DNA of 64,000 nt from Thermococcus sp. JdFR-02 (GCA_002009975.1 MTLP01000042.1:224001-288000), one strand, 5' to 3'. Numbered from the stretch's first letter, positions 1 to 64,000 are shown. Program-made: numbers and translations. The notes: a model not told the origin generated them from the letters alone.

Positions 1-121
1 AATGATGCCAGAATAGTCAATGATGATGATGGTAGTAACTCACCGCTAAGCTTGAAGAAGAAAAGTTTTCTCTAATTATGCTCTCGTTGTATCCTGTTTT
101 TATTCTTCCCTCTTTCATCAT
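1..121 (-). pseudogene. 5' end of a gene running off the window edge, apparently frameshifted
   Basis: GGTGAGG RBS precedes ATG at 121; frame MMKEGRIKTGYNESIIRENF stops after 34 codons; protein-like text continues in the other frames (FKLSGELLPS, IIIDYSGII). Confidence 0.35.
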
Positions 122-250
122 AACCTCACCTAAGGGCAAAGAATCGCAAGGGGTATATAAAGTTATCCCTAATTATTCTGGAATATTAACATCAACTCAA
201 AAAAATTTTGGAGGAAATTTGGATAAATGTTAAATTGGAAGAGCTTAATT

Positions 251-1222
251 TCATCTTTTTGCAACGGTATTGATTAGCCTAAGCAAGTAGGCATTTTCCA
301 TTGTCAATTCTGCACCTTTGTTCCTTGGAACTCCAAGTTCAATCTTCGCCCTTATTCCATGAGCTTTTAGGTACTCATGAACTTTAACACTTAAACCCTG
401 ATACTCACTCTTCTTGATTAGACCATAAACTGTCGGTCCCCAAGAGCTTTGCCCATATCCATAGGTATTTTCCTTCAAAAAGTCGAGGATAAGCTTTACA
501 TCTTCCCTAAATTCCCCACCTTGATAGCTTTCAAAGTATGCTCCAACCAAGGCTTGAATTTCACTTAAATACTTTCCAAAAGTTTCTATATCTCTCTCTT
601 TTAGTGCTGGTAAAAGCCCAAGCAAAACTTTGTGGCTTATTTCCCTTGCAATCTCAACTTTTCCGCTTATGTTTTTCATTATTGGTTTTTCCTCTTCTTC
701 ATCAAAACCCCTCTTAATCTCTGGAGTTACTATCAAAAATGCCCATTCTTCTGGGAACTCTTCTCTAACGATTAAAGGAGGAATGTCATTCCTAACACCG
801 CCATCAATGACAAAGCCACCATATTTGAAGGCATAAATCCCAGCTCCAGAATTTTTACCTCTTTTTAAAATCCTTGCTAATTCTTCAATTTCAATGCTCA
901 AATTGTTGATCTTTGCAAGTCCTAACGCAACCGCTAAGCTTAGCTGTGTTGTTGAGCCCAAACCAACATGCCTTGGAATTTCTCTTTCGACTTCTATTAA
1001 ATAGTTGAATCCAGTTCTAAACCTCTCATTTAGCTTTGAGACTGTAAATTTGATTGTTTTGACGTCTTCTCCCTTAGCTTTAATTTCAAGCCTATCATGA
1101 GGAACAAGCCTTATTTTGTATCCTCCTTCAAGTGCAACCCCTAAAGACCCGAATTTTCTCCCTAATGCACTACTTAAGTCAATTAGACCCAAGTGAAGAC
1201 GTTTTGGTGTTTCAATTATCAT
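251..1222 (-). CDS. beta-ribofuranosylaminobenzene 5'-phosphate (RFAP) synthase, GHMP kinase family
   Basis: TPKRLHLGLID N-terminus, PRHVGLGSTTQ GHMP loop, GGFVIDGG, GQSSWGPTVYG. Confidence 0.9.
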   Translation of the reverse strand: MIIETPKRLHLGLIDLSSALGRKFGSLGVALEGGYKIRLVPHDRLEIKAKGEDVKTIKFTVSKLNERFRTGFNYLIEVEREIPRHVGLGSTTQLSLAVALGLAKINNLSIEIEELARILKRGKNSGAGIYAFKYGGFVIDGGVRNDIPPLIVREEFPEEWAFLIVTPEIKRGFDEEEEKPIMKNISGKVEIAREISHKVLLGLLPALKERDIETFGKYLSEIQALVGAYFESYQGGEFREDVKLILDFLKENTYGYGQSSWGPTVYGLIKKSEYQGLSVKVHEYLKAHGIRAKIELGVPRNKGAELTMENAYLLRLINTVAKR

Positions 1223-1276
1223 TTTTTATTCACCTTCTTTTTGATTACTACACTCCTATGCTTAAACTTTTGTGTT

Positions 1277-2206
1277 TTATTGAGGTTTAAGATTATTGCT
1301 CAAATTACCCACTTTTCCTTCTCTAATGGCAGGGTATAATTGTACTAATAAAACACCACAAAAAACCATGGACATTCCCACAATCTTGTATAGAGTGAGT
1401 GTTTCTTTTAAGAAAACATATGCTAACAGCGTTATCTGTATTAGCATCGTATTTTGGAGTATTGATTGCTCATAAGCTTTGAGAGTCTTTAAAGGGTGGT
1501 TCCAGAGAACAAAAGCCAATGCAGTATTTACAACACTTAAGAATAGTATTATAATCCATCCTCTATGAGAGGGCATAGTAAGATTTCCACTAAAAATAGC
1601 CGCCCCAAAGAGCATTAGAGACCCTAATGTCATAGACCATGCAGTTAATCCAATTACATTTTCCTGATTCTTCCTAAGATAGTGCCTCATGAGAACCATA
1701 TATGTAGCCCATCCAATCCCCGAGATAAGGGTTACAACAATGCCTAATGCCTCATTAAAAATTAGTGTACTTCCAATAAAGAACACCCTAACTCCAAGCA
1801 ACACAAAAATTATCCCTAACAGCTGGATAAATGAAGGAACTTCCCTGAGAAAGATGGTACTTAAAACAACAACAAAAACAGGCGTTAAATTAAGGATAAA
1901 CGTCACAGTAATGGCGGGTAGGTAATATAAGCCCACAAACTGCAAGCCTTGAGCTATAAAGTACCCTGTAAATCCAAGAAAAATAAACCACAAAACTTGT
2001 TTTGAAGTAATTCTAACCTGCCGAATTCCATATAACCGAAATACAAAGAGTATTAAGGCAAGAGAACCTAAAAGATATCTATAAGCGGCAAAAGTTATTG
2101 GATTAAGCTCTTTGAGACCAAGCTTAATGAGGACGTAAGAAGTTGACCACAAAAATGTAACAAATAAAGCTTCAGCTAATGCATGTGTCCTTTTCATGGT
2201 ATTCAT
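1277..2206 (-). CDS. EamA/DMT family transporter
   Basis: About 10 TM helices, LWSTSYVLIKLGL and two EamA-like repeats; start trimmed from 2398 to avoid overlap with folP. Confidence 0.85.
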   Translation of the reverse strand: MNTMKRTHALAEALFVTFLWSTSYVLIKLGLKELNPITFAAYRYLLGSLALILFVFRLYGIRQVRITSKQVLWFIFLGFTGYFIAQGLQFVGLYYLPAITVTFILNLTPVFVVVLSTIFLREVPSFIQLLGIIFVLLGVRVFFIGSTLIFNEALGIVVTLISGIGWATYMVLMRHYLRKNQENVIGLTAWSMTLGSLMLFGAAIFSGNLTMPSHRGWIIILFLSVVNTALAFVLWNHPLKTLKAYEQSILQNTMLIQITLLAYVFLKETLTLYKIVGMSMVFCGVLLVQLYPAIREGKVGNLSNNLKPQ

Positions 2207-2302
2207 TAGTGTAGGCAAATTTAAAAAACTTCTCTTTTGGAGAACAATATTTTCAAAAAACTTATCAATCTCAAGAAAAAGCAAAGTTTCAGGTGATGAA
2301 CT

Positions 2303-3130
2303 ATGAAATTTGCTGGCGTTGATATAAGCGAACCAAAAATTATGGGAGTAATTAATGTTTCTCCCGAGAGCTTTTTTAAGGGGAGTGTAAAGACTCAAGA
2401 GGAAGAGCTGATTAATACAGCTTTAAAAATGATCGAAGATGGGGCTTCTTTTATTGATATTGGGGCAAAGTCAACAGCACCCTATCTTGAAACTCAAATC
2501 CCCATTGAAGAAGAAATAAGGAGAGCGGTCCAGGCAATAAAAACTATCCGTGAGCATGTGGATGTTCCAATAAGCATTGATACAACGAGTGCAAAAGTTG
2601 CTGAAGAGGCTATAAAAGCTGGTGCAGATATAATAAACGACGTTAGCGGTTTAAAAGGCGATAAAAACATGGTAAAGGTTGCAAAAGAATACGAGGTTCC
2701 AATAATCATTTGTGCCCATAAAGAAAGGGTTGAGGATTTTAGGGACCCAGTTCATGAAGTTATTGACGATTTAAAGGAGAGCCTTCAAATAGCATACAAA
2801 AATGGAATTGAGAAGGAAAAAATCGTGATTGATCCAGCAATTGGCTTTTTGAGACCAAAATATCCACCTTGGTATGAATGGGATTCAAAAATCTTGGCTA
2901 ATTTGAACATGCTCAAAATCTTTGGCTTGCCAATTTTAGTGGGTGTTTCAAGAAAGTCATTCATAGGTGCAATAACGGGAAGAAAAGACCCAATGGAAAG
3001 GCTGGCTGGTTCCTTAAGTGCTACTGCAGTTGCTGTTTTCAATGGAGCGAACATAGTTAGGACACATGATGTCAAAGAGACGTTAGATGCTGTTAAGGTC
3101 GCTTGGTTTATGAGGAAGTTTAGAATGTAA
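2303..3130 (+). CDS. folP: dihydropteroate synthase
   Basis: IMGVINVSPESF, IDIGAKST, ISIDT, INDVSG, DPAIGF, GVSRKSF, RTHDV. Confidence 0.93.
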   Translation: MKFAGVDISEPKIMGVINVSPESFFKGSVKTQEEELINTALKMIEDGASFIDIGAKSTAPYLETQIPIEEEIRRAVQAIKTIREHVDVPISIDTTSAKVAEEAIKAGADIINDVSGLKGDKNMVKVAKEYEVPIIICAHKERVEDFRDPVHEVIDDLKESLQIAYKNGIEKEKIVIDPAIGFLRPKYPPWYEWDSKILANLNMLKIFGLPILVGVSRKSFIGAITGRKDPMERLAGSLSATAVAVFNGANIVRTHDVKETLDAVKVAWFMRKFRM

Positions 3131-3133
3131 AAG

Positions 3134-3442
3134 TTATTTTTCCAACTCTTCTGCAATTTCTCTTAGTATTTTTGAGAGACAAAGCTCAACATCCTTAGTT
3201 TTGTAATATTTTCTCACAATCATTCTCTTTTCATCAAATTCAACTCGATATTCCAAAAGGCCAGCGCTCATCAATTTTCTAAGATGAGAAATTAAGAGTG
3301 GTTTTGAAATTCCTAAAAATTCTCTAAGTTCTCTGCTTGTTCGTTCTCTATTCAAGCATAACGCTAGTATCTTTAGCCTAATTGGACTGGAAAGTGCTCT
3401 GAAAACTTCCGCTCCTCTCTCTGCAATCTTTTCCTCGTTAAT
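3134..3442 (-). CDS. ArsR/SmtB family wHTH regulator with no canonical start (ATT)
   Basis: Open frame upstream of the called ORF gives INEEKIAERGAEVFRALSSPIRLKILALCLNRERTSRELREFLGISKPLLISHLRKL. Confidence 0.8.
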   Translation of the reverse strand: MNEEKIAERGAEVFRALSSPIRLKILALCLNRERTSRELREFLGISKPLLISHLRKLMSAGLLEYRVEFDEKRMIVRKYYKTKDVELCLSKILREIAEELEK

Positions 3443-3456
3443 AATAATCCCCCGCT

Positions 3457-3696
3457 TTATTCTTTAAGTTCTTCCCTAAGCTCTCTTATCTCTTTTCTAA
3501 GTAGTTTTATCTCTTCAAGCAAGCTTTCCATAACTTGCTCCATCTTAGGAACAGATTCTTTATCTCTGCTACCTTGTTGGAAGCTCACTCCAGCGTATTT
3601 TAAAAGTATACCTATCACTAATGCTCCAATTATGATAAAAATTATCCACAATATAAATTCCATCCCTGGAGGTAAAGGTGGTAATGGCATCTTCAT
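3457..3696 (-). CDS. small single-TM protein with coiled-coil tail
   Basis: Pro-rich N-terminus, one hydrophobic helix, LLEEIKLLRKEIRELREELKE; 4-nt overlap with upstream gene. Confidence 0.75.
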   Translation of the reverse strand: MKMPLPPLPPGMEFILWIIFIIIGALVIGILLKYAGVSFQQGSRDKESVPKMEQVMESLLEEIKLLRKEIRELREELKE

Positions 3697-4244
3697 CCCT
3701 CCTTTGTTAGAATTTCCCTTATTCCATGCAAGACTTCAATTGTCAAATGAGCATAAACCTTACTTTCTGTATATTGACCCTTTTCATATAAACTTCTCGA
3801 TTTTTCATAAAATCTTTCTGCTAGGTTCTCAAGTTCATCAATTTCGGTGTTTTTAGTTTGTGAAGAAATTATAAGCCTCTTAACTTCTTGAAATTCCCTA
3901 TAAGCATGCCAAAGCTCATTTTGGCTTATTTCTTGTTCTGAAGGGGGCTTTGGAGGCCGAGGGGGAGTTAGGGTATTCGACTCTGGCTGAAGCGGCATAG
4001 GTGGGTTTTGTTCTTTTATCTTTGATTCTTCTGGTAAGATTTGGGAAATTTCATTAGGAGCTGGTGGCTCTGGAGGCTGTGTTTGCAATGATTCATTTAT
4101 ATCTGGGCTTGGTGGAATTGGAGGTTGGGGAGGCAAAGATGATAACTGTGGAGGTAATTCATCTCCATTTACTGTCATGACAACTACTCCTCCAATGCCT
4201 AATACTACTAATGCTATTCCCAACTTTTTAACAGTGGTCGACAT
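3693..4244 (-). CDS. membrane-anchored proline-rich hypothetical protein
   Basis: N-terminal TM, P/Q/E-rich linker, helical C-terminal domain; GGTGA RBS. Confidence 0.75.
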   Translation of the reverse strand: MSTTVKKLGIALVVLGIGGVVVMTVNGDELPPQLSSLPPQPPIPPSPDINESLQTQPPEPPAPNEISQILPEESKIKEQNPPMPLQPESNTLTPPRPPKPPSEQEISQNELWHAYREFQEVKRLIISSQTKNTEIDELENLAERFYEKSRSLYEKGQYTESKVYAHLTIEVLHGIREILTKEG

Positions 4245-4255
4245 AAGTTTCACCA

Positions 4256-4284
4256 GGTAAACGTTTGTTTACCCACTATATAAA
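4256..4284 (-). promoter_or_regulatory. TATA box plus palindromic operator GGTAAAC-N4-GTTTACC
   Basis: Perfect 7-bp inverted repeat 4256-4273 just downstream of minus-strand TTTATATA (4277-4284). Confidence 0.6.
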
Positions 4285-4314
4285 GCTTTCGCTTAAATCT
4301 GTATCTGGGTTATT

Positions 4315-5379
4315 TCATTTAATAGTATTCCACAAAAAGTAACACAAAATTCCAACTAGGAAAGCTAAGCTGTTATATAAATGAAACTCTATGAGATAGC
4401 TGCCTGAATTAGCACAATTCTCTTTATAAAGGCGATATGAGATTACACTCGCAAGAGATCCTATCAAAGTTCCAAAACCTCCAATACTAACGCCCCAAAG
4501 CAAAGCCTTCCAATCGCTTGTAAAGTCTGCAAATAACAGGGCACTTGGAACATTGCTTATTATTTGACTTGAAAATGCAGAATAAAGAAAAACTTGAGCT
4601 GAACTTTCTAAACTAAAGCTTAAGATATGTACAAGATTGTCTGTAAAGCCGAAGAAGGCTAGGAATGTCGCCAAAAGGAAATAGTCAATAAACAAAGCCT
4701 CTACATTAAACAAGAGAGAGTAAATTATTGGTAAAATGCCAGTCTCAAGAGGCAAAACTCTTAAAACAGCTAAAACAAAGAAAATAAAGAAAACTAAATA
4801 AACGTAAGCTCTTTTATCAAATTTTTCGATTTTTCTGCCCTCTCCTTTGATATTTGCCTTCTTATATGTTATCAACAAAACGAAAGAGAGTGAGACAAAA
4901 GTAAAAGGAGCAATGGTCTTAACAAAATCCCATGGATGAATATGATAATAGTAGTAGATGAAAATGTTTTGAGGATTTCCAAATGGTGTAAGTGATGAAG
5001 CGCCATTAGCTGTTATTGTTTCTAAAATTACTAAAATAGCCTTGTTCTCAACATTAAGTACTAATGTTAAAGGAACAATTGTTAATAATGCCACATCATT
5101 TGTCACAAACATTGAGAGGAAAGCAGTTAGCAGGATTAGTTTTAATGATAGGTAGTTACCTTCTTCAAACTTAGAAGCAACACTATGGAGAAATCCACTC
5201 TTTTCTAAGCCTTTAACGATAACCAAAAAGACAAAAAGGGTATAGATTACTTTAAAATCATTTTTGGAATAAGAAGGTAGTCGTCTTGAATAAAGAGAAG
5301 ATAAGATTAACCCAATAGAAACCAAAATCAAAAGCCATTCTTCTATGAATCTCCTAATGAACATATTTTCTCTTTTCAT
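4315..5379 (-). CDS. ArsB/NhaD/SLC13-type anion permease (YbiR-like)
   Basis: SMFVTNDVAL, SSLTPFGNPQN, SQIISNVPSA, GGFGTLIGSLAS. Confidence 0.85.
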   Translation of the reverse strand: MKRENMFIRRFIEEWLLILVSIGLILSSLYSRRLPSYSKNDFKVIYTLFVFLVIVKGLEKSGFLHSVASKFEEGNYLSLKLILLTAFLSMFVTNDVALLTIVPLTLVLNVENKAILVILETITANGASSLTPFGNPQNIFIYYYYHIHPWDFVKTIAPFTFVSLSFVLLITYKKANIKGEGRKIEKFDKRAYVYLVFFIFFVLAVLRVLPLETGILPIIYSLLFNVEALFIDYFLLATFLAFFGFTDNLVHILSFSLESSAQVFLYSAFSSQIISNVPSALLFADFTSDWKALLWGVSIGGFGTLIGSLASVISYRLYKENCANSGSYLIEFHLYNSLAFLVGILCYFLWNTIK

Positions 5380-5614
5380 TAAAAACAAAATTCGACGGAT
5401 AATATTTAAATCATTCTCTCTGAAAAAGAAATTCTTCTAAATAAATAGTAATTGCTCCAAATTTTCAAACTCCAACTTTGTTTAAAATGCTAACGATTGA
5501 ATTAATTTTTTAGAAAATTTTCCTGTTCTAGGATTTATGATACATCTCTCTTAAATAGCTCCCAATAATAATATCTTTAAACATCAACTTCAAATAAATC
5601 ATCAGGTGCAGAAA

Positions 5615-6490
5615 ATGGAAAACATTGAGAGGGCGGTCAGAAATGTCCTCAGAAAGGTAAGCGAACATAGAGCACTTTATGAGAAGAACGAAGAAGCTGT
5701 AAAACAGCACTTACTTAGTGAAATATTTCAAGCGCTCAAATGGGACTGGGGAAATCCTAAGGAAGTGAGACCTGAAGAGAGGACAGAAGAAGGAAGGGCT
5801 GATTATGCTTTAATCCTAAATAATAGGGTTGTTGCCTTTGTTGAGGCAAAAAACTTGAGCGTTAATGTTCTTAAGAACGATAAACCCCTTAGACAGCTTG
5901 GAAGATACTGCTTTTTTCAAGGAGTTAAATATGGAATTCTGACGAATGGGATCGAATGGAGAGTAATCAAATCGTTTGAAGAAGGTTCAAGGCTTGAAGA
6001 TAGGGTTATTCTGAGTATAGACCTTGAGAATGAAGCAGTTGAAAGAAGTGCTTTTAAGCTTAGCTTACTTTCTAAAGACAGAATAGAAAAACTTGAAAAA
6101 CTTTCTGCTTTGTTAAAAGCTCTTGAAGTCAGTTTTGAAGAATTAAGGAGAGCTGGGTTTAAGGAAGAAGTGATAATCAACTATCTCCAAAGGGCTTCAA
6201 CTAAAGTGACCGTTGTAACCCTTGATAAACTTAAGGAAGATGAAACTCCAAAAGCCCTTTATGTATATGATAAGGGCTGGAAAGTTTTACCACTAACCGA
6301 AAAGAGCCTAAAAGGGGTTTTGCTATCTCTTCTTCTCTATCTAGCAGAAAAAAGTGAAGGAAACGAAAAAGAGGAAATTAAAAGAGCTTATGAGTATCTC
6401 AAAAAGCTCCCTCTCGAAACAGAGAAAGTTCTAAAGCTTCTGCGAGAAATTGAGAACGAGAAGGGAATTAAGATAGCTGTTGAGATCTAA
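5615..6490 (+). CDS. HsdR N-terminal-like PD-(D/E)xK nuclease domain protein, stand-alone
   Basis: NEEAVKQHL, EVRPE, RADYAL...VEAK, QLGRY, GILTNGIEW. Confidence 0.8.
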   Translation: MENIERAVRNVLRKVSEHRALYEKNEEAVKQHLLSEIFQALKWDWGNPKEVRPEERTEEGRADYALILNNRVVAFVEAKNLSVNVLKNDKPLRQLGRYCFFQGVKYGILTNGIEWRVIKSFEEGSRLEDRVILSIDLENEAVERSAFKLSLLSKDRIEKLEKLSALLKALEVSFEELRRAGFKEEVIINYLQRASTKVTVVTLDKLKEDETPKALYVYDKGWKVLPLTEKSLKGVLLSLLLYLAEKSEGNEKEEIKRAYEYLKKLPLETEKVLKLLREIENEKGIKIAVEI

Positions 6491-6491
6491 A

Positions 6492-6716
6492 TCACTTTGC
6501 ATGGATATCTACAACTTCCGCTTTTTCTAAAATCTTTTTTACAACATCGGCTTTGTCTGTGAAAACGCTAACTCTTCCATCTGGATGCTTTTTAACAATA
6601 ATATCAACCCTCTTCTCTATTGGATTTGCAAATAGAATACCAACCGGAACTTCAATTTTCTCATATCCTTCAAGCTCTAAATTCGGCAACTCCCTCAACA
6701 CAAGCTCCACTATCAT
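6492..6716 (-). CDS. small hypothetical protein
   Basis: GTGGTGA RBS, typical E/K/V/I composition. Confidence 0.7.
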   Translation of the reverse strand: MIVELVLRELPNLELEGYEKIEVPVGILFANPIEKRVDIIVKKHPDGRVSVFTDKADVVKKILEKAEVVDIHAK

Positions 6717-6868
6717 AAAAATCACCACTAATTGCTTATCTAGTCAAGTATAAACAAGTTTTGGTTCATTTGTCTAATTTCAGAGAGAAAGCTTTAAGCA
6801 GCATTGTTGAAAATGGATTACAAAGAAAAGTTTAAATAGTAAAAGCCGATTTAACCATGAGGGATAAT

Positions 6869-6955
6869 ATGAGACATGTTTTAATCTCAATAATTGTCAT
6901 TTTAACAATTACAGTTCCTCTCAATAACTCAATTAGCAAGGAGGTAGATGGATGA
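6869..6955 (+). CDS. 28-aa signal-peptide-like small ORF
   Basis: MRHVLISIIVILTITVPLNNSISKEVDG; GAGGGA RBS; TGA overlaps next ATG (ATGA). Confidence 0.4.
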   Translation: MRHVLISIIVILTITVPLNNSISKEVDG

Positions 6956-7848
6956 AAAAATTTGCCCTTTTGCTTGTTGGAATGCTTTTAATTGGCTTGG
7001 CTGCTGGATGTATTGAAAAAGAGGAATCAAAGACCTCAACAACTTCAACGACTCGAATCTCCTCAACTACATCAACAATAACTCAAACAGAAACTACACC
7101 TACCATTGAACAAGAACAGCCTGAACAAACTGTCAAGAAAGTCTACACAAGAGAGGAACTCATAAAAAAGCTAGAGGAAATCAAGAGATTCACGTTCCTT
7201 GAAAATACCAGCGTAACTTTTGATGTAAAAGTAAAGCAGGGAAATTTAACATTTAATGCTGGTGAAGTGAACATAATCACAAAGAAAGTTGGATATGTTG
7301 ATTTAGAAAATCTTGAGGCAGATATAAACACCACAACAACGATCTTTCCTGGTGGAGCATCAAGCCTTACAAGAGAGATCATAAAAGACAACAGCGTCTA
7401 TTTATATGCAAATGGGATGTGGCAGAAATTAAGCAATGAAACTTTTGGATTCTCTCCTGAACTTCTGATAAACCTAACCTGGAAGTATAATCTTGTCAGC
7501 TTTGTTAAGCTCTATCTTCAAGAAGAGCCTCAGAATGTGACCATGGCAAATGAGACTCAAGTCTATTATTACACCGTGAAAGATGAAGATTTGGAAGAAA
7601 TTGTAACTCTCTTTATGGGAATTGGAAACAACGCTAATATAACTTTCAACGTCAGCAATGGAATATTGGAGATAACCTTCAAAGATGGTATCCTTTACGG
7701 CGGCAGAGTTATGTATGAATTGGAAATCAGGATAAAAGATGTCAATGCAGAGGTCATAGAAAAAGGACAAGAATACGATGAGTTTGTAATAAAAGACATC
7801 AACGTGAAGAAGAAAGTAGAAGAGCCAAAAGAGAGTGTTAAAGCGTAA
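6952..7848 (+). CDS. lipoprotein with Thr/Ser-rich linker
   Basis: Lipobox LAAGC, T-rich linker, beta-rich body with NxT/S sequons. Confidence 0.8.
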   Translation: MKKFALLLVGMLLIGLAAGCIEKEESKTSTTSTTRISSTTSTITQTETTPTIEQEQPEQTVKKVYTREELIKKLEEIKRFTFLENTSVTFDVKVKQGNLTFNAGEVNIITKKVGYVDLENLEADINTTTTIFPGGASSLTREIIKDNSVYLYANGMWQKLSNETFGFSPELLINLTWKYNLVSFVKLYLQEEPQNVTMANETQVYYYTVKDEDLEEIVTLFMGIGNNANITFNVSNGILEITFKDGILYGGRVMYELEIRIKDVNAEVIEKGQEYDEFVIKDINVKKKVEEPKESVKA

Positions 7849-7914
7849 AGGTGTATTTGGGTCGTTTAGAAAATCTTTTATCTTTCCCTTATCTTATTTT
7901 TCTGATGTGGGACT

Positions 7915-9474
7915 ATGTGTGAGTATGTATTTAAAAATGGTAAAAAATGCCGTGATGCACCTTTAGAGGGCTCAAAGTACTGTGCCTTGCACATAAGTTT
8001 TGAGAAAGGAGAGAGATTATTCGGACGTGAAGAATTAAAAAAGCTTAAAGAAGAGGCTTTTAAAAAGAAAATTGAGAAGGGATGGCTGTATTTTGAAGGT
8101 GTTTACCTTTATGAAGCTAAGATTTCAAATGCAAAATTCAAAAAGAACATAATTTTTAACAAATCGAAGATACTCACGCTGAACATAGAGAAATCCGAGA
8201 TAGATGGTAATATCATCTGTATAAACATAAACTCCGAAAGGGTTGTAATAATTGATACAAAAGTCAAAAATATTGTTATAAGGAATTCCGAAATTTTTGG
8301 GCTTAACATTGTAAAATTGTCATTTTATGAGAACGTACTCTTGTATAACAACCAAATCCGTTATATTATGCTCAATGACTTCCATTTTGAGGGCAGAATA
8401 CCGAAAACAGAAGAAAGAGAAAGTTATTCTGAGAGGGAGTATCAACTTGGGAAAGTTGAAATTAAAAACCTCTCAAATTTAAGGCGGATTGCAGTAAACT
8501 CAAAATATCCTTACTTAGACACCCTCCTACAGCAGGAAAACATTAAATATTCTGAAATAACGAGGAAAAAATCTAAAGCGAATCTCTTCGCGCTGAGTGG
8601 AATAAAATTTGATGAAAGTCCGAAACTGAGAAGGCAGGTTAGGGTGTCTATTAGAAACGTTAGCGCTCAGCTTGTTATGGAGGATCTCTCCATTCCGGGA
8701 CACGTTTATATTGCAACAAGCAGAATTACTAGGCCTGAATTTATAAATGTGAAAATTCACAACAACCTCATCTTCAACAGGGTTTACTTTGTAAGCGATG
8801 AAATGTGGAATTTAACGGCTCTTCCAAATATTGCAACTGAAGTAACAATTAATGGATACATGCTTGTTGAGGATTGTAGGTTTAGCAACCCAGAGATTGA
8901 AGAAGCGGTTTATAAAAAAGCCAGAAAAATCTGGGAGGAGCATGGAGACAAAGAAAAGGCTGATGAGTATTTCTATCATGAAATGGTGGCGAGAAGAAAG
9001 AGGAAACTTAGAAGAGCTGGACAAAGTTTGAGAAGATTCTTAGAAAAGATTAAGCTTGGGATTATAGGCAAAATTTTTGGACGCATTTTAAAGAAACTCT
9101 CCTTTCTTCAAATCCCAAGAAAACTTCGAAAGTTGATTCTTCTCTTAGAGACATTTGCAGAATGGCTCCTGGCAGATTTAACATGCAAATATGGGACAGA
9201 TTGGAAGAGACCAATCATACTCTGGGTTTTTATGGTCAACATAGTCTTTCCAATCTTATATTACTCCACCCAAAGCGTCTATGGTAATGGAGTTCCTTTA
9301 ACATCTTTCCTCGCCTATGAATACTTTAGCATAGTAACGGCAACCACCCTCGGCTACGGTGACCTTCATCCTCTTGGCATTGGGAGGGTAATAGCCTCAA
9401 TAGAAGCAATCTTTGGAATGTTTATGTGGGCTGTATTCCTAACAGTTTTTGCTAGAAAATATATGAGACACTGA
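7915..9474 (+). CDS. potassium channel domain protein with large N-terminal beta-repeat region
   Basis: C-terminal YFSIVTATTLGYGD filter between TM helices; N-terminal Cys/His cluster. Confidence 0.85.
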   Translation: MCEYVFKNGKKCRDAPLEGSKYCALHISFEKGERLFGREELKKLKEEAFKKKIEKGWLYFEGVYLYEAKISNAKFKKNIIFNKSKILTLNIEKSEIDGNIICININSERVVIIDTKVKNIVIRNSEIFGLNIVKLSFYENVLLYNNQIRYIMLNDFHFEGRIPKTEERESYSEREYQLGKVEIKNLSNLRRIAVNSKYPYLDTLLQQENIKYSEITRKKSKANLFALSGIKFDESPKLRRQVRVSIRNVSAQLVMEDLSIPGHVYIATSRITRPEFINVKIHNNLIFNRVYFVSDEMWNLTALPNIATEVTINGYMLVEDCRFSNPEIEEAVYKKARKIWEEHGDKEKADEYFYHEMVARRKRKLRRAGQSLRRFLEKIKLGIIGKIFGRILKKLSFLQIPRKLRKLILLLETFAEWLLADLTCKYGTDWKRPIILWVFMVNIVFPILYYSTQSVYGNGVPLTSFLAYEYFSIVTATTLGYGDLHPLGIGRVIASIEAIFGMFMWAVFLTVFARKYMRH

Positions 9475-9504
9475 ATTTCTTAAAATTTTAAGGGAAATGG
9501 TTCA

Positions 9505-10146
9505 TCATTCAATCCAGATTTCCAATCTCTGCTTTCCTCTTCCAATGCTTGAGCGTTTAAGCTTTTTAATATGTCCAATCTCCTTTATGTCTTTCACATG
9601 AGTTCCTCCACAAGGTAAAATCTCAAAGTCCCTTATCTGTGTTAATCTTGTCTCTCCTTCCCACCAGATCTTCATTTCACCGCCTTCATCAACATACTTG
9701 TTGAAAAGCTCAATCATCTTTTCCTTGTATTTGTTCAAGTTTTCTGGATATTCAACATCATAACGACCCTTCTCATAGCTTAACCCGCTTCCAGCTATTC
9801 TCCAATTTCCTTTACCTAAGACTTCATTTAAAACATGATCTAAGAGATGCATGGCGGAATGAATTCTCATAAGCTTATAGCGATAATCCCAATCAATTTT
9901 TAACTCAACCTCATCGCCAACTTTAAATTTACTTGCATCTTCAACCACATGCCAAACATTGCCCTCTTCATCCTTGTATACGTCCAAAACAGTTATCCCA
10001 CTTATCGTTCCTTTATCGTGAGGCTGTCCTCCTCCCGTTGGATAGAAGATTGTTTGGTTTAGAAGTAAAGCATTCTCTTTTATTTCAAGCACCTTTGCCT
10101 TTGCTTCCTTTAGATAAGCATCTTCATAATAAAGCTTCTTTGTCAT
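9505..10146 (-). CDS. alaX: alanyl-tRNA editing protein AlaX-M
   Basis: TIFYPTGGGQPHD, HSAMH, CGGTH. Confidence 0.92.
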   Translation of the reverse strand: MTKKLYYEDAYLKEAKAKVLEIKENALLLNQTIFYPTGGGQPHDKGTISGITVLDVYKDEEGNVWHVVEDASKFKVGDEVELKIDWDYRYKLMRIHSAMHLLDHVLNEVLGKGNWRIAGSGLSYEKGRYDVEYPENLNKYKEKMIELFNKYVDEGGEMKIWWEGETRLTQIRDFEILPCGGTHVKDIKEIGHIKKLKRSSIGRGKQRLEIWIE

Positions 10147-10218
10147 TTAAACCACCAAGAATAATACAAGCAAACATCTATAAAATTCTTTTTACAAAAG
10201 AAAAAATAAATTAAAGGA

Positions 10219-11658
10219 TCACCTTCTCTTTATTAAGAATAGTGCGAGCCCTATTAGTATTAAAGCACCAGCCACTGCAGCCATCTGTTTATAGTCCAAT
10301 TGCGTTGCTTTTTGTTCTGGAAGGGTGTATTTAATGTATGCTTTCTCAATTCCCTCAAAGAGAGCTTTAACATCTTCCTGATGTGCTCCATATCTTATAA
10401 AGATGTTCGCTGTAACTGAAATTGTGTTTCCATTAACCTTTGTAACTACGGTAAATTTATTCCCTTTTATTTCTCTGCTTATGTTCTTTGGAACTTCAAC
10501 TATAGTAGCGCTCTTCGGAAGTACAAACTCCATTTTTAATGTTTGATTGATCTCATTTTGAGACCTGTAGCCCAAATTATAGAAGGAATATCCCAATGTT
10601 GGATCAAAGGAGTATTCATAGGTCCCGTTGATGAATTTCGTGAAGTTCTGCAGGAGATATCTTGATTCAATCACGAGAGGTCCTTCCTCGTCTATTCCTT
10701 TGATCTCCACATTTGCACTTTGAACTGTGACAAATTTTGAAGCTAAGCCCCTAACATTGTTTTGCAGTATTAGGTTTGTTACATTTTCAACACCAAGTGA
10801 CTTTATTTGCGTCTTTATAAGTTCTACTCTCTCCTTTGGTTCAATGTATTTATCTTGAACAAAAAGTCTTGTAGTGCCATTTTCGAAGACTTCAGCTTTC
10901 AGATATTGCTCATTTTTAACTTTTTGATAGGTTTCTTCTCCAACTGAGGATGATGTATATCGGATGTAAAATCCTTCATACTCTCCAAAAAGTGCTTTAA
11001 ATCCTTCTGGAGATAAGTATGGTTCCAATATGATATCAGATGTAATTATAATCTTGTTACCCTTTACCTCAGACCTCACATAGAATTTGCTTTGATTAAA
11101 TTCTCTGCTAATTGGCTTTGGATACTCTATAAGCTCGGCATCACTTGGGAGTTCAATTACGAAATAATTATGGAGCTCAGTCTTATAGGGTAAACCTGTA
11201 TCTGGTATCTTAGCACTTGCATACCCTCTCGTTGGATCAACGATTATTTCCCAGTACCCATCGTAGGAATAATATTTAGCAAAACCCTCCGCATATGCTG
11301 AAAAGACTATAGTTAAGTTACCCTCTTTATCAACACCAAGTAGCTTTAAGGTTTGGTTTGATGTCTTTATGCCAAAATTGACTAAGCTGGCAATGTATCT
11401 ATCTAGTTGGGTCTCCTCATACTTTTTAATAGCCTCTTCCTTTGTCAAATTAGTTTGGTTTAGTATACGTGAGATTTCCTTTTTGATCTCATCCTTAGGT
11501 TCAAGCCAAGAAGTTTTCATGGTTATTTGAGCATCCCCATTTTCTAAAACCTTAATCTCAAATCTAAACTCCTCCTTATAGAAGGGAACTTCCGAATTTT
11601 GGGCATATACAACACCCAAAAGCAGCCCTATAAGCATCAAACTGAACAATCTTTTCAT
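10219..11658 (-). CDS. secreted surface protein with C-terminal TM anchor and internal duplication (DUF4897-like)
   Basis: Signal peptide; two repeats (VLENG/VFENG, VDPTRG/FDPTLG, IELP/FVLP); TM then KRR. Confidence 0.7.
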   Translation of the reverse strand: MKRLFSLMLIGLLLGVVYAQNSEVPFYKEEFRFEIKVLENGDAQITMKTSWLEPKDEIKKEISRILNQTNLTKEEAIKKYEETQLDRYIASLVNFGIKTSNQTLKLLGVDKEGNLTIVFSAYAEGFAKYYSYDGYWEIIVDPTRGYASAKIPDTGLPYKTELHNYFVIELPSDAELIEYPKPISREFNQSKFYVRSEVKGNKIIITSDIILEPYLSPEGFKALFGEYEGFYIRYTSSSVGEETYQKVKNEQYLKAEVFENGTTRLFVQDKYIEPKERVELIKTQIKSLGVENVTNLILQNNVRGLASKFVTVQSANVEIKGIDEEGPLVIESRYLLQNFTKFINGTYEYSFDPTLGYSFYNLGYRSQNEINQTLKMEFVLPKSATIVEVPKNISREIKGNKFTVVTKVNGNTISVTANIFIRYGAHQEDVKALFEGIEKAYIKYTLPEQKATQLDYKQMAAVAGALILIGLALFLIKRR

Positions 11659-11756
11659 TAAACTACACCTCCATTAAGGGACGTCTCGTCCTAAACATTA
11701 GCCGTATTTTGACTATTTAACCTTATCTCTAAGAAAAGCAGGAATGTTTAAGAACT

Positions 11757-12308
11757 TCAGATTTCCTTCTTTAAAAGCTCAAGCTCATCTATGAGCTCTT
11801 TAAAATAATCATAGAATTCACTCTGCTTTAAATACTCCAAAGCTTTCCAAAATTCCTCTAAATTTTGAATCCCGGACTTTTCATACTCATAGGCTTGAAT
11901 GAGCATTTCCAATTTATCAGCAAATCTGACTAATCTTCCTTCCAAGCTCGTTTCTTCTTCATATTCCTCAAATAGTTTAAAATATTCCAGTGATCTGCTG
12001 TTTAAGCTAATTAAAAGCTCCATTATGGCTTTTTTCTCAGCTTTCTTCTTGTCTATATATCTTTGAGCTTCAAGAGGCAGATCCGTTATCTTCGCTTCGC
12101 CTAGATCATGGAGAATTGATATTTTTAGAGCTTTTTCAACATCAATTTCAACTCCCCTCTCTTTCAACATATCGGCTAAAACAAGTGTAATTAGAGCAAC
12201 TCTATAAGTGTGATCAGCAACACTTTCAGGATTTTTAATTCCTCTCAACAGCCACCCCATTCGTGGAAGCCTCTTTAACTTTCCAGCTTCCAAAAAAAGA
12301 GTAAGCAT
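11757..12308 (-). CDS. HD domain hydrolase, YfbR-like 5'-deoxynucleotidase
   Basis: LKRLPRMGW, ESVADH, HDLGEA, ADKLEM. Confidence 0.88.
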   Translation of the reverse strand: MLTLFLEAGKLKRLPRMGWLLRGIKNPESVADHTYRVALITLVLADMLKERGVEIDVEKALKISILHDLGEAKITDLPLEAQRYIDKKKAEKKAIMELLISLNSRSLEYFKLFEEYEEETSLEGRLVRFADKLEMLIQAYEYEKSGIQNLEEFWKALEYLKQSEFYDYFKELIDELELLKKEI

Positions 12309-12310
12309 CT

Positions 12311-12625
12311 CTACTCCTCCGTAACATAAAGAATTTTTTCTGTCTCAATTGCCTTCGCAACTATCCCATGTCCAATAAACCTGCCATAAACCCTAACTAT
12401 GTCTCCTCTTCCAAGATAAGGCGTTCCAGAAAACTCTATTTTCAACCCGTTTATGTGAAATATGGTCCTATAACTTGGTAATTCCATGGGTAAAAACTCA
12501 ACAATCGGCTTATCTTCAATTTTTCCCTCTAAGACAACATTCTTCCCCCTCATCTTGGGATTAGTTAAATCCTCCGATGTAACAATATAATAATAGTGAT
12601 GATCAAACTTTATACGCTTTGGCAT
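12311..12625 (-). CDS. hypothetical OB-fold-like protein
   Basis: beta-rich, GDIVRVYGRF. Confidence 0.7.
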   Translation of the reverse strand: MPKRIKFDHHYYYIVTSEDLTNPKMRGKNVVLEGKIEDKPIVEFLPMELPSYRTIFHINGLKIEFSGTPYLGRGDIVRVYGRFIGHGIVAKAIETEKILYVTEE

Positions 12626-12681
12626 CACTATCACCTACAAGTTTTAATTCCCTTATAGTGATATATTTAACGGTGGGAGAA

Positions 12682-13257
12682 GTGATAAAGGTTGCGATTA
12701 TTGGAGCAGAAAATGTTGGTAAAAGTACCCTCATGAACGCACTATTGGGCAGGAACATCTCGGAGATAGCACCGATTCCAGGAACGACTAAAGGGATTAT
12801 AAGAAGAGCTTTCGGAAAAGTAAAGATTCCAAAAAGCATTAAAAATCCCTTTGGAAGAGCTGACGAATTTGTGTTAATAGACACTGCAGGACTTTTTGAT
12901 CCTCAAATGGAGCTTAGGGGAAAAGTTCTAAGCGAAGAAAAGTTCAAGGAGATAATTAGAGAAATAACATCTTCAGATGTTATAATCCACATGATAGATG
13001 CACAGTTTGGATTACATAGGGGAATGGAAAAGCTTCATCATCTCCTAAAGTTCCGGTATGAAAAGCCAATTATAGTCGTAATAAACAAGATAGACTTAGT
13101 TCCCAGAGAAAAAGTTGAGGAGCTAAGGAGAATTGTTAAAAAGAGACTTGAGCAGGAACCAATTTTGTTGTCTCTGGTGACTTATGAGGGATTTAACGAG
13201 CTTTTAAATGCTTTGGTTTATTATGCTCAGTACGCAAAGAAAAATAGTTCCCTTTAA
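12682..13257 (+). CDS. Era-like small GTPase
   Basis: GAENVGKST, PGTT, DTAG, NKID. Confidence 0.9.
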   Translation: MIKVAIIGAENVGKSTLMNALLGRNISEIAPIPGTTKGIIRRAFGKVKIPKSIKNPFGRADEFVLIDTAGLFDPQMELRGKVLSEEKFKEIIREITSSDVIIHMIDAQFGLHRGMEKLHHLLKFRYEKPIIVVINKIDLVPREKVEELRRIVKKRLEQEPILLSLVTYEGFNELLNALVYYAQYAKKNSSL

Positions 13258-13471
13258 AATTTGCAAACTTTGATATGCCTTTCAATGTAATTAGACTATC
13301 TAACACAGCATATTCATTGGCAAGCTCTTCAGCGAGCTCTTTGGGTATGCCATTTTTAATTAGGGCTTTTCTGAATTTCCGCTTACTTCTTCTAACGGCT
13401 CTCTTCATTCCTGCAATATCCCATAGAATCTTTGGAACTAAGAATAAAACTCTAAAAAGGGAAATAATCAT
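13193..13471 (-). CDS. hypothetical basic protein
   Basis: Coupled to the upstream gene by overlap; FRKALIKNGIPKELAEELA. Confidence 0.7.
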   Translation of the reverse strand: MIISLFRVLFLVPKILWDIAGMKRAVRRSKRKFRKALIKNGIPKELAEELANEYAVLDSLITLKGISKFANFKGNYFSLRTEHNKPKHLKAR

Positions 13472-14055
13472 CAGAGCTCCTCCTCAAAATCCTCCCCTAT
13501 CTTTTTCTTCCCCAACTTTTTTAACTCCTCAAGTTTCTCAAGTTTGCCCATTTTCTCCTTCATGAAAGCCGCTACGAGAGTTTTAACTATATTAACACTC
13601 TCCATATACTCCTTTGTAAGTTCAAAGGCTTTATCTGGATCCATCCCTGCTCCAACAAGTTCTTTATAAAAGCTGGCAACATTCTTTCCAAACCTTTCTG
13701 CTTTTTCTGGGTCATAGGTTTCATTAATTAAATCTTTTATTGGACCAAATATTGAATCCATTATCTTGGGCAAGCTTTCAGATAAAACTCCCATGACCTC
13801 TCTAAGCTCTTCAACATCTTCCTTATCACTCTTTTTTCCAGCAACTTTAAATTCACTGAGCATGTCTTCAAGGATTTCAATTTTTCTTTCAAGCAGTTCT
13901 AAATCCTCCTCACTCTTTGCTTCTTTAAGTTGCTGAGTGAGATCTCTTATAGTTTCCTCAATTATCCCCTTAGCCCCTACTTCGCTTTCTATAGCGGCTA
14001 AAACTTTCTTTTTAATCTCTTCTTTAAACTCCTCTTCATCAAACATTTCCATCAC
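13471..14055 (-). CDS. hypothetical acidic helical protein
   Basis: GAGGTG RBS; coiled-coil; FYKELVGAGMDPDKAFELT. Confidence 0.8.
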   Translation of the reverse strand: MMEMFDEEEFKEEIKKKVLAAIESEVGAKGIIEETIRDLTQQLKEAKSEEDLELLERKIEILEDMLSEFKVAGKKSDKEDVEELREVMGVLSESLPKIMDSIFGPIKDLINETYDPEKAERFGKNVASFYKELVGAGMDPDKAFELTKEYMESVNIVKTLVAAFMKEKMGKLEKLEELKKLGKKKIGEDFEEEL

Positions 14056-14066
14056 CTCGTTATCAT

Positions 14067-14510
14067 CTATATGTGCTCAAACTTAATTGGAATGCCGATT
14101 AATTCAAGCCACTTATTGAGCACTTCTTTTTTTAAAGTGTAGCACTTTCCTTTCTCGCCATCAACTTCACTAACAACCCCTAACTTCAAGAGGATCTCAA
14201 GTTTTTCCCTAACGGTATTTCGTGAACCTTTTCCTCTCCTTGCCTTCAACTCTCGAGCTATCTGGCTTATATTGGCTTTTTTAAGATCAAAAATTATCTT
14301 CACAATCTCCCTCGCTATTGGGTCATGTTTTATTTCTGGCACAACTATGTCTATGCTTAAATCTCCATGCTGGGCATAGAGGTTTATAAGCCTCAAATAG
14401 TTCTGTGCAAGCTGTGAAACAAGTTCAAAGCTTCTCATTAGCTCAGCCATTGCTTTTCTTAGACTCTCAACTTCCTTTGAGAGTTTCTCGACATCATTGT
14501 CTTCTGCCAT
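14067..14510 (-). CDS. coiled-coil plus wHTH transcriptional regulator
   Basis: NISQIARELKARRGKGSRNTVREKLEILLKLGVV. Confidence 0.8.
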   Translation of the reverse strand: MAEDNDVEKLSKEVESLRKAMAELMRSFELVSQLAQNYLRLINLYAQHGDLSIDIVVPEIKHDPIAREIVKIIFDLKKANISQIARELKARRGKGSRNTVREKLEILLKLGVVSEVDGEKGKCYTLKKEVLNKWLELIGIPIKFEHI

Positions 14511-14640
14511 TCTGAGCACCATAACTAAGTTGTTTGGTCAAAAAATATAGAGGTTCTGATTAAAAATGACCACCAAAGACCGTGACTTATATTGATTAAT
14601 ATATTTGAAAGTAAATAAACCTTACTTAAAGTCAAAAGCA

Positions 14641-15603
14641 CTAATAATCTTCACTCTCGAGTTTCTCTTTAACGTACTCCGCTATAGCTTTTGCAACTGT
14701 TGGGGGAACAGCCTCACCAACGCTATCATACTGGACATCTCTTCCTCCCAAGAAGATGTGATAATCTGGATACCCCATTAAGCGAGCTTGTTCTCTTACC
14801 GTTAGAAGTCTATCATCGAAAGGATGAATAAACCTGCTTCCGCCTTTTACAGTTGGAGCAACCTTGTAAGGATGAAGTCTTGTCCAATTGGTAAATCTTC
14901 TTGTAGAATCTCCGAAATAATGCAAAGACTCTCCCCATCCCAGCGTCATTATTTTTCTACGCTTTTTGTAGGTTAGCGGAACATATTGGTGGTTTGGAAT
15001 TTCCAATGCCTCCGGAAGTCTTGGGTCTGGCAAATCTCCAATAGCTTCCCAAACTGTAATTCTCCTCCCAAACTTCTTTGGCTTAAGCTTTATGTTTGAA
15101 ATAAACACTCTTTTCCTCCTTTGTGGTGTTCCATAGTCTTGAGCATCTAAAATATTAAAATACACTTCATAACCGGCTTGCTCAAATTCGTATTTTAAAG
15201 CATCTTCAAGCTCTCCCTCTAAAACCTGAGGAACTTCCTCCATGACAAATACCTTTGGTTGCAAATCCTTAACAAATCTAATGAAATGCAGTACTAATTG
15301 CCCAATGGGGTCATTATAAAGCCTATCCAATGGGTTCTCTTTTCTCTTAAGACTTGCTGCTGTAAAAGGCTCACATGGAGGTCCTCCAATTAAAACGTCT
15401 GGAATTCCTACATCTCTAATAAGTTCAATAGCGTGAATCTTTTTGATATCTTCAATGTAGACTTTGACTTCAGGGAAATTATATTGATAAGTCTCTGCTT
15501 TAGGTTTAAAGTTCTCAACAGCTGCAAGAATTTTAAATCTCGCCTCTTTAAACCCCCTACTAAATCCTCCCGCACCAGCGAATAAATCAATAACCGTGTA
15601 CAT
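14641..15603 (-). CDS. orphan DNA (cytosine-5) methyltransferase
   Basis: DLFAGAGG, GGPPCE, EEV (motif VI variant), YGTPQRRKR, LTVREQARLMGYP. Confidence 0.9.
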   Translation of the reverse strand: MYTVIDLFAGAGGFSRGFKEARFKILAAVENFKPKAETYQYNFPEVKVYIEDIKKIHAIELIRDVGIPDVLIGGPPCEPFTAASLKRKENPLDRLYNDPIGQLVLHFIRFVKDLQPKVFVMEEVPQVLEGELEDALKYEFEQAGYEVYFNILDAQDYGTPQRRKRVFISNIKLKPKKFGRRITVWEAIGDLPDPRLPEALEIPNHQYVPLTYKKRRKIMTLGWGESLHYFGDSTRRFTNWTRLHPYKVAPTVKGGSRFIHPFDDRLLTVREQARLMGYPDYHIFLGGRDVQYDSVGEAVPPTVAKAIAEYVKEKLESEDY

Positions 15604-15676
15604 AAGTCTCACCAGAAGTACTAAGAGAGGCAAGATTTATAAGCATTTCAAGATACCAATAAGCGAGGCGAGACCG

Positions 15677-15964
15677 GTGGAGCGAGAGATAAGCGAAGAA
15701 AAAATTCAAAAATACTTTGAAATAACGAGAAAAGCCCTGGAAAAGCTTGAAATTGCAGTACATGAAAAAAGCCTCCTCTATTCTGTTGCAAAAGACTTTT
15801 TAACCATGGCGAAAAGCTATTATGAGGATGCCAAATACTATTACGAAAAAGGAGACTATGTCACAGCATTCGCTGCTTTAAACTACGCCCATGGTTTCAT
15901 TGATGCTGGAGTAAGACTTGGAGTGTTTAAGGGTGAAGACGACAGATTATTTGCTTTTGGGTGA
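15677..15964 (+). CDS. DUF357 protein
   Basis: YYEDAKYY, AFAALNYAHGFIDAG. Confidence 0.85.
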   Translation: MEREISEEKIQKYFEITRKALEKLEIAVHEKSLLYSVAKDFLTMAKSYYEDAKYYYEKGDYVTAFAALNYAHGFIDAGVRLGVFKGEDDRLFAFG

Positions 15965-15973
15965 GGTGAGAAG

Positions 15974-16363
15974 ATGGGGGATTATATAGTGGTGTTGGAA
16001 GCACCAATAATCGTGAGAGATGTCGAAACGGCAGAAGATGCAATAAACGTTGCTGTCTCAAAAGTCGCCAAGGCTTTGAATAAAGAAAAGCTTGATTTTG
16101 TGAAAGTTGAAATAGGCTACTCCCAATGTCCCGTGTGTGGAAGCCCCTTTGAAAGTGCCTTTGTGATCGGGAATGTTGGGCTGGTAGGGATTTATTTGAC
16201 GCTTAAAGTTTTTAATGCACAGAGTTTAGAGCATGCAGAGAGAATTGCAAAAGCTGTTGTTGGAAAAGCCTTAAGAAAAGTTCCGTTAAAGGTTTTTGAA
16301 ATCAAGGAAATGCACAATGGAAGAGAAGGGGAAGGAGTCCGTTTTGAAGGATCTCAAAACTAG
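15974..16363 (+). CDS. DUF555 (UPF0212) protein
   Basis: DYIVVLEA, CPVCG, VFNAQSLEHAERIAK. Confidence 0.85.
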   Translation: MGDYIVVLEAPIIVRDVETAEDAINVAVSKVAKALNKEKLDFVKVEIGYSQCPVCGSPFESAFVIGNVGLVGIYLTLKVFNAQSLEHAERIAKAVVGKALRKVPLKVFEIKEMHNGREGEGVRFEGSQN

Positions 16364-16389
16364 CTCCCTTTAATTTAAAAAAGAAAAAG

Positions 16390-16530
16390 CTAAGCTTCAA
16401 TAACTGCTATCACTTGTCCCTGAGAAACCTCTTCATTTTCTTTTATCAAAATTTTCACCCTTCCACTCGCTGGAGCGTTTATATGCATGGTAACCTCTTC
16501 TATCATGACTTCAGCTATCTCCTCTCCTAA
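16390..16530 (-). pseudogene. truncated lipoyl-domain gene remnant
   Basis: GEEIAEVMIEEVTMHINAPASG...QGQVIAVIE is the C-terminal part of a lipoyl domain; Glu at the lipoyl-Lys position; N-terminus missing. Confidence 0.7.
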
Positions 16531-16586
16531 TTTGTATTTTAGAAAAGCTAGATTTTCATCGAGAATTATTAAAAAACAGAAAAACA

Positions 16587-16895
16587 TCACTTGAAGATCT
16601 CATCGCCGCTCTTGTTTTCTAATCCTGGATGGATGTCAAACCTTACAACCCCAACTGGAACTTTTCCTTTTATTGCTTCTACTACTTTTGCCACCCCAAC
16701 ATGTCCAAATCCGCCGCAAAGTTCAATAGCAACGATCCCATCTTCAACAAGTTCTTTTGCCACCTCACAAGCTTCGTTATAATTTTTAACTCCAACTACG
16801 TGGAGTTCTACAATCGGTGTTGCAACTACAGCTCTGTGCTTTTTAGGGTCTGCCTCAGGGGCTACAAATATAAAGGCCGCTTTAAGCTCCCCCAT
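16587..16895 (-). CDS. DUF6506-like protein
   Basis: KAAFIF..PEADP, AIELCGGFG, PVGVVRFD. Confidence 0.75.
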   Translation of the reverse strand: MGELKAAFIFVAPEADPKKHRAVVATPIVELHVVGVKNYNEACEVAKELVEDGIVAIELCGGFGHVGVAKVVEAIKGKVPVGVVRFDIHPGLENKSGDEIFK

Positions 16896-16930
16896 AGCCT
16901 TAATTCCTCCTTACGTTTTTACAATTTCAT

Positions 16931-17962
16931 TTACTCTTCCCACGACCAGGAAGGTGGAAATCCCGTTCTCTTTGATGGGAAGCATAGAGGTATCACAAAT
17001 CCCCAATGCACTCCAGCATACGCTAATACAAATGCTTGAAGCAAGTAGTAAGTATCTTCAGGAGAAGTTGGAGGCCATATGGATTTGGTTATTGCGATGC
17101 TCACCAAAACTGCTATGATTTGTATTATGATCACGCCTATGAGTCCTACAATAGCACCCAACGTTGGTGGCTTAATTTTTCTCCAGGGCCAGCCTTCAAA
17201 TATTACAAATACGCTCCAGTTAAAGCTACATCCCGCTCCAAACCATATTAAGAAGTATAGTGAGTACCCGCCTATTAGTGAAGCATATGGATTCTCTAAA
17301 GAGAAGTTAAAATATCCAAGTAATGATGCAAATGCTATTATTAGGAACACTACAGCCAGATTTATTGCCCAATATGTGATACCTGCTTCACCCTCTTTCA
17401 TATCTTTAGTCCAGTATGCTATAATACCTGAACCCAAAAGCCATTGGGTAGGAATAAACCACCATGCGGGCATAAGTCCTGGTTTGGGTAATACTATTAT
17501 TGTCACTATGACTAGTGAATACCAAAGTAAAAGATCCAATACTGTTTTTTTAGGCGGTGCAACTTTACCCCATAAATGGAATGAAAAGTCTGTTACTACT
17601 ATCCAAAAAAACAATCCTGCTAGTATTGGGAATCCATATGTTCCTAGATCAATTATCTTATCAGCCAGCCACCAACACAGCACTCCCAAGAACCAAGCCA
17701 CACTGAGCATCGTAATGCCACGAGCCCACCAATTCTCAATTTTGTTAAATGGCCAGTAGCCCCATACTACGAATGCAAAAACCCACCATAGAGCCCATAG
17801 ATACGTTCCAACTATATCAAGCCACTCTATATCGCAAATGGAAACTCTAGTAAACACCAAATGACCGATCCACCAGTTTAGTACAGAAGCTATAATTACA
17901 GCGAGCATTACTGGCCAATGATATCCCCATTTTAGTTTTTCACCTTTTTCTATCTCAACCAA
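16931..17962 (-). CDS. Trp-rich multi-TM putative permease
   Basis: About 10 TM; repeated motif WGYWPFNKI / FEGWPWRKI; GGAGG RBS before TTG. Confidence 0.75.
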   Translation of the reverse strand: MVEIEKGEKLKWGYHWPVMLAVIIASVLNWWIGHLVFTRVSICDIEWLDIVGTYLWALWWVFAFVVWGYWPFNKIENWWARGITMLSVAWFLGVLCWWLADKIIDLGTYGFPILAGLFFWIVVTDFSFHLWGKVAPPKKTVLDLLLWYSLVIVTIIVLPKPGLMPAWWFIPTQWLLGSGIIAYWTKDMKEGEAGITYWAINLAVVFLIIAFASLLGYFNFSLENPYASLIGGYSLYFLIWFGAGCSFNWSVFVIFEGWPWRKIKPPTLGAIVGLIGVIIIQIIAVLVSIAITKSIWPPTSPEDTYYLLQAFVLAYAGVHWGFVIPLCFPSKRTGFPPSWSWEE

Positions 17963-18022
17963 GTTTTTCGCCTCCTATGTTTTAAACAAAGAATTAAGAA
18001 GAGAGTAGATACCCTTGCATAC

Positions 18023-18535
18023 CTACTCCTTTGATTCTTTTTCAGATTCAGGCGGGTATACCGCATCAGGTTCTGGCCACTCAAAGTCTGGTGGCATGTT
18101 GTAAATTTCTGCAATAAACTTTAGATTTTCCTCAGTGGTTAGATAAGTGTAAGTAAGGCCATACCATGTACCGCCTTGTAAGATCTTGTGACCTTTAGCG
18201 CGGAAGAATTTCATGGCTTCCTCATAATTATCAACTGCAAATGCCACATGATGCAATCCTTCTCCACAAGTGCGTAGAAACTCTGCATAAATGCTTTTTT
18301 CATCTTTAGGCTCGATTAGCTCCCATTGAACATTGCCGATATTACAAAGAGCAATACGCATAGCATAATCTTCCCTTTTTTCCCTGATAATCATGTTTTC
18401 CACAGTTTTTGGGTCAAATTCATATATTTTCCATGGTCCTATACCATACTCATCAGCATATTTTTTAACTGCTTCATCTAAATCTCTCACTACTACAGCT
18501 ACTTGGAGCACATTTTTAAATATGGGCTTCTCCAC
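18023..18535 (-). CDS. VOC family protein (methylmalonyl-CoA epimerase/glyoxalase-like)
   Basis: QVAVVVRDLDEA, GIGPW, WELIEP, GEGLHHVAF, AEI. Confidence 0.85.
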   Translation of the reverse strand: MEKPIFKNVLQVAVVVRDLDEAVKKYADEYGIGPWKIYEFDPKTVENMIIREKREDYAMRIALCNIGNVQWELIEPKDEKSIYAEFLRTCGEGLHHVAFAVDNYEEAMKFFRAKGHKILQGGTWYGLTYTYLTTEENLKFIAEIYNMPPDFEWPEPDAVYPPESEKESKE

Positions 18536-18576
18536 TATTTTCACCTTCTTCTCACGTCTAAAAATAAAAAACAAAA

Positions 18577-19560
18577 TTAAAGAACATCTCTAACAGCTTT
18601 TTCAATCTTTTCAGAACTTGGTATCCACTCTTTCTCTAGAGCCGGGCTAAATGGAACTGGCGTTGCTGGAGGTGTGATTATCTTAACCGGAGCTTTTAGA
18701 GCATCAAATGCTTTACTTACAGCCAATGCCGCGATGTCTGTTGCAAAGCCACATCTTGGATACCCTTCATCTACAACAACTAATCTCCCAGTCTTCTTTA
18801 TGGAATTGAGTATTGTATCAACATCTAAAGGCACCAAAGTCCTTGGATCAACTACTTCAACACTTATACCCTCTTCTTCGAGCTTCTTTGCAACCTCTAA
18901 TGATTTATGAACCATCGCCGCTGTTGCAACTATTGTAACATCCTTTCCTTCTTTCTTAATATCTGCCTCTCCTAATGGAATTGAATAAGGTTCTTCTGGG
19001 ACTGGACCTTTAATGCCATAAAGCCCTTTATGTTCTATGAAAACTACTGGATCATCATCCTCAATTGAGGAAATTAGCAATCCTTTTGCATCATAAGGAG
19101 TAGATGGCATTACCACCTTAAGTCCAGGTACATGGATAAAAAGTGCATGGAGTGATTGTGAGTGCTGTGCAGCTGCTGCAAATCCTGCTCCACAGGTTGT
19201 TCTTAAAACCATAGGAATTTTAGCTTTTCCACCGAACATATATCTTATCTTTGCAGCTTGGTTGTAGATTTGGTCATAGGCAACTCCTAAGAAATCTATG
19301 AACATGAGCTCCACTACCGGTCTCAAAAGACCTGCAGCAGCTGCTCCTACAGCGGTTCCAATAAAGCCACTCTCTGCGATTGGGGTATCCTTAACTCTCT
19401 CTGATCCATATTTTTCATAAAGCCCTTTTGTCACTCCAAATATTCCTCCATAAACTCCCACGTCTTCACCCATGACAATAACTTTTTCATCTTTTGACAT
19501 CTCGTAATCTAGAGCTTCATTGAGAGCTTCTGCAAAAGTGATCTCTCTCACCACTGCCAT
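18577..19560 (-). CDS. acoB: acetoin/2-oxoacid dehydrogenase E1 beta
   Basis: GEDVG, DTPIAES, ELMFIDF, AAQHSQ, DPRTLVPLD. Confidence 0.88.
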   Translation of the reverse strand: MAVVREITFAEALNEALDYEMSKDEKVIVMGEDVGVYGGIFGVTKGLYEKYGSERVKDTPIAESGFIGTAVGAAAAGLLRPVVELMFIDFLGVAYDQIYNQAAKIRYMFGGKAKIPMVLRTTCGAGFAAAAQHSQSLHALFIHVPGLKVVMPSTPYDAKGLLISSIEDDDPVVFIEHKGLYGIKGPVPEEPYSIPLGEADIKKEGKDVTIVATAAMVHKSLEVAKKLEEEGISVEVVDPRTLVPLDVDTILNSIKKTGRLVVVDEGYPRCGFATDIAALAVSKAFDALKAPVKIITPPATPVPFSPALEKEWIPSSEKIEKAVRDVL

Positions 19561-20552
19561 ACTAACACCCCCTTGGTTGGTGTTGAGAAAACATCTTCAA
19601 CAACATCCTCCTTAGTTGGCCATGGACTTTCTTCTGCAAACTTCACAGCCTCTTCAATCTCCTTTCTTGCCTTTTCCCACATCTTTTCAAGTTCTTCTTT
19701 TGTAGCAATGCCCTTCTTTAGAAGAACGTCTTCAAAAATCTTAATTGGATCTTTGTTATTCTTCCACCACTCTATCTCTTCTTTTGATCTGTAAACCTCA
19801 GGATCACCCTCAAAGTGTCCTCTGAACCTGTAGGTCTTCACTTCTATTAAAGTTGGTCCTTCTCCTCTTCTCGCCCTTTCAATGGCTTCCTTAGCAACTT
19901 CATACACAGCCAAAACATCTTGCCCATCCACTGCGACACCAGGGATCCCATATGCTTTTCCTCTTTCTGCAACGCTCTTAATTGTCTGTTGCTTTGAGTA
20001 TGGGAGGGATATTTGATATAAATTATTCTCACAAACAAATACTACTGGAAGCTTCCATATTGATGCTATGTTTATTCCTTCATGGAAATTTTGCTGGTTT
20101 GAAGCACCTTCACCAAAGAAGGCAACTGCAACGCTGTCAAGACCGTTTAGCTTTATCCCTAACGCCGCACCTACTGCATGTGGAATTCCGCCACCAACGA
20201 TACCATTTGCTCCCAATTCACCAATCTCAACATCAGCGATGTGCATTGAGCCACCTTTACCTTTACATATTCCCGTCTTCTTTCCAAAGAGCTCAGCCAT
20301 TGAAGCCTTTATACAACCTCCTTTTGCAATGTAATGACCATGACCTCTGTGTGTGCTTGTTATAAAGTCATCTTTTCTTAAATGCGCCATGATACCTACT
20401 GCAACTGCTTCCTCACCAACGTATAAGTGAACAAATCCCGGAACTTTTCCCTGTGCAAAAAGTTCTGCGACTCTTTCTTCATGTACTCTAATCCTTACCA
20501 TGGTCTCATACATCCACAATAGGGTTTCTTTCGGAATTTCCTCCACAACCAT
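19548..20552 (-). CDS. acoA: acetoin/2-oxoacid dehydrogenase E1 alpha (ThDP)
   Basis: PGFVHLY.GEEA, STHRGHGH, GGSMH, GEGA...ENN, GHFEGD. Confidence 0.88.
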   Translation of the reverse strand: MVVEEIPKETLLWMYETMVRIRVHEERVAELFAQGKVPGFVHLYVGEEAVAVGIMAHLRKDDFITSTHRGHGHYIAKGGCIKASMAELFGKKTGICKGKGGSMHIADVEIGELGANGIVGGGIPHAVGAALGIKLNGLDSVAVAFFGEGASNQQNFHEGINIASIWKLPVVFVCENNLYQISLPYSKQQTIKSVAERGKAYGIPGVAVDGQDVLAVYEVAKEAIERARRGEGPTLIEVKTYRFRGHFEGDPEVYRSKEEIEWWKNNKDPIKIFEDVLLKKGIATKEELEKMWEKARKEIEEAVKFAEESPWPTKEDVVEDVFSTPTKGVLVWQW

Positions 20553-20588
20553 TTTATTTTCCTCCATAGGTTTTAGATTGTATCAAGA

Positions 20589-20708
20589 CTGTTCTAGAGT
20601 TTATCAAGAACAGACTTTAGTCGATATAGTAGTTTGTAAAACTACTATATACGTTTTTCGCAAACGTTATATATTTATGACAACTATTAATGCATAAAAA
20701 CATTGTCA
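20589..20708. promoter_or_regulatory. divergent promoter region with stacked inverted repeats
   Basis: CTGTTCT/AGAACAG; ATATAGTAGTTT-GTA-AAACTACTATAT; ACGTTT/AAACGT; TGACAA/TTGTCA. Confidence 0.6.
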
Positions 20709-20724
20709 CGTGGGGGCAAAAATT

Positions 20725-20970
20725 ATGACAAAAATAAATATAATTATGCCAAAATTTGGAATGACAATGCAAAAAGGGACAATAATAGAGTGGAAGAAAA
20801 CAGTGGGTGAAAAAGTGGAGAAAGGAGAAGTTATAGCAGTTGTAGAATCCGAAAAAATAACGGGGGAAATAGAAGCTCCAGCATCTGGAATATTAGCGGA
20901 GATTTTATATGAAGTAGGTGCTGAAGTCCCTGTGGGCGAGAGAATAGCCATAATTGAAACGGAAGAGTGA
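20725..20970 (+). CDS. free-standing lipoyl domain
   Basis: MPKFGMTMQKG, VESEKITGEIEAPASG with the lipoyl Lys present. Confidence 0.9.
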   Translation: MTKINIIMPKFGMTMQKGTIIEWKKTVGEKVEKGEVIAVVESEKITGEIEAPASGILAEILYEVGAEVPVGERIAIIETEE

Positions 20971-20974
20971 TCAT

Positions 20975-21793
20975 ATGGTGAGTGAAGAAGTTAGAATGAT
21001 AGCTGAGCAATACGATATTGATTTGTCCAAAATAAAAGGTTCTGGTCCTAATGGAGAAGTCACTCTCCATGACCTCGAAGCCTATATAAAGGAGCATTTT
21101 TATCCAAAAGTAAAGCAAGAAGTTAAGATCTTCGGGATTAGGAAGGTCATAGCAGACAGGCTCTCAAAAAGTTACAGAGAAGCAGTTCATGTAACACTTA
21201 ACATGGAGATTGAGATGGACAAACTCATTGAGATTAGAGGGAAACTGGCAGAAAAACTTGAAAAAAAGCCTTCCTATACGGTTTTAATGCTTAAATGCAT
21301 TGCAAAAGCAATTAGAGACTTCATAGAAATAAATGCAACAATGGAAGGAGACAAGATAATTATTTATGATGACATTAATATAAACGTGGCTGTAGACAGT
21401 CCAATAGGCTTAATAACACCAGTTATTAGAAATGTAGATAGAAAAAGCTTAGAAGAACTTTTGAATGACTATCAGGGCTTAGTTGAGAGGGTTAAAAAGG
21501 GTATCCTTAAGGAGAAGGATTTTGTTGGAGGGACTTTTACAATAACAAATCTCGGCATGTTTGGGATTGATTCTTTTACCCCAATTATCAATCCACCACA
21601 AATAGCAATTTTGGGGCTTAACAGAATTGTAAAAAAGCCTGTAATAAAAGATGGAAAAGTTGAGAGCTGCAATGTCATGAATGTATCCTTAAGCTTTGAC
21701 CATAGGGCAATAGATGGAGCTCCAGCTGCTAAGTTTTTGCAAAAAGTAAAATATTACATAGAGAACCCAGAGGAAGTGTTTAGAGTTGAGTGA
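20975..21793 (+). CDS. acoC: dihydrolipoamide acyltransferase E2 (PSBD plus catalytic domain, no lipoyl domain)
   Basis: IDLSKIKGSGPNG, GGTFTITNLG, PIINPP, DHRAIDG. Confidence 0.88.
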   Translation: MVSEEVRMIAEQYDIDLSKIKGSGPNGEVTLHDLEAYIKEHFYPKVKQEVKIFGIRKVIADRLSKSYREAVHVTLNMEIEMDKLIEIRGKLAEKLEKKPSYTVLMLKCIAKAIRDFIEINATMEGDKIIIYDDININVAVDSPIGLITPVIRNVDRKSLEELLNDYQGLVERVKKGILKEKDFVGGTFTITNLGMFGIDSFTPIINPPQIAILGLNRIVKKPVIKDGKVESCNVMNVSLSFDHRAIDGAPAAKFLQKVKYYIENPEEVFRVE

Positions 21794-22163
21794 ATGGAAA
21801 AGGTATGTCATAGAAATCGGCATGGGAATTGATCAACACGGTCAAGATTCAACAAAGGCTAGCATAAAAGCAGTTAAAGATGCTATAAGTAGAGTTTGTG
21901 CCGTTGGACTACTCGAGTTGTTTGGGCTTGATTTTGAAAAAGATGTAAAGGTTGAAGCCCTCATAGGTGTCCCTTACCCAGAAAAAGTCGACATTGAGAA
22001 AGTTTGTGAAGCTATTCCCTTAAAGTGTGAGAAAGCTATTACAGTTGTTAGCGGAGGATTAAGCGGTCCAGGTATTATCCTTGAAGAGTTTGGAGATAAA
22101 ACGAATGAAATACTTATTGCACTCGCATTCATCACAGTATACGTAAGGAGAGAAAGCATATGA
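21786..22163 (+). CDS. Lin0512 family protein
   Basis: IEIGMGIDQHGQDSTKAS.KAVKDAI, IGVPYP. Confidence 0.8.
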   Translation: MSEWKRYVIEIGMGIDQHGQDSTKASIKAVKDAISRVCAVGLLELFGLDFEKDVKVEALIGVPYPEKVDIEKVCEAIPLKCEKAITVVSGGLSGPGIILEEFGDKTNEILIALAFITVYVRRESI

Positions 22164-23140
22164 AAAAAACTACGGTTGGCATCATCGCAAATCCCGAATC
22201 TGGAAGGGACATAAGGCGATTAGTGGCACATGCTAGTGTTTTTGATAATATGGAGAAGGTCAACATAGTCGAAAGACTTTTACTCACACTTCAAGATTTA
22301 GGTGTTGAGAAAGTTTTAGCTATGCCAGAAACCTTTGGAATCATTCCTGCAGCCACACATGCCATAGAAGACCATTTGAAGATTGAAGTTGAAGTTATCC
22401 CAATGAGAGTTTTTGGAAATTGGGAGGACACATTTGAGGCTGCAAAGTTAATGAAAGATAAAGTAAGCGTAATAATTGTCATTGGGGGAGACGGGACTAA
22501 CAGAATTGTTGCAAAAGTCTGTGAGGATATACCAATAATGCCAATCTCAACAGGAACCAACAATGTATTTCCCTATATGATAGAGGCTACAATAGCAGGT
22601 GAAGCAGTTGCAGCTATAGCTATGGGTATCGTAAAACCTGAAGAAGGTACTTACAAAGCTAAAAGGGTTGAGATTTTTGAAGATGGGAATTTGAAGGATA
22701 TAGCTCTAATTGATGTTGTTGCAACAATGCATTCATTTATAGGTTCAAGAGCTGTGTGGAAGCCAGAATACTTAAAAGAAATTGTTGTTAGCAGGTGTTC
22801 ACCTTCAAACATCGGGTTAAGCTCAATCCCAGGGATACTGAAAGAGATAACAGAGAGAGATGATTTAGGAATGTATATTGAAGTTGGGGAAGGTAGGAAA
22901 GTAAAAGCTCCGATAGCTCCAGGAGTTCTAAGAGAAGTGAGCATTAAAAGCTATAAAACTTTAAAACTTGGTGAAGAAGTTGAGATAAAGACAACTCCAG
23001 CTTTATTTGCTTTAGATGGGGAAAGGGAAGTTGAGATTGAAGGTGAGGTTATAGTGAAAGTTACAAGAAATGGACCGAGAGTTATAGATTATCAAAAAAC
23101 CCTAAAAATTGCAGCTGAACGGGGATTCTTTGAAGACTAA
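22160..23140 (+). CDS. acoX: AcoX / ATP-NAD kinase family protein
   Basis: GIIANPESGRDIRRLVA, GGDGT, STGTNNVFP, ALDGERE. Confidence 0.88.
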   Translation: MKKTTVGIIANPESGRDIRRLVAHASVFDNMEKVNIVERLLLTLQDLGVEKVLAMPETFGIIPAATHAIEDHLKIEVEVIPMRVFGNWEDTFEAAKLMKDKVSVIIVIGGDGTNRIVAKVCEDIPIMPISTGTNNVFPYMIEATIAGEAVAAIAMGIVKPEEGTYKAKRVEIFEDGNLKDIALIDVVATMHSFIGSRAVWKPEYLKEIVVSRCSPSNIGLSSIPGILKEITERDDLGMYIEVGEGRKVKAPIAPGVLREVSIKSYKTLKLGEEVEIKTTPALFALDGEREVEIEGEVIVKVTRNGPRVIDYQKTLKIAAERGFFED

Positions 23141-23934
23141 CCCAGAACTTCTTCAATTTTTCTTTCAATTTTCTTTGTATCTATATTTGGAGATCGCTTT
23201 AAATTCCATTCTTCCTTTGAGTATTTTTGCTTATAGAGTATTTGAGCAACTTTGAGCTCTTTTTTTGTTGGATTATCAAAATAGGGCTTAGCTGAAAGAA
23301 CTTTTGAATAACCGAAAATAAGAGCATCCCTCATTTTTTCATAGTTCAAATCTTCCACAAACCGTGAAAGGTTGGCAACTCTATATTTTACTGGGTCTAT
23401 TGAGTCCTTAACACTTTTGGGGACCTTTAAAAGGAAATAAAGCATGTTTAGGTCTGAATTGATCAAAATCGAACCATGTAAAAATAGAACGTTCCATTTT
23501 ATACTTCCTGCAGTGCCGGATATCTTTTTTCCATTCACAACAATATCGTTTGTGTTTTTTATGTGAGGTTTAATCCCTAATTTTTTCAAAGCTATTAACG
23601 TGCCTTTTAAAAGTTCATTATAGAGGTAAGAAACTGGGAATCTTACGCTTCTCTTTATTACTATGGAATAGTTTACACATCCCAAATCATGATAAACCGT
23701 TCCTCCACCACTAAAGCGTCTAACAATTGAGAAGTTCATTTCTTTTGCTCTTAAAAGATTTATGTCATCTTCAGCATTTCTAAAATAGCCCAAAACCAAC
23801 GCCTTTTCATTTCTCCATATCCTTAAGGTGTCCTCAACTAAATCTTTTGCTCTAACCCTAGCCAAAGCTTCTTCAAAAGCCAAATTTAAGTGAGGATTTC
23901 TTGGAGTTTCGTAAGTTAAAACTCTAATAGGCAT
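23137..23934 (-). CDS. lplA: lipoate-protein ligase A family (catalytic domain)
   Basis: NLAFEE, RRFSGGGTVYHD, ND..GKKISG, HGSIL. Confidence 0.88.
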   Translation of the reverse strand: MPIRVLTYETPRNPHLNLAFEEALARVRAKDLVEDTLRIWRNEKALVLGYFRNAEDDINLLRAKEMNFSIVRRFSGGGTVYHDLGCVNYSIVIKRSVRFPVSYLYNELLKGTLIALKKLGIKPHIKNTNDIVVNGKKISGTAGSIKWNVLFLHGSILINSDLNMLYFLLKVPKSVKDSIDPVKYRVANLSRFVEDLNYEKMRDALIFGYSKVLSAKPYFDNPTKKELKVAQILYKQKYSKEEWNLKRSPNIDTKKIERKIEEVLG

Positions 23935-23974
23935 GATTAAAGAAACGTAAAAGAAATAATTAAGCCTTTTGAAA

Positions 23975-25240
23975 TTAAAGAGCGAGAGATTCAAAAAGCT
24001 TACTCCAGAGTTTTAAAGGTGTTAATTCAGTTAACATTAAAAAACCAATTAAAACAAGCAAAATCCCAAGAGCTTTTTCCCATTTTCTGCCTTTGCTAAC
24101 ACTTAAGGAAAGCTTGTTGGATAGGAATTTTCTATTTATCCATTCAGCTAGCTCCTTTGAACTTAAGATCAGATAGAGCGTCAATCCCAAGCCTAAGGAA
24201 TAGACAAACATAACTACAAAACCCCTAATAAAATCTCCACTCAGCGCTGCTGTCAATATTGCAAAGCCCACGTAAGGTGCTATACATCCAATCCATGTTA
24301 CTCCTAATGCCGTCCCAAACAAAAAGTCAGCCAATTTTCCTTGCCTTTTTGTAATTCTATTAGCAGAGCTTTGAAATAGAGATAAATGCTCAATTAAAAG
24401 TGTCTCTGCCCTGTTGCTTATCATAAGAGTACCGAGAATTATGAATCCCACACCACCAATTAAATAAAAAAGCGATGCAATTTGTGCTACAAATGAACCC
24501 AAGCTTCCAGCCAATGCTCCAAGTAGTGAAAAGCTCACAATAATTCCAGAAATTATAAGTTCAAGGTTTCTTTTTGCTAAAATTAAGGTAAAACCGCTAA
24601 TTATCAAAGGTAGGACACAAGGGGAGAATATACTCAAAATTCCAGCTGAAAAGATTGTTAATAGAACTGCAAATGAAATTTTGGATTTTTCTTGCTTTTC
24701 ACTTTGGAAAGTTTGCTTATCTTTTGTGGCCTCTTTTATAAACGATTCAAAGCTCTTTGGGCTTAAAGCACCAATCGCGACTCCTTTAAGAATTTTCTCG
24801 CCCTTTTCAACCTTAAAAACAACCATAGTTGGTGTTCCAGGAACAGAAACAGTTATTTCTTCCTTTTCACTCTTTGGGACATAATAGCCAGCATTATCTG
24901 GCTGAATGACAAGAACCTTGTCTTTTATTATATACCTTAATGATTTAATTTCTCGTCCTTTATATACATCAACAGCGACTGGAATGATATTTTGATCCAT
25001 TAACTCAGCAATGTTTGGATCAGCAAACACACTCTCCTTCATATAATTACAGGCAGGGCAAGTTTGAGAATGGTAAAAGAGGAAAAAATATTCCCCTTCA
25101 TGGGAGCTTATAATCTTGGTGAGTTCATCCATTGTGGTAACATCGATAAACTGTACTTTTCCAAAGGTAATCGTTTGATTGGCAAACACAAACCCAGTCA
25201 ACATCAGTGTCAAAAAGAGGAAACTTATCTTTTTCATCAT
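23975..25240 (-). CDS. thioredoxin-CcdA/DsbD fusion
   Basis: Signal peptide, CPAC, GTPT, SPCVLP, WIGCIAP. Confidence 0.85.
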   Translation of the reverse strand: MMKKISFLFLTLMLTGFVFANQTITFGKVQFIDVTTMDELTKIISSHEGEYFFLFYHSQTCPACNYMKESVFADPNIAELMDQNIIPVAVDVYKGREIKSLRYIIKDKVLVIQPDNAGYYVPKSEKEEITVSVPGTPTMVVFKVEKGEKILKGVAIGALSPKSFESFIKEATKDKQTFQSEKQEKSKISFAVLLTIFSAGILSIFSPCVLPLIISGFTLILAKRNLELIISGIIVSFSLLGALAGSLGSFVAQIASLFYLIGGVGFIILGTLMISNRAETLLIEHLSLFQSSANRITKRQGKLADFLFGTALGVTWIGCIAPYVGFAILTAALSGDFIRGFVVMFVYSLGLGLTLYLILSSKELAEWINRKFLSNKLSLSVSKGRKWEKALGILLVLIGFLMLTELTPLKLWSKLFESLAL

Positions 25241-25273
25241 TAACACCAAATCCTGAGTGAAACTAAAAAATAA

Positions 25274-27013
<1,740 letters not shown>

Positions 27014-27017
27014 AGCT

Positions 27018-27944
27018 TCATTCCTTCTCTTGTTCATATTCCTTCTGTACTTTCTCCAAGATCTCTTCTTCTAAGCTCTTTTTTAGCTTTGTTAGCTCCC
27101 AATAGAACATCAGTCCACCAATTGCCATTACAGTTTGAATCAAAGCTTGGAAAGGTGTTTCAAGAAGTTGCATTATGAGCTGGGCTGTAAAGCCAGAGCT
27201 ACCTAAGAACGCTAGCCCCATGAATGAGCCTGGAATAACTGTTATTAATATCGCGGAAACAAGCAAAAGTGCCCCAAAGCCAAGCGTTGAAAGTTTGTTT
27301 CTCCATCCCAAACCGAAGCAACCAAATGCTGATGAGATTGAACCCTTAGTCGCATAAATGGGCACTGCCATTGAAGCCGCTCCTACCAAAAAAGTTGCTA
27401 AAGGAATTTCCAAGAGAAAAATTAACAGAAACACTAATACAAACAAAGTTTCAAATGAACCGGCGAATGCTCCAGCTGCTGCTATTAACATCGCTGGAAT
27501 AAGAGCAACAAACAATACAACGACGATAATAATGCCAACTACCAAATTAATGGCAAACACCTGAAACATGTTTTTGATTCCCTCTTTCAAGAGATTTAAT
27601 AGGGAATATCCCTTGCCCTGTTCTATTAAAATTGCACCCCTAATTACGGCATATTCTCCAATTGCTGTTAAAAGTGCTGAAAGTAAAGCAACAATCACGA
27701 AAATTCTTAAGTATTCCATTAACTCTTTAAGCTCATCTTCTGTAAAAACCCTTCCATATTCCTCCACTATAACATTTCCTTGTTTTTCAGCTTTGAATTG
27801 TCCTTCAAATGGCATGGGATAGTTTTTAAATAAGAACGCATTGATTGGGGCGATAATTAGGGCTATCAAGAGCGGAATAAGAACAAGCTTTGGATTTTTA
27901 GTTATAAACTCAATAGTCTTAGCAAAAGCTGTCACTGCACCCAT
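27018..27944 (-). CDS. hypothetical membrane protein
   Basis: About 6 TM helices; GGTGG RBS. Confidence 0.8.
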   Translation of the reverse strand: MGAVTAFAKTIEFITKNPKLVLIPLLIALIIAPINAFLFKNYPMPFEGQFKAEKQGNVIVEEYGRVFTEDELKELMEYLRIFVIVALLSALLTAIGEYAVIRGAILIEQGKGYSLLNLLKEGIKNMFQVFAINLVVGIIIVVVLFVALIPAMLIAAAGAFAGSFETLFVLVFLLIFLLEIPLATFLVGAASMAVPIYATKGSISSAFGCFGLGWRNKLSTLGFGALLLVSAILITVIPGSFMGLAFLGSSGFTAQLIMQLLETPFQALIQTVMAIGGLMFYWELTKLKKSLEEEILEKVQKEYEQEKE

Positions 27945-28089
27945 CCTACCACCTAAATCAGTAAATGCACTAACTTTTTAAATATTTATTGTTCATTTTC
28001 TGCACGTGCACCAACAAAAGTTAGAAAAGCTTATAAGCTAACCCCTTAAACATGCTAAAGGATTAAGCTCATCAAGAGAGGTGAGAGTA

Positions 28090-28482
28090 ATGGCTATCTG
28101 GCAAGGAAGATCATTAAAAAAGCCTTCAGGTGGAAGGATAATTTTAGCTAGAAAGAAGAGAAAAAGGGAATTAGGTAGGGAGCCAGCATTTACAAGAGTG
28201 GGTGAAGAAGAGAAAAGAAAAATAATCAGAACATATGGCGGCAACAGAAAAGTTAGATTGATTGAAGCAGTCTACGCAAATGTATTTGACAATGGAAAGG
28301 GCAAAAAAGTTAGAATCTTAAGCGTCATCTCAAACCCAGCAAACAGGCAATACGTTAGAAGAAACATCATTACAAAAGGCGCAATAATCGAGACAGAGAT
28401 TGGAAAGGCAATAGTCACGTCAAGACCTGGACAAGATGGTGTAGTTAACGCTGTTTTGATTAAAGAAGAGGAAAACGCTTGA
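28090..28482 (+). CDS. rps8e: 30S ribosomal protein S8e
   Basis: [29 protein letters not shown]. Confidence 0.97.
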
Positions 28483-28573
28483 TTTTGACCTTTCTTAATA
28501 ATTTTACTTTTGCTGACCATTTTGCATGACTAATCGTAGGTAGCTTAATATACAATAGCATTCTTATAGCTAA

Positions 28574-29491
28574 TTGGTGAGATTTGTGGAGTATAGCAGA
28601 ATTGAAAAGATTTTAGCGAGCGCTTTTGTTTTGTTCCTTCTTTTAGCGAGTATAAACTTTCTAAGTGAGCTAAATAATGTTCCCCAAAGACCGGATTTCA
28701 AAGATTATGAATTAAAGTATGTACCGCAAGAGCTTTCGGAGAATCAGACTAGATTACTAATCATGTTCAAGCACTTTAAAAATCTCTATGAAGAGGCGAA
28801 AACTAACTTAACAAAGGCAAATGAGGTCTATATCTTTAAGCGTGAGGAATACAGAGTTGCTTTGGAAAGTGGGAATGCTACGAAAGAGCTTAAAAATGAA
28901 TATTTAAAAGCAAAAGAAAATTATGAGAAGGCTTACTTAACTTTCCAAGCTATCGAGAGAGCTTATAGAGATATAGAAAAACAGCTGAATAACATCAATC
29001 AAAAGATGAGCCAGCTGAGAGAAAAGGCGTATCAAGAGTATAAAAAGGCTTACTCCACTTATCGAACAAAAGTTTTAGCTCTAAAGCTTATCTTTGTACT
29101 CCCTATATTTTTAGCTTCTTTTCTCCTCTTTAAGCGCTATAGGAACATCTATGCTGTATCTTTAGTCGCTTATTCATCCCTTCTGTTTGCTTACTTAATA
29201 GTTCAAGCAGTTTGGAATACTTTTCAAGTAATTGGGTTGAGTCTTTTTGGTGCTGCAGCAACAGCTTTAGCTTTATACTACATTAGAAAAGAATACTTCA
29301 AGCTCGAAAAAGTTTATAAGCGTAGAATTGGGCAAAACAAGTGTTATAATTGTGGATTCCCAATAAAGGGAGATTATTTATACTGTCCAAATTGTGGGAG
29401 TAAATTAAAAGAGAAGTGTAAAAATTGTGGAGAAATGAAGCCAATTTATCTTAACTTCTGTCCCTATTGTGGAGAACTTTCAGAAGAGTAA
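28574..29491 (+). CDS. membrane protein with coiled-coil and C-terminal double zinc ribbon
   Basis: TM, coiled-coil, 3 TM, then CYNC/CPNC/CKNC/CPYC. Confidence 0.8.
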   Translation: MVRFVEYSRIEKILASAFVLFLLLASINFLSELNNVPQRPDFKDYELKYVPQELSENQTRLLIMFKHFKNLYEEAKTNLTKANEVYIFKREEYRVALESGNATKELKNEYLKAKENYEKAYLTFQAIERAYRDIEKQLNNINQKMSQLREKAYQEYKKAYSTYRTKVLALKLIFVLPIFLASFLLFKRYRNIYAVSLVAYSSLLFAYLIVQAVWNTFQVIGLSLFGAAATALALYYIRKEYFKLEKVYKRRIGQNKCYNCGFPIKGDYLYCPNCGSKLKEKCKNCGEMKPIYLNFCPYCGELSEE

Positions 29492-30516
29492 ATTGCTCTC
29501 TCCATCTCAGGCTTTAAAATCTCCAATATCTTCTTTTTAACTTCTTCAACTCCAATACCATCTTTTGCAACTATCCTAATTGGATCTACTCCCATTGATT
29601 TTAGGAACTCCTCAACTGCTTTTATTCTCTCTTCATCAGCAACATCAACCTTATTTAACACAACAATGAAAGGAAACTCATTAAATTCCTCATAGATTTC
29701 CCTGAAAAGATGCATTTGAGCTTCTATTGGAAATCCACAGTATTCCGAAGGGTCAAAAATGTAAACTATAATCTTCCCTAAATGCTTTAAAGCAAGAATC
29801 GCTTGCCTCTCTATTTCGTTCCTTTCACTCAATGGTCTATCTAAAAGTCCGGGAGTGTCAATTACTTGGTACCTAAGCCAATGCTCTTCAAACTGCCCAA
29901 CGTTAATTCCCTTAGTTGTGAAAGGATAGCTCGCTATCTCTGGCTTTGCATTTGTGAGCCGTCTCAAAAGGGTTGATTTCCCAACATTTGGATGTCCAGC
30001 AATAACAATAGTAGGTGAATTTAAGTCCACAACTGGTAAATCCTTTAAAACATCCCTTGCTTTGTTTAGATACTCCAAATTGTCTTTTATGTCTTTTATA
30101 ATGCTTGCAACTCTTCCATAGAACTGTCTTCTAAGCTGGGCAATCTCCCTTGGATCCTTACTATAGCGAATTTTCTCTACATATCTATCTTCAAGCATTT
30201 TTATCGTTTTTATTGCCCAGTTTATTGAAGCTAAAGCCTTGTGAAACATTTTTCTATCAACTAAGATATCCAAAAGTTCCTGATAAAAAGGAGGTAATGT
30301 GCTAACTCCAGGTGTCCTATCCAAGACTTTTCTTAAATTATCTCGCAAAGTTTGAGAAACTGTTCTTATTCTAACCTCCTCTCTTTGTCTCGCTTTTCTT
30401 ATTTTACTTCCATATGGGGTGACAGCATCAGCAGCTTTCTCTGCTCTTCTAAAAGCTTTATCTATTAACTCATCAGCTAAAAGGATTGTAGGCATTTTTT
30501 CAAAGGGATTCTTCAT
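29464..30516 (-). CDS. NOG1 family GTPase
   Basis: GHPNVGKST, YPFTT, DTPGLLDRP, NKVD. Confidence 0.93.
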   Translation of the reverse strand: MKNPFEKMPTILLADELIDKAFRRAEKAADAVTPYGSKIRKARQREEVRIRTVSQTLRDNLRKVLDRTPGVSTLPPFYQELLDILVDRKMFHKALASINWAIKTIKMLEDRYVEKIRYSKDPREIAQLRRQFYGRVASIIKDIKDNLEYLNKARDVLKDLPVVDLNSPTIVIAGHPNVGKSTLLRRLTNAKPEIASYPFTTKGINVGQFEEHWLRYQVIDTPGLLDRPLSERNEIERQAILALKHLGKIIVYIFDPSEYCGFPIEAQMHLFREIYEEFNEFPFIVVLNKVDVADEERIKAVEEFLKSMGVDPIRIVAKDGIGVEEVKKKILEILKPEMERAIYSSESSPQ

Positions 30517-30590
30517 CTCACTCACCTCTTACTCGTCTCGCTTTTCTTAGGTTTTGCATGTGGGTTTTTAAAACTTTGGAATTATCAGTC

Positions 30591-30854
30591 CTATAATTTA
30601 AGCTCCTCTCCCAGACCTCTTTTTTTCCAGATTATTTTCCCATCCTTTCTTACAACAGCTAAAATTCTGTGATAAGGTATTTGTGCATCTTCGATAAAGA
30701 AGTAGCCATGTCCAAGCTCAATGAATTTAACTGGAATCTTCTTAACATCTCCATAAGCCCCTCTATGCTCAATCACAACGTAATAATCTTCCTCCTTTTC
30801 TCTCGGATCGTATTTTAATTTTGCCAGAACTTCTTTAACAAAGCCTTTTCTCAT
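30591..30854 (-). CDS. DUF504 / MJ1316-type protein
   Basis: KYDPRE, EHRGA, IPYHRI. Confidence 0.85.
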   Translation of the reverse strand: MRKGFVKEVLAKLKYDPREKEEDYYVVIEHRGAYGDVKKIPVKFIELGHGYFFIEDAQIPYHRILAVVRKDGKIIWKKRGLGEELKL

Positions 30855-30863
30855 GAAAGCACC

Positions 30864-31556
30864 TCATATGTATCTCTCTATAAGTCTTTTGATTATCTCC
30901 ATATTTTCCTTCCAGTTCTGTATCATTTTGCCGTGTCCAGGTAAGCCTATATAAACCTGAAATTCTCTTAAACGCTCTATGGATTTTATCAAATCTTCAA
31001 AGTTCCCAGTGGGCATGTCAGTTCTGCCAACCGTGTGATAAAAAACAGTATCTCCCGTAAATAAGAGCATTTCGTTTGGCTCATAAAGGCATATACTCCC
31101 ACTTGTATGTCCTGGAGTATGGATAACCTCAAGCTCAAGAGAGCCTATCCTTAAGTAATCACCATCTTTAAGCTTTATATCAACCTTATGAGGTTTGTAG
31201 TGCCTTCCGTAGTAGTATGATAAGATTGTATGGTCATCCCCTTTTTCCAGGCTTTTTGAGGTTTTTTCATGAGAGGCAAAGAAGACTTTAATTCCCAAAC
31301 CTTCAAGATACTCCTTCCAGAGCCAGTTTCCACCAATGTGATCAAAATGTTCATGGGTATTTAAGATAATGGCCCTGCTAACCTCAGAAAGATACATTTC
31401 TCTCTCTACAACAGCTTTATAGGAATTAAAAAAGCTTCCAGTTCCAGTGTCTACTAATAATACTTCATTCTCATCCCTAACCAGATATATGTTTGAATCT
31501 AAACTTATCCCCTTAAACATGACAGTGTTTGGTGGAATTTCTATTGGTATTATCAT
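30864..31556 (-). CDS. MBL-fold metallo-hydrolase
   Basis: THEHFDH, HTPGHT, GD, PGHG. Confidence 0.9.
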   Translation of the reverse strand: MIIPIEIPPNTVMFKGISLDSNIYLVRDENEVLLVDTGTGSFFNSYKAVVEREMYLSEVSRAIILNTHEHFDHIGGNWLWKEYLEGLGIKVFFASHEKTSKSLEKGDDHTILSYYYGRHYKPHKVDIKLKDGDYLRIGSLELEVIHTPGHTSGSICLYEPNEMLLFTGDTVFYHTVGRTDMPTGNFEDLIKSIERLREFQVYIGLPGHGKMIQNWKENMEIIKRLIERYI

Positions 31557-31577
31557 ATAAATCCTCCTCACTCTTGA

Positions 31578-31637
31578 TGGGCTCCCTTGGGGACCGCCTC
31601 ATCATAAATCAGGAGGGATGAATAACGTCATCGCCCA
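31578..31637 (-). ncRNA. probable box C/D guide sRNA
   Basis: Minus strand TGGGCGATGA-guide-CTGA-TTT-ATGATGA-guide-GGGA-GCCCA; terminal stem TGGGC/GCCCA; D box degenerate. Confidence 0.7.
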
Positions 31638-31727
31638 ATAAATGTTTAAAGTTTGAAGTTAAAAAGGTTATAGGCATCCTTAGGGAAGTTTATAAGCTGA
31701 AAATTCAAACTGATTATAGGTGAGATT

Positions 31728-32783
31728 ATGAAGGCTGAACGCGCTAAAGAGCTTTTGGTTAATCTCTTAAAAATTCCCTCTCCTTCAGGAAAAGAAGATA
31801 GGTTAGCCTTGTATATCATGGAGTTTCTCCACAAACTTGATTATGACATAGCCATTGAAAGCGATGGCGAGATAATAGATTTAGTCGTCAATCCAGATGC
31901 TGATTTTTTCATTGAAGTTCATATGGACACGATACCCATTAGAATGAAGCCCGAAGTAAGAGGAAACATAGTCTACGGTACTGGAGCAAGTGATGTGAAA
32001 GGAGGATTAGCAAGTGTTCTTTTAATGTTAGAAGACCTAAAGAACCACAATAAAGATTTAAACGTGGGTATAGTTTTTGTGAGTGATGAGGAAAAGGGAG
32101 GAAAAGGTTCTGCTCTATTTATGGAGCGTTACAGACCAGAGATGGCAATAGTAGTTGAGCCAACCGACTTAGAAGTGCACGTAGCTCATGCTGGCAATAT
32201 CGAAACTTATTTTGAAGTTGATGGAAAGGAGGCCCATGGTGCTTGCCCAGAGAGTGGAGAAAACGCTATAGATATCACTTATAAGATGCTTGAAGAGTTA
32301 AAAAGCTTAGAAGTGTTTAAGCAAAAGGGAAAATACTTCAACGCCCATATAGGACTGCAAGAGCTAATTTGTGAAAACCCTTATTATTTAATTCCAGCAT
32401 TATGTAAAGGTCGTCTGGAGGCAAGGCTTTTACCAGATCAAGATGTCGAAGATGTTTTGGAACTAATAGAACCTATTTTAGAAGAGTACACATTAAAGTA
32501 CGAACACACGGAAATTTGGGATGGCTACGAGCTAAGTGAAGACGAAGAAATTGTTCAAATTGCAAAACAAGCAATGCAAAAAGTTGGCTTAGAGGATTTT
32601 GGAGGAATGAGAAGCTGGACTGACGCCATCAACTTCATGTACAATGGAACAAAAACAATCGTTTTTGGACCCGGAAATTTAGATATAGCACATACAATAA
32701 ACGAATACATTGACGTTAGAGACATCGTAAGCGCGAGCGAATTTTTAAGGGAAATAAACGAAATTGTCGGGAAGGGAGCTTAG
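31728..32783 (+). CDS. M20 family metallohydrolase (ArgE/DapE-like)
   Basis: HMDT, GTGASDVKG, DEE, EPT, GPG..AH. Confidence 0.88.
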   Translation: MKAERAKELLVNLLKIPSPSGKEDRLALYIMEFLHKLDYDIAIESDGEIIDLVVNPDADFFIEVHMDTIPIRMKPEVRGNIVYGTGASDVKGGLASVLLMLEDLKNHNKDLNVGIVFVSDEEKGGKGSALFMERYRPEMAIVVEPTDLEVHVAHAGNIETYFEVDGKEAHGACPESGENAIDITYKMLEELKSLEVFKQKGKYFNAHIGLQELICENPYYLIPALCKGRLEARLLPDQDVEDVLELIEPILEEYTLKYEHTEIWDGYELSEDEEIVQIAKQAMQKVGLEDFGGMRSWTDAINFMYNGTKTIVFGPGNLDIAHTINEYIDVRDIVSASEFLREINEIVGKGA

Positions 32784-32874
32784 CAGTTTTGATTTTTGAG
32801 AGGGAGAGTTGAAATTCCTCCTAAAATTGACATCTATGCCTGTACCGCCGGAAAGTTGCAGGGAAAAACTTAAA

Positions 32875-32908
32875 TACTAATCCTGATTAGTACTAACCAT
32901 GATTAGGA
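32875..32908 (+). promoter_or_regulatory. tandem palindromic operator over a leaderless start
   Basis: TACTAATC-CT-GATTAGTA perfect palindrome plus a second copy TACTAACCATGATTAGGA spanning the ATG. Confidence 0.6.
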
Positions 32909-34281
32909 AATTCGTTAATCGAAGACATGAGATGGAGATCCTTGAGCGCGAGTGGGGGAACACCCCTTCCTTTGTTGTCCTTTATGGAAGAAGAAGGGTT
33001 GGAAAGACAAGACTTTTAATTGAGTTTTCCAGGAGAAAAAAGGTGTTTTTTCACACTTTCATGGAGGGAACAAAGGAAAACCAGATAAAGTCCCTGAGAG
33101 AAGAGCTTGCTCGATTCTTCAGTGATGACATTTTTCTCAGCTTTAACGAGTGGTATCCACTTCTCAAGTACTTAGCATCAAAGATTAATGAAAAAACACT
33201 GATAGTTCTTGACGAGTTCACTCATGTCATCAAAAGTGATAAAACCGTGTTGAGCGCTCTTCAGAGGACATGGGATCACGAACTCGGAAAGAAGGAAGTA
33301 ATGCTGGTTATTTCAGGTTCCCTCATTGGAATGATGATTGATGAGGTTTTGAGTTACTCCTCGCCGCTCTACGGGAGAAGGACTGCAGGTTTTATGCTCC
33401 GTCCTCTGAGTTTTTTTGATGCTATGGAGTTCTTCGATGACTTTATCTATTCAATTAAGAGCTACATGCTGATCGGAGGGATTCCCGCTTATCTTTCCAT
33501 AGCCTCCAGATACAGAAAATTGGAAGAATTCGTAAAAAGTGAGTTCCTTTCTCCGGAGGGTTTCTTTTATGATGAGCCGTATATAGTTCTCTCCCAAGAG
33601 CTGAGAGAGTTAAAGTTTTACTTCTCAATGCTTTCCGCCATAGCAAGCGGAAGGACTCGCCCCTCAGAAATAGCAAGCTATGTTGGAGTTGAGGGAAGGA
33701 GGATTTATCCCTATCTTGAAACTCTTATAAGGCTCGGTTTCGTTGAGAGAGAATTTCCTGTGGGAAGGAGAGAGAAAAGGGGAATTTACCGCATCAAAGA
33801 TCCAATGCTCCTGACATGGTTTTCACTGGTTTATCCAAATCGAACGGAGATAGAACTCGGAACACTAAGCATTGAAGATGTTAAAGAAATTCTCCAGAGA
33901 ATTTTCTCCATAAGATTTGAAGATCTTGCAAAGGAGTTCATTCTAAAGCTAAACAAAAAAGGAATGCTGCCCTTCAGGTTTACAAAAGTTGGAAGGTGGT
34001 GGCACAAGAGAGAAGAAATCGATTTGATTGCTTTAAACGAACGGGAGAAGAAAGCACTCTTCGTTGAGGTCAAGTGGAAGGAGATATGTGAAAAGGAAAT
34101 AAAGAGAGTTCTCAAGGATTTGAAGAGAAAGGCTGAACTTCTTAGGCTTAAAGACTGGGAGAATGCTTACGGAGTGATTGCTAAGGAGGCTAAAGGAAAG
34201 GAGAATCTGAGGGGAAAGGGTTTTTTGATATGGGATTTAGAAGATTTCAAAAAGGTTATTGGAGAAGAAACCCAAAATTAG
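32899..34281 (+). CDS. archaeal ATPase (P-loop, wHTH, DUF234 nuclease-like)
   Basis: FVNR..E, YGRRRVGKT, LDEF, SPLYGRRT, GGIPAY, GRWW..EEID..EVKW. Confidence 0.9.
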   Translation: MIRKFVNRRHEMEILEREWGNTPSFVVLYGRRRVGKTRLLIEFSRRKKVFFHTFMEGTKENQIKSLREELARFFSDDIFLSFNEWYPLLKYLASKINEKTLIVLDEFTHVIKSDKTVLSALQRTWDHELGKKEVMLVISGSLIGMMIDEVLSYSSPLYGRRTAGFMLRPLSFFDAMEFFDDFIYSIKSYMLIGGIPAYLSIASRYRKLEEFVKSEFLSPEGFFYDEPYIVLSQELRELKFYFSMLSAIASGRTRPSEIASYVGVEGRRIYPYLETLIRLGFVEREFPVGRREKRGIYRIKDPMLLTWFSLVYPNRTEIELGTLSIEDVKEILQRIFSIRFEDLAKEFILKLNKKGMLPFRFTKVGRWWHKREEIDLIALNEREKKALFVEVKWKEICEKEIKRVLKDLKRKAELLRLKDWENAYGVIAKEAKGKENLRGKGFLIWDLEDFKKVIGEETQN

Positions 34282-37052
34282 TCCTTCACACTCTGTTTTT
34301 CTTTTCTATCCATCCAAAATCTTCTCGTTCTTATAAAAGTCCGCTCAGCTTCAAGTAGAGCGACCAATAAAGCCTCGCCTCTATATTGGCTCAAAATCCT
34401 TGAAGCAGTGTCAGGACCAACTCCATAAGCACTTAAAGCTAAAATTGCATCCCAGCCATAGCTTTGAACCAAGTCCGAGGCTTTTATTAATTTGCGATAA
34501 GCCTTTTCCTCTTCCTTATCAAGCTTTTCTCCTCTACTGAGCTTTTTAACAGCCTTTACAAAGGCTTCAGCATCAATTGGATGGGCAACGGTTAACATTA
34601 TCGATGAACATTTCGGACATTTCCATTCATCCAAGCGAGATTTTAAGCGAGAAACTCTCGTTAGACTTTTCCATCCACAATGAGTACAAATCAATACAAC
34701 TTCAGTTTCAAGCAGTCTAGTTTTGAACAGCTCCAAAATCTCATCCTTTTCCAGTTCACCGCCAACTAAAAACTCTCCTCCAACGCTTAAGTTCAGCTGT
34801 GCCAAGGGTGAAGCTTCACTCTTCAAAACACTCTTAATTCTAACAAAACCCTTTTTAATTTCCCCTAAAACCTCTCTTGCCCTGTCTACATCAAGTTTAT
34901 CATGGAAAAGCTCATTTAAAGTTTCTTTTTCAATGATCGTTTCTTCAAAAAGTCTTTCAACTCTCCTAATCTTCGCCTCTCTTCTCAGAGCACCAATTCT
35001 TTTAGCAACATTTAGCATTCTCCACCTATAAATCGTGCTTCCCCTTATTGCTCTGGAGATTATAAATGATAATGTCTCCCCATCTTGGAAGAAGTATTGA
35101 GCTATCTCCCTAGGATTTAGCTGGAAGGGTGTTTTAAAGACAATTGCATGAGCTTGAGCCCTCATTGTGAAAACTTTTCCATATTTAGAGCTTAAAAATG
35201 CCCAGAGAAATCTTCCAATGGCTTCATTTGTTTGGTTTCCAAAATCTGCATGAATAACTAAAGCTTTTGGTAGAGATTCTATACCAACATCTCTATCAGT
35301 GCTTAAAGGCTCTTGCTTTTCCAAAATTTCTTTTGTCAGCTTTAACTCTCCCTCCCTGAAATCAACATTTCTTAAAAAGTCTTTAGCTTTTGTAAAGTCA
35401 AATAAAAGCTCTCTCTTTAACCTACCAACGTCCAAAGCAACTTCAAAAGGAACTGGAATCATCTCCCCTTCCCAAGAAGGAATTGCGCTTTCTAAGCTTT
35501 TACTTTCTCTTACTCTCAAAAGCCTAGCCTCTTCGTCAAGATTTAACAAAATCCAACTTCTTCCGTGCATTACAAACTCCATGCCATCCTCCAAGTCCAT
35601 TACGAAATTCTCATCTAAGCGACCGATAATCTTGCCACTCGAAACATCAAAAACCCTATAGCTTATTTCATCTGGAATTGTGGAGAGATTCTCATAATAA
35701 TACTGATAAGCTCCCCTTCTTAGATATAAAACGCCCTTCTCCTCATCAAAGCCAATTAACCTCGCTTGCTCTAGAAGATTCAAAACGCTTCCATAGTCTT
35801 CCCAGCTTAAATTTCTATAAACGTAAGAGCGCTTTGCAATTTGATAAGGCTCCTCCTTCCCTAAGTGTTTGTATTCAATTAGCAACCCAACAATGAAATG
35901 TGCTAAAACATCTAAAGCATTTTCATAAGGTTTTACTCTCTCTAGTTTTCCTTCAACTGCTCTTTTTGCTATTATTAGACTCTCAAGGTAATCCTCAACA
36001 TTTGTTGAAATTATGTAACCCTCGCTAACTTCTCCTAAGCGATGTTTTGACCTCCCAACCCTTTGAATTAGCCTATTTACTTGCCTCGGGCTCATGTATT
36101 GAATCACGACATCAACATCACCAATGTCTATTCCAAGCTCCATTGAAGAAGTACATATTAAAGCCTTGATCTTCCCTTCTTTCAAGGATTTTTCTGCTTG
36201 AATTCTTGCTTCCTTTGATAAGCTCCCATGATGAACTTCAACTGGCTTTCCCCAGGCTTTTAAGCGATGGGCTAAAATTTCAGCAAATTGCCTCGTGTTT
36301 GTAAAAACTAAAGCCCTTTCATGTCTTTCTATGATTTCCCAAACAATCCTCAAACGAGTTGCAACATCCAGTGGAATTTTAAGCTTTTGTGCTAATTTCA
36401 AATCCCTTTCATCAGCTTGAGGAAAAAGAACGTTGATTTTGTAATGCTTCTCTAAGGAAGGCTTAATTACAACATCAGCCTTAAGCCAGGCTTTGATTTC
36501 CTCCTCATTTCCAACTGTAGCTGAAAGTCCTATCCTCTGGAAATCAGATATTTCTGCTAATCTTTCCAAAGCCAAGCTAAGCTGAGCACCCCTTTTATTG
36601 TCCACCAACTCTACAATCTCATCAACAATTACGAATTTAATGTTTTGAAGATGTTTTCTCATCGATTTCATCGTCAAAATAACGCCAAGAGTTTCGGGGG
36701 TTATAATTAGAACATGAGGTGGCTTTTTTGTCTGTCTCGCTTTTGCATATTGAGAAGTATCTCCATGTCTAACTTCAAAATTCACATTAGTTCTTTCACC
36801 CCACCAGGCCAAGCGTTCAAGCAAATCTCTATTTAATGCTTTTAAAGGAGCAACATACAAAGCAGAGATTGGCTTTAAGTTTTTCTCAAGGATAGCATTT
36901 AGAACAGGTAAAATGGCAGCTTCAGTTTTTCCGCTTCCTGTTGGAGAGACAATTAAAACACTTTTCCCCAAACTAACCTCATGAAAAGCCCTAATTTGTA
37001 ATTCGTTAGGTTTAAAACGCTCTTTTATTGCATTCTTTAAAAGTTTGTGCAT
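34278..37052 (-). CDS. lhr: Lhr-like SF2 helicase
   Basis: PTGSGKT, RHGDT, TPETL, DEIVE, LSAT, HHGSLS, QRVGRS, C-terminal Zn finger. Confidence 0.9.
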   Translation of the reverse strand: MHKLLKNAIKERFKPNELQIRAFHEVSLGKSVLIVSPTGSGKTEAAILPVLNAILEKNLKPISALYVAPLKALNRDLLERLAWWGERTNVNFEVRHGDTSQYAKARQTKKPPHVLIITPETLGVILTMKSMRKHLQNIKFVIVDEIVELVDNKRGAQLSLALERLAEISDFQRIGLSATVGNEEEIKAWLKADVVIKPSLEKHYKINVLFPQADERDLKLAQKLKIPLDVATRLRIVWEIIERHERALVFTNTRQFAEILAHRLKAWGKPVEVHHGSLSKEARIQAEKSLKEGKIKALICTSSMELGIDIGDVDVVIQYMSPRQVNRLIQRVGRSKHRLGEVSEGYIISTNVEDYLESLIIAKRAVEGKLERVKPYENALDVLAHFIVGLLIEYKHLGKEEPYQIAKRSYVYRNLSWEDYGSVLNLLEQARLIGFDEEKGVLYLRRGAYQYYYENLSTIPDEISYRVFDVSSGKIIGRLDENFVMDLEDGMEFVMHGRSWILLNLDEEARLLRVRESKSLESAIPSWEGEMIPVPFEVALDVGRLKRELLFDFTKAKDFLRNVDFREGELKLTKEILEKQEPLSTDRDVGIESLPKALVIHADFGNQTNEAIGRFLWAFLSSKYGKVFTMRAQAHAIVFKTPFQLNPREIAQYFFQDGETLSFIISRAIRGSTIYRWRMLNVAKRIGALRREAKIRRVERLFEETIIEKETLNELFHDKLDVDRAREVLGEIKKGFVRIKSVLKSEASPLAQLNLSVGGEFLVGGELEKDEILELFKTRLLETEVVLICTHCGWKSLTRVSRLKSRLDEWKCPKCSSIMLTVAHPIDAEAFVKAVKKLSRGEKLDKEEEKAYRKLIKASDLVQSYGWDAILALSAYGVGPDTASRILSQYRGEALLVALLEAERTFIRTRRFWMDRKEKQSVKD

Positions 37053-37094
37053 GTTGAGAACTCTCTATAAATTAAATTTAAACTTAACCAAAAG

Positions 37095-37280
37095 CTATAC
37101 CTTAAACACCTTAGCCTTCGCAACGTCCTTCAAAACTGGAACATAGGAAATTCCCTAGTTTTATTCCTTGTCGTTTGTATCGTAAATGTTAAGCTCAATG
37201 CCTTTCTTTCGGAGTTTTTAATGCCTAATCTCCTCCCCACCCTTCAGAGCAAGGAGGAGGTCAGAGTTTTTGATACCTCA
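37095..37280 (-). pseudogene. decayed copy of the 3' end of the ChlI/D chelatase gene
   Basis: Reads (EVSKT)[15 protein letters not shown]...GISYVPVLKDVAKAKVFKV* versus intact [20 protein letters not shown]...[19 protein letters not shown]. Confidence 0.85.
37215..37264 (+). mobile_element. 50-bp non-autonomous IS remnant (IS607/IS200-IS605-like right end)
   Basis: Hairpin CTCCTCC...GGAGGAG ending GGAGGAGGTCAG; AG at both junctions; removing it restores the remnant's reading frame. Confidence 0.6.
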
Positions 37281-37283
37281 CTC

Positions 37284-37357
37284 TACCGTTAACTACTGTA
37301 AACCTCAGAAAGTTAACGCTACCGTAAAGTTTTTATGGTTAACGGTACTTAACGGTA
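37284..37357 (+). promoter_or_regulatory. array of six 10-bp motifs (TACCGTTAAC) around the TATA box
   Basis: Forward copies at 37284, 37294, 37320; reverse at 37312, 37338, 37348; TTTTTAT at 37330; ATG at 37361. Confidence 0.7.
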
Positions 37358-37360
37358 AAT

Positions 37361-38653
37361 ATGGACGTGAATGAGCTCATAACGCTGATAAAAGAGGGTG
37401 AGAATGAGCGGATAGAGTTCAAAGCTAAGGCTACAAAAGACATTGCCAAAGAGATATGTGCCTTGGCTAACGCCAACGGCGGCTACATACTGGTTGGAGT
37501 TAACAACGAAGGAAAAATTGTTGGCTGCAATCCTAAAACAGTCCTTGAGGTTATCTCATCCTCAATTCAGGCAATAACTCCTCCAGTAAAAATTGAAACC
37601 AATACGGTTGTAATTGGAGATAAGAAGGTTCTTGTTGTAGAAGTTCCCAAATCGAAGACGCTCTGCTCAATCGGTGGCGTGGCATACATAAGGATAGGCT
37701 CTGGCATAAGGCCTCTCTCAATTCAGGAAATTCTCATGCTTTCCTCAGAGCTCGGTGTTCTAACGTGGGATGAGTTCCCAGCTGTGGAATTAGAAGAAAT
37801 AGAGGATGAATACGTTAAGTGGTTCTTCTCGGCTATGGAAAAAGCCAGAGGACGAAAAATAGACCGAAAAGATTGGCTCATATATTTGAGAAGTGCAAAG
37901 GCAATTAAAGGAAATAAGCTTACAAATGCGGGGGTTCTATTCTTTACAGATGCTCAAGAGTTCATATCTCACAGCAGATGCAGGATTGTAAAGATTGTAA
38001 ACGATGAACCAGTCTGGAGCAGGGAGTTCATTGGACCGGTATGGAAAATCATAGATGAAGTTTTTGCCGAGCTCATGAGCCAGTTTAAAACTTTAGAAGT
38101 CATTTTGGGAGCCAAGAGAGTCAAACTTCCAGAGTATCCACCAAGGGCAGTGAGAGAGGCGTTAATAAACGCATTTGCCCACAGGAATTATGCCATTCCG
38201 TCCGACATAAGGGTGTTCATATATTCCGACAAGCTTGTGATTCGGAACCCAGGTGGTTTAATGCCTGGCGTTGATTTGAGCGACCCGGAGCACGTGCCGA
38301 GAAATCCCAATCTATGCCAGCTGTTTTATGATTCTGGCTACATAGAGAAGTACGGCTATGGAATAAGGATGATAAGGGAAGAGTGCAAAAGGCATGGGCT
38401 TGTTAGTGTAGAGTTTAAAGTCTCGCCAAACAGGTTTGAGGTTGTGTTCAAGAAGCGCGCCGAGGAGCTTTTGGATGATGTTGATAAAAAAATACTCGAA
38501 CTTCTAATGACTCCCAAAAGAAGTGGAGAAATAGCTGAAGTGATTGGTCTTTCAAAGCCCGCTGTACTGGAGAGGCTGAAGAAGCTTGAGAGTCTAGGGC
38601 TTATCAGAAAAGTTGGAAGAGGAGCGCATGTAAAGTACATCACCAAAGCTTAA
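37361..38653 (+). CDS. Schlafen/AlbA_2 + HATPase_c_4-like + HTH protein
   Basis: GENERIEFK, ICALAN.NGG.ILVGV, REALINAFAHRNY, RNP, EKYGYGI, C-terminal wHTH. Confidence 0.85.
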   Translation: MDVNELITLIKEGENERIEFKAKATKDIAKEICALANANGGYILVGVNNEGKIVGCNPKTVLEVISSSIQAITPPVKIETNTVVIGDKKVLVVEVPKSKTLCSIGGVAYIRIGSGIRPLSIQEILMLSSELGVLTWDEFPAVELEEIEDEYVKWFFSAMEKARGRKIDRKDWLIYLRSAKAIKGNKLTNAGVLFFTDAQEFISHSRCRIVKIVNDEPVWSREFIGPVWKIIDEVFAELMSQFKTLEVILGAKRVKLPEYPPRAVREALINAFAHRNYAIPSDIRVFIYSDKLVIRNPGGLMPGVDLSDPEHVPRNPNLCQLFYDSGYIEKYGYGIRMIREECKRHGLVSVEFKVSPNRFEVVFKKRAEELLDDVDKKILELLMTPKRSGEIAEVIGLSKPAVLERLKKLESLGLIRKVGRGAHVKYITKA

Positions 38654-38670
38654 GCAGAACAATTCAAGTT

Positions 38671-40593
38671 TCACGCCCTGTAGACTTTAGCGTTTGCAAC
38701 CTTCTTTAAAATGGGAATATACGACATACCCGGGTTTATTCCCTTGCCATTTGTATCATAAATGTTAAGCTCAATGCCTTTCCTTCTCAATGCTTTTGCA
38801 AGCTCAATGATTTCATCTTTAATTCTCTTGCCAAAGAGAGGAACGTTTGCTTTTCCGTCGGTTATTAGAAATGCCCTAACTTTGATGGACTTATCTTTCA
38901 TTCTCTCTCTGTTGGCTAAAAGTAAAAGATTGTATAAAGCAGAGCTGAGAGGAGTCCTTCCTCCAGTTGGAACACTTTCTATTTTTTCAAACACTTCCCA
39001 GTAGTTCTTAGTTGGCGAAACAAAAACCTCAGCCTCTTTACCCTTTGCAACTATCAAAGCCATTTTTGACTTCTTGATGTAGCCGTTCTCAACTAGCTTT
39101 TCCGCTATTCCCTTTGCAATGCTTATTCTTCTCTTCACCGCCATACTTCCGCTTGAGTCTAAGAGCAAAACCCAGAGCGTAGGAGCCTTTGCCTTCCTAA
39201 CCCTAACGCGGACATCCTTTAGCTCAAGCTTTATCGGAGGCTTTTTTCCATTCAACACTGCCCAAATAGTCGAGTTGTAAAAATCAACATCCCTTATTTC
39301 ATCTTTTGGGGGTAGGTAGGAGACAGGAATCCCCTTTGGAAAGTTTACCACAGTAATGCTAACGTCCCTTGAAGAGCGGTAGCCTGTAAAGTCGTTGCTC
39401 CCAAAGTTTTTGCTCTCTATCCTTGGGATTGTAGCTTCGCTTGAGCGAAAATTGTGCCCTAAATTTCCGATTCCTTGACTTTGAGACTTCTGGTTTCTCC
39501 TTTCACTTTTTTCTTCCTTTCTGTGCTCATGCTTATGGTCGTGCTTGTGATCATGATTGTGCTCCTTATCATCTTTAGGCTTTGGCGGCTTCATCTGGGG
39601 CGGCTTTTGGAAGGGCTTGTCCCTCAAGCGGTGCGGTAAAGCTAACTCCATAGCTTTTTCCAAATCCTCAAGAGAAACCCTCCTTCTTCCGTTTAAAGCG
39701 GCTATTGCTTTGGCAGTTTTTATTGTAGTGATTTCAGCTCTGTTGGTCTTTATACCTAAATTAATCACAGCCTCAGCTAAAAGCTTTAGCAAATCATCAC
39801 TTATTTCAACTTTAGGCAAAAGCTCCTTTGCTTTAACAATCTTTTCTGTAAGCTTTTTCTCTTCGCTCTCAAACTTCTTGTAGAAGCTTATTGGGTCTTC
39901 ATGAAATTCCTCCACTCTTTTAACTATCTCTATCCTATCCTCTGGGTTCATTGGTGCTGAAACTTCAACACACAGGCCAAATCTATCGAGGATTTGGGGT
40001 CTTAAGTCGCCTTCCTCTGGATTCATGCTCCCGACTAAGATAAAGCGGGCTGGATGTCTAAACGAGATTCCTTCCCTTTCTATCGTGTTCCATCCCATTG
40101 CTGCAACATCTAAGAGCGAATCGGCTATGTAGTCATCTAAGAGGTTGACTTCATCGATGTAAAGCACTCCCCTATTAGCCTCCGCTAATATTCCCGGTTG
40201 CAGAGCTTTTTTGCCCTCTTTTAAAAAGCGCTCTACATCAATTGTTCCAACCAATCTATCTATTGTAACGCTTAAGGGCAAATCAACAACCCTCATTCTT
40301 CTTTTGGCAATTGGTAAGCTCTCGCCTCTTCCATATCTCTCATAGCAGCTGTCGCACATCTCTAAGGGGTTCATTGGATTGCAGTTGAAGGGACAATCTG
40401 CCACAACTTCAATTTCGGGCAAAACGTTAGCCAAAGCCCTAACTAGGGTTGATTTCCCCGTTCCTTTGTCTCCTTTCAATAAAACTCCACCTATTAGCGG
40501 ATTAACCGCTACACAGAGCAAGGCTAATTTAGCCTTTTCCTGCCCAACTATAGCAGAAAATGGGAAGATTAAGCGTTTTTCACGAGCTTCCAT
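38671..40593 (-). CDS. class I chelatase AAA+/vWA subunit (ChlI/ChlD-type)
   Basis: [37 protein letters not shown]; His-rich linker; DSSGSM, GGRTPL, TDG. Confidence 0.9.
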
Positions 40594-43500
40594 ATTTTAT
40601 CCACCTCCTCAATATTTTCACTCCAGTGCTCATCATCTTGGGCAGTGTAGATTTCAATCGTTCCACCTTGAACTTCCCCTTCACCAAGATGTTCCTCCAA
40701 AAGCCCCTCAATTTCAGAGTAAGCTTCCATAAGCCTTTCAATGAGCTCATCGCTCGTCTCCCACAAGCCGCGCTCATAAGCTTCAATCAAACGCCTTGCA
40801 ATTTCCTCAATAGCGTAGGGATTGTGCTCCTCAAACCATCTCCTCATCCCTTCATCAAGAACATACTTTTGCGCTATTTCATCAAAAATCCAGTCTTCAA
40901 CGAGCTTTGTTGTTGCTTCCCAGCCATAGAGATGAAGAATCTTCTTTGAGAACTCGCTCGCCCCTCTATAGCCGTGCTTCTTCATTTCTTCAATCCACCT
41001 GTCGTTGAGAAGCTTTGTCCTTGTTATTCTTTCAATCTCGACTTTAATATCAACAATTTTAGTATCGCTTATGTCTCTTGTATCGACCTGGATTATATCT
41101 ACATCCTTGCCAGTTAGAGCATCTACCGCTGTTTTAAATCCACCGTGATAGGCAAAATAACAGCAGCAGTTCGTTAAGTCATGCTCATCGCTTATGTGGT
41201 TTCTATTGATTACGTCAACGCTTTTGAGGTTCAAAACCAATGATTCATGAGCTTCAATGCCAAAGGCATCTTTTCCATAAGCGTAGCCGCTCCACTGAAT
41301 CCAAACCTTTGCTAAATCCTCCTCCTTTTGCCAACCCGATGACTCAACAGCTAAGTTTACACCAGCTCCATAAGCTCCTGGAGGAGCAGAGAAAACTCTA
41401 AACCTCGCAAACCTTTGGGCTTCTTCAAAACTTTTTCCTAGCTCAATTAGCTTTTTAATATGCTTAATGTAGTGCTTTCTAACGTAATTCATTTCTAACG
41501 GCTCATCCAAGATAACAACCTTTTCTATTGCTTCGTCGATGAGATATATGTAATTTGGCAAAGTATCTCTAACAATTCCGCTTATCCTAACCAGAACGTC
41601 AATCCTTGGCCTTCCGAGCTTTTCTAAGGGAATTACTTCAAGTTCAGAAACTACATCTCCTTTCCAGATAGGCTTAACTCCAAGCAAATAAAGAATTTGG
41701 GCTATTTGTTCGCCATCGGCTTTGTAACCGTCTATACTCCAAAGAACCTGCCCAATGCTTTCGGGATACTTCCCATGCTTCTTATTGTACTCTTCCAAGA
41801 GCTTTTCAGCAGTTTCAACCCCAATTTGCCAAGCTGCTTTGGTTGGCAAAGTTCTTGGATCAACTGCATAGAAGTTTCTTCCCGTTGGCAAAATCTCGAA
41901 CTTCCCTCTCGTTATGGCTCCCGAAGGGCCTGGCTTTACATATTTTCCTCCCACACCTTCTAAAAAGCCATTATATTCCCTTTCGCACTCGACAACTTTT
42001 TGAGCAACTTCAAGGGCTTTTCTAAACGGTTCCTCAAGCTTTTCTTTCTCCTTAACTTTGAATCCAAACTTTTCAATTTCTTCCTCAATGACATCAAAGC
42101 CTTCTCCATTAAGCAAACGCTCTAAGCTTTTAACTGCTATCTTGTGGAAAATCTCCAACAATTCTCTGTTCGTAAATCCATTTGTAGTCTCTAAGGGGTT
42201 CTTTCTTATCTTGTCGTAGTCCGCGCCTATTGCCTCAGCTATCGCCCTTCTAATCGAAGGGGAAGCGTAGGAATCGTAAGCCATTGCCGTGGCAATGTAT
42301 TCCGTCAATCTTTCGGGTTCTTTTGGTGGATACCCAAAGATATGAAGACCGAGATTAATTTGAGAACCTCTCATCAACTCAGCGTAGCGGTGGATTTCCT
42401 CTATCGTTTGCTCTTCATTTTCAGGGTTCGCTATTCTTATCTTGTTTCCTTCAGCTTCCTCCAAAATCTGCTCGTAAATCTTCTTTCTTCTTGCATCATC
42501 TCCCAGGCTCTTTGCCTTTGCATACTGATTCAAGAGCGAATCCAAATCATCCAAAACTTCAGCTATTGCCATTGGTGGATAAATGTGGTCTATTAGCGTT
42601 GCATAACTTCTTCTCTTGGCAATAACGCCCTCCATTGGATTTGAAACTACATAAACGTATAAGTGGGGAACGTCATCTAAGCTTGCCTCGGGAACACATG
42701 AAGGAGAAAGCCCAACGCTTTTCCCCGGCCTAAATTCTAAATAACCGTGAGTTCCAAAGTGAATCACAACATTGGCATTAAACTTCCTCGTTATCCACCT
42801 ATAGACAGCCCACCACTGGTGAGGAGGAGTTATAGTCGGATCATGGAGGATTCTACAAACTTTTCCATCACACCTCGCCCCAGCACAGCCGAACTTTGGC
42901 TGCGGAGTAATGAAAACGTTTCCAAACCTTATTCCAGGAACAACGAACTTTCCATCATAAACCATTCCAACCAATGTTTTGTCCACTTTTCCTGTCAAAA
43001 CGTCCTCTGGTCTTCCCCAATCTTTGACTATTTTTTCTTTTAAGTCCTCGGGAAGCTCATTGAACCACTCCAAATAATCCTCCAAGTTTACGAAGTCAAT
43101 TGCCCCACCATTTTTGACGATTTCTTCCACACTTGTCCATCTAAACTCACTTATCGCTTTTTTCTCCAAAATCATTCTTATTAGCTCTTCTCCATTCTTT
43201 GGAAGCTCTTCCCCAACATAGTAGCCTTCTTCTTTTAGCCTGTGCAGAAGTCTAACTATGCTCTCTGGAACATCCAATCCCATTCCCACTGCAATGCCGG
43301 CTTCGAGTCCCTTACAAGGCGGATTTATCAAAACTATTGCTATTTTAACGTCTTTCTTTGGCTTTTTCCTTAGCTCAATCCACTTCTTCACTCTTTTGAC
43401 GAGGTATTTTATGTGTTCTTCGTATGGTTCGCCCTTTTTGTAGCCCTCAATGTTTTTAGTTCCAGCTATAAATATCGGCTCAATTGCACCCGCGACTTCC

Positions 43501-44315
43501 GGAATTATCACCCCATAAACCTGCGTCATGTAATCAACGCCTTCTTTTTCCTTCCACTCTTTGAGGCTTTGATAATAAGAGCGAATTGGAGCAAATACTG
43601 GGACGTTTAGCTTTTCCAAATTATTTAAATCAACGGTGCCAAAGGAGATTAAACTTACCAGTGCCTCAATAATTGGTTTCCCATCTTTTATGAAGAACTC
43701 CTCAACTGCTTCACTCTTTTCTTTTCCGAGTCCTGTTGTTGAGTCTTTCCCATAGGCAAACACTGGAATAACCCCTAATCCTTCACTTTCAAGTGCTTTG
43801 ATGAGCTCCTCAATCGGGCTGAATTCTCTGTAAAGCCAAGCACTCCTCCAGAATAGAACTCCAACAATTGGTCTCTTATTATAAACCTCCAAATATTCAT
43901 CTAAACTCTCAAAAACCCCAAAATTTGGGTGGTAAATCCCATGCATTGGAACTTCTTTTGGCTCTTCATATTCTCTCTTTTCACCTGCCAAGTTTGCTAA
44001 AAACTTAGCTAAGTTCCTTAGATTCTCCTCACCACCGAGGACGTAGTAGGATTTAGCTTTAACTAAAATTTCTTGCGGAACGTTGTTTAAGCTGTCCATT
44101 GAAACAATCTTTGCTCTGCTCTTCCTTAGCGTCTCTACAACAACATCCGGAAGTTCGTGGGCATAAATGAAAATTACTTCTGCCCTTTCAACTTTTTCAA
44201 GCTCTTTCTCACAGTTCTGTTCTGTTAAAACAACTCCATCGATTTTTTCCTCTTTCAATATTTTCTCAAGCAAAGGCAAAGGTCTTGCACCGTAACCCAA
44301 TATGAAGCAGATCAT
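40569..44315 (-). CDS. CobN/ChlH-like chelatase large subunit
   Basis: [58 protein letters not shown]. Confidence 0.9.
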
Positions 44316-45262
44316 AAAACCACCCCCATCACAAGTATAAGGCACAGTATGATAGCACTCCGTGTTGCCATTGAGATGAGCATAATCTTCGTTCCATCTT
44401 TAGCTCCATATAGACCAACATAATAGGGAATCAGCACTCTTAGGAAAGTGATATTCGCGAGAACTGATCCAAGAAGGAGAGACCTTATTAGAGCTTTTTC
44501 ACTTATTAATCCAGCTTTTAAGAGGTTTGCACCGAGAGTATAAGCCGCTATACTGCTTGCCATTGCACTTAATGCCACACTTATTTCTTCCGGCGAAAGA
44601 GGAAGGAAAGCTGCAAAATCTTTTACGAGAGAGGTTAAATACTCAAAAAACCCTGCTGCTATGAGCAAGGCGGTTATGTAAGTTGCCAAAACCATGGTTT
44701 TTAAAATCGGCATCGAGTGCTTCTTAGTTTTTGCTAAAACCTTTCTTAAAACTTTTTTAAATGGCTCTTGGGAATTTTTGGTGTGCTTTTGAACATTTTT
44801 TATTTGTTTTGGACTCTTAATTAAGAGTTTCCCAGCGAATGCAAAAACAGTTGTTTGAATAAATCCAATAAGAACCAAGATCCCAAAATAAAGCAAGCCA
44901 AGTGTCCCAAGCGTTGCCAGAAGAACTGGGATTAACGAGTTCCAGTGCCTAACCATTGCAGGAAATGCGTTCATAAGAGAGGCAATGTAGAGTTCTTTCT
45001 TGCCTATTTTTCCCTCTTTGTAAAAATCTATAAGCATGGCATTTCCTGCCCTTGTATTTAAAAACGCAGTTGCAAAGGCTAGAGCACACTCCTCTGGAAG
45101 ATTTGAAAGCTTAACAAAAGGTTTCCCTATTGGAGAGAACTTGTTAATAACTCCTTTCTCAATTAAAAGCTCAGCTATGAATATGCCAACCAATAACCCG
45201 GGAACAGAGCGTTTTAAAAAGCTAAATGCTATTTCCGTTGAGGTTATTATCAAGCTCAGCAT
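44312..45262 (-). CDS. nucleoside-recognition (Gate) domain membrane protein
   Basis: About 8 TM; two repeats LPEE..AF..F..G.AML / LSPEE..ALSA..G.NLL. Confidence 0.7.
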   Translation of the reverse strand: MLSLIITSTEIAFSFLKRSVPGLLVGIFIAELLIEKGVINKFSPIGKPFVKLSNLPEECALAFATAFLNTRAGNAMLIDFYKEGKIGKKELYIASLMNAFPAMVRHWNSLIPVLLATLGTLGLLYFGILVLIGFIQTTVFAFAGKLLIKSPKQIKNVQKHTKNSQEPFKKVLRKVLAKTKKHSMPILKTMVLATYITALLIAAGFFEYLTSLVKDFAAFLPLSPEEISVALSAMASSIAAYTLGANLLKAGLISEKALIRSLLLGSVLANITFLRVLIPYYVGLYGAKDGTKIMLISMATRSAIILCLILVMGVVL

Positions 45263-46032
45263 TAAACTACCTCCGTTTTTGGCATGATAACTCTAAATCC
45301 ATTGAACTCCAAGATGTGAATTGGAACACCGTAAACCTCTTCAAGTATCTCCTCTCTCAAAATCTCGCTCGACTCTCCAACGGCTCTGATCCTTCCTTCC
45401 TTAACCAAAGCTATCTTATCTGAATAAATTGAAGCCAAATTTGGATCATGGAGTGTTAGAATTGCTGTAATTCTCTCTTCTCTTGCGAGTTTTTTAATAA
45501 TCCCAAGGATTTTTACCTGATTTTTGAAATCCAAATGAGCGGTAGGCTCGTCAAGAAGAAGGACTTTTGGCTCTTGGACTAATGCTCTCGCTATTAAAAT
45601 CAACTGTAATTGACCTCCGCTCAGCTGGGTATATGGTCTGTCTTTAAAGCGCTCCATTCCCAAAAGCCTGAGCTTTTCGAGAGCTTTCTCATAATGCTCA
45701 TCTTTTGGACTCTCAAAAACGCTGAGCTGAGATGCCAAGCCCATAACGACGACATCTAAAACTGTGTACGGGAAAGGAGGATAATGGGATTGAGGAACGT
45801 AACCAGCTAACTTAGCCCTTTCCTTTAATGATAAAGAGTGAAAATCTCTGCCATCTATGAAGACGCACTTTTTCTTTGGCTTTAACAACCCATAGACATT
45901 CTTCAAAATCGTGGTTTTTCCACTGCCGTTTGGACCCAATAAAGTTAAAATCTCGCCTTCTTTAACCTCAAAGCAAACATTTTCAACGCTGAAATCGCCA
46001 TAACTGAATGATAAGCCTTTAACTTTAAGCAT
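45262..46032 (-). CDS. iron-chelate/cobalamin-type ABC ATPase
   Basis: GPNGSGKT, YVPQ, LSGGQ, LLLDEPT, LHD. Confidence 0.92.
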   Translation of the reverse strand: MLKVKGLSFSYGDFSVENVCFEVKEGEILTLLGPNGSGKTTILKNVYGLLKPKKKCVFIDGRDFHSLSLKERAKLAGYVPQSHYPPFPYTVLDVVVMGLASQLSVFESPKDEHYEKALEKLRLLGMERFKDRPYTQLSGGQLQLILIARALVQEPKVLLLDEPTAHLDFKNQVKILGIIKKLAREERITAILTLHDPNLASIYSDKIALVKEGRIRAVGESSEILREEILEEVYGVPIHILEFNGFRVIMPKTEVV

Positions 46033-47071
46033 GCCAACCACCGCCCGTCTTTCTCAATAGATAGGCAAAGAAGGGTATTCCAAGTAATGTGGTTAATATC
46101 CCGATTGGAATCTCATAAGTGGCTATTGATCTCGCTAAGGTGTCTGCCAAAACCATAAAAGAAGCTCCGAGGGTTATTGAGAGGGGGATTAGCTTCTTAT
46201 GGTCGGGTCCAAAAGCCATTCTAACCATGTGAGGGATCATTAAGCCAACCCATCCAATTATTCCACAAAAAGCGACAGAAGCGGCTGTTATAAGTGAAAC
46301 GATTAAGATAAAGGCAAACTTCAACTTTTCAGTCTCAACTCCAACGAGCTTGGCCTCTTCTCCAAAGGATAAAACATTCAGCTGCCAGCGCATTAGAGAT
46401 ATTATAATGCATCCAGCAAAAATAATTGGAAACGCTACTTTAAGGGAATGCCAATCAGCATTGGCAAAGCTCCCCATAAGCCAGTAAACCACACTCGCCA
46501 ATTTTTCGTGCTCCATTAAAAACTTCAATAGTGACGTTAATGCGGAAAAGAACGCATTAACTATAACACCAGCCAAAATTAGGGATACTGGGGTTATTCT
46601 ACCACCTATTTTAGCAAGAGACGTTGTCAAAAACACTGCAAGCAGAGCAAAAGCAAATGCTAAAGGAGTAACGCCCAAACCCAACGAGAGTCCTATGGCT
46701 AATGCAGCTCCAAAAGCTGCCCCAGAGGAAATCCCTAAAATATAGCTATTGACAAGGGGATTTCTAAATATTGCCTGCAGAACTGCTCCAGAGACTGCTA
46801 AAGCTGAGCCAACAATCATAGCTAAAAGAACCCGGGGAAGTCTTATTTTAAAGAGAACCGTTTGATAAACGCTTGGATATGGAATTTGAACATCAAAATA
46901 AAGCTTTCCAAGGGTTATTTTAGCCAAAACACCTGAAATAAGTTGGAGAGATTTTAAGAATGCCATATTTATTATGTCAGCCATTGGCATGTGATACGCA
47001 CCGATAAACAGACTTATGAAGAATGCAAAGATTGGAGAGACTAAAAGAAAAAGAAAGAGAAATCTTCTCAT
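46025..47071 (-). CDS. FecCD/BtuC family permease
   Basis: IRLPR, RNPL...GISSGA, GIIGWVGL..PH, EIPIG. Confidence 0.92.
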   Translation of the reverse strand: MRRFLFLFLLVSPIFAFFISLFIGAYHMPMADIINMAFLKSLQLISGVLAKITLGKLYFDVQIPYPSVYQTVLFKIRLPRVLLAMIVGSALAVSGAVLQAIFRNPLVNSYILGISSGAAFGAALAIGLSLGLGVTPLAFAFALLAVFLTTSLAKIGGRITPVSLILAGVIVNAFFSALTSLLKFLMEHEKLASVVYWLMGSFANADWHSLKVAFPIIFAGCIIISLMRWQLNVLSFGEEAKLVGVETEKLKFAFILIVSLITAASVAFCGIIGWVGLMIPHMVRMAFGPDHKKLIPLSITLGASFMVLADTLARSIATYEIPIGILTTLLGIPFFAYLLRKTGGGWHA

Positions 47072-47075
47072 CCTT

Positions 47076-49181
47076 TCACCCCTTTATCTTGTAGAACTTC
47101 TGAAGTATCTCATTGTAGATTGGCTCCCAGCCGGGATAGTATTCTGGATAAATTGCATGACCAAAGGCGTAAATTCCCGTTATGAACCTTGGTCCATAAA
47201 GAGCAGTTGCATCTTTCTTATATGAGCTCACTAATATCCCAACGACGTTTCCTTCTTTAACTGCTTTAATCTCCTGCCAACTTGGATCGCTCTTGATTTT
47301 CTCAACTGCTTCATTAAGTCTCTCTGCTTCCCAGTCAACAACAATTAGAATGTCGGTTTTATCTCCAAAGTATGCTATGAGCTTTTCTAAGTCAAGCTTT
47401 AGGTAAGGTCCTCCCTCGTTGACATCAAAGGCTAAGTTGTGTCCTCCCACAAGCTCAGCGGTTTCAGCATAAGCACTTCCTCTTGTAGAGACAGTTATTG
47501 TCCCCGTTGCATATTTACCAGTAATTGATGAGCCGTAAACTATAAGCACGTTTTTCTTCTCCTCTTCTGGTATTTTGCTCGCTATTTCAAGGGCTTGATT
47601 ATAATAGCGCTCCAAGAAGCTTGCCAGTTCTTCGGCTTCCCTCTCTTTATCAAAGACCTTTCCAAGCACTCTTATTATCCTAATGTTCTCATATGGCATT
47701 TCTGTTCCTGTCTTGTTTGAATCAGGAATTCCAAAGGCTAAAACTGGAATGCTAAGCTCTTCTGCTCTCTCAAATAGTTCCTTTTCCTTTGGCTCAAATG
47801 AGCCCCACCACAAGCCCATTACGATCAAATCTGGCTCTAAGCCTGCAACAGTTTCCCAATTAATACCTTTATAAACAGAGCCAATTTGCGGCTTTTGCTT
47901 AATGCTTTCTGGTAAGAATTGGTCCTTTGGTGTGTACTTGTCAATTCCCACTATTTTGTCATCTAAGCCTAAGCAATGCAAAACTTCAGCCCAATAACTG
48001 CTTGTAATGATGACTCTTTCGGGAACTTTTTCAAAGGTCACCTTTCTTCCAGCAGAGTCCATTACTTCCACTTTTACCTCATAGCTAAGCCCGTAGAACT
48101 TCTCAAATAACTCCTTTGCAATTGGCTTCCACTCTGGGTAATACTCTGGATAAATTAGTCCACCCATTTGGTAGACTCCCACGACTATCCTTGGTCCCCA
48201 GTCTAAGAATCCTTTAGAACCAGCCAAAATTCCGTAAACGTGACCTTCCTTAACTGCTTTAATCTCTCTCCATTTTGGGTCGCTTTTTATATTATCCACA
48301 GCTTTTTCAAGCTTCTCTTGATTAAAGGAGGTCACTATTATTACATCAGCTTTGTCTCCCCAATATGCAATAATTTTTTCCAAATCAAGCTTTGGCCACT
48401 GAGTATCGAACTCTTTGTCAAAAGCCAAGTTGTGAGCACCAACGAGCTCAACAATGCTTGCCCAGGCACTTCCCTTTGCATAAACTGTGATTGGGCCGTT
48501 TATGTCTTTGGGAGCATTTATGATAATGACGTTCTTCCTCTCATCGTCTGGGATTTGGCTGGCTAGTTTGTTCACTTCTTCCAACTTGCTCTTCATCCAA
48601 TTTGAAAGCTCTTCAGCTTTCTCTTCCTTTCCAAAAACTTTCCCCAAAAGCTCAACAACTTTAACGTTATCCTTCACACTTTTGGCGGTTAATGCTATAA
48701 CTGGAATGCCGATTTCTTCTGCTTTCTCAATCGTCTCCTTGTCCTTGTATTTGCCGCCATACCAGTCAGCGATTATTAAATCTGGCTCTAAACTTGCAAC
48801 ACTTTCCCAATTAAGACCTTTAAATGAACTCCCTACTGCTGGCTTTTGCTTAACTTCCTCGGGGATATATGGATTATTTGGAACGTACTTTCCAATGCCA
48901 ACAATTTTATCATCTAAACCAAGTATGTGGAGAATCTCAGTCCAATAACCTGTTAAAACAATTATTCGTTCGGGAACTTTCTCTAAAGTCACTTCTCTTC
49001 CTGCAAAGTCTGTGATTACCATTTTTTCTTGAGTTTCTGTTTGAATATGGGATGCACTTGTTGTCTTTTCTTGGATGGTTGAAGTGGATGTTGTTTCCAT
49101 TGGAGTCTTTTGGACGCATGCACTGCTAAATGCTAGGATGGATATTACAAGCAGCGCCAACAACACCTTGCTACTTTTCAT
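47076..49181 (-). CDS. lipoprotein with two tandem BtuF/FepB-type substrate-binding domains
   Basis: Lipobox SSAC, T-rich linker; TDFAGR..PERI..LEPDL..GPR repeated as MDSAGR..PERV..LEPDL..GPR. Confidence 0.9.
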   Translation of the reverse strand: MKSSKVLLALLVISILAFSSACVQKTPMETTSTSTIQEKTTSASHIQTETQEKMVITDFAGREVTLEKVPERIIVLTGYWTEILHILGLDDKIVGIGKYVPNNPYIPEEVKQKPAVGSSFKGLNWESVASLEPDLIIADWYGGKYKDKETIEKAEEIGIPVIALTAKSVKDNVKVVELLGKVFGKEEKAEELSNWMKSKLEEVNKLASQIPDDERKNVIIINAPKDINGPITVYAKGSAWASIVELVGAHNLAFDKEFDTQWPKLDLEKIIAYWGDKADVIIVTSFNQEKLEKAVDNIKSDPKWREIKAVKEGHVYGILAGSKGFLDWGPRIVVGVYQMGGLIYPEYYPEWKPIAKELFEKFYGLSYEVKVEVMDSAGRKVTFEKVPERVIITSSYWAEVLHCLGLDDKIVGIDKYTPKDQFLPESIKQKPQIGSVYKGINWETVAGLEPDLIVMGLWWGSFEPKEKELFERAEELSIPVLAFGIPDSNKTGTEMPYENIRIIRVLGKVFDKEREAEELASFLERYYNQALEIASKIPEEEKKNVLIVYGSSITGKYATGTITVSTRGSAYAETAELVGGHNLAFDVNEGGPYLKLDLEKLIAYFGDKTDILIVVDWEAERLNEAVEKIKSDPSWQEIKAVKEGNVVGILVSSYKKDATALYGPRFITGIYAFGHAIYPEYYPGWEPIYNEILQKFYKIKG

Positions 49182-49198
49182 GAATTTCACCACCAATC

Positions 49199-49226
49199 GT
49201 GCTACTAATTTTTATTTTAGTAATAT
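49199..49226 (-). promoter_or_regulatory. 28-bp imperfect palindrome, NikR-operator-like
   Basis: GTGCTAC-TAATTTTTATTTTA-GTAATAT (core TACTAA-N8-TTAGTA) between the TATA (~49250-49265) and the RBS. Confidence 0.55.
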
Positions 49227-49356
49227 CACAAAAAGCTCAAAGCGTGGATTTTTAACGCTTTTTAAAACAGACAGTTGGCAACCAAAGGTTGATCAAGGAT
49301 ACTAACTGCTAATTAAGCCGAAATTAAAACTTAAAAGAAGAAAAGAGCTCAAAACT

Positions 49357-50676
49357 TTAGTCCATGTCAGGAATTAATTCATAGATGTCTTGAGGCTTTT
49401 GGGCAACAATGTCGCCTCTCTTAACAAATTGCACTGCTATTAATGCTAAAACGAAGAATATTGTTGCAAAAACAAGCAATGAAGAGTAGCCAAAGTAATC
49501 TATCGCTATTCCAGATAATGGCGGTGCAAAAATATTAGCCGCCATTGAGAAGAAGTAGTATAAGCCAGTGTAACCACCCACCTTTTCTTCTGTCGTCATG
49601 TCAACGACCATTGGAAGTGAGTTAACGTTAATTAATCCCCATCCAAAACCACCAAGTAAGAAAAGCCCAGAAAACGCTTTAACCACAAAATCCGTTGATA
49701 TTTTACCACTTGTAGCTTGTAGACCTAAGTAGAGGGCTATTATCATCACCGCTGTAACGATTATAAGACCTAAGCTCATTGTCCTCTTTCTTCCAAATCT
49801 TCCTCCAATGAAACCGGCGGGAATTGAGAACACCATGAAGCCTAATGCAAAGATACCCAACATAAAAGCACCTGTGCTTTCCTTAATCCCGAGCTCGAAT
49901 TTTGCATAGCTTGTGAAGAAGGTTTCTACTGAATTAAAAGCTATAAACCAGAGAAATATTGCTAAAAGCATGAAGAACAAACTTTTTTCTTGACTTGCAA
50001 AGACATCTTTAAGGTTCTCTTTTAGCTCACCAAAGCTTTGGTTAAAGGTTTCTTTAAATGAAATCTTCTTAGTTTTTTCTTTAACCCTGTATTCTTCTGG
50101 CTCTTTAATGAAGAGAACGACCAAAATGTTTGCTATCAACATTAAAGCAGCACCAACATAGAAAGGCAAAGCATAGTTAATGTCATAGAGAACTTTTCCA
50201 CCAAAGTAAGCAAAGAGTGCCCCCAATCCTCCCATGAAATTGATTATACCGTTAGCTTGACTTCTAAACCTTGATGGTGTTATATCAGGCATTAAAGCTA
50301 TAACTGGTGATCTAAAGAGTGCCATAAAGAAGTTCATGAAGATAATCGTTCCCATCATAAGAGCTAAAACCTGATATCTTCTTGCTATCGGTATCAACGC
50401 AAAGAACAAAGCTGCTGATGGTGCTCCAATCATTATATATGGCATTCTTCGTCCCCATTTTGTTCTCGTTTTATCGCTTAGTGCACCGATATATGGAAGC
50501 ATCACTATGGCAAAGATGTTATCAATGACCATGACAATACCAATGATAAAAGAACTCAATGCAAAGTCTTTTAGGAAAATGGGAACATAAGCATTGTATA
50601 ACGCCCAAATTATGCTTATTCCAAAGAAACCAAAACCAAGTAAAAATATCTTCCCATAATTAAACTTTTCCTCCAT
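49357..50676 (-). CDS. MFS sugar transporter (SLC45/GPH-like)
   Basis: LGFGFFGISIIW, GALSDKT.T.WGRRMPY, RSP.IALMPD, NG.INFMGG. Confidence 0.88.
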   Translation of the reverse strand: MEEKFNYGKIFLLGFGFFGISIIWALYNAYVPIFLKDFALSSFIIGIVMVIDNIFAIVMLPYIGALSDKTRTKWGRRMPYIMIGAPSAALFFALIPIARRYQVLALMMGTIIFMNFFMALFRSPVIALMPDITPSRFRSQANGIINFMGGLGALFAYFGGKVLYDINYALPFYVGAALMLIANILVVLFIKEPEEYRVKEKTKKISFKETFNQSFGELKENLKDVFASQEKSLFFMLLAIFLWFIAFNSVETFFTSYAKFELGIKESTGAFMLGIFALGFMVFSIPAGFIGGRFGRKRTMSLGLIIVTAVMIIALYLGLQATSGKISTDFVVKAFSGLFLLGGFGWGLINVNSLPMVVDMTTEEKVGGYTGLYYFFSMAANIFAPPLSGIAIDYFGYSSLLVFATIFFVLALIAVQFVKRGDIVAQKPQDIYELIPDMD

Positions 50677-50799
50677 TATTGCACCTCCCTGATGATTGTT
50701 GTACAAAAATAAAAATAATCAATTTAGATTAAAATAGTTTTTGGATGAACGTCAAAGAAAAAAGATGCAGAATAAGAATTGCTGGCATTATGACAAAGC

Positions 50800-51333
50800 T
50801 TAGCTTTTCAATGGACTGCCAAACTTATTCAAATGAACTCTTTCCCACATTATCTCCCTTTCGCTATGCCCTTCTTTCTGTTCTGCTGGATAACCCACTC
50901 CAATGATGCAAAGCACTCTAATTTCTTGTGGGATGTTTAAAAGCCTTTTAACATAATCTTCAGCACTCTCATTTTCATTGTGCATTCTGTCTCTCACATG
51001 CCCCCAACAAGCACCTAAACCCAATGCCGTTGCTGCTAATTGAATGTGTTCTGCAGCTATAGATGCATCTTCTACCCAAGCAGATGTTTCTTCAGCACAA
51101 ACAACTATAGCCAAAGGCGCTGTTTCTAAGAACTTTGTTGCCCTTCTCGTATTTGCTAACGCTTTAATTAACTCTCTATCTTTAACAACGATGAAGTGCC
51201 AGGGTCTGCTATTCCTTGAGCTTGGTGAATAAAATGCGGTCTCTAAAATCTTGTCTATAAGCTCGTCAGGGACATCTTTTTCTTGATACTTTCTTATGCT
51301 TCTCCTTTTCTTAACAACTTCAAAAAATTCCAT
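50800..51333 (-). CDS. nitroreductase family protein
   Basis: RRSIRKY, SPSSRNSRPW, LGLGACW, GYP. Confidence 0.9.
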   Translation of the reverse strand: MEFFEVVKKRRSIRKYQEKDVPDELIDKILETAFYSPSSRNSRPWHFIVVKDRELIKALANTRRATKFLETAPLAIVVCAEETSAWVEDASIAAEHIQLAATALGLGACWGHVRDRMHNENESAEDYVKRLLNIPQEIRVLCIIGVGYPAEQKEGHSEREIMWERVHLNKFGSPLKS

Positions 51334-51334
51334 C

Positions 51335-52483
51335 TTACTCACCATAGAAAGCCTTCTTGTAAAGTTCTTTAATCTCCTCAATGCTTGGCTCAACTGGATT
51401 AAAGTTTATCAGAGGGTCGCCATAAGCTTTTTGGCTCATGTCTTCAAGTTTGGCTAAAAACTGATCTTCGCTAACTAAATCACCCAATTTTGGAACTTCA
51501 AGCATTTCATTAAGTTCTTTTACAACTTCAATTAGCTCTTGAGCAGTGTTAAAGCCGAGTTCTCTTGCTATTTCAGCGTATCTTTTTCTTGCATAATCAA
51601 TTTTCATGTTAAACTCCATAATATATGGATTGAGAATTGCATTTAAGAGACCATGCGACGCCATCCAGGCTCCTTTGTGACTCATAGCATGACAGAGTCC
51701 TAAACGAGCATTTAAAAATGCAATTCCAGCCATAGTTGAAGCATAGTGCATCTCTTCCCTTGCTTTTTCCTCGCCGTTAACTGAAAGTGGGAGATATTTA
51801 AAGACACTCTTAATGACTTTAATTGCCAAAGCATCACTAAAAGGAGTTGCAACCGTTGAAACGTAAGCTTCAATGGCATGGACTAAAACATCCAATCCAG
51901 AGTTTCTCGTTACTCCTTTTGGCATTGTCATTGGTAACCTTGGATCTAAAATGGCAAACTCTGGTGCAATTTCAAAAGAAACAAGATTGTATTTAACATC
52001 CCCTTTCTTTAAAACCGAAGCAGCAGAAACCTCGCTCCCAGCGCCGCTTGTTGAAGGAATCGCCACTAATGGTGTCTTAAGCTTTGGAATTGGTTTTGGT
52101 TTTGAAAAGCGATCAAGAAAGGCTATTTCTTCAAATTTGAGATTGGGCGCATCATAAAAAACTTTAACCGCTTTTACAACATCAATAACACTCCCACCAC
52201 CTAATGCTATAAACAAATCAGGATTAAATTCCTTAACCTTTGGCAAAATATTTTCAATATACTCATAGCTCGGTTCCGCTGGAACTCCTAAAATCACTTC
52301 ATTTTCAGCTCCTGAATCTTCAACATAATTCATGACTTCATTTAAGAAACCATGGATTCTCATTGATTTGCTTGAAAAGATTAGAACTCTGCTATAGTTC
52401 TTTGCAACACTCTTAACATAACTTAAACTCCCTTCTCCAATAACAATTCTTGTTTTTAAGCTAAAGAATCTCATGAGCATCAC
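51335..52483 (-). CDS. iron-containing alcohol dehydrogenase
   Basis: GGGSVID, PSTSGAGSE, D.LVHAIE, HAMSH, HG. Confidence 0.92.
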   Translation of the reverse strand: MMLMRFFSLKTRIVIGEGSLSYVKSVAKNYSRVLIFSSKSMRIHGFLNEVMNYVEDSGAENEVILGVPAEPSYEYIENILPKVKEFNPDLFIALGGGSVIDVVKAVKVFYDAPNLKFEEIAFLDRFSKPKPIPKLKTPLVAIPSTSGAGSEVSAASVLKKGDVKYNLVSFEIAPEFAILDPRLPMTMPKGVTRNSGLDVLVHAIEAYVSTVATPFSDALAIKVIKSVFKYLPLSVNGEEKAREEMHYASTMAGIAFLNARLGLCHAMSHKGAWMASHGLLNAILNPYIMEFNMKIDYARKRYAEIARELGFNTAQELIEVVKELNEMLEVPKLGDLVSEDQFLAKLEDMSQKAYGDPLINFNPVEPSIEEIKELYKKAFYGE

Positions 52484-52604
52484 CAGAATGAATAAGGAGA
52501 ACCAAGTTAAAAAGATTAGTCACTTGAAGTTTTGCCTAGTAAAATTTATAAATATTATAGGTCTTTAATATTTTATATTCATGAAATAATTGCTGGTGAT
52601 TAAA

Positions 52605-53417
52605 ATGCCCAACATAGGCGTTAACTCATGCATAGTCAGGGAGATAACAGGAAGAGGATTAAGCTTAGATGAGCTTAGAATTGATTTAATTGAGGTTGGC
52701 TTTGATGATTTGCCTCTAGTCACTGAAAAAGGGATTAATATGGATAGTGTTGAGCTTCTTAGGACGCTCGATGTTGGATATACTCTTCATGCCCCAACTT
52801 CAGATGCAAGAACTGTAAGAGTTAATTTGGGAGTTAAGAGCGAGAAAAACATTAAAATCATGGGAAATGTTCTTAAAATTGCCTCATTACTAGATGCCGA
52901 ATATGTTGTTGTTCATGGTGGGGATGTTAATGGTTCGTACCATAAAGCTTTTTTGAACACAATAGAACAGCTTAAAGTTATAGCCAAGATGGCTAAAGAT
53001 TATTCCATAAAATTAACCATTGAAAACCTTTGTGATAAGAGAATAGGTGCTTTGCCCTATGAGCTTTTTCCCTTTTTAAACTTAGGATTAGGTTTAACAT
53101 TTGATACCGCCCATGCCTTTTTAATATCTAAAAAATATGGCATTCCCTATGAGGAATACTTTAAACTTATGAGTTATGCAGATCATATTCACTTACACGA
53201 TAACAACGGAGTTGTAGATGAACACAGAGCTTTGGGAGAGGGAATTATAAATCTAGACCATGTCATGAATGGTCTGAGAAATATAAACCCGAAGAACATA
53301 ATTCTTGAGATAATAAATTACAGCAAGCCTGAGAATATTATTAGAAGTATTGAGATTGTAAGATTTCAGAGATTCCCCTATATAAATAGAGCGGAAAAGG
53401 TAAGAGCAAGGGCTTAA
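52605..53417 (+). CDS. sugar phosphate isomerase/epimerase family TIM barrel
   Basis: LHAP, VVHGG, IEN, FDTAH, HIHLHDN, DEH..LGEG, ILE. Confidence 0.85.
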   Translation: MPNIGVNSCIVREITGRGLSLDELRIDLIEVGFDDLPLVTEKGINMDSVELLRTLDVGYTLHAPTSDARTVRVNLGVKSEKNIKIMGNVLKIASLLDAEYVVVHGGDVNGSYHKAFLNTIEQLKVIAKMAKDYSIKLTIENLCDKRIGALPYELFPFLNLGLGLTFDTAHAFLISKKYGIPYEEYFKLMSYADHIHLHDNNGVVDEHRALGEGIINLDHVMNGLRNINPKNIILEIINYSKPENIIRSIEIVRFQRFPYINRAEKVRARA

Positions 53418-54481
53418 AGCCCAAACAACCTCCTTAGATTCCTTTCAAACGGTGGATAAACAACACCCTTTTCTGTTATTATTCCTGTTAAATATTTGTG
53501 CGGTGTAATATCAAAAGCTGGATTATAAACATCCACATCTGGTGCTATTTTGCAACCTCCACAACCCAAAACCTCTTCTTTTGCTCTCTCTTCTATTGGT
53601 ATTTCCTTTCCACTTTTTAAGCTTAAGTCAATAGTCGATGTTGGGGCAACCACAAAGAAAGGTATCTTGTGCTCTTTAGCCAAAATCGCTAAGGAATAAG
53701 TCCCTATCTTATTTGCAAAGTCCCCATTGGCAACTATCCTATCAGCACCAACGATTACATAATCAACTAAACCTTGCTGCATAACGAAGCCTGCCATATT
53801 ATCGCAAATGAGCTTTAAAGGAATTCCATCATAAGAATACTCCCAAGCCGAAAGGCGAGCACCTTGTAAGACAGGTCTAGTTTCATCGACCCATAAAAGC
53901 TTGAGCTTCTCTTCTTTATGCATTACTCTAAGAACAGCACCAACTGTGCCAAGATGCACCGTTGCTAGACTTCCAGCGTTGCAGTGAGTTAAAACACTTC
54001 CTTTGTCAAGAATCTCACTCCCAACATGCCCCATTTTTAAGTTAGCTTCAACATCTTCATTCGCTATTTTTTGAGCTTCATTAATTATTAACTGCTTTAT
54101 AGTTTCTAGGCTCTCTTCACCGTGCTCCTCTACAAGCTTTTTGATCCTATTCAAAGCCCAAAACAAATTAACAGCTGTTGGTCTTGTGGATTTTAAAGCT
54201 TCATAAGCTCTCTCAAATTCACTTAAAAACTCTCCCTTTGTTTTTGCCTTGCTTTTGTGGGCAAGTAGAGCTAAACCAAAAGCCGCTGTTGCCCCAATAG
54301 CTGGAGCACCTCTAACTTGCATTGTTTTTATTGCTCTGGCAACCTCTTCAACTGTGTTTAGTGAAATGACTTTGAATTCTTTTGGCAGAAGAGTTTGGTC
54401 AATTATGAAAACTCTCCCATCCTTAAATTCAACGCTCCTTGGGAGCTTTGTAAGTTCTTCAGGCTTATACCTCAATTCCAT
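53414..54481 (-). CDS. mtnA: methylthioribose-1-phosphate isomerase (aIF-2B-like)
   Basis: VRGAPAIG, RPTAVNL, THCNAG.LAT, ETRP..QG, NKIGT, NPAFD.TP. Confidence 0.9.
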   Translation of the reverse strand: MELRYKPEELTKLPRSVEFKDGRVFIIDQTLLPKEFKVISLNTVEEVARAIKTMQVRGAPAIGATAAFGLALLAHKSKAKTKGEFLSEFERAYEALKSTRPTAVNLFWALNRIKKLVEEHGEESLETIKQLIINEAQKIANEDVEANLKMGHVGSEILDKGSVLTHCNAGSLATVHLGTVGAVLRVMHKEEKLKLLWVDETRPVLQGARLSAWEYSYDGIPLKLICDNMAGFVMQQGLVDYVIVGADRIVANGDFANKIGTYSLAILAKEHKIPFFVVAPTSTIDLSLKSGKEIPIEERAKEEVLGCGGCKIAPDVDVYNPAFDITPHKYLTGIITEKGVVYPPFERNLRRLFGL

Positions 54482-54550
54482 ATCCCTACCTCCAACTATT
54501 CTTTGCGTTAAGGGTTTAAAAGAATAAGCAAAAATTAGGATGGTGGTTTC

Positions 54551-55060
54551 ATGAAGATCTTTGTAAGCGGAATGCCTGGAGTGGGAAAGACAACTTTAAT
54601 TTTGAAGGTTAGTGAAGCCTTAAAATCCCGAGAATGGAGAATTGGAGGAATAATAACTCAAGAGGTACGGGAAAGAGGGAAGAGAGTTGGCTTTAAAATT
54701 ATAGCCCTCGACACTAGGGAGGAAGGAATCTTAGCTTGGGAAGGCTTTAACGGACCAAAAGTTGGTAAATATGGGGTTAATTTGAGAGATTTGGAAGAAA
54801 TTGGGGTTAAAGCTGTTGAAAGAGCAATAGATGATGCTGATTTAATTATAATTGATGAGATTGGAGCAATGGAGCTAAAAAGCAGAAAGTTTGGAGAAGT
54901 CGTTGAAAAAGCTCTAAAAAGTGATAAGCATTTATTGGCTGCTGTTCACAGGAGATTAACCCAAAAATATTCAAAATATGGAATGCTTTACATTTTAACC
55001 CGCGAAAATCGGGAGAGAGTTTTAAGCGAAATTCTGGAGTTCTTTAATAAACCAACATAA
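54551..55060 (+). CDS. THEP1-type NTPase
   Basis: GMPGVGKTT, G.RVGF, VGKY.V, IDEIG.ME. Confidence 0.9.
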   Translation: MKIFVSGMPGVGKTTLILKVSEALKSREWRIGGIITQEVRERGKRVGFKIIALDTREEGILAWEGFNGPKVGKYGVNLRDLEEIGVKAVERAIDDADLIIIDEIGAMELKSRKFGEVVEKALKSDKHLLAAVHRRLTQKYSKYGMLYILTRENRERVLSEILEFFNKPT

Positions 55061-55092
55061 TTATGGTATTAAATAATTACGTAATTAAACAA

Positions 55093-55839
55093 TTATTCAA
55101 GAGCTGCCAGGAGGATAGGCTTTCCATCAATAGTGGAGATTTTTGCCTTAACTCCATAAACCCTTTCCAGTATATCTTCTTTTAACTCAAACACTTCCCC
55201 ACTCCATTCAATTGAGCCGTTATGTAAAAGCATTAGCTTATCTGAATACTGCAAAGCTAAATTTAGGTCATGCATAACCGCTACGATGATCTTTTCATCT
55301 TTAAGCCTTGTTAAAAGCTCCATAATTTGCAAGGCATGGTTTACATCTAGGTGAGAAGTAGGCTCGTCTAAAAGTATTATTTCACTTCCTTGGGCTAATG
55401 CCCTAGCTATTAAAACAAGCTGATATTCTCCGCCACTTAGGTTTGTTATAAACTCCCTCCTTCTCTCCCACATCCCTACGAGCTTTAAGGCTTTTTTGAC
55501 ATCTCCACCAGTTGCATAGGTTCCAAGTTCCACAAACTCTTCAATTGTAAAGGCAAATTCTGGAAGGGAATTTTGAGGAACATATGTAATGTATTTAGCT
55601 CTCTCCTTTGCTGGAAGCTTTGTTAGATCAAGTCCGTTATATCTCACGTAGCCTTTTCCTTTTAAAATTCCCACCATGCATTTTAGAAGAGTTGATTTAC
55701 CAGCTCCATTTGGACCAATAATAGCTAAAAGCTCTCTTTTTTGAGCGAAAAAGCTAACATTTTTTAAAACCTCTCTCTCGCCATAGGAAAACCTAAGGTT
55801 AACTTCAAGTTGTTTTTCCTGCTTAGGCATAAAGTTCAC
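55093..55839 (-). CDS. BtuD/FecE-type ABC ATPase
   Basis: GPNGAGKS, LSGGE, DEPTSHLD, MHDLN. Confidence 0.9.
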   Translation of the reverse strand: MNFMPKQEKQLEVNLRFSYGEREVLKNVSFFAQKRELLAIIGPNGAGKSTLLKCMVGILKGKGYVRYNGLDLTKLPAKERAKYITYVPQNSLPEFAFTIEEFVELGTYATGGDVKKALKLVGMWERRREFITNLSGGEYQLVLIARALAQGSEIILLDEPTSHLDVNHALQIMELLTRLKDEKIIVAVMHDLNLALQYSDKLMLLHNGSIEWSGEVFELKEDILERVYGVKAKISTIDGKPILLAALE

Positions 55840-56848
55840 CCCTCTTTCTCTTCATTAAAAGATAAATGAAGAATGGAGCCCCAAATAAAGCTGTTATAAT
55901 TCCAACTGGGATTTCTGAAGGCTTTAACAAGATTCTTGCTAATAAATCTGCAAAGACCATTAAAGAACCTCCAAATAAAGCCGATGCAGGCAAAAGCTTC
56001 CTGTGATTAGGTCCAAAAATTAAACGCATTGCATGGGGACTTATAAGACCAACAAAGCCAATAATTCCAGAAGTTGAGACTGCAAAAGCCGTTAAAAGTG
56101 AAACAACGAAAATTATTGCCTTTCTGTAAAAGCTTAAATCCAGACCTAAAGCTATTGCTTCCTCACCGAAGAGAAGTAAGTTAAGCTCTCTCCACTTATA
56201 CATTAAAAATGAAAATCCTAAAAGGGATGAGAATAGCACGAGCTTAGCATCGCTCCAAGTCGCACCATTGAATGTTCCCATTAACCAAAAGATAGCATTA
56301 TGAATTCTCTCTTTTCCGACATACAAAAGATAAGACGTCAAAGCATGGGCAAAAAAGCCAAAAGCAATTCCCGCTAAAAGCAATGTGTCAACTGGAATAT
56401 GTCCATCAACTTTTGATATGTTGTAAACTAGAAAAACTGAAAGCAGAGCAAAGAGAAGGGCAAAAATACTCATATACCTTGGAAAGAACAGAGCGGCTAT
56501 TGAAGCTCCAACTGCAGCTCCTCCAGAGATTCCCAAAATATAAGGATCACCCAAGGGGTTTTTAAATAAGGCTTGAGTTGCAACACCCGCAGAGGCTAAG
56601 CTCAAACCAACTAAATAAGCAAGGATTACTCTTGGTAGTCTAATCTCCCAGATTATTGTAAAGTACGTTGTGTCTAGTTCTTTTAAAGGTTCAACTCCAA
56701 AAACAAAAAGCAATTTAGAGATCTCCATTTTTACTCCATAAATAATGCTTTTCAGAATTAAAGAAAAGGATATACTAACTGAACCAAAGGCTATCCCTAA
56801 GAACATCAGCAACACTGAGGCGATTATAAGGATTATCACTTTTTTCAT
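55823..56848 (-). CDS. BtuC/FecCD permease
   Basis: IRLPR, KNPL.DPY.LG.S.GA, GIIGFVGL..PH. Confidence 0.9.
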   Translation of the reverse strand: MKKVIILIIASVLLMFLGIAFGSVSISFSLILKSIIYGVKMEISKLLFVFGVEPLKELDTTYFTIIWEIRLPRVILAYLVGLSLASAGVATQALFKNPLGDPYILGISGGAAVGASIAALFFPRYMSIFALLFALLSVFLVYNISKVDGHIPVDTLLLAGIAFGFFAHALTSYLLYVGKERIHNAIFWLMGTFNGATWSDAKLVLFSSLLGFSFLMYKWRELNLLLFGEEAIALGLDLSFYRKAIIFVVSLLTAFAVSTSGIIGFVGLISPHAMRLIFGPNHRKLLPASALFGGSLMVFADLLARILLKPSEIPVGIITALFGAPFFIYLLMKRKRGELYA

Positions 56849-56960
56849 AGTATTCCCCTTTGGATTTTTTGTCCAATTAAAAATCGTTATGTTGACTTAA
56901 AAATCTAACCCAAAAGAAACCCTATAAATGATGAGAGAATATAAAGACTTGGTGGGTAAG

Positions 56961-59006
56961 ATGAAAAAAAGATACATAATAACCATTTTAATCATTTTGC
57001 TTACACTTAGCACTACCATTAGTCCCGTAAGTTCCCAAGCTTTTGTTAAAAATCCAAAACCTCCCCTTATAATAGTGGGCAATCCATACCCAAAATACCT
57101 CTCACTATCACCAAACGAGACTTACACAGTTTACCTATATGTAGCCGATGATGTGGAAATTAGGGAGACAAAGCTTTACTACAAGGTCAACGATGGGGAA
57201 TGGAAGTCTATTTACGCAGTTAGAGCAACTATTAATGAAAACGAAGAAATGTATGAGTCAATAGTCAGCAAATTCACAACCAAAGAATTCAAGTTCACAA
57301 CATTTTATGGAAAGGCTACAATTCCCTCTCAAAAACCGGGTTCAAGGGTTTACTTTAAAGTTGTTGCCCAGGATGCTGAAGGGCACATAGTAGAGAGTCA
57401 AATTGGAACTTACATAGTTTCTAACCCTGAAGGAAAAAGAGTAATGGTAGTTGATCCCTCAGTCAAATACAGAGCTTTTTTAGAAAATATGCGTTTTATA
57501 AAAGAGATGATAAATTACACGAAAGAGAAATACTTCTATGACATGAGTGAATACCAGAAAACAGTTGAATTTTTAGAACCTTTTGAAAACTCCAGCCAAA
57601 GTTTTCTAAGAGAACACCATTGGGAGCTTTTAGCTAAAGATTATAATATCATAATCGTTTCCCCAGAAGAAGTCGCGAATGCACTTAAAGAGTTTAAGCC
57701 AGAGGTAATTATCTTGTCAAATCTATGGATAAAGGAGTGGGAGCTTTCAAAGGAGGAACTTAACAGCCTAATTAAATATCTAAGAGACAACAACTGCGGA
57801 CTAATTGTTACCCATGGGACTCTATATGATGGGATTTCCTGGAAAGAAGGGATTAATTATTTAGGATCAACTCTCCACATAGGTGGGATAGAGGCTTATA
57901 ACGATGAAAGCATTGCAACTTTACTTGGATTTGAACTTTTGCCAATATTAGAAGGGGCTAAACTAAAGTACGCTGAAAATAAGCCTCACTTGGCAGAAAT
58001 TCCAACTCTTTTGCCCTTCCTTCCATCAAAAAGCAAGTTAAATATTAGAAATAAGGGAATAATATCAAGCATAGGCTTATTAAGCTTTGAGGGCGAAATT
58101 AATGCGGCTTTTGGATGGCAATATCTGCTCCCAGCAGAAAGCTTGCCCTTTGCAAAGAGCAAAGTTAGGGAACTAAAAAAGAGCGTCAAAGTAAGAGTAA
58201 AGGAGTTCTCAGAACTTCAAGAGAAAGTTTTTGGAGTTTCTTTATATACAAGAAACATTTATGCCCTCGACTTTCCTTTTGTTGATGCAATTTTGAATAT
58301 TCAAATCAAAGACACTCAAGTTGAAATACCTGTAGGTACTGATGTCCTAATCTTAGAGCCTCCTCAAGAGATCATTGAGAGGGTCAGGCTCTTAAAGGCG
58401 ATAAACAGGGATCTAATTGATATAAGTGCCCTTTCAAGCGATTACCTGTTAACCATCATAACCAGAGATGAGAGGCATAGAAAAGATGGAATTAGGAGTG
58501 TATACATTTCCTTTGAGATAGAAGCCGGAGGAAAAGAGAGTTTTGGTGTTTTGAAAGATCTGATAGCATGGGCTTCAGATTTTAAGCAAATCCAATATTT
58601 AGTTCAAGAGCCACAAGTTGTTCTGTTAGCTAACGACATAGATTGGGAAATCAAAGGAAAAGAACTTTTTGAACAGTTTAAGTCCATAGGGGCAAATATT
58701 AAGAGAGTTAAGCCATCAGAATTTGAGATTTACAAAAACTCAAGAGTCGTGGTGATTTTAGGAGGACCAAAGGCTTATGATGGTATCGGAGACTATGTGA
58801 AACAAGCATTAAACGAAGAAGAACAGCTAAAAATAATCAGAGGGGAGGAAGGGATATTTATAAAGAGGGATGTTTGGAATAAGAAACAAGTTGTGATAAT
58901 AATTGCGGGAAGAGATAGGAATCAAACTGGGGCAAAGGTATTGCTTTATCAAAAAGGCATAAATGAAAAGTACATAGACCTTTTGGCAGAGTTCAGTTTA
59001 AAGTGA
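56961..59006 (+). CDS. large secreted protein with C-terminal S-layer-like domain
   Basis: Signal peptide; Ig/FN3-like N-domain; C-terminal LANDIDW..ILGGPKAYDG..AGRDR. Confidence 0.7.
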   Translation: MKKRYIITILIILLTLSTTISPVSSQAFVKNPKPPLIIVGNPYPKYLSLSPNETYTVYLYVADDVEIRETKLYYKVNDGEWKSIYAVRATINENEEMYESIVSKFTTKEFKFTTFYGKATIPSQKPGSRVYFKVVAQDAEGHIVESQIGTYIVSNPEGKRVMVVDPSVKYRAFLENMRFIKEMINYTKEKYFYDMSEYQKTVEFLEPFENSSQSFLREHHWELLAKDYNIIIVSPEEVANALKEFKPEVIILSNLWIKEWELSKEELNSLIKYLRDNNCGLIVTHGTLYDGISWKEGINYLGSTLHIGGIEAYNDESIATLLGFELLPILEGAKLKYAENKPHLAEIPTLLPFLPSKSKLNIRNKGIISSIGLLSFEGEINAAFGWQYLLPAESLPFAKSKVRELKKSVKVRVKEFSELQEKVFGVSLYTRNIYALDFPFVDAILNIQIKDTQVEIPVGTDVLILEPPQEIIERVRLLKAINRDLIDISALSSDYLLTIITRDERHRKDGIRSVYISFEIEAGGKESFGVLKDLIAWASDFKQIQYLVQEPQVVLLANDIDWEIKGKELFEQFKSIGANIKRVKPSEFEIYKNSRVVVILGGPKAYDGIGDYVKQALNEEEQLKIIRGEEGIFIKRDVWNKKQVVIIIAGRDRNQTGAKVLLYQKGINEKYIDLLAEFSLK

Positions 59007-59160
59007 CGTCCTATTTGAATTTTTTCTACATTTTTAATTAAAAACTTTGGATAAAGCCCGTCAAAGTCGTATATTTGCTCAAAAACATGGATAAGTCTCA
59101 ATCAGATGCATACAAGCGAAAAGTTTTTAAATCATCATCAATGTTATGAGATACGGAACT

Positions 59161-59238
59161 GCCCCGGTGGTGTAGCCCGGTCAAACATGCGGGCCTTTCG
59201 AGCCCGCGCCCCGGGTTCAAATCCCGGCCGGGGCACCA
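59161..59238 (+). tRNA. tRNA-Glu(TTC)
   Basis: Acceptor GCCCCGG/CCGGGGC, anticodon arm CGGGC-CTTTCGA-GCCCG, GGTTCAAATCC, encoded CCA; upstream BRE-TATA. Confidence 0.97.
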
Positions 59239-59318
59239 AAATTTCTAAAGCGCTGTTCTGTAAGTAAATTAAAAATCAAAAAGCAAACCTTTTAAATTTC
59301 TTCACTTACCTTCTTTCG

Positions 59319-60317
59319 ATGCTTATGCTTGGTGTTAGAGTTCCTCTCAAAGAAGGCGAAAAAGTTAGAAGAAGACTTTTAGAGCTTGGAATTTTGAATA
59401 AAGAATATAAAATTAAGAGAGAAGGAGAATTCTTGATCTTCCCAATAACAAAGTCTATTGAAGGCTTTGAGATAGTTGAGACTAATTTTGAGAAAGCCCA
59501 AAAAAGACCTTTTAGTTATAGAGAGATTGTTAACGTGCCTGAGAAGTTAAAACCCCTCTTACCTTCCTCCTTCGATATCATAGGTGATATTGTCATTATC
59601 GAACTTCCAGAAGAGCTGATTCCATATGGAAAAAATATTGGTGAAGCAATTTTAAAAGTTCATAAGCATATAAAAGCTGTTTTCATGAAAGGGAGCAAAA
59701 TTAGTGGAGCATATAGGGTTAGAGAGCTAATTCATTTAGCTGGCAAAAAAAGAACAGAAACGATTCATAAGGAAAATGGCATAAGGTTAAAGCTTGACGT
59801 TAGCAAGGTTTATTTCTCCCCAAGATTAGCGACTGAGAGAATGAGGATCTTCAAAAAAGCTAAGAAAGGGGAGATAGTCTTTGACATGTTTGCTGGAATT
59901 GGTCCCTATGCAATCCTTTTAGCTAAAAAAGTAAAATTGGTTTTTGCTTGTGACATAAATCCTTGGGCAATCAAATATTTGAAGAAAAACAAGAACCTCA
60001 ATAAAGTCAATAATGTAATCCCAATTTTGGGTGATGTTAGAGAAGTTGCAGGACAAATAAGAGCTGATAGGGTAATAATGAACTTACCCAAATTTGCCCA
60101 TGAATTCTTAAAAGAAGCTATTTTAAGTGTAAAGAGCGATGGAATTATCCATTATTATGGATTCTCTCATGAGGATAACCTTTTTGGAGAGCATGAAGAG
60201 AAAATTAAAACCATCGCAGAGAAGCTTGGTAGAAGAGTCGAATTTTTAGAAAGAAGGGTTGTAAGACCCTATGCACCATATCAATACAACATCGCTATAG
60301 ACTTCAAAGTTCTTTAA
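59319..60317 (+). CDS. trm5b: tRNA (guanine37-N1) methyltransferase Trm5b
   Basis: SFDIIGDI, HKENG, VYFSPRL.TER, DMFAGIGP, MNLPK. Confidence 0.88.
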   Translation: MLMLGVRVPLKEGEKVRRRLLELGILNKEYKIKREGEFLIFPITKSIEGFEIVETNFEKAQKRPFSYREIVNVPEKLKPLLPSSFDIIGDIVIIELPEELIPYGKNIGEAILKVHKHIKAVFMKGSKISGAYRVRELIHLAGKKRTETIHKENGIRLKLDVSKVYFSPRLATERMRIFKKAKKGEIVFDMFAGIGPYAILLAKKVKLVFACDINPWAIKYLKKNKNLNKVNNVIPILGDVREVAGQIRADRVIMNLPKFAHEFLKEAILSVKSDGIIHYYGFSHEDNLFGEHEEKIKTIAEKLGRRVEFLERRVVRPYAPYQYNIAIDFKVL

Positions 60318-60319
60318 TT

Positions 60320-60793
60320 TCACGGTTTCTTTAGTTTGGGCTTTAAATTTGGTTCAAGAGAGATTGCATTGTTTATTTTTGAGAAATCTACCTTGCTTAT
60401 TGCATCCATAGGAGCTGGAATTCCCTTATCTTTCTCTTTTTCCACAACCCAACTAATTTTATCTCCAATTTCAACATTTAAATGCTTTACAACACCTTCT
60501 GGAGTCTCCACAATATATTTAGCGCTATCTTTTGGTATGTAAAGGCGCCAAGGCTTCAAGTTTTCAACAAAGTCCACAACGTTTCTGTTTGTATCCAAAA
60601 AAATTACATCTATGCTTTGGAGCATGAGAAACATGTGAACCGATGCCCCTAGTTGAGTCTCATATGGAAGAACAAATACTAAAGCGTAATCTATCTTGGA
60701 TTTAAGCATCAAACCCCTAAAGCGCTTAAAGAAATTATCAGCTAATTTAACCCGTCCATGCCAGACTTTGTTTTTTGTCTCATTGATGAGCAT
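60320..60793 (-). CDS. DUF192 protein
   Basis: ADNFFKRFRGLM, HMF.M..IDV.FLD, LKPW. Confidence 0.85.
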   Translation of the reverse strand: MLINETKNKVWHGRVKLADNFFKRFRGLMLKSKIDYALVFVLPYETQLGASVHMFLMLQSIDVIFLDTNRNVVDFVENLKPWRLYIPKDSAKYIVETPEGVVKHLNVEIGDKISWVVEKEKDKGIPAPMDAISKVDFSKINNAISLEPNLKPKLKKP

Positions 60794-60867
60794 GTGTATT
60801 TTTACCTTCTTCAGGTTGATAAGAATTGTGCCTAAAACTTTTTAAAGGACTAAAATACACTCGCTAA

Positions 60868-60928
60868 GGGCGATGGCGTCCGCCCGGGCTTCGAGCCCGA
60901 ACCGCCCGTAAGGGCTGATGACGCCTAT
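60868..60928 (+). ncRNA. fluoride riboswitch (crcB motif)
   Basis: GGGCGATGGCGTCCGCCC...AACCGCCC-GTAA-GGGCTGATGACGCCTA; heads an operon containing crcB. Confidence 0.93.
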
Positions 60929-60953
60929 TCTACAACTCCTTGGAGGCGGTAGA

Positions 60954-61802
60954 ATGGGCTCGGAGCTTGAATTAGGTAAATACATTAATGTCAACTTAGT
61001 TTTAAAATACCTTGAAGAGAGGAGAAATGAAGATGGTGGTTACTGCTTTGTTTCCCTCTTAGATGAGACAAACATAAACGACACCTACTATGCAGTGAAA
61101 ATCTATGACCTGCTTGGATTAGAAGTTCCAGAAAAAGAAAAGACAATTGAGTTCCTTTATGAGTCAACACAGTCGTATAGAGCTACAGTTGCTTTAGCAA
61201 TGGGAATTGAAGCACTGACAATTTTAGGTGCAAAGGATTTAGCAAGGGGCAAGGTAGAGTTCGTTTTTAACAAATACAATCCTCTAAAAGATCAGTTTGC
61301 TGTGGGACTGGGTGGCAGTGAAGAATTTGGAACAGCAACTCCTCTAGAGGCAACATATTGGGTTTTAAAGGCTTTAAAAGCGATTAATTACAAGCTTGAA
61401 AATGATGTTAAAGAAAAAATCAGAGAATTTATTGAGAACTTTAGAAAGGGAGAAGGGTATGGAACCACACAAGCAACGACGACCATGACATATCAAGCAT
61501 TGTTTTCGTTAAATTTCTTAGGCTACAACACCTCAACAAGATTTTTCAAGAAATGTGAAGTTTATGGGGGATTTACAGAAGTTCCTCTTTCTTTGCCACC
61601 CTACCTAGAGCCTACCTTCTATGCAATTAGAGGGCTAAAGATGGTTAAAGACAAGCCAAAATATATTAAAGCACATATAAACTTCATTAAGGCACTTCAG
61701 AATTCAAATGGTGGCTTTAGACGCTCCTCAGAACTGGGAATATCAAACTTCCAGAATACCTACAGGGCATTAAAATCCCTAGCTGAGCTTTTAACCTTCT
61801 AA
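60954..61802 (+). CDS. prenyltransferase/squalene-cyclase-repeat (alpha/alpha toroid) protein
   Basis: Repeats RNEDGGY..TYYA, ATYW, YGGF..TFYA, LQNSNGGF..TY.A. Confidence 0.75.
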   Translation: MGSELELGKYINVNLVLKYLEERRNEDGGYCFVSLLDETNINDTYYAVKIYDLLGLEVPEKEKTIEFLYESTQSYRATVALAMGIEALTILGAKDLARGKVEFVFNKYNPLKDQFAVGLGGSEEFGTATPLEATYWVLKALKAINYKLENDVKEKIREFIENFRKGEGYGTTQATTTMTYQALFSLNFLGYNTSTRFFKKCEVYGGFTEVPLSLPPYLEPTFYAIRGLKMVKDKPKYIKAHINFIKALQNSNGGFRRSSELGISNFQNTYRALKSLAELLTF

Positions 61803-61823
61803 TTTAATTTTTGAGGGTTAAAA

Positions 61824-62522
61824 ATGGACATAATTGGGATTCGATTAAAAGATGCCCTTGAAAAAGCAGGATGTCCAATTTGCAATATTCTCAAAAAATA
61901 TGAAACCGATTTGATAGAAGAGATACTTTACGAACATGTTAATAACCCGAGTGTTAGGGAAAAGTTTAAGAAAAGCCTTGGTCTCTGCACTTATCATGCA
62001 TGGAAGCTCGAGAGTATAGCATACTCAAATCCACTTTATGGTAGCTTAGGAGTTGCTATAATTTACGAGCACATGCTTTCACTTTATTTAAGCTCACTTA
62101 AATGTCAAAACAAAATAAAAGAGAGGAAATGCTTTTTGTGCAAATCTGTGGAGGAGAAAGAAGAACATACAATAGGAGCATTGGTTGATAGGATTGAAGA
62201 ACTCTTTGGTTTTTATGAAAGCTCTAAAGCAATATTCTGCAAAGAACATTACACCATGCTTTACGATAAGCTTAAAACAGAGAATCCTCAAATGAGCGAG
62301 AGGTTAAGAAAAGTCCAGATCAGAAAACTCGAAACCCTTGGAGAGAGATTAAACAAATTCATAGAAAAATTCGATTACCGTTCAACAGAATCACCAACTA
62401 AAGATGAGATTATGTCTGTTACATTGAGTATTGAAAGCCTGAAAGGACTGCCTTTGGGAATAAATTTCACGAGGAGAAGAAAAAAGAGGTCTCTCCTGAA
62501 AGATATCTTCAATGAATATTAA
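61824..62522 (+). CDS. DUF6062-like Cys/His protein
   Basis: GCPIC, GLCTYH, CFLC, FCKEH, KFDYR. Confidence 0.7.
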   Translation: MDIIGIRLKDALEKAGCPICNILKKYETDLIEEILYEHVNNPSVREKFKKSLGLCTYHAWKLESIAYSNPLYGSLGVAIIYEHMLSLYLSSLKCQNKIKERKCFLCKSVEEKEEHTIGALVDRIEELFGFYESSKAIFCKEHYTMLYDKLKTENPQMSERLRKVQIRKLETLGERLNKFIEKFDYRSTESPTKDEIMSVTLSIESLKGLPLGINFTRRRKKRSLLKDIFNEY

Positions 62523-62545
62523 AGCAGCTAACAGGAGGTATTGCA

Positions 62546-63306
<761 letters not shown>

Positions 63307-63423
63307 GCCTTATAAACCACGTTACTTCCCCAATGTTACTACCATTGTGTGGCTAACTGCTAAAGGGTTCAGATTCTACAAAATCTTTAAGAAGTATGAG
63401 CAAAATACTTTATAGGATGGGAC

Positions 63424-64000
63424 ATGGTGTTGCAAAATACACAGCTCATTCAATGGGCTGTGGACATACTTGAACTTATAGGATTAACTCTCATGGTCAT
63501 AATATTAAACAAGTTTAAAGAAGAGTTTGTCTTTCTTTTTGGAAAAAGAAATACAAAGCTGCTCATGATAGGTTTGGGGGTTATAGTACTCTCTAGCATT
63601 GCTGATATTTTAAACGAAATTGTTAAAACAACACTTACAAACGTTTTAGACGATATTCTTCTCATTATTGCTGTAGGTATAATATCTTATGGGCTCTACT
63701 CTGTCGGTAAGAGAACACAAATAGAAGTATCTCCTTATACTATGTCCTCTAATATGACCAAAAATGAAATCACAGCAATCTCAGAGGGGACATATCTCTA
63801 CCCAACCACCGACATTGAAAGAGTATTAAAGCTTCTTCGCGGTAAAAAGATCCTTGCTATTACACGAGATCCGAAAAAATTTGAAGAAGCAAACATTCCC
63901 TATATCTGGGTAACAAAAGCTGATACCAAAAACTCTATTCACCCAAGGAACCTAGCACAACTTCTTCAGCATATTATTGATATCCTCGATGAAAACACGG
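63424..64000 (+). CDS. DUF835 domain membrane protein (partial, runs off window)
   Basis: Open frame with 3 TM then ILAITRDP, PYIWVTK, IHPRNL. Confidence 0.8.
   Translation, partial: MVLQNTQLIQWAVDILELIGLTLMVIILNKFKEEFVFLFGKRNTKLLMIGLGVIVLSSIADILNEIVKTTLTNVLDDILLIIAVGIISYGLYSVGKRTQIEVSPYTMSSNMTKNEITAISEGTYLYPTTDIERVLKLLRGKKILAITRDPKKFEEANIPYIWVTKADTKNSIHPRNLAQLLQHIIDILDENT

Follow-up and report, generated by a model that had tools for sequence, protein, structure and literature searches.

A Thermococcus operon with a double SurR-type promoter motif couples a type II ABC importer to a CobN-family chelatase and points to metal scavenging

The stretch of 64,000 nucleotides from the hyperthermophilic archaeon Thermococcus sp. 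JdFR-02 analysed here (hereafter the window) carries six co-directional genes on the minus strand, which combine an ABC importer, a Gate-domain membrane protein, a CobN-family chelatase subunit and a fused ChlI/ChlD-type motor. The ensemble points to metal scavenging rather than to vitamin B12 synthesis. As the best explanation we tentatively favour the import of a metal-tetrapyrrole-like chelate followed by ATP-driven removal of the metal, with nickel as the favoured metal; the ligand, the reaction direction and the metal are the elements of this reading that we infer.

A preliminary description had proposed a six-gene, co-directional unit with abutting or overlapping ends, which the ORF listing and the Pfam matches confirmed. 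The ORFs abut tightly: downstream of the binding-protein ORF (listed as 47076-49196) the junctions consist of a 4-nt gap and then of overlaps of 17, 1, 34 and 25 nt. With the likely ATG starts of the binding protein (49181, preceded by GGTGGTGA) and of CobN (44315; ORF listed as 40569-44345), the start of CobN is overlapped by the stop of the Gate gene. The sequence upstream of the first gene is conserved and the gene junctions leave no internal intergenic gap within the cluster, making it plausible that one promoter serves all six genes, as had been suggested. A degenerate remnant of the 3′ end of a chlID gene lies at 37098..37214 (−), with 67% identity over 39 residues and an internal stop.

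The first gene (47076..49181, −) encodes a substrate-binding protein that, as judged from profile matches and hydropathy, is formed by two tandem Peripla_BP_2 domains (two Pfam matches, 210 bits) behind an N-terminal hydrophobic anchor. Among 15 related loci, this protein is double in seven and single in eight. It is followed by a FecCD-family permease of the type II ABC importers (46025..47071, −; 299 bits in Pfam) and by an ABC ATPase of the heme/corrinoid/siderophore importer type (45262..46041, −), assigned by profile matches (ABC_tran, 107 bits). A FecCD permease, a Peripla_BP_2 protein and a cognate ATPase are thereby encoded in one operon, as in the type II importers BtuFCD and those for heme and siderophores, from which the operon differs in its equivalog scores under the cut-offs, its tandem binding protein and its co-transcribed chelatase. 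The best NCBIfam model of the permease was BtuC (NF007081, 267 bits against a cut-off of 461), all equivalog scores of the ATPase stayed under their cut-offs, and none of the importer parts reached the cut-off of a substrate-specific NCBIfam equivalog. None of the solved relatives nearest to the binding protein has a named ligand, the scores of BtuF, CeuE and ShuT are similarly low, and no ligand-specific residue could be assigned from the comparison with solved relatives.

The gene at 40569..44315 (−), with ATG 44315 as its probable start, encodes a CobN/ChlH-family large chelatase subunit of 1248 residues, present in one copy in the window genome. Its match to the Pfam profile CobN-Mg_chel (PF02514) reaches 1203.3 bits against a cut-off of 24.5 and spans profile positions 2-1088 of 1090, which places the protein in the superfamily of class I chelatase large subunits. 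The best NCBIfam matches are CobN models, the equivalog TIGR02257 being missed marginally (818.4 bits against 822.05) and NF004646 scoring 1275.1 bits against a cut-off of 1468; the BchH/ChlH model TIGR02025 likewise stays under its cut-off (813.9 against 829). Comparison to solved relatives gave 513.1 bits for M. tuberculosis CobN (7c6o), 507.8 for ChlH (4zhj) and 414.5 for HmuS (9d26), the most distant of the three. The HFGTHGxLEF block, H529, G531-G534 and E537 are invariant in all 14 aligned sequences, and in an alignment with 4zhj and 6ytj, E537 falls on the position of ChlH where entry 6ytj has a different residue, in keeping with a conserved chelatase core. We take this glutamate to be the equivalent of the catalytic E660. 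New here is an invariant insert of this CobN clade, C487-x4-C492-x4-C497, that is found neither in solved ChlH nor in M. tuberculosis CobN.

The last gene (38671..40593, −) encodes a 640-residue ChlI/ChlD-type subunit in which an AAA+ module, a His-rich linker and a C-terminal vWA domain are fused in one chain, as judged from matches to AAA_lid_2, Mg_chelatase and VWA_2 in Pfam (TIGR02442: 645.4 bits, under the cut-off of 779.45). A Walker motif and the Walker B sequence LYIDEVN can be read from the translation, and no second copy of the protein was found in the window genome. The linker of ChlD is acidic and Pro-rich; the conserved His-rich linker of ChlID described here is new and takes the form HxHxHxH in 15 of 15 Thermococcales proteins. 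A His-rich linker would be expected in a Ni, Co or Zn protein rather than in an iron protein. Two points stand against the favoured reading: a class I chelatase that works with a ChlI/D motor is not known to run backwards, and the sequence holds no feature that would set the direction in which the reaction runs.

Two class I systems offer themselves for comparison. A full-length PF02514 protein and an AAA+/vWA partner are common to the operon and the CobNST/CobN-ChlID cobaltochelatases, whereas scores under the CobN equivalog cut-offs, a genome without ring synthesis, the single fused I/D subunit, the Cys insert and the linkage to an importer set the operon apart. Mg-chelatase (ChlH/BchH with ChlI/ChlD) is as close as CobN and shares the HFGTHGxLEF block and the AAA+/linker/vWA layout; the differences are the His-rich linker, a score under the BchH cut-off and, as far as seen, a missing chlorophyll pathway.

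Of 15 related Thermococcales loci, 13 could be aligned with the window promoter (two were dropped by the anchoring expression), and a block of ~110 nt ahead of the gene for the binding protein is conserved throughout this alignment. An A/T-rich stretch at 49248..49265 (−), TTAAAAAGCGTTAAAAAT, is nearly invariant among the 14 aligned promoters and is a putative BRE/TATA element. Upstream of it, at 49266..49290 (−), lies a double SurR-type motif, AAC-N5-GTT-N3-AAC-N5-GTT, composed of two overlapping copies of GTTn3AACn5GTT. At the same offset the double motif is exact in the window and in eight of the 15 related loci and carries one mismatch in six; its state in one locus, L032, was assessed by eye. 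Downstream of the TATA-like box and ahead of the ribosome-binding site, an inverted repeat, TACTAA-N8-TTAGTA (49203..49222, −), is exact in the window and seven of the 15 related loci. This repeat occurs once in the window genome and in 13 of 97 genomes, in ten of these at the promoter of the chelatase operon.

GTTn3AACn5GTT is the long SurR motif by the definition given in the excerpted text of PMC8595942, where the chelatase operon is not among the named targets. The window genome contains 20 matches to it against 29 expected from composition. Thirteen of the 20 are intergenic, and intergenic matches occur at surR/pdo, the hypE-like gene, hypA, hypF, two MNHE-first operons, hydB/hydG-like genes and the chelatase operon. 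Only one further double site exists in the genome, at the promoter of an MNHE-first (Mbh-like) operon. The double motif sits ~10 nt upstream of the TATA-like box, and at hypA, hypE, hypF and one MNHE-first promoter the motif has the same position relative to such a box. The operon shares with the Thermococcales SurR regulon a motif that is kept in orthologous promoters; its doubling here, in the position known from the hyp and Mbh-like promoters, is a new observation. Judged by its motif, the promoter would be bound by SurR, and the sign of the regulation, activation or repression, would depend on the choice of TATA box. With the TATA-like box given above, SurR apparently activates this promoter in Thermococcales in parallel with the genes for [NiFe]-hydrogenase and Hyp proteins, and it is for this reason that nickel is the favoured metal.

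The support for nickel, already suggested by the preliminary description with F430 as one possible source, is circumstantial throughout: it comes from the SurR motif, the His-rich linker and two observations in other organisms. At L043, whose homologue is 54% identical, NikR and LarB/LarC/LarE flank the cluster, and in M. marburgensis CobN1, which may be of the same clade as the window protein, is up ~300-fold under Ni limitation and down under Fe limitation, according to PMC12350162. Neither NikR (94 of 97 genomes) nor CODH (15 of 30 carriers and 19 of 67 non-carriers, confounded by genus) correlates usefully with the cluster. Cobalt and iron are further possible candidates.

In relatives from other archaea and from anaerobic bacteria, a FecCD importer, CobN and ChlI/D occur together, joined by a Gate protein in some and by an ABC-2 exporter pair in others. 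Within 31 wider loci that have at least 4 kb of flanking sequence on both sides, a FecCD permease or binding protein accompanies CobN in 24 and ChlI/D in 27, and the coupling of chelatase and importer proposed from this one operon therefore holds across many phyla. The same 31 loci contain Gate in six cases, a DrrAB/NodIJ-like ABC-2 pair in 16 and both in none (12, 25 and one among all 80 loci). A second transporter beside CobN fits a succession of import, processing and export.

In the window this position is taken by a Gate-domain integral membrane protein (44312..45262, −), probably a secondary transporter as judged from Pfam, clusters, hydropathy and homologues. Its PF07670 match of 28.7 bits lies just below the cut-off of 29.6; the assignment is upheld because PF07670 is precomputed on 21 of 30 homologues and the Atlas clusters agree. 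The AF2 model (pLDDT 89.3) finds its best fold matches among elevator-type anion transporters, with Z-scores of 6.7-9.6, a weak level for helical proteins. The core of ABC importer, CobN and ChlID was found in 15 of the 16 Thermococcales loci retrieved. Gate, whose role would be in export, is absent from seven and broken in one of 15 clusters; it is dispensable, which speaks against the favoured reading.

A different cargo is conceivable, and we consider it rather unlikely that the operon serves iron acquisition, with imported heme being stripped of its iron in the cytoplasm by an ATP-driven counterpart of HmuS/BtuS. To our knowledge, HmuS is the one proven dechelatase, and its differences from the window protein, given below, weigh against the favoured reading as well. 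The Bacteroidota proteins HmuS and BtuS belong to the same superfamily, are linked to uptake rather than synthesis and serve hosts unable to make the ring, so that the functional side of the analogy drawn earlier stands. It goes no further than that: with 414 bits against 513 and 508, HmuS scores lowest among the solved relatives, and the excerpt of PMC12583661, which together with the listed PMC6460266 provides the precedent of HmuS and BtuS, describes HmuS as a membrane-bound, NADH-dependent enzyme ending in transmembrane helices. The window CobN, by contrast, keeps a ChlI/D ATPase, and a hydropathy scan revealed no terminal hydrophobic segment, the only segment being a marginal one at 276-294. 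Heme as cargo is favoured by IsdE, the second-best NCBIfam match of the binding protein, and by the TonB receptors beside bacterial clusters, for which the heme-receptor subfamily scores best in 11 of 14, all scores being under cut-off. These receptor scores count for the favoured reading as well. In addition, BtuS-annotated proteins of Methanosarcina barkeri are up in Fe(II)/Cys and FeS2 media, as reported in the excerpt of PMC10846266. Against it stand the decrease of M. marburgensis CobN1 under Fe limitation, the His-rich linker and a SurR layout that resembles hydrogenase and Hyp promoters and not any definable iron regulon; neither hmuY nor hmuR was found in the window.

It is improbable, in our judgement, that the protein is a true late cobaltochelatase for salvage, which would insert cobalt into an imported metal-free corrinoid, either hydrogenobyrinic acid a,c-diamide or a form from further along the pathway, and feed CbiP, CbiB and CobS. 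In favour of this explanation, the best NCBIfam models are CobN models, the ABC parts resemble BtuC, BtuD and BtuF as much as anything else, and CbiB, CobS and a 490-residue CobQ/CbiP, which act after the CobN product, are encoded elsewhere in the window genome. This genome is 99.99% complete and has a single TP_methylase match, and tetrapyrrole ring-synthesis genes were not found in it. The earlier statement that corrin ring-synthesis genes are lacking near the operon therefore extends to the whole genome, and the presence of CbiB, CobS and CbiP without ring synthesis makes the organism a corrinoid salvager, as had been assumed. CobN would have no endogenous substrate here, and a function within a ring-synthesis pathway supplying hydrogenobyrinic acid a,c-diamide does not apply.

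The distribution of the cluster argues against a cobaltochelatase as well. CobN occurs patchily and in varied neighbourhoods in 30 of 97 genomes of the family. We read the operon as a self-contained, horizontally mobile module. The presence of CobN corresponds neither with CbiP (over cut-off in 72 of 97) nor with CobS (81 of 97). CbiP, CobS and CbiB went undetected in two genomes, G077 (one contig, 98% complete) and G081 (95%), that keep the chelatase cluster at 94-95% identity; the cluster is therefore not tied to cobamide assembly. Four other carriers (G012, G034, G055 and G066) have no CbiP over cut-off. Together with the single TP_methylase, this independence supports the non-biosynthetic role put forward in the preliminary description. 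Furthermore, no CobN equivalog cut-off is reached, the CobN scores are on a par with those for BchH and the ChlH structures, the Cys insert is not in M. tuberculosis CobN, and methanogens and sulfate reducers, which are among the carriers, would be expected to make cobamides by early cobalt insertion. A cobalamin riboswitch (RF00174) precedes the CobN-ABC operon in none of 20 bacterial loci; the three riboswitches detected among them all lie on adjacent operons, in L079 and L100 only, where cbiMNQO/cbiJ or btuB-like genes under B12 control adjoin the cluster. The riboswitch-linked receptor of L100 scores best as BtuB, under cut-off, and CbiZ and CbiC are found near the clusters of L081 and L086, respectively. 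Given these four loci and the CobN-model matches, a corrinoid link may exist.

Equally doubtful is a non-tetrapyrrole metal chelate (metallophore) as cargo, with the CobN-family protein as a large chelate-binding scaffold only or in another role: siderophores are the classical cargo of FecCD systems, the binding protein offers no ligand-specific residue, and arrays of at least seven binding-protein ORFs next to cobN in two methanogen loci (L072 and L082) suggest many ligands, but the tetrapyrrole-chelatase core with its HFGTHGxLEF block is invariant and all characterised family members act on tetrapyrroles.

Under the favoured reading, import of a metal-tetrapyrrole-like chelate and ATP-driven removal of its metal, a lipid-anchored, two-domain binding protein and the FecCD importer would take up a macrocycle with its metal bound, most probably a metallo-tetrapyrrole set free by other organisms nearby. 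The soluble CobN-family subunit would bind it, and the fused AAA+-vWA motor would spend ATP to drive the metal from the ring. Acceptance of the metal or redox assistance may fall to the His-rich linker, to the clade-specific Cys cluster or to both, and the stripped macrocycle would leave through the Gate protein or, in other lineages, the ABC-2 exporter pair. On a wider and speculative view, to which we give little credence at present, a recyclable tetrapyrrole-type metallophore would cycle widely among anaerobes: FecCD systems, with TonB receptors in Gram-negatives, would import the metal-loaded macrocycle, an ATP-driven CobN-ChlI/D 'reverse chelatase' with its own Cys-ligated centre would strip the metal, and a Gate transporter or ABC-2 exporter would return the empty ring. 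If this were true, the Thermococcales, unable to make the ring themselves, would have obtained the module through transfer and put it under SurR control, pirating nickel for their [NiFe]-hydrogenases.

The six genes at window positions 38671..49265 lie on the minus strand of a 2.36 Mb genome that is 99.99% complete, with a 4-nt gap at the first junction and overlaps at the rest. They encode a binding protein of 706 residues with two Peripla_BP_2 domains and a hydrophobic N-terminal anchor, a FecCD permease and an ABC ATPase (both matched by Pfam/NCBIfam profiles), a 316-residue membrane protein whose match to the Gate domain falls slightly under the cut-off, a CobN/Mg-chelatase family protein (1258 residues as listed ORF) and ChlID, in which an AAA+ module of the ChlI type is fused to a vWA domain (640 residues). 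Translation of the binding protein likely starts at ATG 49181, 3' of GGTGGTGA. For CobN the likely start is ATG 44315, since the resulting 1248 residues match the length of its closest homologues; this also puts the CobN start over the Gate stop. The co-directional, near-abutting six-gene operon proposed in the preliminary description is thus borne out by the ORF listing, the domain matches and the start positions. The observation is genuine and well beyond chance.

The G+C content is 0.42-0.43 across 38-44 kb, which covers the chelatase genes, and 0.36-0.39 in the flanks on either side. This raised G+C (window 38000-44000) would agree with uptake from a relative that is richer in G+C. On the minus strand at 37098-37214, 1.45 kb past the intact chlID, lies a decayed chlID 3' end comprising the last 39 codons (67% identity, one internal stop), and a plus-strand AlbA_2/HATPase_c_4/HTH gene (37361-38653) separates the two. 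The relic suggests that an older copy of the cluster was replaced, or that an insertion occurred at this site. A tblastn search with ChlID over the whole genome matched the gene itself and this 39-residue relic, and a second ChlI/ChlD copy is absent.

Both FecCD permeases of the genome are inside the window. The second (55823-56848, minus strand) is accompanied by its ATPase (55093-55839, minus strand) and has no adjoining binding-protein gene; the sole other binding-protein homologue of the genome is at positions 696-1535 of the same contig (C1). Adjoining the second pair is a divergent ORF of 692 residues (56928-59006, plus strand) without a Pfam match. Further along, a tRNA is found at 59161-59235, and a fluoride riboswitch (RF01734, 54.2 bits; 60860-60934, plus strand) overlaps the start region of the ORF at 60918-61802.

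The genome is unable to make tetrapyrrole rings of any kind, corrin included: one CobN and a single TP_methylase match are all that the whole-genome check for ring synthesis returned, in line with the lack of such genes noted earlier for the window. Elsewhere the genome encodes CbiB, CobS and a CobQ/CbiP of 490 residues, so the organism is a corrinoid salvager, as had been assumed for Thermococcales in general. Because tetrapyrrole synthesis is missing, the substrate of the window CobN must be imported.

CobN is carried by 30 of the 97 Thermococcaceae genomes, or by 27 of 79 when good-quality genomes are counted, and its closest matches come from Palaeococcus and Thermococcus (96-95% identity). 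Named carriers of the gene include Palaeococcus pacificus, Thermococcus paralvinellae, T. piezophilus and Pyrococcus yayanosii, which can be cultivated. We compared 16 fetched Thermococcales loci. Fifteen share the gene order binding protein, permease, ATPase, (Gate), CobN, (second CobN), ChlID, with protein identities of 62-98% for the best-matching domain and variable flanking genes. The sixteenth (L029) holds a divergent CobN paralogue alone with ChlID in two pieces, and ABC genes are absent nearby. Among the 15 loci, Gate is present in seven, broken in one and absent in seven, and the binding protein is double in seven and single in eight. A second CobN paralogue with 33-37% identity is inserted in three. 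Paralogues between CobN and ChlID were seen at L030, L031, L032 and L035, which comprise Thermococcales loci and one Thermoplasmata locus, and several second-CobN copies hold one in-frame stop. As the order is kept while the flanks vary, the module behaves as a mobile unit with importer, CobN and ChlID as its core. It is a conserved, transferable system.

Across the 97 genomes, CobN presence correlated with neither CbiP, CobS nor FecCD copy number, which we count solely against a B12 role. Two further correlations were dropped: NikR occurs in 94 of 97 genomes and is uninformative, and the difference for CODH (15/30 carriers, 19/67 non-carriers) is driven by one genus. In several other Thermococcaceae genomes, a FecCD permease of another type, a CODH-like gene and NikR are found within a few kb (G064:C147, G047:C115, G051:C23, G056:C14, G052:C138, G068:C60, G063:C115 and G019:C1, given as genome and contig), the CODH-like gene being matched as two pieces in one frame. 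Arrangements of this kind hint that a FecCD-type importer of the family can sit in a nickel neighbourhood.

The profile scores of the window CobN fall between families. It reaches 818.4 for TIGR02257 (CobN; cut-off 822.05), 813.9 for TIGR02025 (BchH; cut-off 829) and, with its top profile NF004646, 1275 (cut-off 1468). Against solved structures it scores 513 bits with M. tuberculosis CobN, 496 with a second CobN, 508 with Synechocystis ChlH and 414 with HmuS. Four cysteines (C344, C487, C492 and C497) are invariant in 14 aligned relatives of 42-96% identity; a C-x4-C-x4-C stretch precedes the HFGTHGxLEF core by ~35 residues. ChlH has a shorter, cysteine-free segment at this position and M. tuberculosis CobN has another segment in its place, which makes the stretch a signature of the window-CobN clade. 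An Fe-S centre has reportedly been described in a proteobacterial CobN. The Walker motifs of ChlID are intact as read off the translation, and its linker carries 5-7 histidines per 30 residues in all 15 Thermococcales orthologues examined, with similar tracts in three of the wider loci (L043, L063 and L109).

The structural model of the Gate protein (pLDDT 89.3, from 26 sequences) had Pho90, ArsB, INDY, DiT1, CNT and TRAP-type elevator transporters as its best VIA-align neighbours, with Z scores of 6.7-9.6 over 229-288 residues. Since common helical packing can give such Z scores, we keep the assignment at a probable secondary transporter. Neither a PDB sequence match nor a Foldseek match at E <= 0.001 was obtained; FeoB, which may nonetheless be related, was absent from the VIA-align neighbour list. 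When the binding-protein sequence was searched against solved structures, no ligand class was prominent.

A scan of genome contigs by pattern returned at least 600 stretches, 597 of them encoding relatives, and the best 80 of the 597 were kept. These come from Archaeoglobi, Thermoplasmata, Thermoprotei, Korarchaeia-like archaea, Methanosarcinales and other methanogens, and from Thermodesulfobacteriota, Nitrospirota, Desulfobacterota, Bacillota, Planctomycetota and other bacteria. Thirty-one loci extend at least 4 kb to either side of cobN; of these, 24 have a FecCD permease and/or binding protein and 27 have ChlI/ChlD. An ABC-2 pair (ATPase and ABC2_membrane), which scores like the exporter types DrrA/DrrB/NodIJ, is found in 16 of the 31, a Gate homologue in six and both in none; in the best 80 of 597 the figures are 25, 12 and one. 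Seven of the well-flanked loci lack a FecCD system; five of them have a CbiQ-type ECF transporter and beta-propeller proteins, in most cases together with S-layer-domain proteins. TonB-dependent receptors occur in 20 loci; 14 receptors beside CobN clusters scored best with the heme/hemoglobin (11), siderophore (2) and BtuB (1) subfamilies, all under the cut-off.

Two abutting or overlapping ORFs of ~780-800 and 500 residues encode CobN in many loci of archaea and bacteria (including L037, L038, L039, L041, L042, L050, L053, L054 and L066). In the two examined, L037 and L066, the pieces are in different frames, and the genome behind L066 is that of an isolate; the pattern resembles a natural split more than an assembly error. 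Two Methanothrix/Methanosarcinales loci (L072:5433-14061 and L082:10840-20616) have at least seven consecutive Peripla_BP_2 binding-protein ORFs adjoining cobN, and in L082 a NifH/NifD/NifK-like trio is immediately upstream of Gate and CobN.

Several lines of evidence bear on a role in B12 metabolism. Of the 97 family genomes, 72 have CbiP above the cut-off and 81 have CobS, and neither follows CobN. CbiP, CobS and CbiB were not found in two carriers, G077 (one contig) and G081, whose cluster is 94-95% identical and which still encode proteins with a B12-binding domain; four other genomes (G012, G034, G055 and G066) have CobN and lack CbiP above the cut-off. In such carriers, cobyrinic acid diamide as a product would have no outlet. 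Moreover, none of 20 bacterial loci with the CobN-ABC arrangement has a cobalamin riboswitch 5' of the operon, a result that shows no regulatory tie to B12. The three cobalamin riboswitches in these loci all belong to neighbouring genes: in L079 they control cbiJ-cbiQ-cbiO-cbiM-cbiN and a second ABC system, in L100 a BtuB-like receptor. We read the riboswitch and carrier data as evidence against a dedicated cobalamin role, and the evidence argues against a biosynthetic cobaltochelatase. Cobalt as the metal is still in play, because cobalt genes adjoin the cluster in a few loci.

The region 5' of the binding-protein gene is conserved between the window and related loci, though the sequence further upstream diverges. 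It contains AAC-N5-GTT-N3-AAC-N5-GTT (49266..49290, minus strand), in which the long SurR motif GTTn3AACn5GTT, as defined in PMC8595942, occurs twice with overlap; according to the same source the effect of SurR depends on the position of the site. The double motif is exact in the window and eight of 15 related loci, always at one fixed offset, and has one mismatch in six others (judged by eye for L032). Genome-wide, GTTn3AACn5GTT has 20 hits against 29 expected by composition, 13 of which are intergenic. Apart from the chelatase operon, these lie at the divergent surR/pdo pair, a HypE-like gene, hypA, hypF, the first (MNHE) genes of two Mrp-type membrane complexes, a hydB/hydG-like pair, a MATE gene and an AAA_14 gene, and one has no ORF start within 200 nt; the chelatase promoter and one MNHE promoter each carry two overlapping hits. 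Gene identities were checked by Pfam, and that of the SurR candidate by PF22315, a PF0095-like C-terminal domain.

Two layouts occur. In one, seen at the hyp genes and a single MNHE operon, 8-12 nt separate the end of the motif from a TATA-like box that follows it; in the other, seen at pdo and the second MNHE operon, the motif is downstream of the box. The chelatase operon, where the motif ends 10 nt before TTAAAAAT, has the layout of the former group. An upstream site position reportedly meant activation in the original SurR work. From this position and the matching layout we infer that the operon may be co-activated by SurR with the hydrogen-evolving, nickel-requiring branch, a reading that hinges on the choice of TATA box. 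According to parts of a P. pacificus sulfur transcriptome study, iron and nickel/cobalt transport genes go up with sulfur, one 'iron(III) ABC transporter' goes down, the locus tags PAP_03965-03970 are reported as down with sulfur, and chelatase or cobN has no occurrence in those parts (PMC6981617).

Downstream of the TATA-like box, at 49203-49222, the promoter also holds the inverted repeat TACTAA-N8-TTAGTA, its single occurrence in the genome. The repeat is found in 13 of the 97 genomes, in ten of them at the cluster, and a reversed control pattern likewise occurs in 13. It is essentially private to cluster promoters. As a shared operator it was rejected, since no regulon emerged across the 97 genomes; a hairpin is not supported, because the substitutions in four related loci (L021, L022, L024 and L032) are non-compensatory by eye.

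Nickel context was also met at single loci of the wider set. In the Desulfurococcaceae locus L043 (CobN 54% identical), NikR (L043:4659-5063) adjoins the ABC genes, and LarB-like, LarC (Ni_insertion) and LarE-like genes (L043:18568-21461) follow the chelatase genes 3-7 kb downstream. HypD and a HypE-like gene lie in the neighbourhood at L073, and at L069 an mcr operon is directly adjacent. Such single cases are anecdotal and carry no statistical weight. Taken together, the data fit a module in which a class I chelatase exchanges metal between an import and an export step; direction, ligand and metal are what we infer, and nickel would be the best-supported metal in Thermococcales.

Title and abstract searches for CobN in Thermococcus returned nothing about the operon, nor did a noisy search for SurR with cobaltochelatase, in which 'surr' matches other words. 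HmuS is established as a dechelatase, and the same 2025 structural paper calls the function of CobN/ChlH homologues outside B12 and chlorophyll synthesis unclear (PMC12583661). Earlier, CobN-like chelatases were proposed as possible nickel chelatases (PMC3087415). Other studies note archaeal chlD genes with unclear function (PMC9227772), an increase of two M. barkeri proteins annotated BtuS in some iron/sulfur regimes (PMC10846266) and a large response of a methanogen CobN homologue, M. marburgensis CobN1 (MTBMA_c06860), to nickel limitation (PMC12350162).

CobN/ChlH homologues without a link to the synthesis of B12 or chlorophyll abound in archaea and in anaerobic bacteria. In a Thermococcales genome that lacks tetrapyrrole synthesis the usual ambiguity is removed, and the question becomes directly testable in organisms for which genetic tools exist. 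The experimental tractability of the module is good. Should it prove to remove metal, the enzyme would be the first class I dechelatase driven by ATP, would account for the nickel-limitation response of the methanogen homologue (PMC12350162) and would reveal how vent heterotrophs are supplied with nickel or cobalt in sulfidic water.
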